Shown piece after piece: positions 1 through 64,000 of a DNA stretch of 64,000 nucleotides. The DNA is from Maridesulfovibrio sp. (GTDB lineage Bacteria > Desulfobacterota > Desulfovibrionia > Desulfovibrionales > Desulfovibrionaceae): assembly GCA_963677295.1 (NCBI GenBank), contig OY781931.1; one strand, 5' to 3'. Both the position numbers and the translations under genes were made by a program. The notes under the pieces are model-generated. The model had not been told where the DNA came from, did not search any database, and saw nothing but the letters and a program-made list of their open reading frames with translations. Every line of letters begins with the position of its first letter. The stretch's first letter is position 1.

Positions 1-347
1 AAAGCTTTTTCGTATTCTGCTACAGCTCCATTTACTGCGGACATCTGATCATGATTGACTTTCTGGGTAAATTTCTTGTTTATCTCTTCTATCTGAGTCT
101 TTAAACTAGCAATAGATTTTTGATGATCTTTTAAATAATTATCATCCTTGCGCAGCATATAATTCTTTTCAATAATCCGCGTTTCAAGCAAGGTTTTAAC
201 CATACGGTTAACATCATCCGCTTTACCGACGCGCTCCTTAATACCTGTCATTCCATTAAAACCGACAAATGCCATTATACCTGTCAAAAAAATCATCAGC
301 GCGAAACTTATCCCCAATTTCAATCCTAACCGCATATTCTTAAACAT
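1..347 (-). CDS. methyl-accepting chemotaxis protein-like sensor, N-terminal part only (gene runs off the left edge)
   Basis: Own reverse-strand translation from ATG 347-345: MFKNMRLGLKLGISFALMIFLTGIMAFVGFNGMTGIKERVGKADDVNRMVKTLLETRIIEKNYMLRKDD... It has an N-terminal TM helix followed by a helix typical of 4HB_MCP sensor modules. The frame stays open to position 1. It is absent from the ORF track because it is truncated. Confidence 0.5.
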   Translation of the reverse strand, partial: MFKNMRLGLKLGISFALMIFLTGIMAFVGFNGMTGIKERVGKADDVNRMVKTLLETRIIEKNYMLRKDDNYLKDHQKSIASLKTQIEEINKKFTQKVNHDQMSAVNGAVAEYEKA

Positions 348-500
348 ATCTGTCCCCCTGTATGCTTAAAGACTAAACCGATAACCCAAAACAACATCAC
401 CTTGAGTCAGCTATTATCATGCTAAGATTTAACACTAAATACGTTATAACAACGCCTTTTTCTTTCGTTATTACAACTATACTTAAAAAGTATATAACAT

Positions 501-540
501 AAAAAAACTCCTCACGATACGTTCGTAAGGAGTTTTTTTG
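501..540 (-). terminator. rho-independent terminator downstream of the Hpt gene (A-run/hairpin/T-run, usable in both directions)
   Basis: aaaaaaACTCCTcacgatacgttcgtaAGGAGTttttttt: 7-bp outer stem plus inner acga/tcgt pairing, flanked by A- and T-runs. Confidence 0.65.
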
Positions 541-573
541 CAAACAGTGAGTGAACAACCACAGCAATAAGAA

Positions 574-918
574 CTATATTCCTAAATAATCTCTCAATAT
601 CTTTAAAGTATTTTCCAATTCTTTTGCAATATTCGGCAAATATTCTTTTACTTTCTCAAGATGATCTTGCCTTGCGGCTAACTCTATATCTTCTGCAACT
701 CCGGCAACTTTCTCTGCACGGATTGTTGCCGAAATCCCTTTAAGAGCATGAGAATATTTAATTATTAAATTCAGATTATCTGTCTCAACAGCTTCTGACA
801 AAGAAACCAGTCTTGCCGGGGCATCTGTCAAATAAACATCTAGAATTTCCGCTCCAAGCTCCATGTCACCACCGAGATGATCGAAAAATGCCTGCTCGTT
901 AAAAAGTTCACTCGACAT
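574..918 (-). CDS. Hpt (histidine phosphotransfer) domain protein
   Basis: 114-aa ORF of four-helix-bundle size with the HxxKG phosphotransfer motif (SHALKGISATI). Confidence 0.75.
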   Translation of the reverse strand: MSSELFNEQAFFDHLGGDMELGAEILDVYLTDAPARLVSLSEAVETDNLNLIIKYSHALKGISATIRAEKVAGVAEDIELAARQDHLEKVKEYLPNIAKELENTLKILRDYLGI

Positions 919-984
919 AATATATCTCTACTGTTTGCAATAAGTTTAATTAAAAATGTCACCAGTTAAGTCTTAACTTAATAT

Positions 985-2649
985 TTAACACATATTATTT
1001 GATTTAACTATTTTTAAATATACCTTTACCTCTGATTCGATTTTACGAATCCAAAACCTCTGCCGCCCTGCGGCTATAGCTTTTTTCTCAGAATTACAAA
1101 GCTCAACAAGCCCCTCAGCCAGACGAAAAATTTTCAAGTTAACTATTCCAAGCTCAGTGCTGAATCTCCAGTCATCAGGATAATGCATAGAAAGATGTGA
1201 CAGAAAGCCAAGACGCATTGATTCAGTCCCGGCTATTCCGGTAAACAGAGCATCAAGACGCTTATAAATTTCTAAATTCTGAGGATCTAACCTAAGAGCT
1301 GAGAATAAACAATGACTCGCACATAACGGCATATCTTTATCTTCATTAAAAGCCACACCCGGAATCATTAAAATGCCAATTCTAGAAAGCTCCCGCCCCC
1401 AAAGCATCAGCAAATGGACATAATCGCGAGGACTTTCAACCTTATTTGATTGAGTCTTTGTAATATACCGTAACCAGAAATACTTTGCTAAGTCCCAGTT
1501 CCCTATTTTACTGCTGCCAATTGATGCTGTCATATTCAAAAGGGCATCATCTACTCCAACAACATTACCTATATATGTTTTAGCTATCTTTAAAAACTCA
1601 CTTTCCATATTTCCTTTTGCAAAAAAACGAAGCAAAAGGGTATCTCTAGGAACGTTTGAGTTTGCCACCATTAAACTCGCTATTACTTCTTTCCATGAAA
1701 CTGCACTGTCCCCGGCAGCGGCAAGCACAGACTGAATCTGAGTATACAAAAAATTATTATCTGATTCATCAATACAGCGCGGAGTTAACTCCTGCGCAAA
1801 ATCCAAAATTTTATTAACCCTGTCAGCAGGCATATGTTCGCGTAAAACACGCTCATATACAGCAAGTCCCATTTCGGCCGCCAGCTTTGGGTTATCCCGA
1901 AATCTATCAAGTATTTCTTTCAGCTCCAGCACATCATTATAAACAGCAATTTCTTTACCTATTTCAAAAAGTTCTCCAAGCTCCTCACCTACAAAGGGTG
2001 TAACCACAGCGCATCCGCAGGAACAGGCTTCGAACAGTCTAAAATTAACTTCACCGAAAATAGCTTCGTTAGGAACAATTTTGGTTTGCTTATACAGAGA
2101 CATCATTTCAGAATAATTAAGTCCATCCACAAGATTCAAATTGTAGTTGGCCTTTAAAAAATCAACAAAATGCTTTCTGGAAGGTCGCTGCGGTGAAACT
2201 CTTCCTACAAAAGTTAAATCATACTTACGTCTAGTATATGGAATAAGTCCCGGGTCAGTTCCGGTTTCCGGCCCAAGTCGACCCCCCATCCACGGAACCC
2301 AGCAAATTTTAGCGGTACAAACTTTTTCAAGAGCTGAAACATATTTTTTCTGAGTCGTCAGCACTCCGTCGAACATTGATCCATACAAACCATGCCAATG
2401 CATATTCATGTGAGTATCAACGGACCAAAACAAACGGATGCAATCAATTGAAGCTAACCCGTTTAAAAAGACTCTGCAGCCAAGCGATTCCTGTTGCAAA
2501 AGTATATCCGGAGCAAACTCAAGTTTCTCCAGCTCATGCAAAACATTAACTTCACGTTCCGTAGTATAAATACAACGGACGTGATGGCCTGCAGCTTTAA
2601 ATGCATCAACCATAGGTTTGCGGCAATTTATTAAAAACAATTTCTTCAT
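985..2649 (-). CDS. CgeB/DUF3880-like glycosyltransferase-family protein with an unassigned helical C-terminal half
   Basis: 554-aa ORF. The central region (NFRLFEACSCGCAVVTPFVGEELGELF...VYNDVLELKEILDRF...VLREHMPADRVNKIL) resembles the CgeB / glycosyltransferase-1-like family. Recognised by eye only. Confidence 0.5.
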   Translation of the reverse strand: MKKLFLINCRKPMVDAFKAAGHHVRCIYTTEREVNVLHELEKLEFAPDILLQQESLGCRVFLNGLASIDCIRLFWSVDTHMNMHWHGLYGSMFDGVLTTQKKYVSALEKVCTAKICWVPWMGGRLGPETGTDPGLIPYTRRKYDLTFVGRVSPQRPSRKHFVDFLKANYNLNLVDGLNYSEMMSLYKQTKIVPNEAIFGEVNFRLFEACSCGCAVVTPFVGEELGELFEIGKEIAVYNDVLELKEILDRFRDNPKLAAEMGLAVYERVLREHMPADRVNKILDFAQELTPRCIDESDNNFLYTQIQSVLAAAGDSAVSWKEVIASLMVANSNVPRDTLLLRFFAKGNMESEFLKIAKTYIGNVVGVDDALLNMTASIGSSKIGNWDLAKYFWLRYITKTQSNKVESPRDYVHLLMLWGRELSRIGILMIPGVAFNEDKDMPLCASHCLFSALRLDPQNLEIYKRLDALFTGIAGTESMRLGFLSHLSMHYPDDWRFSTELGIVNLKIFRLAEGLVELCNSEKKAIAAGRQRFWIRKIESEVKVYLKIVKSNNMC

Positions 2650-2682
2650 ATATTGTTTCTATACCCCAATGCTCATTAACTT

Positions 2683-2716
2683 AAAAGCCGCCTTTCCATA
2701 CGGAAAGGCGGCTTTA
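2683..2716 (-). terminator. rho-independent terminator after tmcA
   Basis: GCCGCCTTTCC-atac-GGAAAGGCGGC perfect 11-bp stem, followed on the minus strand by TTTTAAG. Confidence 0.7.
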
Positions 2717-2743
2717 TTAAATCAATTAATGAACCAGTCTGGA

Positions 2744-3148
2744 CTAATGTCCGGCAGGAGCTGCTCCACCGTCTGGATGACATCCGGCGCAAGTTACAGG
2801 TCCTTTGTCTTTCTTGATATGGCAGTTAATGCAAAGCTTGTGATAAGCGTTACGGAGACTTGTTTTACCTGCTTCAGCTTTAACCTGATGGCAGGATGAA
2901 CATGCCTGATCTTCCGAGCTTTCATCTTCAACAACCTTTCCGTCTTTCCAGACATGATGGCAGGTTGCGCAATCTTCAATACCGGCTTTTTCATTATGCA
3001 TATCATGCATGAATGGAGCCGCAGGTCTTTCCGGATGAACAAAAGCCGGATCCTTCAGGAATGTGATTTCATCCTGACAGAATGCTGGAATCATATAGAG
3101 AAAGACACATGCGACAACCGCCGCGACAGTTAATACTCTTTTTAACAT
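2744..3148 (-). CDS. tmcA: periplasmic tetrahaem cytochrome c3 (type II c3, TmcA-like)
   Basis: 134 aa with a signal peptide ([25 protein letters not shown]) and four CxxCH haem motifs (CATCH, CSSCH, CINCH, CAGCH). It sits in an operon with the tmcB/C/D-like genes. Confidence 0.8.
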
Positions 3149-3161
3149 TGTAATCTTCCCC

Positions 3162-4478
3162 CTATTCCACTTCAGGCTTTTCCATCAGATCAAAGATCAG
3201 ATCGCCGAAGAATTTAATATCCATGCCAAGTTCATAGTAATGGACTAAATCTTCAAGCCCACCGTGGCAGTTATGACAAGGCGCAAGGATAGTCTTTACG
3301 CCGGTAGCTTTTAACTGCTCAGCCTTAATCCTGTTACCTTTCATGCGGACATTCTTAAATGGAGGTCCGCAGTTGATAACACCGCCGCCTGCAGCACAGC
3401 AATAGTTGTGCTCAAGGTTAGGATGCATTTCAACAACATTATCACAAAGTGCGTGAGCAAGTTTGCGGGATTGTTCCATCAAACCGCGTCCGCGAATGAT
3501 ATTACAAGGATCGTGTATAGTAATCGGTTCCTGGAACTTCTCACGAATTTTAATTTTGCCTGAACTGATGAGTTCCCAGAAGAATTCAACAGAATGAACT
3601 ACTTCGATCGGGTACATTTCCCATCCATCCCAGCGGTTACCCTGATCGTAAATGGAACGGAATGCGTGTCCGCACTCACCCATAACGATACGTTTAACCT
3701 TAAGATCAAGAGCAGATTCAAAATGAATTTTCTTTAGACGACCCATCATTTCATAATCACCGGAGAACATACACATATCAGAGTTGTCCCAGCCAGGTGA
3801 AGTCGGCATGGTGAAGTCAATACCGGCAGCATTCATAATAAATGCGGCCTGATAAATCAGCTGAGTACGGAATTTAGGTTCCGGAGCGATAACTGAATAG
3901 TATATCTCAGCGCCTTCCTTATCTAAAGGAATGCGAAGGTTCGGCATTTCGTCTCTGGCTTCATCTTCCTGCCATTGCAGGGTATCAATCCACTCATCAT
4001 CTTTAAGCCACATCTGATTCATTGTAGCAGCATGACTGTGAGCAGTATCCTGAATGTATTGAGGAGTTACACCTAGTTTGTGACACATACGTCTCACAAC
4101 ACTCATAATGTAACCGGTATCAATTCCAAGTGGGCAGTAATGAACGCAACGACGACAGAGGTTACATTCTGTATATGCAATCTGAGCCATCTGATAAATG
4201 AATTCAGGGCTTACTTTGCAATTATTGCGTAGTATTTCGCCCATTGTCTGATGAACCTTACCTGCGGGAGAGTAGGAAGGATCACCGTCATGGGACATAT
4301 AATAATGGCAGGCTTCGGAACACATACCGCAGCGCATGCAGGTTTCTGCATACAGCCTCAATTTTGCTCCGGTTTCTCCTTCGAGAACCTGCTTAAGAAC
4401 TGTTTCGATGCGCTCAGGCGTCAGACGGGACACGCCCCGCTCGAGCCCGGCATCCTCAATTTTCCTATCGAATGTCAT
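3162..4478 (-). CDS. tmcB: cytoplasmic FeS / CCG-domain protein (DsrK/HmcF/HdrD-like, TmcB-like)
   Basis: Start moved to ATG 4478 (AAGGAG upstream), which removes the overlap with tmcC; the ORF-track start is 4568. It has two ferredoxin-type Cys clusters ([23 protein letters not shown]) and CCG-type motifs ([15 protein letters not shown]). Confidence 0.8.
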
Positions 4479-4503
4479 TTCAATACTCCTTGTGGGGATG
4501 TGG

Positions 4504-5163
4504 TTACCAATCCTTTGAGTGGCGGACTCCGCCGAACTCTGATCCCATGTAAGCTCTGGTGAACACACCGAACAACATGTGACTGAGTCTGGAGAAAGGA
4601 ATGCTGATCAGCATAATTTCTCCGCAAAGGATATGCAGTATAAGCATTGCCTTGGGGCTTCCGATCTGGTGGTATGCCAGAATACCGAAAAGGAAAGTTA
4701 AAGCTGGAATAGTCAAAGCTACCCAGTCCTTACCGGTAGTCAGGAAACGTACATCACGCTGCAAAAAGCGGCGCAGTCCAAAATAAACGCAGCAAGCTAC
4801 GAGCACAATGGCCATGATGTCGGCAACAGTATCCGGGAGAGTCGGCCATGTAATACCGAAGAACTGATCCCAGAGGACCACGTGTCCCAAAAGGAACAAT
4901 GGAACAATGACAAGACAGATGTGAAAAACAAAAGTTACCAGAGCAGTATAAGGATTGCTCTGCCAACCGAGGGTTCCTACAGGATTGAGCCAGTGCAGAA
5001 TAGAACGCATTCCGAACTTGAAACTCATATAATGCAAGGACGAACCGTCCTTCTTTTTAGCAAGCTGGTACATTGAAACCATCTTGTATATGGAACCTAA
5101 AACAAACACGCCCCAAGCGATCCACGCCAGAGGGCCTACTACGAATGCATAAAAAGAGTTCAT
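4504..5163 (-). CDS. tmcC: membrane cytochrome b (DsrM/HmcE/NarI-like, TmcC-like)
   Basis: 219 aa, polytopic and hydrophobic with conserved His in the helices. GGAGG RBS. Positioned between the tmcD-like and tmcB-like genes. Confidence 0.7.
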   Translation of the reverse strand: MNSFYAFVVGPLAWIAWGVFVLGSIYKMVSMYQLAKKKDGSSLHYMSFKFGMRSILHWLNPVGTLGWQSNPYTALVTFVFHICLVIVPLFLLGHVVLWDQFFGITWPTLPDTVADIMAIVLVACCVYFGLRRFLQRDVRFLTTGKDWVALTIPALTFLFGILAYHQIGSPKAMLILHILCGEIMLISIPFSRLSHMLFGVFTRAYMGSEFGGVRHSKDW

Positions 5164-5181
5164 GCGTATTGCCTCCGGCTG

Positions 5182-6435
5182 TTAGAAATCACTTACGTCA
5201 GCTACGATACGGACAAACTTTCCGCCATCAATAGCACGGATAAGTACCTTGGTTGAACATGGGCTGAAAATCGGTTCCCAGCACTGTTCAAAGTCCTGCC
5301 CGTAAGGTTTTCCATCAAGAACGACAGTAAAACGTCCGTTCTTTTCAACCTTAGCAGCCACTTTGCTGCTGTCAGGACTGAAAACAGGTTTCCAAGCCAT
5401 AGCATAAGAATCGTTCCAGACTTTTCCGTCACAGATTACTGTATAGACATAATCAGTCTTTCCGAGAGCTGCAGCGCGATTTCCGTCAGGACTGACAGCC
5501 AGATCAAGAACAACAGGAGTAGTAACGCTCCAAGGTGTTCCGTTAACAGCTACAGTGAACTTGCCAAGTGAAGTAGCGACAATAGCCCAAAGCTTATTGC
5601 CGTCTGCGCTGAACTGCTGATGCCAACACTGAGCGAACTCAGCCGGCCAGATAATTTCTCCGTCCTGAGCCATACCCCATTTTCCGCCGAGACGGACAGG
5701 AGCAGCTACTGCTCCGCTAACAGGGTTGAAACAAGGATCCCAAACGCACTGAAATTCTCGCTGCCAGATTTTTCCATCAACAGCGATAGTGTAATCGTAG
5801 AGTGACTTTCTAATCTGACAAGCCACCTTCTCACACTTTGCGTCGAACACGGGAGTGTAACAGTTCATGAAAACCTTGTCCCAAGCTTCGCCATTCACAG
5901 CAATGGAATAGATACCTTTTTGAAAGGTTTCGATATCAGCCTGAGCAAGAGGTTCAACCTGAACAACAGCGGCAGTACTTTTGCCGTCGCTTCCAAGTGT
6001 AAAATTGTTAGCATTGGCAAACAGATTATCCCAGAGAACTCCGTCGACTCCCATGCAGTATTCTCCGTCCTGCTGAACAGCGCAGACAACAGAGCCGTTG
6101 GAACCGAACATAGTGCTCCAGATATAGCCATATGTTTCCGGCCAGTGTTTACCGTCAACAGCTAAAGTCCATTCACCATCCTGCTGAGTAATACCGGTCA
6201 GTCTGCCGTCAGGAGAAAATTTAAGGTAGAAAACCCGTTCATATCTCTCTTCCCACTCTTGACCGTTAACGCAAGCAGTAAAATCCCCATCGCTTGTCTT
6301 TACGACTGCCCCGACCTTCTCTCCGTCGGCACTAGCGTGGAATTCTTCCACCCACTCATATTTGGTGGACCAAGAGCTAATGTCTTGGACCTCTCGCCTA
6401 CCGGGATTCCAATCCCACGTGGACGCATTAGGCAT
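5182..6435 (-). CDS. tmcD: tryptophan-rich cytoplasmic protein (TmcD-like)
   Basis: Start moved to ATG 6435 (GGAGG 6 nt upstream); the ORF-track start is 6489. It is 417 aa with many repeated ...DG..W... units and an unusually high Trp content, matching the published description of TmcD as a Trp-rich protein. Confidence 0.65.
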   Translation of the reverse strand: MPNASTWDWNPGRREVQDISSWSTKYEWVEEFHASADGEKVGAVVKTSDGDFTACVNGQEWEERYERVFYLKFSPDGRLTGITQQDGEWTLAVDGKHWPETYGYIWSTMFGSNGSVVCAVQQDGEYCMGVDGVLWDNLFANANNFTLGSDGKSTAAVVQVEPLAQADIETFQKGIYSIAVNGEAWDKVFMNCYTPVFDAKCEKVACQIRKSLYDYTIAVDGKIWQREFQCVWDPCFNPVSGAVAAPVRLGGKWGMAQDGEIIWPAEFAQCWHQQFSADGNKLWAIVATSLGKFTVAVNGTPWSVTTPVVLDLAVSPDGNRAAALGKTDYVYTVICDGKVWNDSYAMAWKPVFSPDSSKVAAKVEKNGRFTVVLDGKPYGQDFEQCWEPIFSPCSTKVLIRAIDGGKFVRIVADVSDF

Positions 6436-6653
6436 CTTCTGCCTCCTCATTCCGAAAATCTGGTGTGTCCGCCAACACTTCCAAATCACGCTCGGTTTTT
6501 CGGGTGCCCCGCACCCTGTTTTCTAACCAAATCTAGTCACATCTCTTGGCTTAAACTAACTCACCACATAAGCTCAAAGACCTTTCTGAACTTATAACTG
6601 GTGGTTAAATCGCATATTTTATAGATCAGGACAATAGTAACTATGAGGATTGT

Positions 6654-6671
6654 TTGTCTAATTATTCACAA
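6654..6671. promoter_or_regulatory. Rex-like imperfect palindrome upstream of the tmc operon (tentative)
   Basis: TTGTCTAATTATTCACAA against the Rex consensus TTGTGAA-N4-TTCACAA (2 mismatches in the left arm), about 220 nt upstream of the tmcD start. Confidence 0.25.
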
Positions 6672-6826
6672 TAAAAAAGGATAACCATAACTTAGCATTA
6701 CAATTATCCTTCGTATAAACACTTATAAAACAATAGCTTAGCTACTTTTCTTCGACCTATAAGCACCTAATTACAACCGTCAATTAAGAGGGTATATATT
6801 TTTATTCCTACTATAATGGTAGGCTT

Positions 6827-7891
6827 TTATAATTCTAATTTTTCGAAAATATAGTCATAATCCAATTCTGAATTAACAAGGCCGGCCCCATGATTAATCT
6901 TAATCATGTCCCTTAACTTGTAACTTTCCTGAATCGCTTCCATTTTCTTTGCCACCGAATAGGTATCATCACGCACTACAATAACAGGAATTTCAAGAAC
7001 TTCAGAACGGGTTAAAATTATATCATTAGGATAAAGATTACCAGTCAGAATAAGACACGGACAGTTTCCTTCAAGAGCTACAAGCTGCACGTCAGCCCTA
7101 TCCCCGCCCACAATTACAGCTGAATTTTTATGCCTTCTGAAATGGGTAATGAAATTTTCGACCTGCATGGTTCCGATCAGAAAATTCTCAACAACTCTAT
7201 CCGCTTTTGCATGCGCAGAAATAATTTTTCCGAACAGACGCTCTGCAAGATCGCTGACTTTGATCGCCCCCATAAGAGGATCACGCGGAATTATACCGAG
7301 AACCTTAACTCCTTTTTTCTCAAGAAAAGGAATAAGCAGAGATTTAAGTTCATCCATATAATGATCCGGCACATCATTAAAGACAACACCAAGAAAATCA
7401 TCGCCGAGATCTCTTTGAACACGAAGTACATAGTCATACTTGAGTTCCTTTGAATAACGGTCAATCAGAATTGTTTTTGCTCCGAGAGCTCCGGCCACAT
7501 CAGGACCGCTTACTCCGCAATAATTACCGGAACTTAAAAAGCTTCCTGATCCGCCTATAATCATTACATCTTTATCCTTACTGAGTTCTTTATATGAATC
7601 TACAATTGCAGGCTTCAAGTCTCCAAGATCTTCAGTAAAAGCTTTTATTGTGAAATCTCTTGTAACAAGTACAGGGGTGACCTTTTCAGGGTCCTGTTCA
7701 AGTCCCAGCACTTCCTGAATAAAGGCGGCATCGGCATCTCCCGGCCTGTTTCCGTCCATATGCGGAACAGCCCCAACAGGTTTCATATAGCCGACATTGA
7801 AGCCACTGCTGCGAAACTTCAATCCTAAAGACATGGCCAAAAGATTCTTACCCGAGTATCCGGTTGTAGAACCTATATAAATACCTACCAT
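6827..7891 (-). CDS. P-loop + DRTGG domain protein (equivalent to the N-terminal two domains of long phosphotransacetylases, without the PTA catalytic domain)
   Basis: 354 aa with a P-loop-like IGSTTGYSGKN and a C-terminal ...VIVGGDRADV...LILTGNLYP...IPVIVVRDDTY region. Its ATG directly abuts the stop of the upstream acs-like gene (7891/7892). Confidence 0.55.
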   Translation of the reverse strand: MVGIYIGSTTGYSGKNLLAMSLGLKFRSSGFNVGYMKPVGAVPHMDGNRPGDADAAFIQEVLGLEQDPEKVTPVLVTRDFTIKAFTEDLGDLKPAIVDSYKELSKDKDVMIIGGSGSFLSSGNYCGVSGPDVAGALGAKTILIDRYSKELKYDYVLRVQRDLGDDFLGVVFNDVPDHYMDELKSLLIPFLEKKGVKVLGIIPRDPLMGAIKVSDLAERLFGKIISAHAKADRVVENFLIGTMQVENFITHFRRHKNSAVIVGGDRADVQLVALEGNCPCLILTGNLYPNDIILTRSEVLEIPVIVVRDDTYSVAKKMEAIQESYKLRDMIKINHGAGLVNSELDYDYIFEKLEL

Positions 7892-10039
7892 TTATGCCTC
7901 CTTTGAAAGGTCGTCATCTACACTCAAACCTGATTCTTCACTGTCAGATGAAAGTTTGACTATCGTCATGTGAGCATCCGCAACCAACGCTTCGTCAGAA
8001 CTTACAAGTACAGGATTAAATTCAGCTTCGTATATTTCAGGAAAATCATCAGCCAGACAAGACATTCTTATCAAAACATCTGTTATCGCATCAAAGTCCG
8101 CAGGCTCACCACCCCTGACTCCTTTAAGCAACATGTAAGAACGAATTTCGCGCACCATTTCAGCCGCATCTTCAACGGAAAGAGGTGTAAGGCGGTACGA
8201 AATATCTTTTAAAACTTCAACGTAAACACCACCGAGTCCAAACATCAACAACGGCCCGAACTGTTCATCGCGACGAAAACCTATAATTATTTCACGGGCA
8301 TCTTTTGAGGCCATCTGCTGGACAAGACACCCGGCAATATACGCACCCGGTTTAAGCCGCTGAGCTTCAGCCGTTATCTGCCAGAAAGCATTACGGACTT
8401 CTTCCTCAGTATTAAGATTAAGCCAGACTCCATTTACATCAGACTTATATGAAATATCCGGAGAAGCAATCTTAAGAACTACCGGAAATCCCAATCTTTT
8501 AGCTAAGGTTGCAGCTTCATCACCTGAACGGGCCAGATCAGAGTCAGGACTTGGTAACCCATATGCCGTAACAATGTCACGGGCCTGAAACTCCACAAGT
8601 TCTGAACGACCTGAACGTAACGCGGAATCAACAATATCTCTTGCAGCTTCATAATCGCGGTCAGGAGCTTCAAAAGTCCGTAAAGCCCTCCCTTTCCAGA
8701 TCGCATATTTGTACATGCTGTCCATAGCTCTGACAGCCTGCTTCGGGAAGTCATAAACGGGAACACCCGCTTCTGAAAAAATACCCCTTGCCTCTTCACT
8801 GTTCTTGCGCCCCATCAGACAGCAAAAAACAGGTTTACTGATTTCAGAAGCACAAGTCGCAATGGTTTCAGCAACTTCCGTTAAGTTCATATTATCTGAA
8901 GGTGAAACAATAACCAGCACACTGTTAATAGCCGGATCAAGACCGATAAGTTTTATCGCTTTGCAATAACGCCCTGCATCAGCTTCCCGTAACAAATCAA
9001 CCGGATTATAAATTGATGCGTAACCGGGCAGCATTGGTTGCAATTCCGCAATGGTAGCTAAAGAAAAAGAAGGCATGCGCAGGCTGGATTCTCCGCACGC
9101 ATCAGCGGCGAGAATACCGGGACCGCCTGCATTTGTAATTATACCTAGATTCGGTCCCAGAGGTAACTCCTGACATGAAAAAGCGTTAGACAGCTTAAAC
9201 AGTTCTTCCAGTCTATCAACTCTGATAATCCCTGCCTGATGAAATGCCGCGTCGCATGCCAGATCTGAACCGGAAATAGCTCCGGTATGTGATGATGCGG
9301 CTCTGGCGCCGGCAGCAGTTGTTCCTGATTTCATCATGATAATAGGTTTTTTCATGGAAACTTTGACGGCCTGTTCCATAAAACGGCGGCCGTCGGTAAT
9401 ATTTTCCACGTAGCCTAAAATGACTTTTGTATCAGGATCATTGCCCAGATATTCGATCATTGAAGATTCATTAAGAACAGGCTTATTCCCAAGACTAACA
9501 AACTTTGAAAACCCGATTCCATGCTCTAAAGCCCAATCAAGTACAGCTACACATAGTGAACCGGACTGCGAAAAAAAAGAAGTTGTTCCGGTCAACGGAG
9601 TACCGGAAGCAATAGAGGCATTCACGCCTGCGGAGGTATTGATAAAGCCCAGACAATTCGGACCAAGTAAATAAATACTGTTCTTTTCTGCAAGTTCTGA
9701 AATTTGTTTTTCAAGCAGCCACCCTTCACGGCCGACTTCACGAAACCCGGCTGAAAGAACTGCAACCGAGCGGACACCTATTTTAATCAGATCATTTACC
9801 GCGCACAGTACAGCGTCTCTTGGTACAGCTATTACAGCTAAGTCCACAGGATGATTTATTTCGGATATACTTTTATAAACTTTCAGGCCGCAGATTGTCC
9901 CGCCGCGAGAATTCACCGGACACAGCTCCCCCTTATAACCTGCACTTTGAAGATTAGTAAGAATCGTATTTCCGATTTTACCGGAAACAGCCGAAGCGCC
10001 CACAACGGCAATTGATGATGGAGTGAAAAGACTATCCAA
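7892..10039 (-). CDS. acetate--CoA ligase (ADP-forming), fused alpha/beta subunits
   Basis: 715 aa. N-terminal CoA-binding domain (SIAVVGAS...GKIG), a succinyl-CoA-synthetase-like middle, and a C-terminal ATP-grasp region (GFPVVLKIASPDISYKSDVNGV). Confidence 0.8.
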   Translation of the reverse strand: MDSLFTPSSIAVVGASAVSGKIGNTILTNLQSAGYKGELCPVNSRGGTICGLKVYKSISEINHPVDLAVIAVPRDAVLCAVNDLIKIGVRSVAVLSAGFREVGREGWLLEKQISELAEKNSIYLLGPNCLGFINTSAGVNASIASGTPLTGTTSFFSQSGSLCVAVLDWALEHGIGFSKFVSLGNKPVLNESSMIEYLGNDPDTKVILGYVENITDGRRFMEQAVKVSMKKPIIMMKSGTTAAGARAASSHTGAISGSDLACDAAFHQAGIIRVDRLEELFKLSNAFSCQELPLGPNLGIITNAGGPGILAADACGESSLRMPSFSLATIAELQPMLPGYASIYNPVDLLREADAGRYCKAIKLIGLDPAINSVLVIVSPSDNMNLTEVAETIATCASEISKPVFCCLMGRKNSEEARGIFSEAGVPVYDFPKQAVRAMDSMYKYAIWKGRALRTFEAPDRDYEAARDIVDSALRSGRSELVEFQARDIVTAYGLPSPDSDLARSGDEAATLAKRLGFPVVLKIASPDISYKSDVNGVWLNLNTEEEVRNAFWQITAEAQRLKPGAYIAGCLVQQMASKDAREIIIGFRRDEQFGPLLMFGLGGVYVEVLKDISYRLTPLSVEDAAEMVREIRSYMLLKGVRGGEPADFDAITDVLIRMSCLADDFPEIYEAEFNPVLVSSDEALVADAHMTIVKLSSDSEESGLSVDDDLSKEA

Positions 10040-10609
10040 ACTTTCTCCCGAACCCCCTTTTAATTTTATAAGGAGGGATGTGCGTTTCCTGAGGAAAATG
10101 ATACGTTCGCAAAACTTGTTTCTGCAGAAGTTTTAACTCATCCAGTTTAAAATTGATCATTTAATCCTAACAGAAAATGAATATAGTCAGAGTACGGTGG
10201 TCATTGCAAGAATTGAACGCACGCTTTACTGCCAGAATATGGGAAAAATTAAAAAAAAAGTCTAAAATACTTTTACAAGCAATATATTTTAAAAATAACT
10301 TCACAATAAATAAATTCGCAAGTTACATATGGAAATATATTCCTCTAAAAAGCTTACAGCAATTCAAATGTAACTATTTATCACTGAAAAGACACAATCG
10401 AACACGTTTTTACGTTCTGAATTGAGGTAAAAAGCTACCTTCGAAAAATATAATAATAACAAGAGTGAATAATTACTTAGCCACTATTATCGAATATGAG
10501 CCATTGCACTTGGATCAATTTTGATGATAATATATTTAACAATAATAAAGCTGGGAAATAGACAAAATATTCCTTAGCAATCTGTATTCAATTAAAGTGA
10601 GCCCGCATT

Positions 10610-11602
10610 ATGAAGATGGAGAAAAAAGACCAGATGGCAGAAGAAAGTTTCTGCTCAATATCAAGTGATATTTTCAAATTTCTTCCTAAATCAGGACTTC
10701 CTTTTTGCTTATACAGGATGAACCCGCAAACAGGAAATTTTTCTGCTGCGACAACTCCTGGAAAAACAATTGTCAGCGCAGATAAAAAAAGAATATTTAA
10801 AGAATGCGGCAAAGATCTTATTTTCATAAAAAGCTGCGATATTGCTGATTGCCGTCCTTATTTTTGCGCCAATTTAGAAACAGTCATTTCCGACATGGCT
10901 CACTCTATCCCTGATGAAGACATGGCATTGATTATTGTTGAAGCACTCAAAGATGCTTCCAATAAAATTTTCAAAGATTCTCTCAAAAAAAACTTTCACT
11001 ATTTCCACTCAACACTGCTCGCTGCCGGAGAGCTTGTACATACCAATCCTAATATCATCTGGCACATGATCCCGCATTTAGATAAACAACACTCACTTAC
11101 AAACAAATCAATTTCAAACGGAATAATAGGCGCAGGAATTTGTCTGCACGGCAGAGAAGGTAAACCGGACCTTGAGTCTTTCATAGAATCCCTTGTAGCC
11201 CTGTTTCTTTGTGATGTAGGAATGAGCTGCCTGCCTGACTTTGTACTGGGCAAGGAGTTTTCTTTAAGCATTGACGAACAAAAACGCATACGCAATCATC
11301 CTGTCAGTTCCGTTGAAATTCTCAGCATGACAAAGTCTCTCACTAAAACGTCTCTCAGAGCTATCCTTGAACATCATGAAAGAATGGACGGATCAGGCTA
11401 CCCGCGCGGGGTTACAAGCGAAAAAATCTCATGGCTCGGAAAACTGTGTGGCGCTGTAGATTCTTTTGTGGCAATGACAATGATCAGGCCGGGGAAAAAG
11501 TGCATGACAACTGTCGACGCTTTGAAAGCACTATACAAAGAGTCATATCTATATGACCCCAATATTATTTATGCCCTCGAAAAAGTTACCTACAGAGAAT
11601 AA
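10610..11602 (+). CDS. HD-GYP-related domain protein with a degenerate HD dyad and an unassigned N-terminal domain
   Basis: 330 aa. HHERMDGSGYPRG is present, but the position of HD(I/V)GK reads CDVGM. Confidence 0.65.
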   Translation: MKMEKKDQMAEESFCSISSDIFKFLPKSGLPFCLYRMNPQTGNFSAATTPGKTIVSADKKRIFKECGKDLIFIKSCDIADCRPYFCANLETVISDMAHSIPDEDMALIIVEALKDASNKIFKDSLKKNFHYFHSTLLAAGELVHTNPNIIWHMIPHLDKQHSLTNKSISNGIIGAGICLHGREGKPDLESFIESLVALFLCDVGMSCLPDFVLGKEFSLSIDEQKRIRNHPVSSVEILSMTKSLTKTSLRAILEHHERMDGSGYPRGVTSEKISWLGKLCGAVDSFVAMTMIRPGKKCMTTVDALKALYKESYLYDPNIIYALEKVTYRE

Positions 11603-12206
11603 AATAAGCGCAGCTATTTTAGCCGGCGGAGAAGGAAGCCGCATGGGGCACAAGGACAAATCGTGCCTTGAGATTTCCGGTGAAAAAATAATCAACAGAA
11701 TCATCCGTCAATTATCAGGACTTTTCAGCGAAATTTTTGTCATTACCCGAACCCCTGAAAATCATCCGAATTTAAATGTCAGACTTGCCGGAGACATTTA
11801 CCAGCAACGCAGTTCTCTTACCGGGGTGCACGCTGCATTAAGCCACGCTGAAACGGAACATGTTTTCATTACTGCCTGCGACTCACCTTTCTTGAATAAA
11901 AATCTCGTAACAAAACTCATCTCATTGCTTGATCCATCTGATGACGTATTGATCCCTATTCGCAAAAACAAACGATACGAACCGCTTTGCGCTGTATATT
12001 CAAAACGCTGCCTGCCATTTATTGAAAGAAATCTTGATAACGGAATTCTGCAGATCATCAGATTCTTCCCTGAAGTAAAAGTTCATGCTGTAGAAGTCGA
12101 AATTCTCCGGCAACACGATCAGGATCTCGAATCATTTATCAATGTAAACACGCCGGAAGAACTCAGCAAGGCATGTGAGAGAGCGGTTAAATGCGACATG
12201 ACCTAG
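11553..12206 (+). CDS. mobA: molybdenum cofactor guanylyltransferase
   Basis: AAILAGGEGSRMGHKDK nucleotide-binding motif, about 200 aa, followed by moeA. The start is uncertain (ATG 11553 or 11571); either overlaps the end of the preceding gene. Confidence 0.75.
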   Translation: MTPILFMPSKKLPTENKISAAILAGGEGSRMGHKDKSCLEISGEKIINRIIRQLSGLFSEIFVITRTPENHPNLNVRLAGDIYQQRSSLTGVHAALSHAETEHVFITACDSPFLNKNLVTKLISLLDPSDDVLIPIRKNKRYEPLCAVYSKRCLPFIERNLDNGILQIIRFFPEVKVHAVEVEILRQHDQDLESFINVNTPEELSKACERAVKCDMT

Positions 12207-13432
12207 TAAAAGAAACCATATTTCCGCAAAATATCACCCGTCAGGAATGTTTAAAAATTCTTCTGGAAGATATTGCGCAAGTTGCTGAAGAAACTGTTCC
12301 TGTGATAAATTGTTGCGGGCGCGTTGCAACTCAAACCATTTATTCCGACACGTCCATGCCCGAACAGGACAGATCTGCAATGGATGGTTTCGCTCTCACA
12401 TCCGAAGAAACATTTTCAGCAACAATTGACACTCCTGCGGTTTTCACAGTTTCAGGAGAAATAAGGCCGTCATCTGCCGGTGCAAAGAAAACACAAATAA
12501 ACAGCGGTATTAAAATTCTGACCGGAGGAATAATTCCGCTAGGATGTGACTGCGTAATTCCATTTGAGCAGGTTAAAATTTCAGGCGAAACGATTTCAAT
12601 ACCTTCCCCAGTCAAGAAAGGATCTTTCATTCGTCCTGCAGGTTCAGATATCATGCTGGGAGAAATACTCGTTGCAGAAAACACACATATTTCAGCTTGT
12701 ACAGCAGCCCTTCTTGCATATGCCGGGAAACATCATATCCGCGTTCGCAAAACCCCTGAAATCACCGTATTAGCAGTAGGCAATGAACTTTGCAGCCCGT
12801 CTGAAACAGGACCGGAAGGTTTAATACCTGCCGACAATCTGATTTTAATGAAAGGATTGTGTGAAGGGGCCGGAACAGCAGAGGTTGTTATCTCTACCTG
12901 TGAAAACTCACCGGAAGCCATTGCTAAGGCAATTAAAAGAAACTGTAAGTCGGACCTGATCATCACCACAGGCGGAACCGGACCGGGGAATAGAGATTTT
13001 GTTTTTAATTCAATAAAAGACGCTGGCGGAGTCCCGCTTTTCAAAGGATTATCAATACATCCTGCTAAATCAATCTTTGCTTTTAAGCTGAAAAACACCA
13101 CTATTTTAGGACTTCCCGGACCTCCCAATGCGGTACAACTGGCTTTCCATACTATTATAAAACCTACTCTGAAGATCCTTTCAGGATTACCGGATATACT
13201 CAGCACAACCTTGGCCACACTCGAAACGTCTGTAAAAGGAGCCAAAGGACGCGAAAAATTTATTCCATGCCGGATTACCGAAGAAAAAGGATTCATTAAA
13301 GCCAGCCCGCTCGACAGCCGCAATATATCAACAAGGAAATTGATGTGCAATGCAAACGGCATCATTACAATTCCACCGGATTCAGAAACACTTGAAGCAG
13401 GTGAACTTGTGGAAGTTATCAAATCATCTTAA
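12191..13432 (+). CDS. moeA: molybdopterin molybdenumtransferase
   Basis: 413 aa. RSAMDGFAL motif, central MoCF-biosynthesis domain (LIITTGGTGPGNRDF). Overlaps the mobA stop by 16 nt. Confidence 0.8.
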   Translation: MRHDLVKETIFPQNITRQECLKILLEDIAQVAEETVPVINCCGRVATQTIYSDTSMPEQDRSAMDGFALTSEETFSATIDTPAVFTVSGEIRPSSAGAKKTQINSGIKILTGGIIPLGCDCVIPFEQVKISGETISIPSPVKKGSFIRPAGSDIMLGEILVAENTHISACTAALLAYAGKHHIRVRKTPEITVLAVGNELCSPSETGPEGLIPADNLILMKGLCEGAGTAEVVISTCENSPEAIAKAIKRNCKSDLIITTGGTGPGNRDFVFNSIKDAGGVPLFKGLSIHPAKSIFAFKLKNTTILGLPGPPNAVQLAFHTIIKPTLKILSGLPDILSTTLATLETSVKGAKGREKFIPCRITEEKGFIKASPLDSRNISTRKLMCNANGIITIPPDSETLEAGELVEVIKSS

Positions 13433-13592
13433 ACGATTAATCATTACCTTTATACCCCTTACTAATATTCACCCTTCCATCATTAAAAAAGATTTGTTAT
13501 CATAACAGTAACCTGTTTGTTACATTATCGGGACTACATTAAGTAATATTACCTGTACTCTTGCACCATGAAAGCAAAACAACAGGAGAATT

Positions 13593-13643
13593 ATGCAGCA
13601 CTTCCAGTTGTACTTCGCGGACCACATTGAAATAATTTTTTAG
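13593..13643 (+). CDS. 16-codon micro-ORF (MQHFQLYFADHIEIIF) in a tiny stand-alone transcription unit; it may instead mark a small RNA
   Basis: AGGAGAA RBS 2 nt (tt) before the ATG. The stop codon overlaps the stem of a strong terminator. No homology is recognisable. Confidence 0.2.
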   Translation: MQHFQLYFADHIEIIF

Positions 13644-13669
13644 GCGATTCTTTAGAATCGCCTTTTTTT
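13642..13669 (+). terminator. rho-independent terminator
   Basis: AGGCGATTC-ttta-GAATCGCCT perfect 9-bp stem followed by TTTTTTT. Confidence 0.75.
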
Positions 13670-13700
13670 ATTTGAAAAACTACAACCGAGTTGAGGTTTT

Positions 13701-14891
13701 ATGGGACAGAAGAACTTTGTATTAGACACAAATGTGCTTATTGAAAATCCTAAATGCATTGCAACTCTCAGAAACGGACAGGAAAACAAAATACACATCC
13801 CGTACACCGTACTGACTGAACTGGACAAACTTAAGCGGGATCCGCGGGTCGGACACATCGTAGCGCAGGCTGTTAAATTGATTCTAAACGACGACCTTCT
13901 CACAGTCTTCAGACCCGAATTTGCGGAAACACTTACAGATGATACAGCTGATGACCGCATACTCAAAGAAACATTCCACAGTGAAATTGAAGAACCTATT
14001 CTCGTAACAAATGACCGTATCCTTCAAATTAAAGCAGGTTTATACAACCTGAAATGTGAAGGATACAAAGATTCCAATCCCTTCCGGTCTGATTCTCAAC
14101 TTTACACCGGATTTATTGAAGAAGGTGAAGAACCGATTGCCAACTGCTTTCGCTGGGAAAACGGTACACCTGTATTCTATGGAGCAGGCGGAAGTAAGCA
14201 GATTTCATATACCCATAACGTTTGGGGGGTTAAGCCTAGAAATATTTATCAGAATCTTGCTCTTGAACTGATGCTTAACAATAACATAAATCTTGTCTCA
14301 ATTCAGTCAGAGGCCGGATACGGAAAAACATTTCTGGCTCTAGCCTCCGCTTTATACTTAGCTCTTGAAAAAAAAGATAACCCATATGAAAAAGTTTATC
14401 TGGTCAAACCTATTTGGGAAATCGGCGCAAAAATGGGATTCCTGCCCGGTAATATTGAAGAAAAGATGCAACCCTACACGCGTTATATAAAAGATTTAGC
14501 GGTAAAATTGCATGAACAACGACCGGCAAACAGAATTTTCATAGACAACGATTCTGACCTGTACCGTTTTAATCAAAAGAAATTTGAAATACTGCCCATA
14601 GCTTATATTAGGGGCATGAATCTGGACAACTGTATTGTAATAATCGATGAGATGCAGAACATGTCCCGGGCAGAAGTCCGTGCCATGCTTACGCGTATGG
14701 GGGAAGGGGTAAAATGCTTATGCCTTGGAGATACCCGGCAGGTTGATAACCCATACCTTAATGAAAGCAACAACGGGCTAAACTGGGTGGTCAAAAAACT
14801 TAAAAACAATAAAGAATACGCACACATGGTTCTTAAAGGTGAAAAATCACGAGGCCCGATTACGGATATGGTGATCAAAAGCGGCCTTTAA
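13701..14891 (+). CDS. PIN-PhoH fusion ATPase (PhoH2/YlaK-like)
   Basis: 396 aa. N-terminal PIN-like region (NFVLDTNVLIE...TVLTELD) and a C-terminal PhoH ATPase with Walker A GYGKTFLA and Walker B IVIIDEMQN. Confidence 0.8.
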   Translation: MGQKNFVLDTNVLIENPKCIATLRNGQENKIHIPYTVLTELDKLKRDPRVGHIVAQAVKLILNDDLLTVFRPEFAETLTDDTADDRILKETFHSEIEEPILVTNDRILQIKAGLYNLKCEGYKDSNPFRSDSQLYTGFIEEGEEPIANCFRWENGTPVFYGAGGSKQISYTHNVWGVKPRNIYQNLALELMLNNNINLVSIQSEAGYGKTFLALASALYLALEKKDNPYEKVYLVKPIWEIGAKMGFLPGNIEEKMQPYTRYIKDLAVKLHEQRPANRIFIDNDSDLYRFNQKKFEILPIAYIRGMNLDNCIVIIDEMQNMSRAEVRAMLTRMGEGVKCLCLGDTRQVDNPYLNESNNGLNWVVKKLKNNKEYAHMVLKGEKSRGPITDMVIKSGL

Positions 14892-14908
14892 GCTCCTTAC
14901 CTAAAACC

Positions 14909-14944
14909 AAAAAAGGTCTGACTACTTGTAGTCAGACCTTTTAA
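14909..14944. terminator. bidirectional rho-independent terminator between convergent genes
   Basis: aaaaaAGGTCTGACTA-cttg-TAGTCAGACCTtttt, perfect 11-bp stem. Confidence 0.75.
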
Positions 14945-14969
14945 AAGTCATTTTAGCATACATAAAATA

Positions 14970-15674
14970 TTAATCTTTTTTGAAAAGCCTCAAAAGCAGC
15001 TCATCCAAATTATCGCCGTTATCTATTGCGAACTCAATTTCTTCTTCAAGTTCAGCTGCGCCGGTTTTAACGTCTGAAACAGTACAGTCCATATTTAATG
15101 CAACCTCTTCAGGCGGAATGCCATATCTGAAACAAAGATAGTACAAAGCACGTCTGGCAAGAGTTGCATGGTCAGTCTCCTGTTCCATCATCTCTCTGAA
15201 AGTTACTGCAAAAGCTTCTAAAACAGCGTCTAAAATAGAATCAAATGATTGCTCTTCAAGCTTAATCTCAGATAATGATTTCTTCTCAGTCAGGCCGGAA
15301 AATTCAATAGCACTTATTCCGTACCGATTATGAACAATATCTCTCATTCGATTGATACAGTTCAAGATATCTTCCACAGCGTAATATGCTGTTACATCAG
15401 TAATGAATTCAGCCTCTTCAAGTTCACCATTCTCATTATTCTGAAGAGCTATAGTAACTCCCACTTCAGTGGAAAGAACTTCCTGAGCCGCATCTTTTAT
15501 AGTTCCTAAAAGATGCTCTTGCACCCAATTCATTACAAATTCATTAGGCGCAGTAATTTGGACTACACCATCTTCATATCTGGCAGAAAGGGGATCTACC
15601 CAAACCTTCACCAGAACAGGATTAATGCGGACCTTTAATTTTTTCTTAATCGAGTGCCACAAATCGGAATTCAT
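14970..15674 (-). CDS. DnaA paralogue lacking the AAA+ domain (DnaA domain I plus a domain IV-like C-terminus)
   Basis: 234 aa. Residues 1-75 align by eye with DnaA domain I of the adjacent dnaA (WHSIKKKLKVRINPVLVKVWVDPL...APNEFVMNWVQEHLL against WNKILKFLEKGLNPGLFKVWIKPL...APNEFVAAWVRDRLL). The C-terminus (ATLARRALYYLCFRYGIPPEEVALNMDCTVSDVKTGAAELEEEI) resembles DnaA domain IV. There is no Walker A or B motif. Confidence 0.6.
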   Translation of the reverse strand: MNSDLWHSIKKKLKVRINPVLVKVWVDPLSARYEDGVVQITAPNEFVMNWVQEHLLGTIKDAAQEVLSTEVGVTIALQNNENGELEEAEFITDVTAYYAVEDILNCINRMRDIVHNRYGISAIEFSGLTEKKSLSEIKLEEQSFDSILDAVLEAFAVTFREMMEQETDHATLARRALYYLCFRYGIPPEEVALNMDCTVSDVKTGAAELEEEIEFAIDNGDNLDELLLRLFKKD

Positions 15675-15786
15675 TTCCTACCCCTGAAAGTTTCGTTTCA
15701 GTTTAAAACAAGGGGGCTGGTCTTACGACAAATCAACGCCGGATGCAATGAATATCCTTAAGACAAAAAACAACAGGCAAGTCTGA

Positions 15787-17136
15787 CTATGGAGTCAAGC
15801 GATCAACGGTATCCTGCAACTGCCTGCCAAGAGGAGTTTGCAAAGAAATTTCCCGTTCAACATTAGTAATCCCTTTAATTACGGTTGAGTGTCTGCGGCC
15901 GAGTCTTACTCCAATATCTTTCAAAGAGAGTTCAGTGTATTTGCGAGCGAGAAAAAATGCTGTATTTCTGGCTAAAACAATCTGACGTTTACGGCTTTTC
16001 GAGCGAAGCTGATCAGCTGAAAGGTCATATGAACGACAGATGTGCTCAACAATTGAATCATAACTTGGATTTTTATTTGTAACAGAATAATTTTCAAGAA
16101 CCTGCCAAGCTAATTCCTGTGTCAAATTTCTATTGAGCAACCTTGCTTTGAGAACTAGATTCTGCAGACAACTTTCAAGCTGTCTCACATCGGTTGTAAT
16201 ACGGTCTGCGAGCAGCTCCGAGATAGAATCAGGCACCTGAGTGCCAAGACGGATAGCCTTGCTCTGCACAATGCGTTTTCTGGTCTCAAAGTCAGGAGTA
16301 GCAATAACAGCTAAAAGTCCTGAACAAAATCTGGATACCAACTGCGGGTCAACTTTTTCAAGTTCGCGAGGTAGAAAAGAACTTGTCATAACTACTTTTG
16401 AGCCGCGTAACTGCAAACATTTCAAAGTTTCAAGAATCTCATCCTGCATCTTGTGCTTGCCCTGAAAAAAATGAACATCTTCAAGAAGAAGACAGTCAAC
16501 ATTCTCTCTGAACTCGGATTTGAATCTTGAGATTTCGCCGGCCTTAAGAGCCATAACCATTCTATTGGCAAATTCTTCAGCTGTAAGACAGGCAATGGAA
16601 ACGTGCTGCTTATTACTGGTAGCACACAGCCCCTGACCGATCGAATGCAGTAAATGAGTTTTTCCAAGTCCGGGAGTTGAGCTGAGGAACAGCTGATCTC
16701 CGGGCAGGGAATTATCACAAAGACTTCTCGACGCAGCACATGCCAGCTGGTTAGAATCTCCAACGACAAAGTCATCAAACGAAAAACGCCAGCGTGGAAC
16801 TCTAGCAGTTACCGACGGGCGCATCATGGGAAGTCCCATGCTTGTTTGCACCTGTTGCGGACTTTTAGGGCGAACTAAACCAGCAGGTTTATCAGCAACT
16901 TTTTTAACACCAACTTCAACCTTTGGACGAGCGCCAAGAACCTGAGTTCCGGCCTCGGTAATACTGTCTAAAAGACGGTCTCTAACCCACGCAGCAACAA
17001 ACTCATTAGGAGCATATAGCTTAATGGAGTTACTGCTAACTTCAGCCTTCAAAGGTTTGATCCAAACTTTGAATAGACCGGGGTTAAGCCCTTTCTCAAG
17101 AAATTTTAAAATTTTGTTCCAGCTGTCTGTCATCAT
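15787..17136 (-). CDS. dnaA: chromosomal replication initiator protein DnaA
   Basis: 449 aa. Domain I, AAA+ Walker A (GLGKTHLL), Walker B (LLLEDVHFF), and a C-terminal DNA-binding signature (IVLARNTAFFLARKYTELSLKDIGVRLGRRHSTVIKG). Confidence 0.9.
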   Translation of the reverse strand: MMTDSWNKILKFLEKGLNPGLFKVWIKPLKAEVSSNSIKLYAPNEFVAAWVRDRLLDSITEAGTQVLGARPKVEVGVKKVADKPAGLVRPKSPQQVQTSMGLPMMRPSVTARVPRWRFSFDDFVVGDSNQLACAASRSLCDNSLPGDQLFLSSTPGLGKTHLLHSIGQGLCATSNKQHVSIACLTAEEFANRMVMALKAGEISRFKSEFRENVDCLLLEDVHFFQGKHKMQDEILETLKCLQLRGSKVVMTSSFLPRELEKVDPQLVSRFCSGLLAVIATPDFETRKRIVQSKAIRLGTQVPDSISELLADRITTDVRQLESCLQNLVLKARLLNRNLTQELAWQVLENYSVTNKNPSYDSIVEHICRSYDLSADQLRSKSRKRQIVLARNTAFFLARKYTELSLKDIGVRLGRRHSTVIKGITNVEREISLQTPLGRQLQDTVDRLTP

Positions 17137-17356
17137 GGAGGGATAACTAAGTCAAAGGACAACATTACATCAACTCGTAATATAGCACTGAGCACCCGAT
17201 GTTCGCCCTATCTTTTTCTACAAGATAACATATTAATTTATATATATTTTTTAAGTATACAAGCATTTATAGCCTGATCAATGCACCACCGTGAACCTGC
17301 ATGTTTCTTGGGCTGACGCGTGTCAATATCATTATTATAAACACTTGTTGAAAACT

Positions 17357-17365
17357 TTTTCCACA
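17357..17365 (+). promoter_or_regulatory. DnaA-box-like 9-mer TTTTCCACA
   Basis: 8/9 match to TTATCCACA. Confidence 0.4.
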
Positions 17366-17727
17366 TGTTAATTTAAATTTTTCTCTATTTTTCATAAAAT
17401 ATCGCACTTTCTCTCACTGTCATTAAATTTTCTACTCATTATAATATTTTTGAACTTTAAGACAAAAAGCATTTTTTATACTCATAACTACCTAATATAA
17501 CGAATCTTTTACAAAATAACATCCAAAATAGAAACATCTTATAAAAAACATTGTTTAAATAACATTGAGCTGAGCCCAGTAAAACAAAGGGGTTACAGGA
17601 TTTTAAATTTAGAACATTTAATAACATATTGGTTTAAAAGGATTAATATAAGCTTGACATCGCTTAGGGTTATAAACAAACGAATTATGCGGGTAAGAAT
17701 TTGCAAAAATCAACTCTAAACAAATTT

Positions 17728-17736
17728 CTATCCACA
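17728..17736 (+). promoter_or_regulatory. DnaA-box-like 9-mer CTATCCACA
   Basis: 8/9 match to TTATCCACA. Confidence 0.45.
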
Positions 17737-17952
17737 TATTAATTTTTTTAATAAAAATTATATTGAAAATACAGACTAATAAGGTGGGATTAAAAACTAC
17801 AAATTTGCAATTTTATATAACAAAATTGCTAAAAAACAACTAAAACATGTTTTATTACTTATAACGCAAAATAATTAATAATTTTATATTTAAACTTAAA
17901 AAAGAGATAAAATAATTCACCCATGAATAAACATGAGCGGAATATTTTTTTA

Positions 17953-17961
17953 TTATCCATT
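17953..17961 (+). promoter_or_regulatory. DnaA-box-like 9-mer TTATCCATT
   Basis: 7/9 match to TTATCCACA. Confidence 0.3.
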
Positions 17962-17980
17962 ACAAGCTAGTTTTTCGCTT

Positions 17981-18017
17981 AAAAAACAAAAAAGCCTGTC
18001 AGGAATCCGGACAGGCT
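17981..18017 (-). terminator. rho-independent terminator after thyX
   Basis: AGCCTGTC...GACAGGCT 8-bp stem. On the minus strand it is followed by TTTTTTGTTTTTT. Confidence 0.65.
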
Positions 18018-18070
18018 TGATTATGAGCGATAAGAGCTAATTTTCAGGGATGCTATATATAATGTAGTAA

Positions 18071-18814
18071 CTACTTTCTCTCAGTCAGCTCTTTCAAGGT
18101 TGGATACTTACCACATGCAAATCTTTCAGCTTCAGGGCAATACCCCAGCTGCTCGCATCTGGCTCCGCCGTTGCGAAAGATTGCCGGCAGGCTTTCCTTG
18201 CAAAGCTTTAACATTTTATCTGCCATGATACGGACTTCCCATTGCGCACGCTGGCAGCAACGCAGATTGAAAAAATGCATGAGCGAGCGACAGTTCATAG
18301 TTATCACTATCTTCGTTTCTGCGGCCTGCGGCAGCACAAACCTGGCATCCTCATTCGCTTTACTTTCACGCCCTGCAGCAACAAGAATTTCACGCAGGTC
18401 GCTGTATGCAGACCCCACTTCTTCCATAAATTTTTCAAAACGTTCACGTGCTTCGGGAATCTTTTTAATTGCCGGAGGAATGATGTAATCCATATCATTC
18501 TCAGCAACGTAACGCTGACTCTGCTGCGAATAAGACGCAATGCGATGCCTTACGATCTGATGAGAACAGGCTCTGGAAATTCCCTCTACGGCAAACGTAA
18601 AACTCACATGTTCAATAGGACTGTCATGCCCTGACTCAAGAATCTTGGAGACAAAGGCATCCTGCTTTTCCTTTGAAATCTCTCCACTTATAAGTTTCGG
18701 CCACATATCCGCTGTAAACCCGGCATAATAGCACTGCCTAAACGAAGCATAGATAAGTTCAAGTGCATTAGGGGTCATGGATAATAATTCAACTCGTAAA
18801 TCTTTCTCAGGCAT
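18071..18814 (-). CDS. thyX: FAD-dependent thymidylate synthase
   Basis: 247 aa with the ThyX signature RHRIASYSQQSQRY. Confidence 0.9.
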   Translation of the reverse strand: MPEKDLRVELLSMTPNALELIYASFRQCYYAGFTADMWPKLISGEISKEKQDAFVSKILESGHDSPIEHVSFTFAVEGISRACSHQIVRHRIASYSQQSQRYVAENDMDYIIPPAIKKIPEARERFEKFMEEVGSAYSDLREILVAAGRESKANEDARFVLPQAAETKIVITMNCRSLMHFFNLRCCQRAQWEVRIMADKMLKLCKESLPAIFRNGGARCEQLGYCPEAERFACGKYPTLKELTERK

Positions 18815-19126
18815 AAGAGCTCCTTCAATTTAAGGGTCTTCATAAAGTAAAAGCTCTACGGGTGCAAGGAAGCATTACAACCCTCATATTTCTTCAATTT
18901 TATGCTTAAGACATTGCGGTTAATTAAATATAAAATCAAGATGTTACACATCTGTCACGAATTTAGCCTTTTTTTTGCTTGCCACGCGTGGCAATATACT
19001 CTAACTAACCATCCCTTATCTAACCAACTCTATAAAAAACCGACAGCAGACCTTCCGCATCCTTTTTTAGCAATGTAACCCGATTCGGGTAACTAAGCTT
19101 GCGGCAGTCATGTGCCGGAGGAATCC

Positions 19127-20962
19127 GTGAAAAAAACTATTAATGATCATATTAGAAATATCGCTATCATAGCCCACGTTGACCATGGTAAAACAACCTT
19201 AGTTGACGGAATGTTCAAGCAGAGCGGGCTTTTCCGTGAAGGACAGCAAGTTGATGACAGAGTCATGGACAGCATGGACCTCGAGCGTGAACGCGGAATT
19301 ACTATTGCAGCTAAAAACTGTGCTGTTAACTGGAAAGGTACAAAAATCAACATCATCGACACCCCCGGCCATGCCGACTTCGGCGGTGAAGTTGAACGTT
19401 CTTTGAGCATGGCTGACGGAGCAATCCTTTTAGTTGATGCTTCAGAAGGACCTCTTCCTCAGACAAGATTCGTATTGAAAAAGGCTCTTGAAGCCGGTCT
19501 TAAAGTCATTGTTGTTGTCAACAAAATTGACCGTGGTGATGCTCGCCCTAACGAAGTTCTTGATGAAGTTTATGACCTCTTCATCGACCTTGACGCTAAC
19601 GAAGAGCAACTTGAATTTCCTGTTATGTACGCAATCGGAAGAGACGGTATCGCTCAGCATACTCTTGAAGAAAAAGGTGAAAACCTTCATCCTCTTATGG
19701 ATATGGTTGTACAGCATATCCCCGGCCCTTCCTACGATGAAGATGAACCTTTCCAGATGCTTGTTTCCGACCTCGGCTACTCAGACTACCTCGGTCGCCT
19801 TGCTATCGGTAAAGTAATTCATGGTTCCACTCAGCAAAACGTACCTCTTGCCTGCATAAACGAACAGGGGCAGACCGTTCCGCTGAAACTTACCAAAGTA
19901 CAGACATACGAAGGTTTAACTTTCACTGAAACTGATATTGCCCACCCTGGGGATATTGTTGTTGTTTCAGGTATTGAAGCTATTACCATCGGTGACACAA
20001 TCTGTACCAGAGAAGCTCCTAAAGCTCTCCCGAGAATCACAGTTGATGAACCTACTGTATCCATGCGCTTTGGAATCAACACTTCTCCAATGGCCGGACT
20101 CGAAGGCAAACTCGTTCAGTCTTCTAAAATTCGTGAAAGACTCGAAAAAGAAACACTGCTCAACGTTGCTGTCAAAATTGAAGAAAGCGAATACAGAGAC
20201 AGTTTCATCGTTAAAGGACGCGGAGAATTTCAGTTAGCAATCCTTATTGAAACCATGCGTCGTGAAGGTTTTGAGCTTACCGTTGGAAGACCTGAGGTTA
20301 TCTTCAAAACAGAAAACGGCAAAAAACTTGAACCTATGGAACAGGTCTTCATCGACTGTGAAGATGCATTCATGGGCGTAGTAACTGAAAAACTTTCTTC
20401 CAGAAAAGCACAGATGACCAATCTCGTTAATAACGGTAAAGGTCGTGTCCGCATGGAATTTTCAGCACCTTCCCGCTCACTCATCGGTTACCGTGATGAA
20501 TTCCTGACCGACACCAAGGGAACTGGAATTATGAATACTCTGTTCGCCGGATACGCCGACTACAGAGGTGATTTCCCTTCACGTTACACAGGTTCTCTTG
20601 TTTCTGACCGCGCCGGTAAAGCTGTTGCTTACGCAATCTTCAACCTTGAACCTCGCGGTGAAATGTTCGTCAGACCGGGTGATCCAGTATACGAAGGAAT
20701 GATTGTAGGTGAGCACAACAAGGATACTGATATCAATATCAATCCTACTAAAGAGAAAAAACTCTCTAATATGCGCGCATCCGGTAAAGATGAAGCTGTC
20801 ATTCTTACCCCATGCAGACCTATGACTCTAGAAAGAGCTATGCACTTCATCACTGATGATGAATTGATTGAAGTAACTCCTGAGTCAATCAGACTACGCA
20901 AATCAGAACTTTCCACCGCTAAACGCCATATGGCACGCGGTAAAGAACTGAAAAAGAAATAG
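19127..20962 (+). CDS. typA: translational GTPase TypA/BipA
   Basis: G motifs AHVDHGKTT, DTPGHADF and NKIDR, with the EF-G-like domain order and the BipA C-terminal domain. Start moved to GTG 19127 (GGAGGA RBS); the ORF-track GTG at 19112 is also possible. Confidence 0.9.
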   Translation: MKKTINDHIRNIAIIAHVDHGKTTLVDGMFKQSGLFREGQQVDDRVMDSMDLERERGITIAAKNCAVNWKGTKINIIDTPGHADFGGEVERSLSMADGAILLVDASEGPLPQTRFVLKKALEAGLKVIVVVNKIDRGDARPNEVLDEVYDLFIDLDANEEQLEFPVMYAIGRDGIAQHTLEEKGENLHPLMDMVVQHIPGPSYDEDEPFQMLVSDLGYSDYLGRLAIGKVIHGSTQQNVPLACINEQGQTVPLKLTKVQTYEGLTFTETDIAHPGDIVVVSGIEAITIGDTICTREAPKALPRITVDEPTVSMRFGINTSPMAGLEGKLVQSSKIRERLEKETLLNVAVKIEESEYRDSFIVKGRGEFQLAILIETMRREGFELTVGRPEVIFKTENGKKLEPMEQVFIDCEDAFMGVVTEKLSSRKAQMTNLVNNGKGRVRMEFSAPSRSLIGYRDEFLTDTKGTGIMNTLFAGYADYRGDFPSRYTGSLVSDRAGKAVAYAIFNLEPRGEMFVRPGDPVYEGMIVGEHNKDTDININPTKEKKLSNMRASGKDEAVILTPCRPMTLERAMHFITDDELIEVTPESIRLRKSELSTAKRHMARGKELKKK

Positions 20963-20984
20963 TCAGCTTAAAATTGAATCTTAA

Positions 20985-21020
20985 AAGCCTCTCAGACTTA
21001 GTGTTTGGGAGGCTTTTCTT
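20985..21020 (+). terminator. rho-independent terminator after typA
   Basis: AAGCCTC...GAGGCTT stem followed by TTTCTT. Confidence 0.55.
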
Positions 21021-21139
21021 GTAGGAATATTTTCACAGAACTTAGCTTAAATGCTACTATTACATCTATTGCCAAGTGAGAGTTCCTGCGCTACCTGATT
21101 TGCTTAAGTTAGATACTAATTCCTTCTGTGGAGCTTTAA

Positions 21140-22150
21140 ATGTCCAAAAATAATATTTCAGGCGAAGTTGTCCTCATTTTCACCGGCGGCACAATAGGTA
21201 TGAGCGAAGAACCGGAGGCCGGAGGGGTTGTTCCAGGTGGTAACTTTGACAAATTGATTTCAGAAATTACTCCTGACGATAAAGACATCACCATACGGCC
21301 AGTTCTCTGGTCGGATGTTCCCAGCCCGCACATGTCCCCGGAAATGATGCTTAAACTGGCTCACGATGTTGATTCATACCTTGCTGAAGAACAGGTTCTG
21401 GGCGCAGTGATCCTGCACGGCACAGACCTTATGGCTGAAACAGCATACGCGCTCGACATATCCGTGAACTCCCCTAAACCGGTAATTTTGACCGGAGCCA
21501 TGCGTTACTTCAACGAATCAGGGTATGACGGGATACGCAATCTAGTAGACGCAGTAAGAGTATGCCTGCTGCCACCGCCGAAAGGGGCAGACGTTATCCT
21601 CCAAATGGCAGATAAACTTTTTGCGGCCAAAAACGCCATCAAATCAAGTTCCCTGAATGTTGACCCGTTTATCGGTCAAAACACGGGCAGAATAGGCTTT
21701 ATATCCGGAGAATCCGTTATTCTTACAAGAGCAGACTCTCACAGAAGGCCGCGTTTCTCTTTCCCGATCACAGGGGTGGATTCTAATGTACATCTGGTCG
21801 GATGCCATCCGGGAATGAATTCGATAATTTTAGAAAAATTATTGGAAACAGGTGTGAAAGGAATCGTGCTTGAAGGTTTCGGAGCAGGAAACACTCCTCC
21901 GGGCTTGGTATCAGGCATTGAGAAATGCATCGAAGCTGGAGTCATAGTAGTTCTCTGCACAAGATGCGTTGAGGGGGGAGTATGGCCCATCTATGCATAC
22001 CCGGGCGGAGCTGCGTACTTAAAACAGAAAGGCGTAATTACAGCCGGAGGACTCTCTGCGCTGAAAGCCACACTGTTGCTGCAACTTCTAATCGGAAGCA
22101 ATCGCCCGCTAGAACAGATCAAAACAATTTTTGCAGAAGAAAGCGTCTAA
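21140..22150 (+). CDS. ansA: L-asparaginase, type I
   Basis: 336 aa with the active-site motifs FTGGTIGM and ILHGTDLMAETA. Confidence 0.8.
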   Translation: MSKNNISGEVVLIFTGGTIGMSEEPEAGGVVPGGNFDKLISEITPDDKDITIRPVLWSDVPSPHMSPEMMLKLAHDVDSYLAEEQVLGAVILHGTDLMAETAYALDISVNSPKPVILTGAMRYFNESGYDGIRNLVDAVRVCLLPPPKGADVILQMADKLFAAKNAIKSSSLNVDPFIGQNTGRIGFISGESVILTRADSHRRPRFSFPITGVDSNVHLVGCHPGMNSIILEKLLETGVKGIVLEGFGAGNTPPGLVSGIEKCIEAGVIVVLCTRCVEGGVWPIYAYPGGAAYLKQKGVITAGGLSALKATLLLQLLIGSNRPLEQIKTIFAEESV

Positions 22151-22173
22151 CCGCAACCAAGGCATAAAAGATG

Positions 22174-22208
22174 AAAAGCTCCTCAAGTAAACTTGAGGAG
22201 CTTTTTTT
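22174..22208. terminator. bidirectional terminator between convergent ansA and pepA
   Basis: AAGCTCCTCAAG-taaa-CTTGAGGAGCTT perfect 12-bp stem, then TTTTTT. Confidence 0.8.
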
Positions 22209-22209
22209 A

Positions 22210-23715
22210 TTAAATATCTTCCAGATCTATTTGCGAAAGAAGTTCGATTAAAGTCCTAACTCCGAATCCTGTTCCTCCGGCAGTCAGCGTTGCAGTCTTC
22301 TTCTTTCGCCACGCAGGCCCGGCAATATCAAGATGCGCCCAAGGGACATTTTCAGGCACAAACTCTTTCAAAAACATTCCGGCATGAATAGTCATTCCTT
22401 CGCGTGATCCTACATTTTTAAGATCTGCCACGTCACTCTTAAGCTCTTCTTTATAGATGTCCCAAAGCGGCATAGGCCAGAATCTTTCACCGACTCTCAT
22501 ACCTGATTCAATAATAAGATGTTCAAGTTTAGGAGAATTATCCATTACCGCGGCAACATTCCAGCCGAAAGCTACTATGCATCCACCCGTAAGAGTGGCT
22601 AGATCAATTATGGCTGCCGGTTCAAATTGCTTTGAATATGCCAAGGCATCACAAAGTAAAAGCCGGCCCTCGGCATCAGTATTTAAAATTTCAATAGTCT
22701 TACCGGAAAATGATGTTACGACCTCTCCGGGGCGGGTTGCCAAGCCATCCGGCATATTATCAGCGCAAGGCAATATCCCTACTACAGGTAAATCAGGATT
22801 GAGTTCTCCAAGAGCTTTAAAAAAACCGAGTATTGCCGCAGCCCCAGCCATATCGCATTTCATATCCTCAATATGACCTGTAGGCTTAAGAGAAATCCCT
22901 CCGGTATCAAAAGTAACGCCTTTGCCTACCAGCACCAGAGGCTTGTCCCCTTCTCTGCCTTTAGGGCAATACTCAAGAGTGATAAGACGCGGTTCGTCGA
23001 CGCTTCCTTTAAAAACAGAAGCATATGCTCCCATTCCTTTATCAATAATCTCTTTGCGTTTCAGCGCTTTGAATTTAAAATCGTACTTCTTTGCAAGTTT
23101 CTTTGCTTCTTCAGCAAGAAACACCGGATTTGCAATATTAGGGGGAGAATTTACCAAATCGCGTGCATAGGAAATAGCTGCGCCAACAGCCTGACCTTTA
23201 TGAATGGTTTCAATAAGCGTCTCAAGTGGCTCAACTTCTGTCAGCATCCTGACTGTTTCAGGCAAATTTCCATTTTCTTCTTTTTTACTTTTAAACTCAT
23301 CATAGGCATAAAGACCATCCATTGCCGCAACTACAAAATGTTCATGCATATCCTCAAGGACAATGCCTTCAAACGCTGTCAGCGGAGCTCCTACAACTCT
23401 GAATTTAAGTTCACGGCATTTGCAGAAGACTGAAGACACAGCTTGACTGAACTGCTCAACTCCAAACTCATTCTTATCGCCAAGCCCTGCAAGCACAACC
23501 CGCGGGATTGAAGTGGAAGAACCGTAAATCACAGTTGTACTGCCAAGTTCTCCAGTGAAATCCTGAAGTCCCGGAGAAGCGGCGACCCAATCTGCTTCGG
23601 TTGCCATCCATCTGGAAAATCCTGGCAGAAATTCTTCTGAATCCTTAAACGCGAAAAAAATAACCGCATCAGCAGACCATGTGGATGCAGGCTCTACGAC
23701 AATATTAAATTCCAT
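22210..23715 (-). CDS. pepA: leucyl aminopeptidase (M17)
   Basis: M17 signature NTDAEGRL and VGKGVTFDTGG. Start moved to ATG 23715 (GGAGAGGGAA RBS); the ORF-track start is 23733. Confidence 0.9.
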   Translation of the reverse strand: MEFNIVVEPASTWSADAVIFFAFKDSEEFLPGFSRWMATEADWVAASPGLQDFTGELGSTTVIYGSSTSIPRVVLAGLGDKNEFGVEQFSQAVSSVFCKCRELKFRVVGAPLTAFEGIVLEDMHEHFVVAAMDGLYAYDEFKSKKEENGNLPETVRMLTEVEPLETLIETIHKGQAVGAAISYARDLVNSPPNIANPVFLAEEAKKLAKKYDFKFKALKRKEIIDKGMGAYASVFKGSVDEPRLITLEYCPKGREGDKPLVLVGKGVTFDTGGISLKPTGHIEDMKCDMAGAAAILGFFKALGELNPDLPVVGILPCADNMPDGLATRPGEVVTSFSGKTIEILNTDAEGRLLLCDALAYSKQFEPAAIIDLATLTGGCIVAFGWNVAAVMDNSPKLEHLIIESGMRVGERFWPMPLWDIYKEELKSDVADLKNVGSREGMTIHAGMFLKEFVPENVPWAHLDIAGPAWRKKKTATLTAGGTGFGVRTLIELLSQIDLEDI

Positions 23716-23752
23716 TTCCCTCTCCATTTTCAATTAGTGAGTGAAAAACTTT

Positions 23753-24880
23753 TTAATTAGGAGAAATCTGTTCAACAAATGAAACAGTTCCATTAGCAAA
23801 GCTGACTATATCTACGGTTTTATCTGGAACCCTTACACCTTCAGGATAGCTGATTTCTCCGGTAACACCTTTAAAGCCTTTAGTTTCTGCCAATGCGGCT
23901 CTGATTGCGTCCGGATCTGTTGATCCCGCTCTTGTGATAGCCTGAGCGAGCAACATTACTGTATCATACCCAAGTGCGGCAAAACCGCTCTCAGGATGGA
24001 CACCGAACATTTTTTCATACCGCTCCACAAATTCTTGAACTTCAAGATCAGGGTTATCAAATGCTACATGTGTCGAAAAATAAATAGAATGAGCATACTC
24101 TTCAGGAATATTCAGTAATCCCGGAGAGTCAAACCCGTCACCGGAAGCAATCGGCTGTTCAAATCCAGCCTTGCGGACTTCCGTCACGTATTTAGCAACA
24201 TCAGGTGGAATTGTTGAAAGAAAAAACAGATCAGGATTGTCGCCATCTTTCGGCAATGGATATGTGGCATCGTCGGTATTAAACCAATCCTCTTTGACCA
24301 CTTTTCCGCCATATTTACGATACCTGCGCTTAAAATATTTAGAAAGAGTTTTAGCAAATTCGCTGGAAATATTTGTCCCGACAAAACAGCGAGTTGTGTT
24401 AAGTCTACGCTTTGCAAACTTAGCCACTGCGCGAGCCTGCATATTATCTCCGAACGCAGTCATAAAAAAATATTTACCATACATATAAGGCAGGTTCTGC
24501 ATGGTTGCACCGGCAGTAATGAACACCATATTTTTAGTGGTTACTGCGGGAGCCGCAGCTATAGCGTAATCTGTATCGTTAAGTCCTGCGACAGCGACAA
24601 TTCCTTTTTCACTGGACAGAGTTGAAGCGGCAGCAGCCGTCGCATCAAGATTTGAACGGCAATCGGAAACGATTAAACTTATTCTCTTACCAAGCACGCC
24701 GCCTTCGCTGTTTATTACTTCCTGAGCAAGCTCCATACCGTGAAAACCGGGCTGATCAATTACTCCCATCGGACCTGTTAAATTATAAAGTACACCTATT
24801 TTAATTGTATTTTCAGCCGCGACCGAATTGCCGGCGCAAAGCCCGATCGCAATAAGACACAAAATTACTACTTTTTTCAT
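23753..24880 (-). CDS. ABC transporter periplasmic substrate-binding protein (LivJ / type I PBP family)
   Basis: 375 aa with a signal peptide (MKKVVILCLIAIGLCAGNSVAA) and IKIGVLYNLTGPMG typical of branched-chain amino-acid/amide binding proteins. No permease or ATPase genes are adjacent. Confidence 0.7.
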   Translation of the reverse strand: MKKVVILCLIAIGLCAGNSVAAENTIKIGVLYNLTGPMGVIDQPGFHGMELAQEVINSEGGVLGKRISLIVSDCRSNLDATAAAASTLSSEKGIVAVAGLNDTDYAIAAAPAVTTKNMVFITAGATMQNLPYMYGKYFFMTAFGDNMQARAVAKFAKRRLNTTRCFVGTNISSEFAKTLSKYFKRRYRKYGGKVVKEDWFNTDDATYPLPKDGDNPDLFFLSTIPPDVAKYVTEVRKAGFEQPIASGDGFDSPGLLNIPEEYAHSIYFSTHVAFDNPDLEVQEFVERYEKMFGVHPESGFAALGYDTVMLLAQAITRAGSTDPDAIRAALAETKGFKGVTGEISYPEGVRVPDKTVDIVSFANGTVSFVEQISPN

Positions 24881-25014
24881 ATTACCTCCAAAGATTGCAA
24901 TGCAAAAATCAATTATATTAATGCACGCATCAAAAAAAAGACTGATTCATGATATTCTACACTGCTACTATATTATAAATTTAATACATTATACATCAAG
25001 TTTAATCGCCACAA

Positions 25015-26493
25015 TTATCTTTTTGTGCCTAACTTGGCTTGCTGAGCTTCTAAAAACCGTTGAAATTTACTGATTTCTTCATCACGCTTTTCCGGAATGG
25101 ACGGTCCATCTGCTTCCATCCGGTACCTTTTATCAGCAAGCCCCCGGCTGATTATGGCTTCAGTTCCTCCGCCCTGCCAGCCGGAACTGTCCTGAGAAAT
25201 TTTCTGTATATAGCTTATCCCCATGAAAACACGCGTGACTTTACTGGTATCACGCAATTTACGCATATCTTTAAATTCAGCTTTTGCAGTTACCTGCCTG
25301 ATGGATTTATCCAGTGAAACCATTTTTTCAGGCATTTGAAGGCGCTCGAAAACAGCTCCATGATTATTTAAAATATGCCCTTTATCTCCGGCTGTAGCCG
25401 GGTCGATATAAAATCCGGCATAAAGTCCGGACTGCTCATAGGCCGAAAGGTCGCATGAAAGATCAACTCCTACTCCGCACATTAGACAGGTAACATCTCT
25501 ATGTCTCGGAATACTGTCCCGCGTCCACCACTCTCCGCTGTTAACCGGATCAATGATAGTTTTACCATTTGCAGGAGCAAACTCACTTATAGGAGAGTGC
25601 ATCAAAGTACCCGCCGTCAATTCACTCACCTGCGTCCACGCAGCAACACCTATAACCCCTTTAAAATCTCTGCGCCGCCTTCTTGCAAGCAGAAAAAGCC
25701 CTCTGTAAAGTTTATCCAGAGTAGTGCCGCCTTCCTCTATGGAATTAAACATCACATATTCATTAAAACCTCCGTCAATCGTTAAATTAAACGGAGTTCT
25801 GATAAGCACAGCTCCTGTATCATTTTGCGGGACCAAAAAATCTGCAAGGTCATGTCCGTCAGTTGGAACCCATGCCATAGTCCCGCCGATGGTGATCATC
25901 GCACCGAGAACTTTCATATAATCTGCAGGAACATCGCCAAGACCGCCGACTCCGATAGAATATTCTGTTTGTGAAAATCTACGAGAAAACATTCGGCTTT
26001 CAGTTACTCTGGAGTGCAAAACGTCCGCAACGGAACCGATGACTTTAATTTCAGCCTGACTGTTATCACCCGGAATGAATCTGAAATTACCGATGGGCGA
26101 ATCCATGTTTTCAAGTTCATCCCAATTTTCAAGAGCCTGCCGTTCCCACTGCACGGACTGCAAAAAAGTCATGGCTTCACTTCTTGAAACAAAAATATTT
26201 AAAGATCGTGTCATACCGGCAGTATCAAGTACATTCTTGCAATATGGACGTAAACCGCAAAGAGCTAATGTTCCTTGGCGGGAGCGCAAAATCTTGAGAG
26301 TTTTTACAATACTGCGGATTCCGGCACTGCTCAAATAGCAGACATCACTCATATCGAATGCCATACATGCCAGAGATTGCTCAGCAAGAAGCTCTTCAAG
26401 CACTTTATCAAGCTCTACGGCTCCATAAGCATCAATTCTTTCGCTCATGCTGACCACAACACTTTCACCATGTCTGCGAACTGTAATCTCCAT
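25015..26493 (-). CDS. STAS-domain protein fused to a ~380-aa domain of unknown function
   Basis: 492 aa. Residues 1-110 look like an anti-sigma-factor antagonist / STAS domain (ITVRRHGESVVVSMSERIDAYGAVELDKVLEELL...DMSDVCYLSSAGIRSIV). I could not assign the rest. Confidence 0.55.
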   Translation of the reverse strand: MEITVRRHGESVVVSMSERIDAYGAVELDKVLEELLAEQSLACMAFDMSDVCYLSSAGIRSIVKTLKILRSRQGTLALCGLRPYCKNVLDTAGMTRSLNIFVSRSEAMTFLQSVQWERQALENWDELENMDSPIGNFRFIPGDNSQAEIKVIGSVADVLHSRVTESRMFSRRFSQTEYSIGVGGLGDVPADYMKVLGAMITIGGTMAWVPTDGHDLADFLVPQNDTGAVLIRTPFNLTIDGGFNEYVMFNSIEEGGTTLDKLYRGLFLLARRRRRDFKGVIGVAAWTQVSELTAGTLMHSPISEFAPANGKTIIDPVNSGEWWTRDSIPRHRDVTCLMCGVGVDLSCDLSAYEQSGLYAGFYIDPATAGDKGHILNNHGAVFERLQMPEKMVSLDKSIRQVTAKAEFKDMRKLRDTSKVTRVFMGISYIQKISQDSSGWQGGGTEAIISRGLADKRYRMEADGPSIPEKRDEEISKFQRFLEAQQAKLGTKR

Positions 26494-26641
26494 TTAGCTA
26501 CTCCCGCATAATCATCTTATTTCTTATGATATCAGGCACAAGTGCAACATAGGCATAACCTGTTCATCTTGTGAAGTTACTTTGAGAAAACCTGTACTAT
26601 TTTTTTCAGCTCTGCTAATTAATACCACAAGAGGACCATCT

Positions 26642-27568
26642 ATGAAGAAAGTTATTGATAAGTCCATTCCGGACACCGAGACCGGAAAATTACTCAAGAA
26701 AGCTCTTGAGAATAAGAACATGACCATCAAAGATGTTCTTCATAATTATATGTATATACGCTGGCCTAAAGCTTATATAAGGGCTCCCTCGGGCGAAAAC
26801 AATCTTGCCCCGATTGCCGACTTTATCACAAGTCTTATTGCCCATCCTGATGACAAAGAAAAAATGGAACAGCTTAAAAAGGATTTCGCAGACACATACC
26901 ACGGCAAAATCATTATAACTGAAGAGGCTCTTAAGCTTATACATATAGGACGTGAAGTTTCTACAACTATTCCCGAGCGGGTTTTGCCCTACAGCAAAGC
27001 CAGAAATATCGTCCTCAGCGAACCAGACCATATCACAGCACTTGAGTGCCCTTGCCGCGCTTCGCAAAAAGAACCGTGCCATCCTATGAATGTATGCTTA
27101 ATCATCGGAGAACCCTTTGCTTCATTCGTTGTTGAAAATCATCCTGAAAAATCACGGCGCATAACCATAGATGAAGCAGCAAGGATACTTGAGGCAGAAA
27201 ATGCTAAAGGACATATACATAGCGCATTTTTCAAAGACGTAATGCTCGGCAGATTTTATTCAATATGCAACTGCTGCCCATGTTGCTGCGGAGCTATGGA
27301 AGCAATGAAAAACGGCATTCCGATGCTGACTCCTTCAGGATATATCTCCATAGTTGACCCTAACAAATGCATCGGGTGCGGACAGTGTATGGAATATTGC
27401 CCCTTCGGAGCAATGAAGATCCGTGACAAGCGCATGCATATAGATCCTGATAAATGCATGGGATGCGGAGTGTGTACTAATAAGTGCCGGAAAGGCTCAC
27501 TGCATATTGCGCGAAATAAGAAACACCCGGAACCTTTTAAGGTAGAAGAACTGCTCAAATCTTCTTAG
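26642..27568 (+). CDS. Cys-rich 4Fe-4S dicluster domain protein
   Basis: Start moved to ATG 26642 (AGAGGA RBS). It has CIGCGQCMEYCP and CMGCGVCTNKC ferredoxin motifs, preceded by CPCRASQKEPC and CNCCPCCCG clusters. Confidence 0.7.
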   Translation: MKKVIDKSIPDTETGKLLKKALENKNMTIKDVLHNYMYIRWPKAYIRAPSGENNLAPIADFITSLIAHPDDKEKMEQLKKDFADTYHGKIIITEEALKLIHIGREVSTTIPERVLPYSKARNIVLSEPDHITALECPCRASQKEPCHPMNVCLIIGEPFASFVVENHPEKSRRITIDEAARILEAENAKGHIHSAFFKDVMLGRFYSICNCCPCCCGAMEAMKNGIPMLTPSGYISIVDPNKCIGCGQCMEYCPFGAMKIRDKRMHIDPDKCMGCGVCTNKCRKGSLHIARNKKHPEPFKVEELLKSS

Positions 27569-27582
27569 ATATTTTTTGATTC

Positions 27583-27618
27583 AAAAAAAAGGGTATTGAA
27601 AATTTCAATACCCTTTTA
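27583..27618. terminator. bidirectional terminator between convergent genes
   Basis: aaaaaaaaGGGTATTGAAa-atTTCAATACCCtttt. Confidence 0.7.
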
Positions 27619-27638
27619 AATACATTTAAAAACAATAA

Positions 27639-28745
27639 TCATCCGTCTGGATACAGTTTTCGCAGTTCAAGAACTTCATCAATACTATCAAAGAAAAGAT
27701 CAGTTAAAACAGGGTCAAACTGTTTACCTTTTTCCTGTTCAAAATAACCTTTAATCTTTTCAAGTGACCAAGCTTTCTTGTAAACACGTTCACTACCAAG
27801 AGCATCAAAAACATCCGCAATACAGGTAATCCGTCCGTAAATATTAATTTCTTCACCGGCAAGCCCGCGAGGATACCCTTTACCATCCCACCGTTCATGG
27901 TGCTCATAGGCCACGATTGCAGCAGCCTTGATAATAGGTCTTTCGGAATGCTTCAAAATTTCATGTCCGATAGTGGTGTGAGTTTTAACCAGCTCAAATT
28001 CATCAGGAGTAAGTTTTCCCGGCTTATTCAGCACGGTATCCGGAATACCTATTTTACCTACATCGTGCATTGGAGAGGCCAGTCTTAATAAATTGGCCTC
28101 TTCCGGATCAAGTCCGGCCCGCAATCCCAGAAGAGCGGTATACTCTGCAACTCTGCGAACATGTTTAGCCGTTTCGTTAGAACGGGTTTCAACTACTTCG
28201 CCAAGAGTCATAATTATTTCTTTCTGAGTCTCAATAACCTCAGCCTGTAAAACCATTAAAGCATCTTGAGTTTTCTTCCTCATCTTGATTTCGTTACGCA
28301 GAGCTTCAGTTCTTTTAAGAACCTCTACTTCAAGATGCTCTTTGTATCTTTTATTTTCCTTAATCAAGAAAGCTCTTTCCAGCCCCTGATTTAAGGCATG
28401 CTCAAGAATACCAAGATCAACAATAGGCTTAGTTACAAAATCCCATGCCCCGAGACGAACAGCTTTAATAGCATCCTCAATCAGTCCCGCACCTGAAACA
28501 ACAATGATCGGTAAATCCGGCTGTTCCTCATGCACAACTTTAAGGACTTCAAACCCGTCAACATGTGGCATATTTAAATCAACCAGAACAGCGTCGGGGT
28601 TATTTGCTCTGAGAACAGCAAGACCTTCCGCACCGTCACCGGCATTTAAAATGTTAAAACCGGAATCGATAAGGTAGTCACTGATCGTTTCGCGCACAAA
28701 AGTTTCATCATCAATAACCAGGATTGTTAATTCAGAATTATTCAA
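27639..28745 (-). CDS. response regulator with HD-GYP output domain (RpfG family c-di-GMP phosphodiesterase)
   Basis: 368 aa. REC domain (ILVIDDE..., AVLVDLNMPHVDG, K in VTKP) plus a canonical HD-GYP domain (SPMHDVGKIGIPD, HHERWDGKGYPRG). Confidence 0.85.
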   Translation of the reverse strand: MNNSELTILVIDDETFVRETISDYLIDSGFNILNAGDGAEGLAVLRANNPDAVLVDLNMPHVDGFEVLKVVHEEQPDLPIIVVSGAGLIEDAIKAVRLGAWDFVTKPIVDLGILEHALNQGLERAFLIKENKRYKEHLEVEVLKRTEALRNEIKMRKKTQDALMVLQAEVIETQKEIIMTLGEVVETRSNETAKHVRRVAEYTALLGLRAGLDPEEANLLRLASPMHDVGKIGIPDTVLNKPGKLTPDEFELVKTHTTIGHEILKHSERPIIKAAAIVAYEHHERWDGKGYPRGLAGEEINIYGRITCIADVFDALGSERVYKKAWSLEKIKGYFEQEKGKQFDPVLTDLFFDSIDEVLELRKLYPDG

Positions 28746-28876
28746 CTTCTACCTCTGCGCCTTATAAGACTTAACGACATCCAGTGTGACACTGCAGAAT
28801 CTATTATGACCAGATAAAACTCTTACCAAAAAAATTCTTCAAATAATAATCTATTACATTCACTTTGGCATAGCGT

Positions 28877-28916
28877 AAAAAAAAAACGCCGAAAAGGATA
28901 TTCCTTTTTCGGCGTT
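28877..28916 (-). terminator. rho-independent terminator after the PPIase gene
   Basis: AACGCCGAAAAGG...CCTTTTTCGGCGTT, followed on the minus strand by a run of about 10 T. Confidence 0.75.
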
Positions 28917-28945
28917 AAAAATGATTTTTTTTCAGAACTTACGCA

Positions 28946-29455
28946 TTAATCTTCAAAGCGGGTCATAGAAATGATGCTGATAGGATCAACCGGAACGTCG
29001 TCCATAGGACCATGGCTGCGGGTGCGCACTTTTTTAATTTTCTCGATAGCTTCCATTCCGTCAATGACTTTACCGAATACACAATAGCCCCAACCCTGAG
29101 GATTTTTTGCTGTGTGATCCAGAAAACCGTTATCTTTTACGTTAATGAAAAACTGTGATGAAGCGGAATGAGGATCCATAGTACGCGCCATGGCAATAGT
29201 TCCGACTTCATTTTTAAGACCGTTATCAGCTTCATTTTCAACAGGAGCATGGGTTGCTTTTTCTTTCATGGAAAAATCAAAACCGCCGCCCTGAATCATG
29301 AAGTTATTGATAACTCTATGAAAAATTGTTCCAGCATAAAAATCTTCGTCAACATATTTCAAGAAGTTTGCAACAGTCTTTGGAGCCTTATCTTCGTAAA
29401 GTTCAATTAAAACGTCACCTTCAGGTGTTTCCATTATTACCATAGGATTAGCCAT
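28946..29455 (-). CDS. ppiB: peptidyl-prolyl cis-trans isomerase, cyclophilin type (cytoplasmic)
   Basis: 169 aa with the cyclophilin core FHRVINNFMIQGGGF and no signal peptide. Confidence 0.85.
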   Translation of the reverse strand: MANPMVIMETPEGDVLIELYEDKAPKTVANFLKYVDEDFYAGTIFHRVINNFMIQGGGFDFSMKEKATHAPVENEADNGLKNEVGTIAMARTMDPHSASSQFFINVKDNGFLDHTAKNPQGWGYCVFGKVIDGMEAIEKIKKVRTRSHGPMDDVPVDPISIISMTRFED

Positions 29456-29506
29456 ATCGTATTCCTCCGATTTTTTTATTTCTTGACCTCGTAAGGTCTG
29501 AGGGTA

Positions 29507-30790
29507 CTACACCAAAACAAAAAAGTACGCCACTCCCGAACATAACAGGACAAGACTTGGAGCAGCTATCCTTTTCCACGCTGAATAGAAATCTACATTA
29601 AAATATTCACAGGTCAAAAGAAAACATATGTGAAGAGGTGATGCCATTATACCTGCAAAACCGGAAAACATACACAGCATAGCCCATGCAGGAAGCTGCG
29701 CCGTCAGGCCCATTGAATGAACAAGACCCACAACCAGAGGCATTGCGGCCCCTACAAACGCCATAGTAATGCCTGCAATAAAACCGACTACAAACGGAAC
29801 TAATACAGCAGCGGCAATTAAAGCTGTTTCACCTCCGGCAAGACGGGAAAGTTCTGCAATAAGGCCGCAAGAACCGAGAACGTCTTTAAATATAAAAACA
29901 CAAAATATCATAAAAATCATGCTCATAAATCTTTTCTGCACCAGCAAAGAGCGAATAATTGCTATTGACCCCGTATTGGCAAATGCCGCGCAAAGTACAG
30001 CCAGAAACAAGGCTGTAATGATCGCAGCTTCAAATGGGATATTTGAAGAAATAAAAGAAAAAAGAGCTTCAAACACCAAGGAACCGACAATCGCGACAAG
30101 CAGTGGCAAGCTTTCTTTTACTGCCTTTAAAGCGTTGCCTGATTTAACCTCAACATTATCGTGAACACCATTTTTAAGCGGTAAAACTGAAGACCGCAGA
30201 AAAAAGAAGTACCCAAGTAAAAAGACAACAATAGGACCGGGGAATGTATAGCTGATAAATTTAAACACGGACATGCCGCTGAGAGCTGCCCCGAGAATCA
30301 TTCCCGGGTACAGCGGCCATGCAAGTTCCCACAAATGCCTGAACCAGTAATTGATTACTACTTTATTACTATCGCTGACATTGAGACCTTCAGCAGCTTC
30401 GCGGATCATGGGGGCAGAGAAAATCGCCCCGCCCGGCATAGGAAGCAGCCCTATCAAGGCCGGGAAAAAAACAAGACGCAGCCTTGGACTCCGAAGATAC
30501 CCGGTAAGAGATTCCATTATTCGCGAGGCTTGCCCTGTACATTCAAGAAGTCCGCTGAGAAACATGATCAAGGCGACAATTAATACCAGATAAATAGTTT
30601 CGCTATCTGTAATTGCAGACGTAGTAGTCTCAAGCAGCAAGTCCATCTTCATACCTGTTATCAGTGCCAGAACAAGTCCGCCCACCAAAACTGATAATCC
30701 TACCCCTAATTTAAATCTGATGCCTATCAGCATGCAGATAAAAACAAACATAATTTTAAATAAGGGGAGCATATTAAAAAGAAAGTCCAT
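29507..30790 (-). CDS. polytopic inner-membrane protein, putative transporter (DUF401-like)
   Basis: 427 aa with about 12 hydrophobic segments. The family assignment is from memory and is weak. Confidence 0.4.
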   Translation of the reverse strand: MDFLFNMLPLFKIMFVFICMLIGIRFKLGVGLSVLVGGLVLALITGMKMDLLLETTTSAITDSETIYLVLIVALIMFLSGLLECTGQASRIMESLTGYLRSPRLRLVFFPALIGLLPMPGGAIFSAPMIREAAEGLNVSDSNKVVINYWFRHLWELAWPLYPGMILGAALSGMSVFKFISYTFPGPIVVFLLGYFFFLRSSVLPLKNGVHDNVEVKSGNALKAVKESLPLLVAIVGSLVFEALFSFISSNIPFEAAIITALFLAVLCAAFANTGSIAIIRSLLVQKRFMSMIFMIFCVFIFKDVLGSCGLIAELSRLAGGETALIAAAVLVPFVVGFIAGITMAFVGAAMPLVVGLVHSMGLTAQLPAWAMLCMFSGFAGIMASPLHICFLLTCEYFNVDFYSAWKRIAAPSLVLLCSGVAYFFVLV

Positions 30791-31065
30791 AAAGATTCTC
30801 CAATAAAAATAGTATCACAATAACATCTATAATCTAAGATAATACAGCGGACTGCTACAGGCTTACTGACAAGCAACTTACGCATCTATTCGTGCTGAAA
30901 AAATCAGATACGTAATGTTTATAAAAGTCAATAAACTACTTAACTCAATCTCACTTTTTCACTCATTTTCAAGTGCAGTTGCTTGCAAAGAATCTTTCTA
31001 GTAATCAATCCGCAGGACAAATGAAGAGAAATAATTCTAATTTTGCAGCATGAGGTATCAGGGAA

Positions 31066-31524
31066 ATGGAAGAAACAAAAATCAGAGAATATATTCACGC
31101 GGTCATAATGAAAAAATGTACTCACGATGAATCTGCACGGCAGAACGCCATCGGAGAGTATATAGCTATGACCATGCCAAATATTGATGAAAGATCTGTT
31201 AATAACATAAAATTGATGATCCCGACCATTGCCGAGCTATATGATAAATGGGCCTTAATGTTCATCGACAGACTGCTCGAAACCGTTCCCAGAAATCAAA
31301 TCGAAGAACTTTGCAGTGGCACACCTGAAAATGATTCCGCACTTGTTCTGGTATACATTATGTTCATGGAATCAGAGCGGATGGAAAAACAGATCGCAGA
31401 AGATATTTCAGCCTACGCTCCTACCCAGAATGACGAACAGGGAAACATTGCCAGCGAATATATTCGCGCAAAACTTTCACAGATTGCAGATGATCAGGAG
31501 AAAAAAGGAACTCCAATTCAATAA
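31066..31524 (+). CDS. hypothetical protein (acidic, helical)
   Basis: 152-aa ORF followed by a terminator. No recognisable motif. Confidence 0.4.
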   Translation: MEETKIREYIHAVIMKKCTHDESARQNAIGEYIAMTMPNIDERSVNNIKLMIPTIAELYDKWALMFIDRLLETVPRNQIEELCSGTPENDSALVLVYIMFMESERMEKQIAEDISAYAPTQNDEQGNIASEYIRAKLSQIADDQEKKGTPIQ

Positions 31525-31566
31525 TCGAATCACAAAATATTTCTGACGATCTTAATAGTTATGCAT

Positions 31567-31610
31567 TAAAAAATAGCAGCCTGTAAGTTTTTCACGGGCT
31601 GCTATTTTTA
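31567..31610. terminator. bidirectional terminator
   Basis: aaaaaATAGCAGCC...GGCTGCTATtttt, 9-bp stem. Confidence 0.65.
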
Positions 31611-31637
31611 TATTTTAAAAATAAATCTGAATTGCAT

Positions 31638-31961
31638 CTAAATAAAATACCGAACAGCTGCGACCATCCCCATTCCGAAAGCAACTGTTCCGAAAAAGTT
31701 ACGCGTAAACATGGCCACTGCGAAAGTCGGGACCGCTACCCAGAAATAAATATTATCAAAGCCCAAGTTTATCACGCCTTCGGGAGCTAAGAGCGAAGGA
31801 ACCAGCAATGCGGACAGTACGGCAGTCGGTACATACCCCAGCCAGCGCACAACTACAGGCGGAAGATCCCTCGAGCTTAAAGTCAGTACAGGAAGAAGCC
31901 GCGGCCCGTAAGTAACCACCATCATTCCTACTATTATAAGAAAAATTAATTTTTGGTCCAT
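31638..31961 (-). CDS. azlD: branched-chain amino acid exporter small subunit AzlD
   Basis: Start moved to ATG 31961 (MDQKLIFLIIVGMMVVTYGPRLLP...), overlapping the azlC stop by 16 nt. It is 107 aa with about 4 TM segments. Confidence 0.7.
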   Translation of the reverse strand: MDQKLIFLIIVGMMVVTYGPRLLPVLTLSSRDLPPVVVRWLGYVPTAVLSALLVPSLLAPEGVINLGFDNIYFWVAVPTFAVAMFTRNFFGTVAFGMGMVAAVRYFI

Positions 31962-32656
31962 GACAATACCACTCCGAGACTTGCGCCGATAAGTGTTGCG
32001 ATTATAACATTCCACTGTCCGGCTCCGCCAAGAGCAAGTGCAGTGGAAAGGAGTCCGGTTACTACGCCGACTATGATATGACTTTTATCTTTTATCTGAA
32101 ATATGAGCAGAGCAATAAACATTGCCGGAAGCGCGTAATCAAGGCCCATTGGTTTAATATCAGTAATAAGTGAGCTTGAAATAACACCGAGTACCGTCCC
32201 GCAGACCCATGCCAACTGGGCAATACAATTGATTAAATAAGTTTCACTTTTACAGTTATCACCATTGCTGAATCGGGTTGAATGCACTGCAAAAGTTTCA
32301 TCGGTAAGTTGAAAACTGAAAGCTGCAAGCTCCAGCTTGCCCCACTTGCGCAAATGCGGGGACAAAGCCGCAGACATGAGCAAGTGGCGCAGATTAACAA
32401 TAAAGGTAGTTATAATTACCGACACCGCCGAGGCTCCGGAAGCAAGAAGCCCAACCGCGATGAACTGCGCCGACCCTGCAAAAACAAGCAGAGACATTAA
32501 TATAGTGTTATCAATAGAGATTCCGGTCTTGCGAGCTAAAACTCCATACGCAAACCCGACAGGCAAAAAACCAAGCACAATCGGCAAAGCCTGCTTCATT
32601 GCCGACATCAGTACACCATTAAATCTGATTTTTTTGGAACTCATTGTGGATTCCAC
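31946..32656 (-). CDS. azlC: branched-chain amino acid exporter AzlC
   Basis: AzlC-like sequence (ALPIVLGFLPVGFAYGVLA...FAGSAQF). The probable start is GTG 32656 (GGAGG 5 nt upstream); ATG 32674 or 32644 are alternatives. Confidence 0.7.
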   Translation of the reverse strand: MESTMSSKKIRFNGVLMSAMKQALPIVLGFLPVGFAYGVLARKTGISIDNTILMSLLVFAGSAQFIAVGLLASGASAVSVIITTFIVNLRHLLMSAALSPHLRKWGKLELAAFSFQLTDETFAVHSTRFSNGDNCKSETYLINCIAQLAWVCGTVLGVISSSLITDIKPMGLDYALPAMFIALLIFQIKDKSHIIVGVVTGLLSTALALGGAGQWNVIIATLIGASLGVVLSWTKN

Positions 32657-32805
32657 ACTTACCTCCTGCAACATAAATACTCAACAAATCCATTCTTAAA
32701 TTTTAACTTGAAGCTGAAGATAAAAGAACATACAATCTGCAATCAGTACAGATACAGTCTATACAAATCTGAACCATAACAGATTTAACAATACAGGATT
32801 TAATT

Positions 32806-34236
32806 ATGAATATTCAGCGTGATGATGAAGAATACAGATACAAAAAAGTTGAACAGGAAATATCAAAGCACATCCACGCTGGAGATTTGACACAAGGTGA
32901 CAAACTCCCCTCACTGCGACAAATGAGTTCAAATTTAAAAGTATCCATATCAACCATCAGTCACGCATACGAAGAGCTGGAAAAACGGGGATTAATTGAA
33001 TCACGCCCCAGATCAGGATATTTTGTACGCAGTGAATTCCGCAAGATTCCAACTCCCATAGTAAAACCGGCCCAAATACTTGAACCGCATACTGTGACCA
33101 AAAATAAATTGATACAGACAGCTCTTGAAACTGTGGGAAATAAAAAGTTACTGCAGCTCGGAGTTGTCTGTCCCGGCAGTGAACTATTGCCGACAAAACA
33201 GCTGACTAAGATAATGGCAGAGGTTATCAGAGAAAACCCTACCCTTTCCGTAGAATACGAATCTATTGCCGGGAATTTACAATTACGCAGACAAATAGCC
33301 TTCCGCTCAGTTGACTGTGGTTCCAATGTTACTGCGGAGGAACTGATGATTACTATCGGGGCAATGGAAGCTCTGTATATTTCTCTGCGCGCCTTAACCC
33401 GCGCCGGAGATTTGGTGCTGATTCAATCACCGACTTACTACTGCTTCCTGCAATTGGTGGAAAGCCTTGGACTGCGGGCTCTAGAGATACCGTCCTGCCC
33501 TAGAAACGGAATCAATACTGAAGAACTGGCCGCTGCGGTAAAAAAATTCGATATTAAAGCATGCATTCTCTCCCCAAACTTTAATAATCCTGATGGCGGT
33601 CTTACACCGGATGATGCAAAAAAAGAAATAGTTAACCTGCTAGCAAAAAAAGACATTCCACTTGTTGAAGACGATGTTTATGGAGATGTATACTTCGGAG
33701 ACACAAGGCCGAGGACATTCAAATCATTTGACCGCAAAGGCGGAGTTCTGCTCTGCTCTTCTTTTTCAAAAACGATCTCACCGGGATATCGCATAGGGTG
33801 GCTTGCTCCGGGACGTTATCTCGATAAGGCTATGGAAATAAAAGCCACCACGAATGTGGCATGCGCATCCCCTACTCAGATGGCCACAGCCAGATACCTG
33901 AAGGATGCGCACTTTGATCGCCATCTCAAAAAATTGCGATTAGCTATGAAGGAACAAATGACTAAGATGCGAACTGAAATAGCTCTGTCATTCCCTAAAG
34001 GAACAAAAGTTACCGACCCGAAAGGCGGCTCTGTTCTTTGGGTGGAACTCCCTGCCGGAACAGACGGCGTAAAACTTTTCTTTAAAGCCAAAGAGGAAGG
34101 AATAGGAATCGTTCCGGGATCTATTTTTTCAACACGTGATGCATTTTCTAATTACATAAGGATTAGCAGCGGGTCACCGTGGAACGATGCTATTCAAAAC
34201 GGTATTAAACGGCTCGGCGAACTTGCTTTAATGTAA
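32806..34236 (+). CDS. MocR/PdxR-type regulator (GntR wHTH fused to an aminotransferase-like domain)
   Basis: 476 aa. N-terminal GntR HTH (LPSLRQMSSNLKVSISTISHAYEELEKRGLIESRPRSGYFV) and a fold-type I aminotransferase region with the SFSKT lysine motif. Divergent from azlCD. Confidence 0.8.
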   Translation: MNIQRDDEEYRYKKVEQEISKHIHAGDLTQGDKLPSLRQMSSNLKVSISTISHAYEELEKRGLIESRPRSGYFVRSEFRKIPTPIVKPAQILEPHTVTKNKLIQTALETVGNKKLLQLGVVCPGSELLPTKQLTKIMAEVIRENPTLSVEYESIAGNLQLRRQIAFRSVDCGSNVTAEELMITIGAMEALYISLRALTRAGDLVLIQSPTYYCFLQLVESLGLRALEIPSCPRNGINTEELAAAVKKFDIKACILSPNFNNPDGGLTPDDAKKEIVNLLAKKDIPLVEDDVYGDVYFGDTRPRTFKSFDRKGGVLLCSSFSKTISPGYRIGWLAPGRYLDKAMEIKATTNVACASPTQMATARYLKDAHFDRHLKKLRLAMKEQMTKMRTEIALSFPKGTKVTDPKGGSVLWVELPAGTDGVKLFFKAKEEGIGIVPGSIFSTRDAFSNYIRISSGSPWNDAIQNGIKRLGELALM

Positions 34237-34247
34237 AATGTAAGCGG

Positions 34248-34787
34248 CTATCCGGCACTTTCGTTTAAAACCTTTTCAACCATGTCTGCGGCCTCAGCAA
34301 GTGAAAATTCAGGGTCACTTTCTATCAGGGCCATCTGTAAGTTGATTTCACGCTGCACATCTATCTTTTTAGGATCAAAATATCCTTTCCATGCGGATAA
34401 AGCTTTTTCAACGTTCCCGATACGACAGAAAATCAATCCTAAATATAATGAAGCAAAGTTATCTTCGCCAAGAATTTTAATGGTCCGTTCAAGTTCAACC
34501 TTTGCCTGAACAAGTTTTCCGCACATATATAAACTATGGCCATACCGCTTTCTGGCATTGGCGTTATGAGGCTCTGACTTTATAAAATCTCTATATTTTT
34601 CTGCAGCTTCTGCGTACCTTTTATTCTCATAGGCAACATTCGCAGCAGCAAGAACATCAAGGTCCACTTCAGTCGCAGCTATAGGTTTTGCGGCGCTGTG
34701 TACCTGTTCTTTGTCCTCTTTTCGTCTGAATCCTCCGAAAAGAAAACCTCTTCTGGATAATTTCTGGGGCTTTTTACTACCGGACAT
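34248..34787 (-). CDS. TPR-repeat protein with a twin-arginine-like N-terminus
   Basis: 179 aa. SRRGFLFGGF near the N-terminus, then TPR-like repeats (AYENKRYAEAAEKYRDFIKSEPHNANA...). Confidence 0.5.
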   Translation of the reverse strand: MSGSKKPQKLSRRGFLFGGFRRKEDKEQVHSAAKPIAATEVDLDVLAAANVAYENKRYAEAAEKYRDFIKSEPHNANARKRYGHSLYMCGKLVQAKVELERTIKILGEDNFASLYLGLIFCRIGNVEKALSAWKGYFDPKKIDVQREINLQMALIESDPEFSLAEAADMVEKVLNESAG

Positions 34788-34928
34788 CTAACTACCTCCA
34801 AATTTGAAACAAATCGGAGTGTAGCGACAAATCAACCCGGGGCCAAGTCTAATATAGCTGCCAACAGTGGACTTATTTTAAGCACCGATGTAAATTGAGA
34901 TAAACACAATCTACACAAAGGATTAGTT

Positions 34929-35513
34929 ATGAAAAAACTACTACTGATTCTGCTGGCGTCAATGATTCTTGTCTCTTGCGCAGCAGCTCCGAGATATGAC
35001 ACACCGTTTGATACGGATGGCAAAACATATAAGGTTGCAGTACTGCCATGGCGTGCATCCACCATGGATTTTACATTAAAATACCGCTGGACAATGACGC
35101 AGGCTTTAAAGGATGCTTGCAAACAATCCGGTGCCTTTGTTTACGCATGGTCAGCCTATCCTGTTAACGGAGGCAACATCCCTGTTCTTGAAAATATTGA
35201 CGGACAAGAACTATGGGTAAAAGGAAAATACAATAAGTATACACCCGATGTGGATGCAGTTTTGAAAGCCCTGTCAGGTACAGATGCGGACCTTGCACTG
35301 CTCTATGATATCAGCGCAGACAACGGAACAACTGACAATGAAGGCTCTATGTATGCCAGAGCGGATTATATCAGAGTTTTTTTAATAGACATGAAAACAA
35401 AACAGGTGACAGTTCAATTCATCAAGACAGATTTTCAGCGCGGAATGGCTTTTGCCGATGCGAAAAAAATAGACCTGCTTGCATTCAGCAGTTGGTTATC
35501 TGAAAAGAAATAG
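34929..35513 (+). CDS. lipoprotein, function unknown
   Basis: 194 aa with a signal peptide and lipobox (LLASMILVSC). Confidence 0.5.
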   Translation: MKKLLLILLASMILVSCAAAPRYDTPFDTDGKTYKVAVLPWRASTMDFTLKYRWTMTQALKDACKQSGAFVYAWSAYPVNGGNIPVLENIDGQELWVKGKYNKYTPDVDAVLKALSGTDADLALLYDISADNGTTDNEGSMYARADYIRVFLIDMKTKQVTVQFIKTDFQRGMAFADAKKIDLLAFSSWLSEKK

Positions 35514-35533
35514 ACAGAAAAAGGAGTTCCCAA

Positions 35534-36022
35534 GTGTTAAGAAAAATCAATTTGAAATTATTACCTCTTTTATGCCTATGCGTTCTCACAGCCACAGCGG
35601 CATGTGCGGCAGATATGAACATCAAAGGATGGGAGAAAGGCGGTAAATATGACAAACTTTACGACAATACCGACCGTGATGTTTTCAAAGGAACACTGGT
35701 TAAAATAGTTGATATTACTCCATTTGAAGGAATGGCTGAAGGCGTAGGTCTTGTGGTCAAAGACAAAGAAGACGGAGAAGAAGTTCTTGTCCACCTTGGG
35801 CCGAAAGACTTTGTTGAACCTAGAATAAAAGATCTGAGACCGGGATTAACCGTTAAAGTTTACGGAGTCTTAGTTGAGATAGACGGCAAGTATGAATATA
35901 TGGCCGCAAAGGTCAAAGCCGGAGAAGAACGCAAATACAAATTCAGGCTGACAAAGGACGGAGTTCCTTTCTGGTCGCTTACACAGGCTGAACTGGAAAA
36001 AGAAGAAGCTGACATTGAATAA
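35534..36022 (+). CDS. secreted protein, function unknown
   Basis: 162 aa. GTG start with AAGGAG RBS 7 nt upstream, and a signal peptide (LLPLLCLCVLTATAACA). Confidence 0.5.
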   Translation: MLRKINLKLLPLLCLCVLTATAACAADMNIKGWEKGGKYDKLYDNTDRDVFKGTLVKIVDITPFEGMAEGVGLVVKDKEDGEEVLVHLGPKDFVEPRIKDLRPGLTVKVYGVLVEIDGKYEYMAAKVKAGEERKYKFRLTKDGVPFWSLTQAELEKEEADIE

Positions 36023-36024
36023 TT

Positions 36025-36067
36025 AAAAAAAAATCCTCTGTGCGTGGGCACAGAGGATTTCTTTTTC
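36025..36067. terminator. bidirectional terminator
   Basis: aaaaaaAAATCCTCTGTGC-gtgg-GCACAGAGGATTTcttttt, 13-bp stem. Confidence 0.8.
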
Positions 36068-36113
36068 GTTGAAAAATCTACGAATCAATCCCGTTAATAA
36101 CAAATATTTACCG

Positions 36114-36770
36114 TTAGCCATTTGCTACAGCAGAAGCCAGTTTAACCCCCATCTCGTATGCTTTCTTACAATCCAGCGGGAAAATTTCTTCACGCCTCTT
36201 TAATTTTGCTTCTGCGTCCCATACAGAGGACTCGTACTTAGAATAATCTTTAAACTGATACGTATCTGAAGAAATAAGTAGATCACAATTACCGAAATTC
36301 CTGCTTACAGTTTCTCGCGTTCTGGCAATTGATTTATCGTAATGATAAGTGGCCATATTTTCTTCAGTAACATTCATGGTGTAGATCAGCCCTGCCTGAA
36401 TTTTCCCCGGAAAAATAGAAACATAACCGGGGGTATAAGTAAGATACGGAAACAGAAGACGTTCTATAAATGACCGATACTCTCCCGTCTCAGCTGAAAA
36501 ATAAATTGGTGTACCCATTATAAGAACATCTGCTTCACTGATCTTTTCCAGTATCGGACTCAGTTCATCCTTAAAAGCACACTTACCATAACTTTTCCCG
36601 CCTATTTTTTTGCACTCAAAACAGCTGATGCACCCCTTATAGCTTAGCCCGTAAAGGTTCACCATTTCTACATCTGCACCCTTTGACTCTGCGCCATTTA
36701 GTGCATGCTCAAGCAAAGTTGCAGTATTTCCTTTCTTCCTAGGGCTTCCGTTAACGGCAATAGCTTTCAT
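36114..36770 (-). CDS. flavodoxin-fold FMN reductase / iron-sulfur flavoprotein-like protein
   Basis: 218 aa with the N-terminus MKAIAVNGSPRKKGNT and a Cys cluster CISCFECKK...C. Confidence 0.6.
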   Translation of the reverse strand: MKAIAVNGSPRKKGNTATLLEHALNGAESKGADVEMVNLYGLSYKGCISCFECKKIGGKSYGKCAFKDELSPILEKISEADVLIMGTPIYFSAETGEYRSFIERLLFPYLTYTPGYVSIFPGKIQAGLIYTMNVTEENMATYHYDKSIARTRETVSRNFGNCDLLISSDTYQFKDYSKYESSVWDAEAKLKRREEIFPLDCKKAYEMGVKLASAVANG

Positions 36771-36814
36771 AATTTGACCTCGCTGGTTTAATTGTGGATC
36801 TGCTCTAAATTTAA

Positions 36815-36856
36815 TTCGATATTTATCGAACTATATTAATTCGAAATTATTCGAAC
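36815..36856. promoter_or_regulatory. two tandem 17-bp palindromic operator-like sites in the divergent promoter region
   Basis: TTCGATATTTATCGAAC (36815-36831) and TTCGAAATTATTCGAAC (36840-36856). Each has TTCGA-N7-TCGAA symmetry, with centres 25 bp apart. They lie between the flavoprotein gene and the ArsR-family gene. Confidence 0.5.
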
Positions 36857-36900
36857 TAAGTTGTCAGGTCAACAAATTTTCTATAAGATAGAAACAAAAA

Positions 36901-37248
36901 ATGAGGATAACCTTTGTGACAAATATTAATCAGCAGAAACAGCCATTACGAGACGATATAAATCTAGCAAAGGTCTTGCAGGCTCTAAGTGACCCAATAC
37001 GACTGGAAATGGTACTGAAACTCGCAAACGAATCTGAAATTCAATGCGGTTGTTTCGACTTAGACCTACCCAAGTCATCACTGTCGCACCACTTTAAGGT
37101 GCTCCGCGAATCAGGGATAGTGACCACTAGGCGTGAAGGGAAAGAATTATTCAACAGCTTACGTATAGAAGATTTGGAAGCACGCTTCCCCGGTGTACTC
37201 AGTTCGGTAATCAACTCCGCGCGAAAGGCTGATATTGGTAAAAAATAA
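36901..37248 (+). CDS. ArsR/SmtB-family transcriptional regulator
   Basis: 115 aa with the ArsR wHTH (LQALSDPIRLEMVLKL...LSHHFKVLRESGIVTTRREGK). Confidence 0.8.
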   Translation: MRITFVTNINQQKQPLRDDINLAKVLQALSDPIRLEMVLKLANESEIQCGCFDLDLPKSSLSHHFKVLRESGIVTTRREGKELFNSLRIEDLEARFPGVLSSVINSARKADIGKK

Positions 37249-37358
37249 AAGAGTCCCACCGACAAACAACATTGACTGAAAACAGTTAACAAGCGAAAGT
37301 GACCGTTCTGACTGATTAAGTATCATTACTAAATAAACACCTAAAAACGGCTGAATAA

Positions 37359-39509
37359 ATGACCACTGATAATATATCCCGCATTGCTTCCGAACTGAAT
37401 CTACCTGTTAAAAATGTACAAGCTGCAATTTCCCTTCTTGAAGAAGGCGCAACTATTCCTTTTATTTCCCGCTACCGTAAAGAAGCTACGGGCAGTATGG
37501 ATGAAGTCGCAGTGGAAGCTGTCAGCGACCTTTTAGGTAAACTTAATGAGCTTGATAAGAGGCGTGAAACCGTCCTTAATTCAATTGAGGAACAGGGAAA
37601 ACTTACAGACGCACTGCGCAGTAAAATCAATGAAGCTCAAAATATGCGGCAGCTCGAAGATTTATATCTGCCCTACAAACCTAAACGTAAGACTAAAGGA
37701 CAAGCCGCAATTGAAAAAGGACTTGAACCCCTTGCTGTAAAAATTTTCGCCCAGAAATGTGATCCGGAGAAAGAAGCTGAAAGCTATATATCTGCAGATA
37801 AAGGGGTTGAAACTATAGAAGACGCATTAGCCGGAGCGCGTGATATCATAGCAGAAAAAATATCTGAAAATCAGGCTCTGCGTCAGGCAGTGCGCTCACT
37901 TTTTGAAAGCAAAGCTGTACTTGAATCACACGCGACGAAAACAGCCCTGTCCCCTGAATTCGAAGATAAAGCGTCCAAATTTAGGGACTGGTTCAACTGG
38001 CGTGAACCTGCGCGAAAAGCTGCTGGTCATAGGATTCTTGCAATGCTTCGCGGTGAAAGAGATAAATTTCTGAAAGTATCCTTCCGTCCGCCAGAAGAAG
38101 AAGGACTTGATACCTTAAGCCGCAATATTGTTAAGTCCACTTCTGCGGCATCTAAACAGGTAGAAAAAGCATCCGCAGACAGCTATAAGCGCCTTCTTGC
38201 CCCGCAAATGGAAACAGAGCTTCGCTCTAATCTTCTTGAAAAAGCTGAAACAGAAGCCATCAAAGTTTTTGCATCTAATCTTAGAGAAATATTAATCGCT
38301 CCACCGCTCGGCAGTAAAAATATTCTTGCTCTAGACCCTGGATTCAGAACAGGTGCAAAACTTGTCTGTCTGGACGCACAGGGCGGATTAAAGCACAACG
38401 ATACCATCTATCCGGTTACTTCTGACGGCAAGAAAAAAGAAGCGGCAGAAAAAATTTTAGATCTTGTTAATAAATACTCCATTGAGGCAATTGCCATCGG
38501 TAACGGAACCGCAGGACGCGAGACAGAACAGTTCATCAAAGGGCTGGATCTGCCAGAGTCTTTACCTATCATAATGGTCAACGAATCCGGTGCATCCGTA
38601 TATTCGGCTTCACCGATCGCCAGAGAAGAATTCCCGGATTATGACATCACCGTTCGCGGCGCAGTCTCAATCGGGCGCAGACTTATGGACCCGCTGGCTG
38701 AGCTTGTGAAAATAGATCCAAAATCAATCGGAGTCGGACAATATCAGCATGATGTTGATCAGAAAAAACTGGCTGAAAGCCTTACCAGAGTTGTCGAGTC
38801 CTGCGTAAACATGGTGGGTGTTGAGCTTAACACAGCCAGCGCAAAACTTTTGGAATCAGTTTCCGGACTCAGCTCAACAATTGCTGCGAATATTATTAAG
38901 TGGAGAAATGAAAACGGACCGTTTGCAACACGCAAAGCTCTGATGAAAGTCCCGAGACTCGGACCTAAAGCATATGAACAGTGCGCCGGATTCCTGCGCA
39001 TCCGAAACGCTGAAAATCCGCTTGATGAAACAGCCGTTCATCCGGAACGATATGAGACTGTTGCCCTCATGGCTAAGGATCTTAATGCCAGTGTTTCTGA
39101 TCTTATTAAATCAGCGGAACTCAGAAAACAAATCGAACTGAAAAAATATATTTCAGATGATCTTGGGTTGCCGACCCTTGAAGATATTATGAAAGAACTT
39201 GAAAAACCGGGCCGTGACCCTCGTAAAAAGTTCGAACTTGTTCAGTTTGATGATGACGTAAAAGAGGTTGAAGACCTTAAAGAAGGCATGATGCTGAACG
39301 GAATTATCACTAATGTAACCAACTTTGGGGCATTTGTTGATATTGGAGTGCATCAGGACGGACTGGTACATATCAGCAGATTAACAGATAACTTCGTACG
39401 CAACCCGTCTGATGTCGTCTATCCTGGGCAGGCAGTACTTGTTAAGGTTATGGAAGTGGACCTTGCACGCAAAAGAATTGCCCTTTCCATGAAAGAATCA
39501 GACAGGTAA
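37359..39509 (+). CDS. tex: Tex-like transcription accessory protein with C-terminal S1 domain
   Basis: 716 aa. N-terminus IPFISRYRKE, YqgF-like and HhH regions, and a C-terminal S1 domain (GIITNVTNFGAFVDIGVHQDGLVHIS). Confidence 0.9.
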   Translation: MTTDNISRIASELNLPVKNVQAAISLLEEGATIPFISRYRKEATGSMDEVAVEAVSDLLGKLNELDKRRETVLNSIEEQGKLTDALRSKINEAQNMRQLEDLYLPYKPKRKTKGQAAIEKGLEPLAVKIFAQKCDPEKEAESYISADKGVETIEDALAGARDIIAEKISENQALRQAVRSLFESKAVLESHATKTALSPEFEDKASKFRDWFNWREPARKAAGHRILAMLRGERDKFLKVSFRPPEEEGLDTLSRNIVKSTSAASKQVEKASADSYKRLLAPQMETELRSNLLEKAETEAIKVFASNLREILIAPPLGSKNILALDPGFRTGAKLVCLDAQGGLKHNDTIYPVTSDGKKKEAAEKILDLVNKYSIEAIAIGNGTAGRETEQFIKGLDLPESLPIIMVNESGASVYSASPIAREEFPDYDITVRGAVSIGRRLMDPLAELVKIDPKSIGVGQYQHDVDQKKLAESLTRVVESCVNMVGVELNTASAKLLESVSGLSSTIAANIIKWRNENGPFATRKALMKVPRLGPKAYEQCAGFLRIRNAENPLDETAVHPERYETVALMAKDLNASVSDLIKSAELRKQIELKKYISDDLGLPTLEDIMKELEKPGRDPRKKFELVQFDDDVKEVEDLKEGMMLNGIITNVTNFGAFVDIGVHQDGLVHISRLTDNFVRNPSDVVYPGQAVLVKVMEVDLARKRIALSMKESDR

Positions 39510-39618
39510 ACAAAAATAAATCATAGCTAGACCTGACACATCACGGATGCTATACGATGAATAATAAAAAATTATCACTCGTCGTTAATAACCTGCCAGT
39601 GCCATCAGGAGGCTATGT

Positions 39619-40014
39619 ATGAAATTTCTCATCGCTGACGACAATGAACTCCACCGTGAACTCATAACCGATACAGTTAAAGACCACGGTATGTATCATA
39701 TCGTCAGTGATGGAAATGAAGCTGTTAAAGCTTTTACTGCTTCCTTAGATAAAAAAGATTCTTTCAGCGCAATTTTTATAAAATCAAAAATCGGCTCACA
39801 GGATGGACCGCATGCTTTGCGGAAAATAAGAGAGATAGAACAGAAAAACGGTCTTGAATTAAATAAAGAAATACCGATTATCATGACCGTTATGGACGAT
39901 GAAGAGCAGATCTCTGAAACATACCTGCGCGGAAACTCAACAACCTTTATTCTCAAGCCTCTTACTAAAGATAAAATTGTGGAAGAGCTGACTCTTTTCG
40001 GGCTTATCCCATAA
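39619..40014 (+). CDS. single-domain receiver (CheY-like) protein lacking the phospho-acceptor Asp (pseudo-receiver)
   Basis: 131 aa. LIADDN acidic pair and LKP lysine are present. The position aligned by eye to CheY D57 (FVISDWNMPNMDG) reads AIFIKSKIGSQDG, i.e. Lys. Confidence 0.65.
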   Translation: MKFLIADDNELHRELITDTVKDHGMYHIVSDGNEAVKAFTASLDKKDSFSAIFIKSKIGSQDGPHALRKIREIEQKNGLELNKEIPIIMTVMDDEEQISETYLRGNSTTFILKPLTKDKIVEELTLFGLIP

Positions 40015-40031
40015 CAAAATAAGTCAGCCCT

Positions 40032-40379
40032 CTACATTCCGGGCAGCATCAAATGGCTTTTCTCAATCTGCCTTTTTTTTCTTCTCTTGATGGTTCTTGG
40101 ATGAACCCCTAATCTATAAGGTCGCAACACACATTCTTTTTCAGGACACGCCCTGATAGCCTGTCTGTCGCCGACAGTACACGCAAGGCAGTATCTTCGA
40201 ATTGCACGTATACAAACACGCTCAACCTCATCGGACTTAGGTCCTCTAAGCTGAAAAAGAGAGCAATTCTCGTCCAGACACTCTCTGACAAGCTGAGAAC
40301 TTCCACCCATGCACCACAAGCAGTGTGCCCGAATGCTCTGCTGAGGATTTCTTTTACGCTCGCTCAAATAACGCTCCAT
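40032..40379 (-). CDS. small basic protein with two tandem Cys4 modules
   Basis: Start taken at ATG 40379 (MERYL...). It has two copies of CxxC-x10-C-x4-C (IRAHCLWCMGGSSQLVRECLDENC and IRRYCLACTVGDRQAIRACPEKEC) and a basic tail. Confidence 0.45.
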   Translation of the reverse strand: MERYLSERKRNPQQSIRAHCLWCMGGSSQLVRECLDENCSLFQLRGPKSDEVERVCIRAIRRYCLACTVGDRQAIRACPEKECVLRPYRLGVHPRTIKRRKKRQIEKSHLMLPGM

Positions 40380-40521
40380 AAATCTTGCATTTACTAATGT
40401 GAAACAAATCAAAAACGGCCGCGAAGCTCATCCTTACGTAAATCATCTGAAAAGATAAAGAGGTTGAGCAAGGATTCAAAAAGTATTTTTTAAGTAACGC
40501 ATCCGTCATTCTGTTTCCATA

Positions 40522-40552
40522 TAAAAAGCGTGCTTCGCCAACCGAAACACGC
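40522..40552 (-). terminator. rho-independent terminator after the 3D-domain gene
   Basis: GCGTGCTTCG-ccaac-CGAAACACGC (10-bp stem, one wobble), followed on the minus strand by TTTTT. Confidence 0.55.
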
Positions 40553-40587
40553 CTTATCTTTTACACTGAAATAAAAATTTAATATCG

Positions 40588-40980
40588 TCAGTTTTCCGCT
40601 TCTTCCCATGCAATAACAACTTCACGTTCACCCCAGTCATCTGCGGCAGTGGTATTAAGTCCCATGTAGATATCAATCCTGTCAGTCCAGCGTTCATTCA
40701 TTTTATCTTTAACAAGATACTTACCTTCGAGCCCTTCAATTTTAACAGCTGTATCATGGGTAAGGCCCTTTTTAAGCAAATCACGCGATACGGCAATAAC
40801 CTTCATTCCGGGTTTTAACTTATCACCCCATGCGCCGACGAAAGGTGTCGCAGAAGTTTGATCTTTATATGAATTGTATGCTGTAGCAGTCACTTTCATG
40901 GTCATTTTCTTTTCATCAGAGCAACTGGAAACAAGCATAAGAATAGCTAACAGCAACAACAAAAATTTAAACTTGGGCAT
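40588..40980 (-). CDS. 3D-domain lipoprotein (MltA/RlpA-like fold)
   Basis: 130 aa. Lipoprotein signal (LAILMLVSSC) and 3D-domain-like VTATAYNS...VIAVSRDLL. Confidence 0.6.
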   Translation of the reverse strand: MPKFKFLLLLLAILMLVSSCSDEKKMTMKVTATAYNSYKDQTSATPFVGAWGDKLKPGMKVIAVSRDLLKKGLTHDTAVKIEGLEGKYLVKDKMNERWTDRIDIYMGLNTTAADDWGEREVVIAWEEAEN

Positions 40981-41011
40981 ACGGTCCTCCTTTAAATTAA
41001 AATTTACAAAC

Positions 41012-41716
41012 CTACAGTTTGCAATTCATATAGCTATTGTCAGCACTAAAAACAGATGCACCCTTTTGAACAGTTCCGTTACAGCATGAGTATTCAACAT
41101 CAGTGACTTTCTTTAAAAAATTCAGATCATGCGAAACGACGAGCATTGCGACATCAAGTGAACATAAAATATCAGCAAGTCTGTCCCGCATTGAAGGATC
41201 TAAATCATTAGTAGGTTCATCAAGAACCAGCGCTTCAGGCTGCATTGCCAGCACTGTCGCAAGCGATACCAATTTTTTTTCACCGCCGGACAAACGGTAA
41301 GTAACTCTTTCTTCATACCCCGAAAGACCGAGCAGGCAAAGTACATATTTTGAAATTTCGCGGGCCTCATCAGGAGTTTTTCCCAGATTCAAAGGTCCGA
41401 AGGCAACATCTTCAATAACGGTAGGACAAAAAAGCTGATCATCCGCCTGCTGAAAAAGAAGCCCTACGCCTTTACGAAGTTCTCTGAAATCTTTCTCGGT
41501 TTTCATCTCGGTGTTTTTAAAAAGAACCTGCCCTGAAGTTGGTGACAAAAGTCCCATAATGATATGGAGCATGGTGGTCTTACCGCTGCCGTTATGTCCG
41601 GTAAACGCAATTTTTTCGCCGCAGTTCAAATCAAAATTAACGGACTTCAAAACCTCGTTACCACCGGGATAAACAAAATTTATATCACGCAAGGAAAAAA
41701 TCGGATAACTCACCAA
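41012..41716 (-). CDS. cbiO: ECF/cobalt-type ABC transporter ATPase (CbiO/EcfA-like)
   Basis: Walker A GHNGSGKTT, signature LSGGEKK, Walker B LVLDEPT. Overlaps the stop of the cbiQ-like gene by 7 nt. Confidence 0.75.
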   Translation of the reverse strand: MVSYPIFSLRDINFVYPGGNEVLKSVNFDLNCGEKIAFTGHNGSGKTTMLHIIMGLLSPTSGQVLFKNTEMKTEKDFRELRKGVGLLFQQADDQLFCPTVIEDVAFGPLNLGKTPDEAREISKYVLCLLGLSGYEERVTYRLSGGEKKLVSLATVLAMQPEALVLDEPTNDLDPSMRDRLADILCSLDVAMLVVSHDLNFLKKVTDVEYSCCNGTVQKGASVFSADNSYMNCKL

Positions 41717-42537
41717 AACACCTCTATTTTATGCAACTGAAAAACAATAGCAGCGGTTGCAAACATAACCGTCATTCCAAAGAGAAACCAATCAGACCGC
41801 CTGACTTTAAATACATTCAAAGTATAAAATTTACCTGTAAATCCACGACAAAGCATTGCCTGCCAAACTACTTGCGCCCTGTCCCAACTTCGAACTAGCA
41901 GCATCCCAAGCAGCCATGCATAAGTGCGGTAAGTCCTCATACTGTTACGAGGAACAAAGCCGCGCATAACGGCAGCGCGTTTCATCTTCTCATACTCTTC
42001 GCCCATAACGTGCACATATCGCCATGTGAACAAAAACAGCCTGCAAAGTTTATCAGGCAATTTAAGCGACTGCATTCCTGCGCCCATCAATTGCACGGGC
42101 ATAGTTGAAATCAGAGCGGTAGCAGCCAGAACAATCCCGTTAGACTTCAAGGTGATAATCGTAGCGTATAAAATACCTTCAGTTGACGCGGTAAAAGGTC
42201 CAACTGTAAAAAGGGGTTCACCGGGCCGGGAAAACGGCAAAAAAAGCCATAGAAAAAAAATAAATCCATTTACATAGAGCAGCCGTTTCATAAGGCTAAA
42301 CATGGGCAATCTGGCAAAACAGGCAAAAAGAAGACCGGAAATAAAAACTATTATCGCAGCAGGAAGCGACATGACCAATGCCCCGACAAAGGAAAAAAGA
42401 AATGCACAAATAACCCGAAAACCGGGATGAGAGCTATGAATGAATGATTCACCGGAAGCAAACGGTTCGCTGATATGCTGCAAGAAGTATCTCCTGATTA
42501 GGGAATTTTGAGTAGCACGCATTAAAAATCCATGCAA
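41710..42537 (-). CDS. cbiQ: ECF transporter transmembrane (T) component (CbiQ/EcfT-like)
   Basis: 275 aa, polytopic, translationally coupled to the CbiO-like ATPase. Assignment is by context and overall pattern. Confidence 0.6.
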   Translation of the reverse strand: MHGFLMRATQNSLIRRYFLQHISEPFASGESFIHSSHPGFRVICAFLFSFVGALVMSLPAAIIVFISGLLFACFARLPMFSLMKRLLYVNGFIFFLWLFLPFSRPGEPLFTVGPFTASTEGILYATIITLKSNGIVLAATALISTMPVQLMGAGMQSLKLPDKLCRLFLFTWRYVHVMGEEYEKMKRAAVMRGFVPRNSMRTYRTYAWLLGMLLVRSWDRAQVVWQAMLCRGFTGKFYTLNVFKVRRSDWFLFGMTVMFATAAIVFQLHKIEVFW

Positions 42538-42665
42538 TCCGAATCAGGTTCTTGAGTTACTATAGTAATACAGCTATACCCGAAATCGGAAATTGAATTA
42601 AGCATGAAAAAAATGCCTTAAAATTTAGTATAAAAAATTTACCAGCTAATAAACAGAGAACCAAT

Positions 42666-43349
42666 ATGACTCCAAACTCAGAAATCAGTAAAATTGTTGA
42701 AGAAGTTGGACAAGATATAATCTGGCGTCCACTATATGACTTTGAAAGAAACAAACTGAGCAGCGGAGTCGGGCATGATATTGACGGAATTGATCCAGAA
42801 TTTACGGATCTTGATTTCAAAGGAAAAACTGTCTGTGATCTGGGATGCAACCTTGGTCACTTCACTTTTTATGCTCATGAACGCGGAGCAAAGAAAGTTG
42901 TCGGTTATGATATGGAACCGAAAGTCATAAAAGGAGCAAGAAAACTCGCGGCTCTCTATAATATTAAAGGTGTAGAGTTTGAAACATGTGACTTTGCATC
43001 CGAACCGGCGACTCAAACCTTTGATATGGGCATGCTGATCGATATCCTCGGCAAAATTAATATTTCAAGCGGCTTTTTAATTCCCATACTCAAAGGTCTT
43101 GAAAGCAGAAGTGAATCTGAAATGCTTTTAACATTCCGCCCGATTTATCTGGTAGAAAGGCATTTCGGTATGTCTGAAAGTGACTTTCTTAAGTTATACC
43201 CGCAGGCTGATATCAAAAACGGTTTTTTCAATCTGCTTGATTTTACGCAAAATCTTTTTGCTGAAAAGTGGACGATCACCTATCTTTCAAAAGAACTTCC
43301 TGATGACTCACAATACAAGCGTACGGTTCACTTCGCACGCAAATCGTAA
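42666..43349 (+). CDS. class I SAM-dependent methyltransferase
   Basis: 227 aa with motif I (VCDLGCNLGHF) and motif II-like VVGYDMEP. Confidence 0.65.
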   Translation: MTPNSEISKIVEEVGQDIIWRPLYDFERNKLSSGVGHDIDGIDPEFTDLDFKGKTVCDLGCNLGHFTFYAHERGAKKVVGYDMEPKVIKGARKLAALYNIKGVEFETCDFASEPATQTFDMGMLIDILGKINISSGFLIPILKGLESRSESEMLLTFRPIYLVERHFGMSESDFLKLYPQADIKNGFFNLLDFTQNLFAEKWTITYLSKELPDDSQYKRTVHFARKS

Positions 43350-43405
43350 TTGAAATTATCAAACCATAACAAGCAAATTATTAAATACGCATCAGGAGTA
43401 TTACT

Positions 43406-43927
43406 GTGAAAACTACAATTGAAATGACCGATATTAAATATCAGGTAACCGAGCCTCAGAAAATAAATATCCATACTTCCAACAAGGATAAAGATATAGT
43501 CATAGGCGGGAGAGATTCTGGAAATGTCTTCATTTTTTCGCTTGATGATGACCTGAGAAGGTCCATCGCAGCAGATATTGCAAAAAAACTCGGTAGAGAA
43601 GTTGTAATAGTTAAAAGAGCTGACGGAAACCCTGCTATCATAGAAGCCGCAGCTAAAGACAATCAAATCGTAAGCCTTCCCAGAGGAGCAGCTCTTTCAG
43701 AAAAAAACCGCAATCTTCTAAAAGATAACGGCAAAGTACTCTACATCATGTCAGATTTCATAACACTGTTAAACTCATCAGACAGATCAGAAGATGCGCG
43801 CGAACAAATTTCACTCCTGCTCAACAGGTTTGAGCCGAGCTTCATGAACGCCGCACACCTTATTGTCCGTTCCGACCAAAGTTATGAAGAAATTTTGCAA
43901 GACGCGCTTGAAAAAATAGCTCTCTGA
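43406..43927 (+). CDS. hypothetical protein
   Basis: 173 aa. GTG start with AGGAG RBS 7 nt upstream. No confident motif; there is a faint shikimate-kinase-like layout without a P-loop. Confidence 0.4.
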   Translation: MKTTIEMTDIKYQVTEPQKINIHTSNKDKDIVIGGRDSGNVFIFSLDDDLRRSIAADIAKKLGREVVIVKRADGNPAIIEAAAKDNQIVSLPRGAALSEKNRNLLKDNGKVLYIMSDFITLLNSSDRSEDAREQISLLLNRFEPSFMNAAHLIVRSDQSYEEILQDALEKIAL

Positions 43928-43937
43928 TCTCGGCATA

Positions 43938-44723
43938 TTACCAACGCAGTGACAGGCAGGTCAGTCCTCCGTCCATTTTTCTGAACTCAGACATATCGAT
44001 AAAATCAGGATTAAACCCGTTTCTACTGATCAGTTCCGCTGTTGCTGGAAATCCAGCCGGAACGAGCAACGCATTACCTGTGTATAAACAATTGGTAGCA
44101 TATTCTTCACCAGTGGGAGCAATCAGCTTTTTAAAGCGTGAAAACTCATCACGAGTGGAAAAACGACTACTCATAATCAATGTTTCATCATCCAAAGCGG
44201 ATAATTCTGTTTTGAGGTGGGGCATTCCATTTTCAAACGGAACAGCTACGCATTCGTACCCTAATTTGCAAGCAACCTTTGCAAATTGCTCAAACCCTGC
44301 CGAATTCGTACGCGAATCTATACCTACAAAAAAAGTCTTACCCATGAGCAGGACATCACCGCCCTCCATGAGTCCGTCCCCTTCCATTTGAAATACTTCA
44401 TCCACGACATAAGAGATTGCTTCCTTGATACGAACCACTTCTCCGCGTCTGGACTGCGCCCCGGGGCAAGTAAGAAATGCGGCAACACCGCCGGCAACAG
44501 GAATCATCACAGCTGTATCTTCAACAAAAACAGAGTCAGGGTACTGCGGATCGGCATCAAGAACCGTCACGGCAATTCCTTTACTCTCAAAATATTTTAT
44601 ATAATTGCGGTGTTGAATATTAGCCAGATCCATATCCGGGCAGCCAAGTCCTGCCTCGGTCAACCCGTCTCCCAAACTATCTGCCGGAGTTCTTACTATT
44701 GCTTTTGTGAATATATTGCTCAT
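43938..44723 (-). CDS. dimethylarginine dimethylaminohydrolase / amidinotransferase-superfamily enzyme
   Basis: Start moved to ATG 44723 (GAGGTG RBS). The C-terminal catalytic-Cys context ...FRKMDGGLTCLSLRW is typical of DDAH / arginine deiminase-fold enzymes. Confidence 0.6.
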   Translation of the reverse strand: MSNIFTKAIVRTPADSLGDGLTEAGLGCPDMDLANIQHRNYIKYFESKGIAVTVLDADPQYPDSVFVEDTAVMIPVAGGVAAFLTCPGAQSRRGEVVRIKEAISYVVDEVFQMEGDGLMEGGDVLLMGKTFFVGIDSRTNSAGFEQFAKVACKLGYECVAVPFENGMPHLKTELSALDDETLIMSSRFSTRDEFSRFKKLIAPTGEEYATNCLYTGNALLVPAGFPATAELISRNGFNPDFIDMSEFRKMDGGLTCLSLRW

Positions 44724-44858
44724 TTCTTTAACACCTCTAGGGTCACGAGACATTTTTAAACAAAATTCTCGCATCCACCTAAATTTTATTTATTTAATAT
44801 AAATCAATTTCAATCTTATCAGTATAAAAGAGTACCGCTGAATTTATTTGCAAATTTT

Positions 44859-44892
44859 AACGGGTTAACTTCTTTTACAAAGTTAACCCGCT
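44859..44892 (-). terminator. hairpin downstream of the TIM-barrel gene (probable terminator)
   Basis: CGGGTTAACT...AGTTAACCCG perfect 10-bp stem. The minus-strand tail TTAAAATTT is only moderately T-rich. Confidence 0.45.
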
Positions 44893-44956
44893 AAAAATCA
44901 GGTAAATATCCTGAAATATGTAACCGTTTTATTGTGAAAAATATTAACTGTAAATA

Positions 44957-45766
44957 CTAAAATAATTTGGGTGCAATTTTTTCCGTAAAGTATTTCAAAC
45001 TAGATTCGAAATCATCACGGGTATGCGGTTCAAGTGTAATTGAAGGAAGAGGATCAAGTTCTTTAACTCGATGGATAATATGCTCCCAGTTTATGCACCC
45101 TTCACCTAAAGCAAGATGATCGTCTTTGCGTCCCATATTATCATGCAGATGCATATGGCGTATGTACGGAGCAAGTGAATCAAACCAGAAATCAAAATCA
45201 TTCTTTTCCGATCCCTTTGAAAAAGAATGCCAATGCCCCACATCAAAACAGATGCCTATATTTTCACGGTCCAAATCCTCTACAAGCTGCATAAGCGGCC
45301 CGGGATCATACTCATAAGTATTTTCAAGGCACAGCACCGGATGATCAGGCCATGAATCACTTAAACTGCGAATTCCATCCAGACAATTTTCATAAGCTTC
45401 ATCAAAAAGCGGCGGTTCAAGCCATGAAGTAAAGGATGGATGCATTACCATTCTTTCAGGAGAAAATATTTTTGCAAGCTCAAATGCACCGCATAAGGTG
45501 TCTATGGAAGCTTGACGAATGGCAGAATTAAGGCTGGATGGTTTTAAGTCCAAAAAAGGAAGATGTGTTGTACATTTAAGTCCTGCCGCAGCAAGACGGT
45601 CTCTGATCGTAAGCAACCAGTCTTTACTGATACATTCACTTCCTAAACAGTCCAGCCCCAGTTCGGGCTGAATTGAATTTTCAATAAACAGGTCCAGATA
45701 CTCAGGAGTGTTGTAAATATATCTAAGAGGAAGATTAACATAGCAATTTTCAGTTACGGCTTTCAT
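44957..45766 (-). CDS. xylose-isomerase-like TIM-barrel protein (sugar phosphate isomerase/epimerase, AP endonuclease 2 family)
   Basis: Start moved to ATG 45766 (GAGGAG RBS); the ORF-track start is GTG 45778. Family-typical ...ICFDVGHWH... and ...YIRHMHLHDN... metal-binding motifs. Confidence 0.6.
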   Translation of the reverse strand: MKAVTENCYVNLPLRYIYNTPEYLDLFIENSIQPELGLDCLGSECISKDWLLTIRDRLAAAGLKCTTHLPFLDLKPSSLNSAIRQASIDTLCGAFELAKIFSPERMVMHPSFTSWLEPPLFDEAYENCLDGIRSLSDSWPDHPVLCLENTYEYDPGPLMQLVEDLDRENIGICFDVGHWHSFSKGSEKNDFDFWFDSLAPYIRHMHLHDNMGRKDDHLALGEGCINWEHIIHRVKELDPLPSITLEPHTRDDFESSLKYFTEKIAPKLF

Positions 45767-45789
45767 AATACTCCTCACATGTTCATCAA

Positions 45790-47532
45790 TTAATCAAGCG
45801 AAGTTTGCATCTGCGCTGAACCTTTGAATGTCATACCGCCTACAAGTTCGAATGTTGTTGAATGACGAAGTGTAATTTTGACCTCTTTACCAGGATTCAC
45901 ATCAAAAGATTCGCCCCATGCAACAGGTAGACGATTAATAAACGGCTGGATTTTATCAAGTTTACCATTACTCCACGCTTCAGAGAGCACATATCTGTCA
46001 GCCGGTAGCTCAAGAGTAGTATCACGCTTCCATTTGATAAGAGTTTCAGATCCATGCGCGCGTTTCACTCTAAGAGCTTTTACAACACGCGGGAAAACTG
46101 AAAGATAAAATTCTGCCCCCCGCTTACCCGGAGTTTCTCTGACTATTCTATATCGGGCCCCGCCGTCATCGCTTTCAAGCTTATACTTATCCATAAAATT
46201 GGACGGATCGATGATAATTTCATACCCGATATCCTGCCCGCTATTAACCATAACAGAGGCTACAAAACCTTTTAAGTTAAGAATTTCATCTCTATTGCTA
46301 CCAAGAACCCCTTCAATAATGAACTGATCGCCTTCCAGAACTTTTAACACTCCTGAAGTCGGTACAAAATGAGGATTACCGTTCAGCCAGCATAAAAAGA
46401 CCGGACCGTGAGGTTCTGGGGAACTTTCATGCTGTCCACTCCAGCGGACCTTTGCAGTTGTAGACGTATCGCCATCAAGACTTATTTGAAGGGCTGGAAA
46501 TGATGATAAAGCCATGCGCGGAGCTGTCAAAAGATTAAGATTAGGGCGGTCACTTGCGTATACAGCAACAGCCGGTTCAAGAATAGAGTCAGCGACAACA
46601 TCGCCTTGACCTGAAGTAGAAACAGGGCCGCCACGCACAAGATTCACGCTCTTTCCAGAAAGCGGACTGCCGTTAATCAAAATTTTGAGACCGGAAGCTT
46701 TTCCTTCCTTAGGAAATGAAAATTCTGGTATTTCAACCTTTAATCCGAATTCTTCAAGTAAAAGAACCGTTGCTCGCAACTGCTGGCGCACTTTCCATTC
46801 AAGATCCATAATATCTTTACTGACTTCCACCGCCATGGCAGGTATTCCACGCTCAACAAGCGCGTAACAAGTCAAAGATTTGAGCATCTCAGGATAATGA
46901 GTGGCTTTATCGAAAGTGTCTGTATTAAAAAGAGTAAACCAATAAGATTTATTGGGAATTTTTGAATTAAGGGTATCAATTGCACGCTGGCACAATTCAG
47001 CAAGAGGAATGTTTTTGTATACAGTAGCATCTATGATCATTGACTGACCATAGCGATTTGGATTTCTTAAGTTATTTATGTATTTTGGATTATAAAACCC
47101 GCTACCTTCATGCAAATGAATAAATCCGTCAGCATCATCAAGTAAAAACCGAATAGCCTTGGCTAAACGATCTTCATAAAAACTATTGTATTCCTTATCA
47201 AATCTTCTGTTAAGATCGACATTTATCTGGCGGGACCTCCGAAGAATCGAAGGCTCGTTCGCACGCGGGATAATAATCAGGTTCCCTTTGTGAAGCTTAC
47301 ACTTAGTCAGCAGTTGCCCTGTAAAAAATCCGGAAAGTTCATCCCCCTGAACTCCGCCCTGAACCATAATAGTCGGCCCGGGTTCATCACCGAAAACCCA
47401 GGTCACGCGCAAAGGATACTGTGTTCCTTCAAAAAAAGTATAGCTCCGTACAGTCTGAGCATGTACAGATGATACGGCAAAAAACAGTGCACAAAAGCTA
47501 ATTAAAAATACGCGACAGAGGGTATACTTCAC
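45790..47532 (-). CDS. secreted Csd4/Pgp1-like (M14/M99-type) metallocarboxypeptidase with a large C-terminal extension
   Basis: 580 aa with a signal peptide. The N-terminal ~270 aa carry QGDE (Q62-x-x-E65) in place of the M14 HxxE motif, DLNRRF, and HLHEGSGFY about 77-79 residues downstream. This is the Gln/Glu/His zinc-ligand pattern I recall for Csd4. Its start overlaps the upstream gene by 35 nt. Confidence 0.55.
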   Translation of the reverse strand: MKYTLCRVFLISFCALFFAVSSVHAQTVRSYTFFEGTQYPLRVTWVFGDEPGPTIMVQGGVQGDELSGFFTGQLLTKCKLHKGNLIIIPRANEPSILRRSRQINVDLNRRFDKEYNSFYEDRLAKAIRFLLDDADGFIHLHEGSGFYNPKYINNLRNPNRYGQSMIIDATVYKNIPLAELCQRAIDTLNSKIPNKSYWFTLFNTDTFDKATHYPEMLKSLTCYALVERGIPAMAVEVSKDIMDLEWKVRQQLRATVLLLEEFGLKVEIPEFSFPKEGKASGLKILINGSPLSGKSVNLVRGGPVSTSGQGDVVADSILEPAVAVYASDRPNLNLLTAPRMALSSFPALQISLDGDTSTTAKVRWSGQHESSPEPHGPVFLCWLNGNPHFVPTSGVLKVLEGDQFIIEGVLGSNRDEILNLKGFVASVMVNSGQDIGYEIIIDPSNFMDKYKLESDDGGARYRIVRETPGKRGAEFYLSVFPRVVKALRVKRAHGSETLIKWKRDTTLELPADRYVLSEAWSNGKLDKIQPFINRLPVAWGESFDVNPGKEVKITLRHSTTFELVGGMTFKGSAQMQTSLD

Positions 47533-48217
47533 TGTATATTAACTCATTATTGGTAGTAGTTATCATCAAACGAAGCCCATAAATATCTTTTAAAGCCATT
47601 TTTTTAGGGATAGAAAATCTGGTTCTTACAACTTTAAATCTTTGTATATGAAAGGACATATCATTAGGATTGGCTTTGATAAAAGCCTCACTCCCGTTAT
47701 TTCCGATCAGCTCAACCCTTGCTTCTCCGCTAAGCGAAGAGGCCGTCTGCAAGTTATTCAGGTCAAAACTTAAAGCAAGACTTCCTCCGGACAAATTGAG
47801 TTTTACGTTCTCAATTCCGGCTCTCATAAGATTTTTATAAAAAAGCAATTTGTTGAGATCAATCCGAGGAGAAGATTCAACTTTTTTCTCTTCAACTGGA
47901 ACGGAAGTTAAAAGAGACTGAACTTCAGTAGGGTCGTACGAATCTAAAATTTTATTTACATTTTCAAGTCGCTCAAGCTGAACAGAAGCTTCATTGAGAT
48001 TTTTCTGCAGTTCATGTTTATCCTGACGCAGTTCCGAATTTTGATTCCAGAATTTATAACCGGACCATGCTCCTAATCCTGCGCAAGTCACCAGAATAAC
48101 TATAAACCATAAAAACATTCCCAACCAAAAAGGACTTAACCTATACCGTTTAACGGTATCATCATCACGCATAAAAAGCACATTGTACTTGGTATTGCCC
48201 ATCAGCTTCCGCTCCAT
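47498..48217 (-). CDS. single-pass membrane protein with coiled-coil, function unknown
   Basis: 239 aa with one TM (FWLGMFLWFIVILVTCAGLGAW) followed by a heptad-like segment. Overlaps both neighbours (16 and 35 nt), so it is translationally coupled. Confidence 0.5.
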   Translation of the reverse strand: MERKLMGNTKYNVLFMRDDDTVKRYRLSPFWLGMFLWFIVILVTCAGLGAWSGYKFWNQNSELRQDKHELQKNLNEASVQLERLENVNKILDSYDPTEVQSLLTSVPVEEKKVESSPRIDLNKLLFYKNLMRAGIENVKLNLSGGSLALSFDLNNLQTASSLSGEARVELIGNNGSEAFIKANPNDMSFHIQRFKVVRTRFSIPKKMALKDIYGLRLMITTTNNELIYSEVYPLSRIFN

Positions 48218-49470
48218 TGTTCATCAACAATAAGCCATTTCCCGTTGACTGGGCGAATGACTAACTTCTTTCTACCAAAGTCGCTGTAACCAGAAATATC
48301 TGAATATGCTTGGTTAAAATCAACTTCCAATCCACCGGGATTCTCTTTTAGTCTAACGTTACTAAATTCTATTGTTGAAGGCTTTCGATCTTTCCAGATA
48401 GCTTCTTTATGTTCTTTTACCCTGCTAATCCCGCGTATGTTTCCTTGCCTTACTTTAGAATCATACATTTCAGAGTATTTATCTAAATTAGCAGAAAGCC
48501 ATGACAAACGCCATTCGTCGAGAAAAGCTAACACACTTTTCTTTTTCGATTCAAGGTAGTCATCTTTAAAAGAACGAGAGGCAGGGCCGTACTCTCGCCC
48601 GACAATTTTCCAATTTCCATCAATTTTCTGCCAGTATAATCTTTTGGCTGTAGAAGATGAAAGACTTCCTGATCTGTAGTATTGATCAAACCACGTAACC
48701 CAGTAATCAGGACCGGGCAAAGCGTTGATATTAAAAACTGAAACATCAATCCATGATGTTTTAGAAAAAATTCTTTTTTTACGATTTTTGAAAAAATTAA
48801 AAGACTTACCTTCACTTTTACTGAATAATTCACTGGAATAAGCATCAAAAAATCCGGCATCTTTATTTGACCAGTCTGCGGCCCATTTCTCAACAAGTTT
48901 TTTTAGTTCAGCGGATTCAGCGGTCTGCTCTCCTGTTGCATTTCCCCATGAAACAGACTCACCGATGAGAACAGGAGTGCCTGAGTGTATTTTGGAATCA
49001 ATAAAATTTATATCAGAATTATTAAGAGCGACACAGCCTTGTGTATCCATTGCAACTAATTGCTTGCCGCGCCCGTGTATCCAGATTCCATATCCAGTCT
49101 TACCTTTAATGCGATCGACCGGATTAGGAAAATCAAGAGGAAAGGCCATGTCTCCATATAGTTCAAAATCATCAAGGTCGGTGCGCTTTCTCTTGGTAAA
49201 ATATACCCCCTCCGGAGTTTTCTTATCACCCTCAACCTCTTTATCTCCGGCAATTTTACCCGTAGCGCAGGTAAGAGTCGCTTCGACATGAAGTGGACTT
49301 TTGTGCACAAGAAGATGAAGTTTCTGATTCCCTTTATCAACAGCTACAATCATTCCGGGAATAAGCGATGTACTTTCCACCACCGGAGTCCAACCTCCGG
49401 CAAAGCAATTAGAGGCCAGACTCGCGCTGACTATAATAGATACAAATAATATTCTAAAAAAATACATCAT
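48202..49470 (-). CDS. YkuD-family L,D-transpeptidase/carboxypeptidase with two C-terminal NTF2/SnoaL-like segments (Csd6/Pgp2-like layout)
   Basis: 422 aa with a signal peptide. YkuD catalytic motif YGIWIHGRGK...TQGCVALNNSDI, then two repeats resembling NTF2-like domains (LVEKWAADWSNKD...GNWKIVGRE and FLDEWRLSWLSANLDKY...GKWLIVDEQW). Confidence 0.65.
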   Translation of the reverse strand: MMYFFRILFVSIIVSASLASNCFAGGWTPVVESTSLIPGMIVAVDKGNQKLHLLVHKSPLHVEATLTCATGKIAGDKEVEGDKKTPEGVYFTKRKRTDLDDFELYGDMAFPLDFPNPVDRIKGKTGYGIWIHGRGKQLVAMDTQGCVALNNSDINFIDSKIHSGTPVLIGESVSWGNATGEQTAESAELKKLVEKWAADWSNKDAGFFDAYSSELFSKSEGKSFNFFKNRKKRIFSKTSWIDVSVFNINALPGPDYWVTWFDQYYRSGSLSSSTAKRLYWQKIDGNWKIVGREYGPASRSFKDDYLESKKKSVLAFLDEWRLSWLSANLDKYSEMYDSKVRQGNIRGISRVKEHKEAIWKDRKPSTIEFSNVRLKENPGGLEVDFNQAYSDISGYSDFGRKKLVIRPVNGKWLIVDEQWSGS

Positions 49471-49686
49471 ACAAAAGGTAAGGCTCCATGATTCGAGATA
49501 ACTGGAGTGGAAAACGCACCATTCACATAACTTAAAACTTAGTAACTAATGATCTTAAAAAATAAAACCATTAAATCAATAGTCTCTTACATTAAAAGTC
49601 TTCATGCATTGATAGATAGCATTGATTCATAACTTGAAGAAACTGTAAATCTTTTTTTCAACGATAACATGAAAAATACAGTCCTG

Positions 49687-49729
49687 CAAAAAAGACCACC
49701 CGACTTTGCACTATGATCAAAGCCGGGTG
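49687..49729 (-). terminator. rho-independent terminator after purB
   Basis: CACCCGACTTTG...CAAAGCCGGGTG 12-bp stem (1 mismatch), followed on the minus strand by TCTTTTTTG. Confidence 0.7.
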
Positions 49730-49758
49730 AATTATAATTCTAATTAAGCATATTCAAA

Positions 49759-51054
49759 TTATTCCCCAAAAACGCGTTTAAGAATGAACTCTTCATATCT
49801 GGTGTAATAATTTATATCGAAAGCATCATCAAGTACGCCTTCAGCAAGAATGGATTTAATTGCAGCATCCTTACGGACTTCATCAGGGAAGGAGACTTTA
49901 TTTTCCCAGCAATACATAGCAACCTTCTGCACCATTTCATAAGCCTTCTGTCTTTCAAGGCCAGAATCTACCAAAGCAAGCAAAACGCGCTGTGAATAGA
50001 AAAGACCGTAAGAAGCCATCAGATTGCGGTCCATATTGTCACCGTTGACTTTAAGCCTCTTAAGAACTCCGGTCATACGGCCTAAAATATAATCTGCAAT
50101 AATAGTTGAATCAGGCATTATGACACGTTCAACTGAAGAATGGCTGATATCGCGTTCATGCCACAAAGGCATATTTTCCATTGAAACAAGTCCGTTGGTG
50201 CGCAAAAGACGGGAAAGACCGCTGAGGTTTTCAGCAGAAATAGGATTCTTCTTGTGCGGCATAGCGGAAGAACCTTTCTGCCCTGCGCTGAATCCTTCTT
50301 CTACTTCAAGAACTTCAGTACGCTGCAAATGTCTAAGTTCTACGCCGAGACGCTCAATACCACCGCCGAGCAAACCTAAAGAGGTAAAAAATGCTGCATG
50401 GCGGTCACGCTGAATAATCTGAGTGGAGATAGGGTCTACGTTCAAATCAAGCAATTCACATGTGATGCGTTCAACTTCCGGATCAAGCATTGCGTAGGTT
50501 CCGACCGCTCCGGAAATCTTACCTACACTTACGCCTTCCAGTGCTTTTTCAATACGCTCACGGTGACGTGTGAATTCTGCATAGAATCCGGTCATCTTAA
50601 GACCGAAGCTGGTAGGCTCAGCATGAATACCGTGTGTACGGCCCATGCAGATTCTACCTTTATATTTAAATGCCATATCCTTAAGAGTAGCCAAAAATTC
50701 ATCAAGAGCTTCCAGAATCATCTTACCGGCACGGTGCAAAAGAACGCCGTTGGCGGTATCAACGATATCAGATGATGTACATCCTAGATGAATAAAGCGG
50801 GAAGAAGGTCCTACTTTTTCTTCTACAGCTGTAAGAAAAGCAATAACATCATGTTTTGTTTTTTCTTCAATTTCAAGAACGCGATCAAGTTCAAAATCAG
50901 CCTTCTCACGGATATTTTTCATATCCTCAGCAGGAATGCGTCCCAGTTTATGCCAAGCTTCGCAAACGGCAACTTCAACTTCAAGCCATACTCTGAAACG
51001 GTTTTCCAGAGTCCATATAGCACTCATCGCGGGGCGAGAATATCTTTCGATCAT
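49759..51054 (-). CDS. purB: adenylosuccinate lyase
   Basis: 431 aa with the fumarate-lyase signature GSSAMPHKKNP and a PurB-type N-terminus (MIERYSRPAMSAIW). Confidence 0.9.
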   Translation of the reverse strand: MIERYSRPAMSAIWTLENRFRVWLEVEVAVCEAWHKLGRIPAEDMKNIREKADFELDRVLEIEEKTKHDVIAFLTAVEEKVGPSSRFIHLGCTSSDIVDTANGVLLHRAGKMILEALDEFLATLKDMAFKYKGRICMGRTHGIHAEPTSFGLKMTGFYAEFTRHRERIEKALEGVSVGKISGAVGTYAMLDPEVERITCELLDLNVDPISTQIIQRDRHAAFFTSLGLLGGGIERLGVELRHLQRTEVLEVEEGFSAGQKGSSAMPHKKNPISAENLSGLSRLLRTNGLVSMENMPLWHERDISHSSVERVIMPDSTIIADYILGRMTGVLKRLKVNGDNMDRNLMASYGLFYSQRVLLALVDSGLERQKAYEMVQKVAMYCWENKVSFPDEVRKDAAIKSILAEGVLDDAFDINYYTRYEEFILKRVFGE

Positions 51055-51181
51055 TTTTTTTAATTCCGTTTTTTTGTTTTAAAACTATATTTAAAAAAAG
51101 GCCGACAGGCCCTGACTATATTATAACCAGCAGACTTAGACAATGGCAGAAGAATTAATCAGACTTAATGTGCAGTATAAC

Positions 51182-51215
51182 AAAAAAACAAACGGCCCGG
51201 TATATACCGGGCCGT
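51182..51215 (-). terminator. rho-independent terminator after the zinc-ribbon gene
   Basis: ACGGCCCGGT-atat-ACCGGGCCGT perfect 10-bp stem. The minus-strand tail is TTGTTTTTTTG. Confidence 0.75.
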
Positions 51216-51225
51216 CAGGCCGTAA

Positions 51226-51516
51226 TCAGCTTTTTGCTGTACTGTCAGAACTAGCGGAAGTAGAGACTGAAGAGGTAGATGCACCTGAATCACTGCTTAC
51301 AGATTTAGGTTTACCGGAACTTCCGGCAGTCGAATCTGTTTTGCAATATCCAGAAGAATACCACCCTCCGCCTTTAAGAATAAAAGAAGAATTTGAAATA
51401 ACCTTAGTAGCTAAACCGCCACACACAGGACATTCTAACTCTTTATCCTCAAAGCTTGTCTGCCACTCTTCAAAAATTTGCTGACACTCATGGCATTGAT
51501 ATTCATAAATCGGCAT
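51226..51516 (-). CDS. FmdB-family (CxxC_CxxC_SSSS) zinc-ribbon protein
   Basis: Start moved to ATG 51516 (GGAGGG RBS). MPIYEYQCHECQ...ELECPVCGG followed by a Ser-rich tail. Confidence 0.75.
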   Translation of the reverse strand: MPIYEYQCHECQQIFEEWQTSFEDKELECPVCGGLATKVISNSSFILKGGGWYSSGYCKTDSTAGSSGKPKSVSSDSGASTSSVSTSASSDSTAKS

Positions 51517-51657
51517 AGTTCCCTCCATCTAAAAAAAAGGCACCCGCCATACCTCGAAAGGCAGGCGGACCCATCCCCTGAAAAATGAGGGCATTACTGA
51601 CCATTCCGACTTCATGCTTAAAGCGGAAGCCGAAAAAAGAAAGTTCTACTTAAATGT

Positions 51658-51768
51658 TTATTTTTTTGCTGCTTTTGCTTCAGCTATGCGAGCTTTAACT
51701 CTTTGAGCTCTGCGGTGACGCTTACGCTGAAGTTCTTTCTTCCGTTCGATCTTTTTATGTCTACCCAT
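51658..51768 (-). CDS. unannotated 36-aa highly basic small protein
   Basis: Own translation: MGRHKKIERKKELQRKRHRRAQRVKARIAEAKAAKK. AGGAGG RBS 8 nt upstream of the ATG. It is below the ORF-track length cut-off. Confidence 0.45.
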   Translation of the reverse strand: MGRHKKIERKKELQRKRHRRAQRVKARIAEAKAAKK

Positions 51769-52061
51769 TTGGCATTCCTCCTAAATATAAGATTTCGCAC
51801 TTGCCGCACGATTAGTATGCTGCAAAGAATGTGGTATTACATCAAAAACATCGAGATTGTAAAGCGTTTGAATAAAACACCTACACACAACACAACATAC
51901 TAAAATAAATAGTTTTTTAAACAAAATATCCTTAAAAAGACACTGTAAATTTATTTTTCACAGGACTTTCCCCCTTGACTACCCCCCCTATCATGAACAT
52001 ATACAGTTCACTTCGCTGCCAATAAATATGGTCCAGCAAATTAATACTGCAAGGAGCCGCC

Positions 52062-52568
52062 ATGAAAAATAGAGCGTTTGATAAAGCTGTAGAAGATGTT
52101 TCCGAAGTATTCATGTTTGATCACTGGATGCGATTTTACTTCATCTTTGAAGAAGACAAAAAACTGATTGTAAGAGTTCCTAAGGAAGTTGTCAGTCAGG
52201 TTGAAAAAGAGTTTCCAACACTGCACGGACTGATAGAACTCACTAATAATGAAGAAATTGATCAGCAAAAATCAACTCAGAACGTCTGCTCTTTCATCGG
52301 AGCCCGCTTTGACGGTACTAAATACTCTGACAAAATTATCCCGAAAGTTTTCGATTCTAAAGAATTTAAGATTGAAACCTATCTATTCAATCTCTGGATT
52401 AAGGGGCATGAATCACATCTGGAATCTGAAGTTATGACTTTTGCAGAATGGAAAGAACTTTATGCAGGATGGAAAGATCTGGATGAAGTTAAAAATTATA
52501 TTTCCAGACTCAGTAAAGCTGGAAGCGGTGCTGTAATTCAACCACCGACCTGCACAACTGTGCAGTAA
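52062..52568 (+). CDS. hypothetical protein
   Basis: 168-aa ORF with AAGGAG RBS. Possible TTGACT-17-CATATA promoter at 51975-52003, with a terminator downstream. No recognisable motif. Confidence 0.45.
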   Translation: MKNRAFDKAVEDVSEVFMFDHWMRFYFIFEEDKKLIVRVPKEVVSQVEKEFPTLHGLIELTNNEEIDQQKSTQNVCSFIGARFDGTKYSDKIIPKVFDSKEFKIETYLFNLWIKGHESHLESEVMTFAEWKELYAGWKDLDEVKNYISRLSKAGSGAVIQPPTCTTVQ

Positions 52569-52593
52569 TTTTGCATATTGAATAATTAAACGA

Positions 52594-52627
52594 AAGGGAG
52601 TCTCAATCAGGGACTCCTTTTTTTAGG
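52594..52627 (+). terminator. rho-independent terminator
   Basis: GGAGTC-tcaatcagg-GACTCC followed by TTTTTTT. Confidence 0.6.
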
Positions 52628-52628
52628 T

Positions 52629-52739
52629 TCATCTCCCAATTCCGGGAAAGGCGGCTCTGATTTTAAGGAAAAAGTATTCGTCATCCATGAAGCCGTAGCC
52701 CATGCGTTTGATCACCTTGATTGAGGAAGTCTCTAACAT
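52629..52739 (-). pseudogene. C-terminal remnant of a transposase (ISL3-family-like)
   Basis: Own translation of the minus strand: ...MLETSSIKVIKRMGYGFMDDEYFFLKIRAAFPGIGR*. The IKVIKR-x-(A/G)YGF-x-D-x-EYFFLKI pattern is how I remember ISL3 (IS204/IS1001-type) transposase C-termini. The frame is closed by a stop about 47 codons upstream, so only a fragment remains. Confidence 0.4.
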
Positions 52740-52889
52740 GTCCAGCTTGAGCCCTCTCTGAAAAGCAATCGCCGTCAGCTAAGGCAGAGAGACTTCACAG
52801 CCCGGCTTCATTCCGGCTTGTGAGACATGTTGCGTCCTTCAACAAGCGCAAGTCAACCTCTCAGCAGGATTCCGACTGACGCACAGCCA

Positions 52890-53843
52890 TCAGTATCGGC
52901 GAGCCCAAACTTCCTTGGCACTCATCTCAACACCTTCCAGAATGATCGTGCTCTCCCCACATGTGATAAAGGTCTTGCCGCCTGCGGCTGCCACACTAAT
53001 ATCATCGATACTATTGGCTTCGACAAATCTAATCTTATCCGTATCGGGATTGAAATCGGTAATGGTATCCGTGCCGCTGTTATTGTCAAACACGAAGACA
53101 TCGCTTCCCTCTCCACCTGTAAGTGTGTCGTTACCGGCACCGCCAATCAAGATGTCGTTGCCTTCATCGCCAAACAGGATATCGTCTCCCTCATCTCCAC
53201 TAATATCATCGTTCCCCGTGCCGCCGTGCATTTCGTCGTCGCCCGAACCGCCTCCCATGGTGTCGTCACCGGCATCACCATACAGGGTATCTTCCCCCAC
53301 TTGTCCTTCCATCATGTCGTTGTCATCGCCGCCATGCATTTCGTCATCGCCAGAACCACCCCACATGGTGTCGTTGCCCGAACCGCCGTCCATGGAGTCA
53401 TCGCCGATATCGTCCTCGCCCAGCCCATAGCCGCCGTCCATGGAGTCGTTACCGGATCCGCCAAGCAAAGTGTCATTGCCAAAGCCACCCCACAGGGTGT
53501 CGTTGCCGTCGCCTCCATCAAGCTCGTCATTGAAAACCGCACCAGACCTTGCGCCAAAGAAATCGGCGAACTGAGCCCACAGGGAAGTGTCCCCCCCAAG
53601 CCTCTGATCTTCGCTGGAATTTTTGCCGCCGACCACGGTTTCCAATTCCGCATCACTGAGTTCTCCCTCAGGTGGCTCCAGCATTTCCCGCAACTTCTCC
53701 GGGGTGATGTCGAGACCGTGTTCATCAAGAATGGCAGATACAACCTCTCTCATTTCGGCAGGTGACTGCGCAGCCGCCAGTCTTGCGCGGACAGCCGGGT
53801 CCTCATACAGAGCCCGAAAGGTTTCCTGTGTGCTTTTCGTCAT
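52890..53843 (-). CDS. Nif11-type double-glycine leader fused to an RTX (GGxGxD) calcium-binding repeat protein, copy 1
   Basis: 317 aa. Residues 1-73 (...RLAAAQSPAEMREVVSAILDEHGLDITPEKLREML...ELSDAELETVVGG) match the Nif11/NHLP-style leader ending in GG. About 14 nonapeptide repeats follow (GGDGNDTLW, GGFGNDTLL, GGSGNDSMD ...), then a GSDVFVF...DTITDF tail. AAGGAG RBS. Confidence 0.75.
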   Translation of the reverse strand: MTKSTQETFRALYEDPAVRARLAAAQSPAEMREVVSAILDEHGLDITPEKLREMLEPPEGELSDAELETVVGGKNSSEDQRLGGDTSLWAQFADFFGARSGAVFNDELDGGDGNDTLWGGFGNDTLLGGSGNDSMDGGYGLGEDDIGDDSMDGGSGNDTMWGGSGDDEMHGGDDNDMMEGQVGEDTLYGDAGDDTMGGGSGDDEMHGGTGNDDISGDEGDDILFGDEGNDILIGGAGNDTLTGGEGSDVFVFDNNSGTDTITDFNPDTDKIRFVEANSIDDISVAAAGGKTFITCGESTIILEGVEMSAKEVWARRY

Positions 53844-53884
53844 GGCGTATTCTCCTTTGCGTTATATTTTATATAGCAAATGAT

Positions 53885-53912
53885 GCGTGACCACCAAAAA
53901 AGTTTCACGTGA
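53885..53912 (-). promoter_or_regulatory. conserved GTCACG direct repeat / TCACGTGA palindrome in the putative promoter of the RTX gene (same element at 55309-55336)
   Basis: Sense strand: GAGTCACGTGAAAC-N8-GGTGGTCACGCATCATTTGCTATATAAAATA. GTCACG occurs twice, 22 bp apart. Possible -35 TTGGTG, 17-bp spacer, -10 TATATA. Confidence 0.3.
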
Positions 53913-54066
53913 CTCAAATTAAGGGATCACTAATTAGAAATACCGCACGAACCTACATGCGCCGTCGCCGAAGGGAGATTAACTCGATCCAGACCTCGGG
54001 GTGCTTGCGTTCGTCACTTATTTCAGGGCGCTGTGTACGAACGCTAACGCCGCTTTTAATGAATGA

Positions 54067-54108
54067 AACAAAACGCCCGTCCAGGAATTCCCGGACGGGC
54101 GTTTTTCT
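54067..54108. terminator. strong bidirectional terminator in the 166-bp unique spacer between the two cassettes
   Basis: aaaACGCCCGTCC-aggaattccc-GGACGGGCGTttttt, 10-bp GC-rich stem, with T-runs on both strands. Confidence 0.8.
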
Positions 54109-54145
54109 TGGCCATGGTATTTGCAAACAAAACTCGTTTCGAAGC

Positions 54146-55403
54146 TGAGGAAGTCTCTAACATGTCCAGCTTGAGCCCTCTCTGAAAAGCAATCGCCGTC
54201 AGCTAAGGCAGAGAGACTTCACAGCCCGGCTTCATTCCGGCTTGTGAGACATGTTGCGTCCTTCAACAAGCGCAAGTCAACCTCTCAGCAGGATTCCGAC
54301 TGACGCACAGCCATCAGTATCGGTGAGCCCAAACTTCCTTGGCACTCATCTCAACACCTTCCAGAATGACCGTGCTCTCCCCACATGTGATAAAGGTCTT
54401 GCCGCCTCCGGCTACCACACTAATATCATCGATACTATTGGCGTCGCTAAATTGAATCCTATCCGTACCGAAATTGAAATCGGTAATGGTATCCGTGCCG
54501 CTGTTATTGCCAAACACGAAGACATCGCTTCCCTCTCCACCTGTAAGTGTGTCGTTACCGGCACCGCCAATCAAGGTGTCGTTGCCTTCATCGCCAAACA
54601 GGATATCGTCTCCCTCATCTCCACTAATATCATCGTTCCCCGTGCCGCCGTGCATTTCGTCGTCGTCCGAACCGCCCCACATGGTGTCGTGACCGGCATC
54701 ACCATACAGGGTATCTTCCCCCACTTCTCCTTCCATTCTGTCGTTGTCATCGCCGCCATGCATTTCGTCATCGCCAGAACCACCCCACATGGTGTCGTTG
54801 CCCGAACCGCCTTCCATGGAGTCATCGCCGATATCGTCCTCGCCCAGCCCATTGCCGCCTTCCATGGAGTCGTTACCGGATCCGCCAAGCAAAGTGTCAT
54901 TGCCAAAGCCACCAAACATGGTGTCGTTGCCGGCGCCTCCATCAAGCTCGTCATTGAAAACCGCACCAGACCTTGCGCCAAAGCAATAGGCGAACTGAGC
55001 CCACAGGGAAGTGTCCCCCCCAAGCCTCTGATCTTCGCTGGAATTTTTGCCGCCGACCACGGTTTCCAATTCCGCATCACTGAGTTCTCCCTCAGGTGGC
55101 TCCAGCATTTCCCGCAACTTCTCCGGGGTGATGTCGAGACCGTGTTCATCAAGAATGGCAGATACAACCTCTCTCATTTCGGCAGGTGACTGCGCAGCCG
55201 CCAGTCTTGCGCGGACAGCCGGGTCCTCATACAGAGCCCGAAAGGTTTCCTGTGTGCTTTTCGTCATGGCGTATTCTCCTTTGCGGTATATTTTATATAG
55301 CTAATGATGCGTGACCACCAGAATAGTTTCACGTGACTCAAATTAAGGGATCACTAATTAGAAATACCGCACGAACCTACATGCGCCGTCGCCGAAGGGA
55401 GAT
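54146..55403. repeat. copy 2 of the 1,258-bp duplicated cassette
   Basis: See copy 1. Confidence 0.9.
54314..55267 (-). CDS. Nif11-type double-glycine leader fused to an RTX calcium-binding repeat protein, copy 2
   Basis: 317 aa. Residues 1-93 are identical to copy 1, and 25 of the remaining 224 residues differ. Confidence 0.75.
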   Translation of the reverse strand: MTKSTQETFRALYEDPAVRARLAAAQSPAEMREVVSAILDEHGLDITPEKLREMLEPPEGELSDAELETVVGGKNSSEDQRLGGDTSLWAQFAYCFGARSGAVFNDELDGGAGNDTMFGGFGNDTLLGGSGNDSMEGGNGLGEDDIGDDSMEGGSGNDTMWGGSGDDEMHGGDDNDRMEGEVGEDTLYGDAGHDTMWGGSDDDEMHGGTGNDDISGDEGDDILFGDEGNDTLIGGAGNDTLTGGEGSDVFVFGNNSGTDTITDFNFGTDRIQFSDANSIDDISVVAGGGKTFITCGESTVILEGVEMSAKEVWAHRY

Positions 55404-55426
55404 GAACCTTTTTTTATGCCTTAATA

Positions 55427-55945
55427 TTATAAAACTCTGCGTGCACCGATAAAATATTTACGCCAATAAGCCTTCCCCATTGACTCTTCACGGACATAGT
55501 GCCCGCTTTTAGGACTATGCACAAAAAGTTTACCACCACCTGTGTAAATCCCTGCATGGAGACTTTTCCCCCCTCCCGGGATTCTAAAAAAGACAATATC
55601 CCCGGCTCGTATTTTACTAAGCGGTACAGGTTTACCCGCATGGATCTGCTTCCATGAAACCCTCGGAAGCATGATGCCGTGTCTTTTATACACCCACCAG
55701 ACCAGACCGGAACAATCAAATCCCTTTGCCGGAGAATCACCGCCCCACTTGTAAGGTTTACCAATCTGGGAACGTGCAACATTGACAACTGAACGCTCAG
55801 TTGCTGAATAACTTGCTGAATTTATGGTTCTTCCGCTACCTGGGATAAAAACAGTTTTTTTACCACACCCCCCCAAGAAAACAGCTACCCCAAAAACAGC
55901 AATCAACAATATTATCTTGCGAAGACTACTCCGAAGTTTAATCAT
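55427..55945 (-). CDS. NlpC/P60 (C40) family peptidoglycan endopeptidase lipoprotein
   Basis: 172 aa. Lipoprotein signal (AVFLGGC), catalytic Cys context GFDCSGLVWWVY, and His in SLHAGIY. Confidence 0.8.
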   Translation of the reverse strand: MIKLRSSLRKIILLIAVFGVAVFLGGCGKKTVFIPGSGRTINSASYSATERSVVNVARSQIGKPYKWGGDSPAKGFDCSGLVWWVYKRHGIMLPRVSWKQIHAGKPVPLSKIRAGDIVFFRIPGGGKSLHAGIYTGGGKLFVHSPKSGHYVREESMGKAYWRKYFIGARRVL

Positions 55946-56239
55946 ATTAATAGATTTTACCTTGAATTACTATCTTATACAATAGATTTTCCCACTACTA
56001 AATCTAAAACCCCTTAATTTAAGCCTATAAGTCACCAACTATAGAAATTCCTGATAAGTCCAGCAAACCAAATCTTTCCAATTATCTATTGACTTTTGCG
56101 CTGTATTTGACGACAAACATCTACACTTTCGGTGATAAATGTGAAACATTTCGATGTGTTACACAAATCACAAAAAGATAACACGACTGAGGTATGTTTT
56201 TCTAAATCTGGCACAACATTGCGTTACAGTGAGGTCCGT

Positions 56240-58144
56240 ATGTTGCCCATGATGCTAGCATTAGTCATCTTGTTGCCCTTGATGGCTGCTCTAGGCTGCT
56301 ACTTTTTACGTGTAAGTGCGATCAGAAGCCTGATCGTTCTTGTCACAGGAATTTGCATAGCAGCTACATCCCTTGCCCTGCTCGGCGGGGGATCGTTTAC
56401 CTATTCTCCAGGCACATTGCTTGGAGTAAGTTGGGATTCTCTCGTCACTCTGGCGGACTTTTCCCTGCTCTTCGTAATACTGTATTACGCATTCAAACTT
56501 AAAAATCAGCTGATCAAGATATTTGCAGTATTGCAGATTATCCCTTTGGCTGTGTTTGAATTATTCATCGTTGACCACGCAGTAGAGGTTCCAGCATTTT
56601 ATGCTGACAGCCTTGCACTGATCATGGTCGCAGTTATTTCAATCATCGGTTCGCTTATCTGCTTCTTTGCGATTCCGTATATGAAAGAACATGAAGAGCA
56701 TCTGCACCTTGTAAACTCTCGCCAGCCGAGATTTTTCTTTTATCTTGTTCTGTTCCTCGGAGCGATGAACGGATTGGTGCTTTCTAACAACATTCTTTGG
56801 CTCTATTTCTTCTTCGAAGTAACTACCTTCTGTTCTTTCATGCTTATCGGGCATGACGACACAGAAATCGCAGTTAAAAATGCAACCCGCGCGTTGTGGA
56901 TGAACGCCCTCGGCGGTGTCGCATTTGTTTTCGGAATGATCTGGGCGTACACGGAAGTCGGCTCTCTAAGCCTTCAGACCATCATTAATGCCGGCCCGAT
57001 GGGCGGACTGATGATTGTTCCTCTAGGATTGCTTTGCTTAGCCGGTTTTACCAAAGCAGCACAGGTTCCTTTCCAGAGTTGGCTGCTCGGAGCTATGGTT
57101 GCCCCTACTCCGGTTTCAGCTCTGCTCCACTCAAGTACTATGGTTAAAGCCGGTGTGTACATTGTGCTCAGACTTGCTCCTGCATATGCAGGAACATTTT
57201 TCAGCCAGGGTATAGCTCTTTGCGGGGCCTTCACGTTCCTTTCCTGCGCAGCTATTGCTGTCAGCCAGAGTAACGGTAAAAAAATTCTCGCTTATTCCAC
57301 CATCAGTAATCTGGGTCTGATTATCTGTTGTGCCGGACTCAATACTCCTTGGGCCACTTCAGCAGCAATAATACTCATTATCTTCCACGCAATATCCAAA
57401 GCTTTACTCTTCCTGTGCGTAGGCACAATTGAGCATGGCATAGGCAGCCGCAACATCGAAGATATGCATGGTCTCTATCTTAAGATGCCAAGAACTGCGA
57501 TCATCACGATCACCGGTATCTTAACGATGATTCTGCCTCCGTTCGGTGTTCTGCTTGGAAAATGGATGGCAATTGAAGCCGCATCAAGCAACATGTTCGT
57601 TATTGTCATGCTTGCTCTTGGAAGTGCTCTTTCTGTCGTATTCTGGGCTCGCTGGGCAGGAATCCTGCTTACTGCTCCGATCCGCAAGAAAGTACCTGCT
57701 GAATCTCAGAATGTACTGACAAGATTCACACTTAAAACCCTTGCAGGGGCATCTGTGGTTCTGTCTTTATTCTCTCCGGCAATTTACACAAGCTTGATTG
57801 AACCTATGATCGGCAAAACATATGATATTTACGGCGGAGTATTCAGTTCTCCTGTCGGAACTTACGCTGTTTATCCGATCTTCTTTGTGCTCGTTATTGC
57901 GTTTGTATACGCATGGATCGAAACTAAAAAATCTGGAAACATCCAGAATTCGCAGTCATATCTTTGCGGAGCTAACGTCAAAGAACCAGATGTTCAGGCA
58001 TTTATCGGACCTATGAATAAACCGGTCGGCCTCTCGTCCAGTAACTATTACCTTGAAGCTTTATTCGGCGAAGAGAAGCTTACTCTCTGGATCAACTTTG
58101 TTGCTCTGGCTCTCATCGTTCTCATGCTGGGAGGAGCTGTTTAA
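56240..58144 (+). CDS. echA: Ech hydrogenase membrane subunit A (NuoL/antiporter-like)
   Basis: Start moved to ATG 56240 (GTGAGG RBS); the ORF-track start is 56132. It is about 634 aa and polytopic, with NuoL/Mrp-like motifs (WLLGAMVAPTPVSALLHSSTMVKAG). Confidence 0.8.
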   Translation: MLPMMLALVILLPLMAALGCYFLRVSAIRSLIVLVTGICIAATSLALLGGGSFTYSPGTLLGVSWDSLVTLADFSLLFVILYYAFKLKNQLIKIFAVLQIIPLAVFELFIVDHAVEVPAFYADSLALIMVAVISIIGSLICFFAIPYMKEHEEHLHLVNSRQPRFFFYLVLFLGAMNGLVLSNNILWLYFFFEVTTFCSFMLIGHDDTEIAVKNATRALWMNALGGVAFVFGMIWAYTEVGSLSLQTIINAGPMGGLMIVPLGLLCLAGFTKAAQVPFQSWLLGAMVAPTPVSALLHSSTMVKAGVYIVLRLAPAYAGTFFSQGIALCGAFTFLSCAAIAVSQSNGKKILAYSTISNLGLIICCAGLNTPWATSAAIILIIFHAISKALLFLCVGTIEHGIGSRNIEDMHGLYLKMPRTAIITITGILTMILPPFGVLLGKWMAIEAASSNMFVIVMLALGSALSVVFWARWAGILLTAPIRKKVPAESQNVLTRFTLKTLAGASVVLSLFSPAIYTSLIEPMIGKTYDIYGGVFSSPVGTYAVYPIFFVLVIAFVYAWIETKKSGNIQNSQSYLCGANVKEPDVQAFIGPMNKPVGLSSSNYYLEALFGEEKLTLWINFVALALIVLMLGGAV

Positions 58145-58992
58145 TGGAAACATTACTTCTTATCATCTTCGGAATAATCGTAGCCCCCTTACTCGGCGGT
58201 CTGATTTCTGGTGTTGACAGAAAAATAACTGCGCGTTTTCAGTCCCGCTTCGGCCCTCCGATTTTGCAGCCGTTTTACGATGTTGCTAAATTATTCGGTA
58301 AGGTTAAAGTCATCAATAACTTCTGGCAGGTATTCTGCGCATGGGTTTATCTCATTGCCGCAGCCCTCTCTGTCGGTTTGTTCTTCGCTCAGTCCGATCT
58401 GCTTCTGATCTTTTTTGTTCAGGCAATCGGCGCAGTCTTCCTTGTTATGGGGGGTCTTGCCAGTCCTTCCCCGTACAGTCAGGTTGGAGCACACCGTGAA
58501 CTGATTCAGGTTCTTACCTATGAGCCTCTCATCATTCTGGTTTTCGCTGCCATCTTTATGGTAACCGGAACTTTCAGAATTGATGAAATTCTTGCTTATA
58601 AAGAACCTCTTCTAATTAAACTGCCACTCATATTCGTTGTGCTTGGCTATGTACTGACTATCAAGCTCAGAAAATCACCTTTTGACTTTTCCACATCGCA
58701 TCACGCGCATCAGGAACTGGTCAAAGGTGTGCTCACCGAGTTTTCCGGACCTTACCTCGGCATTATTGAAATTGCTCACTGGTATGAGACCGTCCTCATT
58801 CTCGGAATTTGCGCACTCTTCTGGCACACCAGCTTTGTAGGAGTTGTATTACTTCTTGTTTCTACCTATCTGGCAGAAATACTGATTGATAATACCATGG
58901 CCCGTATGACTTGGCGCTGGATGCTCAAATATGTTTGGAGCGTTGGTCTGGTCATGTCTTTTGTCAACCTCATTTGGCTGCACGTAGGTTAA
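58144..58992 (+). CDS. echB: Ech hydrogenase membrane subunit B (NuoH-like)
   Basis: 282 aa, polytopic, with NuoH/HycD-like sequence (RKITARFQSRFGPP, PFDF..SHHAHQEL). Its start overlaps the echA stop. Confidence 0.8.
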   Translation: METLLLIIFGIIVAPLLGGLISGVDRKITARFQSRFGPPILQPFYDVAKLFGKVKVINNFWQVFCAWVYLIAAALSVGLFFAQSDLLLIFFVQAIGAVFLVMGGLASPSPYSQVGAHRELIQVLTYEPLIILVFAAIFMVTGTFRIDEILAYKEPLLIKLPLIFVVLGYVLTIKLRKSPFDFSTSHHAHQELVKGVLTEFSGPYLGIIEIAHWYETVLILGICALFWHTSFVGVVLLLVSTYLAEILIDNTMARMTWRWMLKYVWSVGLVMSFVNLIWLHVG

Positions 58993-58996
58993 GATT

Positions 58997-59431
58997 ATGT
59001 TCAAGAAATTCATTAATAATTCACGCGCCAAATCTCCGTGGATCATGCATTTTGACTGCGGAAGCTGTAACGGCTGCGATATTGAAGTTCTGGCATGCCT
59101 TACACCGATGTATGACGTAGAACGCTTCGGCGTAGTCAACGTCGGTAACCCTAAGCATGCTGATGTCCTCCTTGTCACCGGCACGGTAAACCCGCGCAAC
59201 GCCAAAGTATTACGGAACCTTTATGATCAAATGCCTGACCCTAAAGGCGTGATTGCCATCGGCTCATGCGGTCTTTCAGGTGGCATTTTCCGTGAGTGTT
59301 ACAACGTAATCGGCGGAATCGACAAGGTCATCCCCGTTGACGTTTACGTCCCCGGGTGCCCGGCTAAACCTGAAGCTATCATCGACGGCGTGGTCACTGC
59401 CCTTGCCAAGTTTGAAGGCCTCAAAGGCTAA
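58997..59431 (+). CDS. echC: Ech hydrogenase small subunit (NuoB-like, [4Fe-4S])
   Basis: 144 aa with the NuoB-type Cys pattern (CGSCNGC ... GSCGLSGG ... VPGCP). Confidence 0.85.
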   Translation: MFKKFINNSRAKSPWIMHFDCGSCNGCDIEVLACLTPMYDVERFGVVNVGNPKHADVLLVTGTVNPRNAKVLRNLYDQMPDPKGVIAIGSCGLSGGIFRECYNVIGGIDKVIPVDVYVPGCPAKPEAIIDGVVTALAKFEGLKG

Positions 59432-59450
59432 ACATTACGAGGGAAACAAC

Positions 59451-59822
59451 GTGATAGAAAATATGAAAGAAATCACACTGGAAACTATTGTCGGAGAAGT
59501 TTCCATGTTGAAGAGTGCCGGACAACGTCTTGTCACTTTGAGCTGTACCGAACTGGATGCAGACAACCTGGACATTATTTATACCTTCGACAAAGAATTA
59601 GTTCTCACTCACCTGAGAGTAACTATCCCCAAAGGGACAAATTGTCCTTCTATAAGCGGTGTGTACTTTACTGCGCTGCTGGTAGAAAACGAAATTCAAG
59701 ACCAGTTCGGCCTCGTGTTCGACGGTCTTGTTCTCGACTTTGGACGAACTCTCTATTTGGATGAGGAAATCACCACCATCCCATTGTGCAACAACACAAA
59801 GGCGATGACTGTTAAAAAATAA
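59451..59822 (+). CDS. echD: Ech hydrogenase subunit D (NuoC-like)
   Basis: Start moved to GTG 59451 (GAGGGAA RBS); ATG 59463 is an alternative. The ORF-track start at 59337 would overlap echC by 95 nt. About 123 aa, positioned between the small and large subunits. Confidence 0.7.
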   Translation: MIENMKEITLETIVGEVSMLKSAGQRLVTLSCTELDADNLDIIYTFDKELVLTHLRVTIPKGTNCPSISGVYFTALLVENEIQDQFGLVFDGLVLDFGRTLYLDEEITTIPLCNNTKAMTVKK

Positions 59823-59870
59823 TTCGTCTTCCCGGATGACACCAAGACGATAACAACTATAGGGTAAATT

Positions 59871-60947
59871 ATGGCACGTACCATCATACCTTTCGGTCCG
59901 CAGCATCCTGTTCTACCGGAACCGCTGCACTTAAAACTTGTCGTGGAAGACGAAATAGTGAGGGAAGCCATTCCTGCACTGGGATACGTTCACAGAGGTC
60001 TTGAAAAGCTTGCTGAGATTCGCGACTTCCATCAGATGATCCAGATCGTTGAACGAGTTTGCGGCATATGCTCCATGGTTCATTCTCTTTGCTACTGTCA
60101 GGGTATTGAAGAAATGATGGGAATAGAGGTTCCTGAAAGAGCCAAATATCTCCGCACAATATGGTCAGAATTGCACCGCATGCACAGTCATCTGCTCTGG
60201 CTCGGCCTTTTTGCCGATGCCTTCGGTTTCGAAAGTCTGTTCATGCAGTTCTGGCGTATCCGTGAACGCATCATGGATATTAACGAAGCAACCACAGGCA
60301 GTCGCGTAATTGTTTCCGTCAACATTGTCGGCGGTGTCCGCCAGGACCTTACGCCGGAACAATGTTCATGGATTCTCACTGAACTTGCTCAGGCTGAAAA
60401 AGAAATTAAATCAATTCAGTCCACGATTCTTAACGACTACACTGTCTGCAAACGCACACAGGGCGTCGGCGTTCTTACCAAGGAGCAGGCATATGAATTA
60501 GGCGCAGCAGGCCCGACACTTCGCGGTAGCGGAGTTGCTCAGGATATGCGTCAGCTCAAATACGCAGCCTTTGACAAGATAGACTTTGAAGCTGTAGTAG
60601 AAACAGCTGGTGACAGTTACGCCAGATCAAAAGTACGCTTCAGAGAAGCCGTACAATCGATAGACCTCGTTCGTGCAGCGATTGCAGGATTACCTCAGGG
60701 TGAACTTGCTGCTCCGTTCAAAGGAAATCCAGAAGGTGAGATCATTACCCGCGTTGAACAGCCTCGCGGTGAATGTATGTACTATATGAAAGGAAACGGA
60801 ACAAAATTCCTCGAAAGAGTACGTATCAGAACGCCTACGTTCGCTAATATCCCTCCACTTCTCGCTATGCTTCCAGGTCTTGAGCTGGCGGACGTTCCTG
60901 TTGTTGTTTTGTCAATAGACCCGTGCATAAGCTGCACGGAACGCTAG
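59871..60947 (+). CDS. echE: Ech hydrogenase [NiFe] large subunit (NuoD-like)
   Basis: 358 aa with the N-terminal Ni-binding RVCGICSMVH and the C-terminal DPCISCTER motifs. Confidence 0.9.
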   Translation: MARTIIPFGPQHPVLPEPLHLKLVVEDEIVREAIPALGYVHRGLEKLAEIRDFHQMIQIVERVCGICSMVHSLCYCQGIEEMMGIEVPERAKYLRTIWSELHRMHSHLLWLGLFADAFGFESLFMQFWRIRERIMDINEATTGSRVIVSVNIVGGVRQDLTPEQCSWILTELAQAEKEIKSIQSTILNDYTVCKRTQGVGVLTKEQAYELGAAGPTLRGSGVAQDMRQLKYAAFDKIDFEAVVETAGDSYARSKVRFREAVQSIDLVRAAIAGLPQGELAAPFKGNPEGEIITRVEQPRGECMYYMKGNGTKFLERVRIRTPTFANIPPLLAMLPGLELADVPVVVLSIDPCISCTER

Positions 60948-60958
60948 GAGGTCGGGAC

Positions 60959-61345
60959 ATGCTTAAAATGACTTCAACCGTACTGAAGAACCTTTTTTCA
61001 AAAAGTTCTACCAGAATGTACCCTTTCGAAGTTCGTGAACCGTTTCCTCTTTATAGAGGTGAACTGTTTAACGACATCGACACGTGTATCTTCTGTAAAA
61101 AGTGCGAAATGAAATGCCCATCGCAGTGTATTACTGTTTCAAAGAACAAAGAAAACGGAACCGGAATCTGGACATGTGACCCATTTGCCTGCGTTTACTG
61201 CAGCATCTGCGTTGATGTTTGTCCTACCAAGAGTCTGCACATGAAACCTAATCATCGTAAACCATCAGCAACCCGCGAAATGATTGACATGACAGGTAAA
61301 GTGAAAGTTCCCAAAAAGAAAGCAGCACCTAAAAAATCTGAATAG
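60959..61345 (+). CDS. echF: Ech hydrogenase 2x[4Fe-4S] subunit (NuoI-like)
   Basis: Start moved to ATG 60959 (AGGAGG 7 nt upstream). CIFCKKCEMKCP and CVYCSICVDVCP motifs. Confidence 0.85.
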   Translation: MLKMTSTVLKNLFSKSSTRMYPFEVREPFPLYRGELFNDIDTCIFCKKCEMKCPSQCITVSKNKENGTGIWTCDPFACVYCSICVDVCPTKSLHMKPNHRKPSATREMIDMTGKVKVPKKKAAPKKSE

Positions 61346-61384
61346 CATAGCTGACAGAATTTTATCTGCTTGATCGTAATTAGA

Positions 61385-61421
61385 AAATCCCTGTTGTCAT
61401 AAGACAGCAGGGATTTTTTTG
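61385..61421 (+). terminator. rho-independent terminator after echF
   Basis: AAATCCCTGTTGTC-ataa-GACAGCAGGGATTT followed by TTTTT. Confidence 0.8.
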
Positions 61422-61469
61422 AGAGAAATAAATTTTAAAATTACGATTATCAATTACAATTCTTAATTA

Positions 61470-61697
61470 CTACTTTTTCTCAAAATCATCATCACCGCCC
61501 AAATATTCCAGAATATCTCCGGGCTGGCAGTCCAAAAAATTGCAAATTGAGTTTAAAGTTGAAAACCGTATAGCCTTTGCTCTTCCTGTTTTGAGTACAG
61601 ATAAATTCTGAGGGGTTATGCCTACAGCCTCGGCTAGATCCTTTGATGACACCTTTCGCTTTGCTAACATCACGTCTAAGTTTATTAATATAGCCAT
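61470..61697 (-). CDS. short XRE-family HTH regulator (YozG-like)
   Basis: 75 aa with the HTH SSKDLAEAVGITPQNLSVLKTGRAKAI. It lies 8 nt downstream of a DUF2975-like membrane protein gene, the usual partner of this regulator family. Confidence 0.75.
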   Translation of the reverse strand: MAILINLDVMLAKRKVSSKDLAEAVGITPQNLSVLKTGRAKAIRFSTLNSICNFLDCQPGDILEYLGGDDDFEKK

Positions 61698-61705
61698 ACC
61701 GTCTC

Positions 61706-62248
61706 CTAGACTGTTAGCTCTGCATCTTCATTAAGCTTACGCCCTTCGTCCATAACCCAAGAGATAGCCAGGACAACACATGCCAGTAAAATTCCGCCCA
61801 AATTGGTATCGTCTATTTTTATTAAAATCAAACGTTCCCCAACGCCATTATGCATTGTAGCAGCATAAGTAGTACCAATCTGAACAATAGGAGAAACAAG
61901 TTCACTTAATAAAAAAGCCCAGGCTGCACGGCTGAAGCAATTAGTATTATCAACCGTGAAGATCTTTCCCTCTGAATAAAGAGTAAAAAGTTTAATCATC
62001 TGCCACATGCTGAATATTTCAAGCAATACCAAAGGTAATGAGGCTGCAAACCCGAGCATTTTACCAGAGAGCTGAATCCCTACAATCTGTGGAGCTACAA
62101 AAAACCCTCCAAGACCTTCTGGACTGATAAAAGGATCAGCTACTCCATCCAGATACATCCAGCCGAAGAAGTCTGTTACAGGAATCAAAATTAGAATCAA
62201 CCAAAACACATACTTCAAAATAAGACTCATACGTCTGATTTTTTCCAT
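61706..62248 (-). CDS. DUF2975-like membrane protein
   Basis: 180 aa with 4-5 TM segments. Assignment is by pairing with the YozG-like regulator and the overall pattern. Confidence 0.5.
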   Translation of the reverse strand: MEKIRRMSLILKYVFWLILILIPVTDFFGWMYLDGVADPFISPEGLGGFFVAPQIVGIQLSGKMLGFAASLPLVLLEIFSMWQMIKLFTLYSEGKIFTVDNTNCFSRAAWAFLLSELVSPIVQIGTTYAATMHNGVGERLILIKIDDTNLGGILLACVVLAISWVMDEGRKLNEDAELTV

Positions 62249-62355
62249 GTCGTTATTCTCCCAAAAATTTATTATTTGTTCGCCTAAATCTCGATTTATG
62301 ATATTAAATTATTGTTTGTCAATAACAACTTACTGTTTATTGTAAATAAAGAATC

Positions 62356-62394
62356 ATAAAAAATCCCCCGTCACGCTGTAACAGGGGATTTTTA
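62356..62394 (-). terminator. rho-independent terminator after the pseudouridine synthase gene
   Basis: AATCCCC...GGGGATT stem. The minus-strand tail is TTTTTTATG. Confidence 0.6.
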
Positions 62395-62414
62395 TTTGAG
62401 GTTATGACTAAAAA

Positions 62415-63311
62415 TCAGCTCAAATATTTTTCAGCTGATCGTATATAATCTTGAATTAACAGTTCATCATTCCACGCAGGCAAACACTGCGCAGTAAACC
62501 ACGGTGTTACAATTTTCCAGCAATGAAGCTTCATTGGTCCGTTTCCACCACCGTACTTTGCGTCACCGGCAATAGGAAACCCGCGCGAAGAAAGCTGTAC
62601 TCTGATTTGATGAGTTAATCCTGTATGCAACTGAATTAAAAGTAAACTGTAACCGTCATTTATCGATAAAGGCAAAACCGATGCCCGCGCATCCTTACCT
62701 GATCCTGTAACGATTCTCTCACTTCCGTGCACTTCTTTCTTTTCAAGTCGATCATGCATCTCGGTCCATCCATCATCACAACTTCCCAATTTCCACTCGC
62801 CTCTGACCAGCGCAAGGTAGTACTTACCACCCTCACGGCTTGCAAACATGTCAGAAAGATCTTTTTGTCCGTGATGACTTTTACCGGCCAGCAGAACTCC
62901 TGAAGTATCCCGGTCAAGCCGATGCGCCGGAGCGGGTTTAAACGGAGAGTCTGCATACATGGACAGGAGACGGTCAACTACGCTGTCATCATGCCCTGTA
63001 CCGCCTTGCGAAGGCAGTCCTGCCGGCTTATTGATGGCCAGATAATTATCGTCTTCGTAGAGTATATCCAACGGTTCACGTGTAACCGGACTAGCGGATT
63101 CATCAGATTGATATGGAGGAATGCGTACAACTTGTCCTTCTTTAACAAGATCAAACGGTTTGCACCGTCCCTTATCAATACGGACATTACCTTTGCGAAT
63201 CCAGCGCATAACAGCGGAACGCGGTATGCTACTCCCCACTCTCCTTTCAAGAAAACGCACCAGTTTTTGACCGGCTTCAGCACTGCTGACTGTAATAAAT
63301 TCTGCAGACAT
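62415..63311 (-). CDS. RluA-family 23S rRNA pseudouridine synthase (RluC/RluD-like) with an S4-like N-terminus
   Basis: 298 aa with the catalytic motif HRLDRDTSGVLL and the later LHC motif (KLHCW). Confidence 0.8.
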   Translation of the reverse strand: MSAEFITVSSAEAGQKLVRFLERRVGSSIPRSAVMRWIRKGNVRIDKGRCKPFDLVKEGQVVRIPPYQSDESASPVTREPLDILYEDDNYLAINKPAGLPSQGGTGHDDSVVDRLLSMYADSPFKPAPAHRLDRDTSGVLLAGKSHHGQKDLSDMFASREGGKYYLALVRGEWKLGSCDDGWTEMHDRLEKKEVHGSERIVTGSGKDARASVLPLSINDGYSLLLIQLHTGLTHQIRVQLSSRGFPIAGDAKYGGGNGPMKLHCWKIVTPWFTAQCLPAWNDELLIQDYIRSAEKYLS

Positions 63312-63323
63312 ACGTATTAAAAG

Positions 63324-64000
63324 CTAACCCATCATTCTGGGCAGGAAAGTTACAATTTCAGGAGCGACCAGCAAAAGAGCTATGAGTCCGACATAAGCAA
63401 TCATAAAGTAACTTACTCCTAAAAAGACTCTGTCTATGGCGACATCTTCTGCCATTGAAGCAACAATAAATGTAGTAACCCCGACAGGCGGAGTTATTGC
63501 GCCCATGGTAGTTACAATAGTGATCAGCACGCCGAACCAGATGGGATCATATCCCATGGCTATAACCATAGGAAAGAAAATCGGAATAGTAATCAGCAAA
63601 AGAGCAAGTGCGTCCATAACCATTCCGCCGATGACATAAATCACACATATCAGTAAAATAATCACAGTGGGAGGAATAGCTAATCCTGCGACCATATCCG
63701 CAGCTTCGAAAGGCAGCCTTGTTATAGCGAGAAAACGCCCGAAGATGATCGCTCCGACGATAACCACCATAATCATGCATGAGACCTTCAAAGTATCACT
63801 CACTGCCGCGACAAAGAGTTTAAAGGTCATTTTTCGCGAAACAATACTTATCAGCAAAGCAAAAGCAGATCCTGCGGCTCCGGCTTCTGTCGGTGTAAAC
63901 CAGCCTGCGAATAACCCGCCCATAACAAGCATGAAAAGGACTACCATTTCAATGGAACCGGGAAGTGATCTGAGCTTTTCTTTAAAGCTGACTTCCGGTC
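63324..64000 (-). CDS. TRAP transporter large permease (DctM-like), C-terminal part; the gene runs off the right edge
   Basis: Polytopic sequence typical of DctM (…GVTTFIVASMAEDV…). My translation shows the frame stays open from 63947 to position 64000. Confidence 0.65.
   Translation of the reverse strand, partial: PEVSFKEKLRSLPGSIEMVVLFMLVMGGLFAGWFTPTEAGAAGSAFALLISIVSRKMTFKLFVAAVSDTLKVSCMIMVVIVGAIIFGRFLAITRLPFEAADMVAGLAIPPTVIILLICVIYVIGGMVMDALALLLITIPIFFPMVIAMGYDPIWFGVLITIVTTMGAITPPVGVTTFIVASMAEDVAIDRVFLGVSYFMIAYVGLIALLLVAPEIVTFLPRMMG

Follow-up and report, generated by a model that had tools for sequence, protein, structure and literature searches.

Replacement-only divergence of two tandem RTX genes with Nif11-like double-glycine leaders, carried by an ISL3-derived element in Maridesulfovibrio

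W1 and W2 are tandem paralogues located in the window, by which we mean the whole 64,000-nt stretch of Maridesulfovibrio sp. contig OY781931.1 that was analysed. Each encodes a Nif11-like double-glycine leader followed by a predicted RTX β-roll, and the part of the protein predicted to be exported is under positive selection, for which the statistical case is solid. The two genes are probably recently duplicated cargo of a C39-peptidase ABC exporter (PCAT) of the NHLM/Nif11 type, with positively selected replacements in the exported part only.

Results

Arrangement of the gene pair

The W1 and W2 units form a direct repeat (52722–53983 and 54146–55407, respectively) with an offset of 1,424 nt, on which the ORF listing, a repeat search and the original prediction agree; the coordinates of the individual features are given in Table 1. 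The 168-nt sequence following each gene is also found in CP182342.1, and is the native downstream sequence of the gene. The 140-nt 5′ flank, on which the original prediction was silent, differs between the copies at four positions (53862, 53878, 53897 and 53900 in W1). A search of the genome contigs with W1 returned five distant loci only, with no close allele found, and an Rfam scan of the whole window gave no matches.

Table 1. Features of the W1/W2 pair and of the surrounding element (positions within the window)
Feature	Position (W1, first copy or single feature)	Position (W2 or partner)	Strand	Remarks
W1	52890..53843		(-)	317-aa ORF; 73-aa Nif11-like double-glycine leader, 244-aa RTX β-roll and C-terminal cap
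W2		54314..55267	(-)	317-aa ORF, tandem paralogue of W1; 25 residues differ
Leader-coding part	53625..53843	55049-55267	(-)	Codons 1-73; ends in ELSDAELETVVGG
Difference-bearing stretch	52900..53564	54324-54988	(-)	Codons 94-315; contains 31/31 differences
168-nt 3′ flank	52722..52889	54146-54313	(-)	Same sequence in both copies
5′ flank, 140 nt	53844..53983	55268-55407	(-)	4 differences between copies
Promoter-like site in 5′ flank	53866-53893	55290-55317	(-)	
Shine-Dalgarno AAAGGAG	53852-53858	55276-55282	(-)	
Terminator-like hairpin	54070..54105		(-)	16-bp stem; 3′ of W2, within the 162-nt inter-copy spacer
ISL3-derived insertion, 2,783 bp	52626..55408		.	No transposase; W1 and W2 are the sole gene content
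Terminal inverted repeat GGTTCATCTCCC	52626..52637	55397-55408	(+), partner (-)	Perfect 12 bp at both ends
8-bp target-site duplication TTTTTTTA	52618..52625	55409-55416	(+)	Single copy at empty sites
ISL3 transposase remnant IKVIKRMGYGFMDDEYFFLKIRAAFPGIGR	52632..52721		(-)	Last 30 codons; immediately next to the 168-nt 3′ flank of W1
Degenerate internal copy of the left inverted repeat, GGGAGATTAACT (plus strand)	53973..53984		(-)	2 mismatches; upstream edge of the W1 unit

An ISL3-derived element carries both genes

The insertion that surrounds both genes was missing from the original prediction, and the identification of W1 and W2 as the cargo of an ISL3-derived element lacking a transposase is a new point. 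In relatives (L018, L019 and L020) the insertion site is empty, and the GC content of the element is 53%, compared to 42.5% for the window. The terminal repeat GGTTCATCTCCC has two matches in the window against a chance expectation of 0.23. The remnant IKVIKRMGYGFMDDEYFFLKIRAAFPGIGR shares 80–89% identity with annotated ISL3 family transposases at their C-terminal ends (E 1e-8 to 2e-9), and aligns with positions 218–240 of 240 of the Pfam DDE_Tnp_ISL3 model (E 0.036). The element has no intact DDE transposase gene, only the final 30 codons of one, and is therefore non-autonomous; no autonomous partner IS was found among the sequences examined. Carriage by an ISL3-derived element accounts for W1 and W2 being found here and for their sharing a recent ancestor.

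Mobile insertion cassettes and other non-autonomous IS derivatives have IS ends around passenger genes and lack a transposase; an 8-bp target duplication is typical of ISL3. The element described here resembles such cassettes in its 12-bp inverted repeats, 8-bp target duplication, 30-codon transposase remnant and passenger genes. It differs from them in that the passengers are two putative exporter cargo genes, and in that one end has an internal degenerate copy.

Divergence of W1 and W2 consists of replacements alone

An ungapped codon comparison of W1 and W2 reveals 31 nucleotide differences in 25 codons, all of which are in-frame substitutions (no indels), with no silent codon among them; neither codons 1–93 (53565–53843 in W1) nor the 168-nt 3′ flank contain any difference. 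These counts agree with those of the original prediction, which had been made by hand. The residue changes between W1 and W2 are D94Y, F95C, D112A, L117M, W118F, D136E, Y139N, D152E, M177R, Q181E, D193H, G197W, G201D, I231T, D253G, P266F, D267G, K270R, R272Q, V274S, E275D, A285V, A287G, I300V and R315H; the residue changes originally listed are correct, but their numbers were off by 1–4 beyond codon 95. Single changes occur in 19 of the 25 codons and two changes in the remaining six, with first and second codon positions accounting for 25 of the 31 differences. When placed by the RTX repeat register, 11 of the 21 variable sites of the roll lie at repeat positions x7 and x9.

Simulations in which 31 random substitutions were placed on the same codons gave an expectation of 5.5–7.9 silent codons, varying with the transition/transversion bias, and yielded zero silent codons in 0.015–0.25% of 20,000 runs; for the 19 single-hit codons alone, the probability is about 0.004–0.009 (0.75^19 to 0.78^19). 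Replacements in the mature region (31/574 sites) exceed the silent and duplicated non-coding differences (4/519 sites) approximately 7-fold (Fisher p=5e-6), and there are none at the 166 corresponding sites of the leader (p=3e-4, leader versus cargo). Maximum likelihood (GY94/F3x4) gives an ω of 8.8 for W1/W2, with a likelihood ratio statistic of 9.6 against ω=1 (p=0.002). For other pairs the p values are 0.016, 0.011 and 8e-6, the last being for M_A/M_B of a related metagenome genome; all of these fits are pairwise and use our own implementation, and ω is overstated by codon models if the two-hit codons (6/25) each represent a single multinucleotide mutation. The NG86 values for the mature region (dS 0.013, dN 0.052) lead to a weaker Fisher test (p=0.02), path averaging having assigned two silent steps within the six two-hit codons. 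Five alleles, taken from three genomes, have 41 variable codons in the mature region, 40 of which are replaced, and five in the leader, of which two are replaced (Fisher p=0.0025); at codon 95 these alleles have five different residues. The suggestion that the exported domain is under diversifying selection is therefore upheld, both by an ω significantly above 1 and by the excess of replacements.

The core of W1 and W2 has no difference in about 158 silent sites. Silent-site constraint across the family was considered and ruled out, since dS in the sister clade is normal and similar to that of neighbouring genes (ω is 0.4–0.67, versus 0.14–0.2 for the neighbours). Depressed silent divergence between strains was also rejected: the background divergence of the window from the related genome is only 0.4–1.2%, and divergence in the element's non-coding parts is about 0.6–1%. 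With so low a local background and so low a non-coding divergence, one silent change per gene is unremarkable.

Explanations that do not invoke positive selection

Relaxed constraint following duplication, together with chance and multinucleotide mutations, is the alternative that fares best, although we give it only an outside chance. Multinucleotide mutations are nearly always amino-acid-changing, and could have produced the six codons with two changes; the family also evolves fast in general, as the ω values of the sister clade indicate, and the sample is small, with the NG86-based test reaching merely p=0.02. Relaxation, however, implies an ω of at most 1, a value which is rejected for both W1/W2 and M_A/M_B. 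The excess moreover recurs on several branches in three genomes (40/41 variable mature codons), neither ORF is disrupted, and the leader shows a significant deficit of changes.

Concerted evolution, in which old copies diverged neutrally and a recent gene conversion evened the leader and flanks whilst leaving the core diverged, is improbable. The identical leader and 3′ flank are compatible with it, as is the finding that the four neutral-looking differences all fall in a single 39-nt stretch of the 5′ flank, a sign that short recombination patches happen here. Neutral sites outside this stretch show 0 differences in about 480; had the copies separated no later than the divergence from the related genome (about 0.6%), approximately 3 or more would be expected (Poisson P about 0.055). 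A core that was old and unconverted ought nonetheless to hold silent differences, of which there are none (dS about 0), and gene conversion cannot wipe silent differences a few nucleotides away from 25 retained replacement sites. As the whole unit is young, with non-coding differences of about 1% or less, an unchanged leader and 3′ flank are to be expected; conversion of the leader and flanks, the alternative named in the original prediction, is not needed.

Intragenic shuffling, by micro-conversions among the imperfect RTX nonapeptide repeats, is very unlikely. Donors within the same gene are possible at a few sites (nucleotides 408/456, which co-vary as SMD/SME, and 589/591, where TMW corresponds to the repeat at nt 475), but a plausible donor exists for only three or four of the 24 difference clusters. 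For at least 18 of the 24, neither allele has a possible donor when one mismatch is allowed; these include every cluster of the pre-roll segment and of the C-terminal cap, which lacks repeats. The repeats are merely 61–70% alike at the DNA level, so transfers between them would bring silent changes too.

Targeted mutagenesis, for example by a diversity-generating retroelement writing into chosen codon positions, would account for the bias itself (replacements only, 25/31 at first or second codon positions) but is scarcely credible and was rejected: no third (template) copy was found within the window, there is no reverse-transcriptase match in the 38 larger window ORFs or the 20-kb syntenic locus, the changes show no specificity for adenine (of the 53 variable positions, 34 have A, 32 G, 24 C and 21 T) and the variation extends over 675 nt and three structural regions. 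An artefact of assembly or sequencing, with copies collapsed or chimeric, was a concern voiced at the outset, to which we give next to no weight. Assemblies are error-prone at near-identical tandem repeats, and 12 nucleotide differences are specific to W1 and confined to a single assembly; they may have arisen in W1 or been lost through conversion from the copy in the related genome. An independent metagenome assembly (L001), however, has the same two-copy arrangement and junctions, with 19 of the 31 differences recurring copy for copy, and CP182342.1 also carries W2-type alleles.

Leader, predicted fold and link to an exporter

The leader tail is ELSDAELETVVGG, followed by K, and its sequence predicts cleavage between G73 and K74. 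Residues E61, L62, D64, L67, G72, G73 and K74 are invariant across 25 homologues, and V70 is nearly so. LahT150 requires L-12, L-7, V-4 and GG (PMC6363468), all of which are matched by the tail of W1 and W2. The leader scores below the curated cut-offs for both TIGR03798 (21.2 bits; cut-off 32.3) and PF07862 Nif11 (19.1; cut-off 23.8), and TIGR03798 is matched at E<=0.01 by 15 of the 25 family members (best 6.5e-7). A RiPP/bacteriocin-type leader, as originally proposed, is consistent with the Nif11-like character, double-glycine end and LahT-compatible residues observed here; a RiPP-type short core and modifying enzyme are absent, the insertion carrying W1 and W2 only.

Across 22 family members, mean identity is 30% for leader residues 1–59, 78% for the last approximately 14 leader residues, and 56% for the β-roll. 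On these alignments, conservation of the leader across the family is restricted to its last approximately 14 residues, which is a new point. The conserved-leader/hypervariable-core logic of the original prediction hence describes W1 and W2 on their own time scale, but does not extend to the 22 members, where the bulk of the leader is less conserved than the roll (30% versus 56%).

The cargo comprises 244 residues (25 kDa, acidic, with one or two Cys) and, as expected from the outset, is protein-sized. PF00353 matches W1 in six stretches (E 4.7e-37), with approximately 14 GGxGxDxUx nonapeptides placeable in register. A parallel β-roll is predicted from the AF2 model, for which pLDDT is >90 from about residue 150 (most of the roll and the cap) and 72–88 at residues 101–150. 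The best structural matches to this model in Foldseek are RTX blocks of CyaA, lipases and serralysins, with a probability of 1.00 for 7rah, 6sus and 5cvw (for 5cvw, rmsd 2.0 over 111 columns). The C-terminal cap resembles those of serralysins, and classical RTX export, via an uncleaved C-terminal signal and a HlyB/PrtD-type exporter, may be an alternative route for W1 and W2.

Homologues of W1 and W2 adjoin complete NHLM bacteriocin-type exporter trios (C39-peptidase ABC exporters, PCATs). At one locus (L004) four tandem homologues lie beside TIGR03796, TIGR03797 and TIGR03794 genes, each above its curated cut-off; the same exporter locus is present in L022, which belongs to a MAG whose flanking DNA is approximately 98% identical to that of the window. 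No exporter gene lies within the window, and the PCAT P0142 appears to be encoded elsewhere in the W1/W2 genome, its recorded contig agreeing in length (4,074,214 bp) and sources with that of both window proteins. In its peptidase domain, P0142 retains the Cys, His and Asp motifs and matches LahT150 (E 3.6e-39).

Proposed mechanism

In the mechanism that we favour, the last 13–14 residues (ELSDAELETVVGG) of the 73-residue, presumably helical leader would act as the recognition and cleavage motif for LahT-like C39 peptidase domains. An exporter encoded elsewhere in the genome would cut after G73 and then translocate the acidic cargo of 25 kDa to the cell exterior, where the approximately 14 GGxGxDxUx repeats likely bind calcium and fold into a β-roll closed by the C-terminal cap. 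Positive selection following duplication would have led to replacements confined to the exported part, most of them at repeat positions that face outward, in the cap or in the short pre-roll segment, whilst purifying selection would have left the leader unchanged; both genes are carried by the non-autonomous ISL3-derived element. Our best guess as to the selective agent is competitors, phages or grazers that recognise the secreted or surface-associated protein.

Discussion

Textbook type 1 secretion substrates are either small leader-bearing bacteriocins, which use C39-peptidase transporters, or RTX proteins with C-terminal signals, which use transporters with no active peptidase. The W1/W2 family unites both groups by joining a RiPP-type leader to an RTX β-roll of 25 kDa, and so provides a natural test of the size and kind of cargo that PCATs handle. 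In the full-text literature examined, we found no description of RTX proteins that carry a Nif11 or double-glycine leader.

The Nif11-type (N11P) RiPP precursors, including the prochlorosins (ProcA) and LahA1-9 with LahT (PMC2887384, PMC6363468, PMC10783134), share with W1 and W2 a long helical Nif11-related leader ending in ...LSDxELExVxGG, the occurrence of several paralogues with a common leader that differ after the GG, and an exporter of the TIGR03796/03797/03794 type; the P0142 peptidase is closest to LahT150. In contrast to these precursors, the part of W1 and W2 following the GG is a 244-aa folded RTX β-roll (as predicted), rather than a 15–40-residue core rich in Cys, Ser and Thr, and no modifying enzyme accompanies it. 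Furthermore, the leader falls below the TIGR03798 and PF07862 cut-offs, and leader residues 1–59 are less conserved than the cargo across the family.

Classical RTX substrates (HlyA, CyaA, serralysin/alkaline protease and family I.3 lipases) resemble W1 and W2 in having GGxGxDxUx nonapeptides, with a predicted calcium β-roll and a C-terminal capping segment (...SDVFVF...DTITDF...), but carry an uncleaved C-terminal signal and use ABC transporters whose C39 domain is missing or dead (PMC3034196, PMC8277102). W1 and W2 differ in their predicted cleavable N-terminal double-glycine leader, and the family is linked to an exporter with an active-looking C39 domain. They also lack an enzyme or pore-forming domain, the roll making up nearly the whole protein.

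CtA of PCAT1, the class II microcins (such as MccV) and Faecalibacterium MAM are cargos of about 60–135 residues and are not known to be RTX proteins. They are similar to W1 and W2 in being unmodified and in having an N-terminal double-glycine leader, which the transporter removes during export (PMC6959990, PMC10231218, PMC12184118). We found no report of ω >1 between tandem copies of such cargos in the literature examined. The biofilm RTX proteins of Desulfovibrio vulgaris Hildenborough, a member of the same bacterial family, are very large and are not known to carry a double-glycine leader. These type 1 secretion substrates resemble W1 and W2 in their calcium-binding repeats and ABC export (PMC5646257), and by analogy a matrix or adhesion role is possible for W1 and W2.

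The replacement-only divergence, which recurs in several alleles and genomes, marks the predicted exported surface as what an arms race or self/non-self recognition acts upon; such interactions are poorly known in sulfate reducers. Carriage by a decayed ISL3 element provides a route by which exporter cargo genes may spread far from their exporter. W1 and W2 are a clean, testable example, and do not establish a new principle. A broader reading, which we regard as speculative and rather doubtful, is that the family makes up a class of type 1 secretion substrate that has not been described before. Its members would be folded RTX β-rolls, exported by an active C39 exporter by means of a RiPP/bacteriocin-type Nif11 leader, and would act as polymorphic extracellular effector or recognition proteins, with one promiscuous exporter serving rapidly diversifying, IS-borne cargo genes. 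If true, the arrangement would parallel the prochlorosin-style ‘one machine, many products’ with cargo of protein size.

Divergence between the paired RTX genes

The tandem RTX paralogues W1 and W2 are contained in a direct repeat of 1,424-nt period, the limits of which were set by position-by-position comparison. Their coding sequences align without gaps; 31 nucleotide differences fall in 25 codons (six hit twice, 19 once), every one of which alters the residue; this agrees with the original prediction, from the sequence alone, of about 31 differences in 25 codons with none silent. As also predicted, the copies are identical over codons 1–93, which include the leader (codons 1–73), and over 168 nt 3′ of the stop codon. 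The residue changes listed in that prediction are correct, but their numbers are off by 1–4 past codon 95 (D111A should read D112A, and I229T should read I231T, for example), and four differences in the 140 nt 5′ of the start (53862, 53878, 53897 and 53900) were absent from it. ORFs of 312 aa run antisense to both genes (52827-53765 and 54251-55189, plus strand); these most probably reflect the codon periodicity of the repeats rather than real genes.

Features of the W1/W2 region of the window
Feature	Coordinates	Strand	Description
NlpC/P60 gene			flanking gene of the insertion
168-aa ORF	52062-52568	+	flanking gene of the insertion; conserved, convergent to W1
Decayed ISL3 element	52626-55408		2,783 bp, without transposase gene
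Direct repeat, W1 unit	52722-53983
W1	52890-53843	-	317-codon ORF
Direct repeat, W2 unit	54146-55407
W2	54314-55267	-	317-codon ORF

Probable selection on the predicted exported region

When 31 random substitutions were placed on the same codons with stops barred (20,000 trials; transition/transversion weights 0.41–4), the mean number of silent codons ranged over the weights from 5.5 to 7.9 and between 0.015 and 0.25% of trials had none, bearing out the claim that silent changes are fewer than neutral. Nei–Gojobori counting over the mature region (the part after G73), with two-hit codons path-averaged, scores 2 steps as silent and 29 as replacement (dS 0.013, dN 0.052). The dN/dS check proposed with the prediction, run here as a self-coded pairwise Goldman–Yang model (F3x4), returned an omega of 8.8 for W1 against W2, with omega = 1 rejected (LRT 9.6, p = 0.002). 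Replacement sites of the mature region have diverged (31/574) seven times as far as a neutral yardstick of pooled silent sites and duplicated non-coding flanks (4 differences in 519 sites; p = 5e-6), whilst replacements are depleted in the leader, at 0/166 sites against 31/574 in the cargo (p = 3e-4). The proposal of diversifying selection on the exported domain is thus upheld: W1 and W2 are most likely an RTX pair exported by a peptidase-containing ABC exporter (PCAT), with positive diversifying selection acting on the exported part.

Three close relatives of these genes were found. M_A and M_B are both copies at the syntenic locus (L001) of a related metagenome-assembled genome (MAG), the flanking DNA of which is ~98% identical to the window; G2, a 98%-identical single copy, lies elsewhere in the chromosome of Pseudodesulfovibrio sp. 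CP182342.1, at an unrelated site between glyA and ilvD (L002 10001-10954), and has no IS ends. M_B and M_A share 19 of the 31 W1/W2 differences copy for copy, so the gene was duplicated, and most of the divergence arose, before the two genomes separated; an assembly artefact, a check that the prediction had also raised, is thereby ruled out. Omega is far above 1 in other pairs too (M_A versus M_B: LRT 19.9, p = 8e-6). Across the five alleles, only 1 of 41 variable codons in the mature region (53 variable nucleotides) is silent, compared with 3 of 5 in the leader (Fisher p = 0.0025); at codon 95, each allele has a different residue (F, C, V, T or L).

The single-copy orthologues of a sister clade (L005, L012-L014) have ordinary silent divergence, like that of neighbouring genes, and an omega of 0.4–0.67, above the 0.14–0.21 of neighbouring genes between the three closest genomes. 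The family is therefore fast-evolving without special constraint on silent sites, and replacement-only divergence is confined to the young W clade. The L001 orthologue of W1 (11425-12324) is missing precisely two RTX nonapeptides (54 nt; codons 211–228), so the number of RTX repeats differs between close strains. Between the window and the related MAG there is a second local divergence hot spot at 45750-46250, where the 3′ end of a Peptidase_M99-like gene (45790-47532) has 53 differences over 500 nt, against 3–10 per 250 nt elsewhere.

Roll sites were placed by repeat register. Eleven of the 21 variable residues in the roll lie at repeat positions 7 and 9, which in RTX rolls, as in the alkaline protease structure, flank a buried hydrophobic residue and face outward; the others comprise three conservative swaps at position 8, five sites at positions 3/5 and two touching positions 2/4. 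The C-terminal cap is the most densely variable part (13 variable codons in 65 residues), and five variable codons, codon 95 among them, lie in the 36 residues that precede the roll.

Alternative explanations

Concerted evolution, in which gene conversion homogenised the leader and flanks, had been offered as an alternative, but is unnecessary: with neutral divergence of at most ~1% over the whole unit, it is no surprise that the leader and 3′ flank are unchanged, and an old unconverted core should bear silent differences, of which the core has none. The four 5′-flank differences form a 39-nt patch (53862-53900; 55286-55324) around a promoter-like site; this patch is unique to W2, agrees with G2 at three of the four sites, and looks like a short recombination import. 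Relaxed constraint after duplication, for which an omega of at most 1 is expected, is rejected by the codon model; even if each two-hit codon is treated as one event, 19 codons with a single hit remain, all of them replacements (P ~0.004–0.009 by our own arithmetic). Transfer from one RTX repeat to another explains at most three or four of the 24 difference clusters. A diversity-generating retroelement is ruled out for the window and the 20-kb syntenic locus: no template copy occurs in the window, the ORFs scanned in either gave no reverse-transcriptase match, and the variable sites are not adenine-specific.

Placement of the pair in an ISL3-derived element

W1 and W2 lie together within a decayed ISL3 element. 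The same flanking genes, 2.86 kb apart in the window, are separated by 62–68 nt at empty sites in three related genomes or assemblies, L018 (GCA_006210265.1), L019 and L020; the 168-aa ORF, without a Pfam or NCBIfam match, is also present there and so is not part of the cassette. The element ends in perfect 12-bp inverted repeats, GGTTCATCTCCC, and is bracketed by an 8-bp direct repeat, TTTTTTTA (plus strand), a target duplication that is single-copy at the empty sites. The last 30 codons of an ISL3 transposase remain beside the W1 flank, matching the end of Pfam DDE_Tnp_ISL3 and 80–89% identical to annotated ISL3 family transposase C-termini, and a second, degenerate left IS end forms the upstream edge of the W1 unit. 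G2 and the unit are common only from about -63 to +290, which suggests that a native gene was captured, along with its promoter and terminator, between IS ends and later duplicated inside the element. Insertion junctions in the related MAG are the same as in the window, and G+C is 53% in the element versus 42.5% in the window.

Elsewhere in the window, TmcB, TmcC and TmcD electron-transfer complex genes (3162-6489, above NCBIfam cut-offs) identify the host as a Desulfovibrionaceae-type sulfate reducer. At 14970-17136, dnaA (449 aa) precedes a 234-aa ORF with the DnaA N-terminal domain only, and the 1.5 kb at 39509-41012 has no ORF of at least 150 aa and no Rfam match at gathering scores.

Leader, cargo and putative exporter

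The W protein has RTX calcium-binding repeats (Pfam E 4.7e-37) and a sub-threshold Nif11 Pfam match at residues 10–49. It scores below the cut-off of TIGR03798, the NCBIfam model of Nif11-like leader RiPP precursors (21.2 versus 32.3 bits), which is matched by 15 of 25 homologues (best E 6.5e-7). The last residues of the leader are GELSDAELETVVGG, with K74 next; E61, L62, D64, L67, G72, G73 and K74 are invariant in the 25 homologues. The double-glycine protease LahT requires L-12, L-7, V-4 and GG, as defined by mutagenesis (PMC6363468), and the W leader tail has these positions. Among 1.84 billion representative proteins, a leader-only search gave 14 matches, nearly all with RTX repeats after GGK, indicating a leader subtype dedicated to RTX cargo.

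The mature protein has 244 residues (25.1 kDa, pI 4.05, 58 acidic residues, one cysteine). An AlphaFold2 model built on the 25-sequence alignment predicts a helical leader at low confidence, and a beta-roll with a three-stranded C-terminal cap at pLDDT >90 from about residue 150 (72–88 in the first repeats); Foldseek matches are adenylate cyclase toxin RTX blocks, family I.3 lipases and serralysins.

Cargo and exporter homologues repeatedly occur together on a contig. L004, from a Pseudodesulfovibrio MAG, has four homologues in tandem next to two ABC proteins, one of 726 aa with a Peptidase_C39 domain and one of 950 aa, and an HlyD-like adaptor; the three proteins exceed the curated cut-offs of TIGR03796, TIGR03797 and TIGR03794 (‘NHLM/NHLP bacteriocin export’), a trio tied to Nif11-type precursors by Haft et al. 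(PMC2887384). This exporter locus recurs in the MAG of M_A and M_B, on a different contig (L022), where a 406-aa RTX gene with leader tail ELSDNELHNIAAAG adjoins it. An RHS/YD-shell gene and a GNAT-like gene also lie there (L022 5752-9829 and 19572-20456), and another GNAT-like gene follows the four RTX genes (L004 10889-11782); a role in cargo modification is possible.

The PCAT P0142 is 82% identical to the L004 PCAT; it is taken to belong to the window's genome, since it and both W proteins are recorded, with the same sources, on a contig of 4,074,214 bp. Its first 150 residues align with the LahT peptidase domain LahT150 (6mpz; E 3.6e-39), in register at three motifs: the cysteine in ECG(A)A, the histidine in HF(L/V)V and the aspartate in NDP. 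The analogy drawn in the original prediction with RiPP precursors is apt for leader class and exporter, but not for leader conservation over the long term: mean identity in 22 family members is 30% for leader residues 1–59, against 78% for the leader tail, 56% for the roll and 45% for the cap. RTX proteins with Nif11 or double-glycine leaders were not found described in a full-text literature search of incomplete coverage, and in reviews RTX substrates and C39 exporters form two distinct classes (PMC8277102).

As to the selective agent and the role of the pair, a bacteriocin-like or recognition function is one possible candidate. Another is a role in biofilms, which may be suggested by analogy with Desulfovibrio vulgaris, where biofilm formation requires secreted RTX proteins (PMC5646257).
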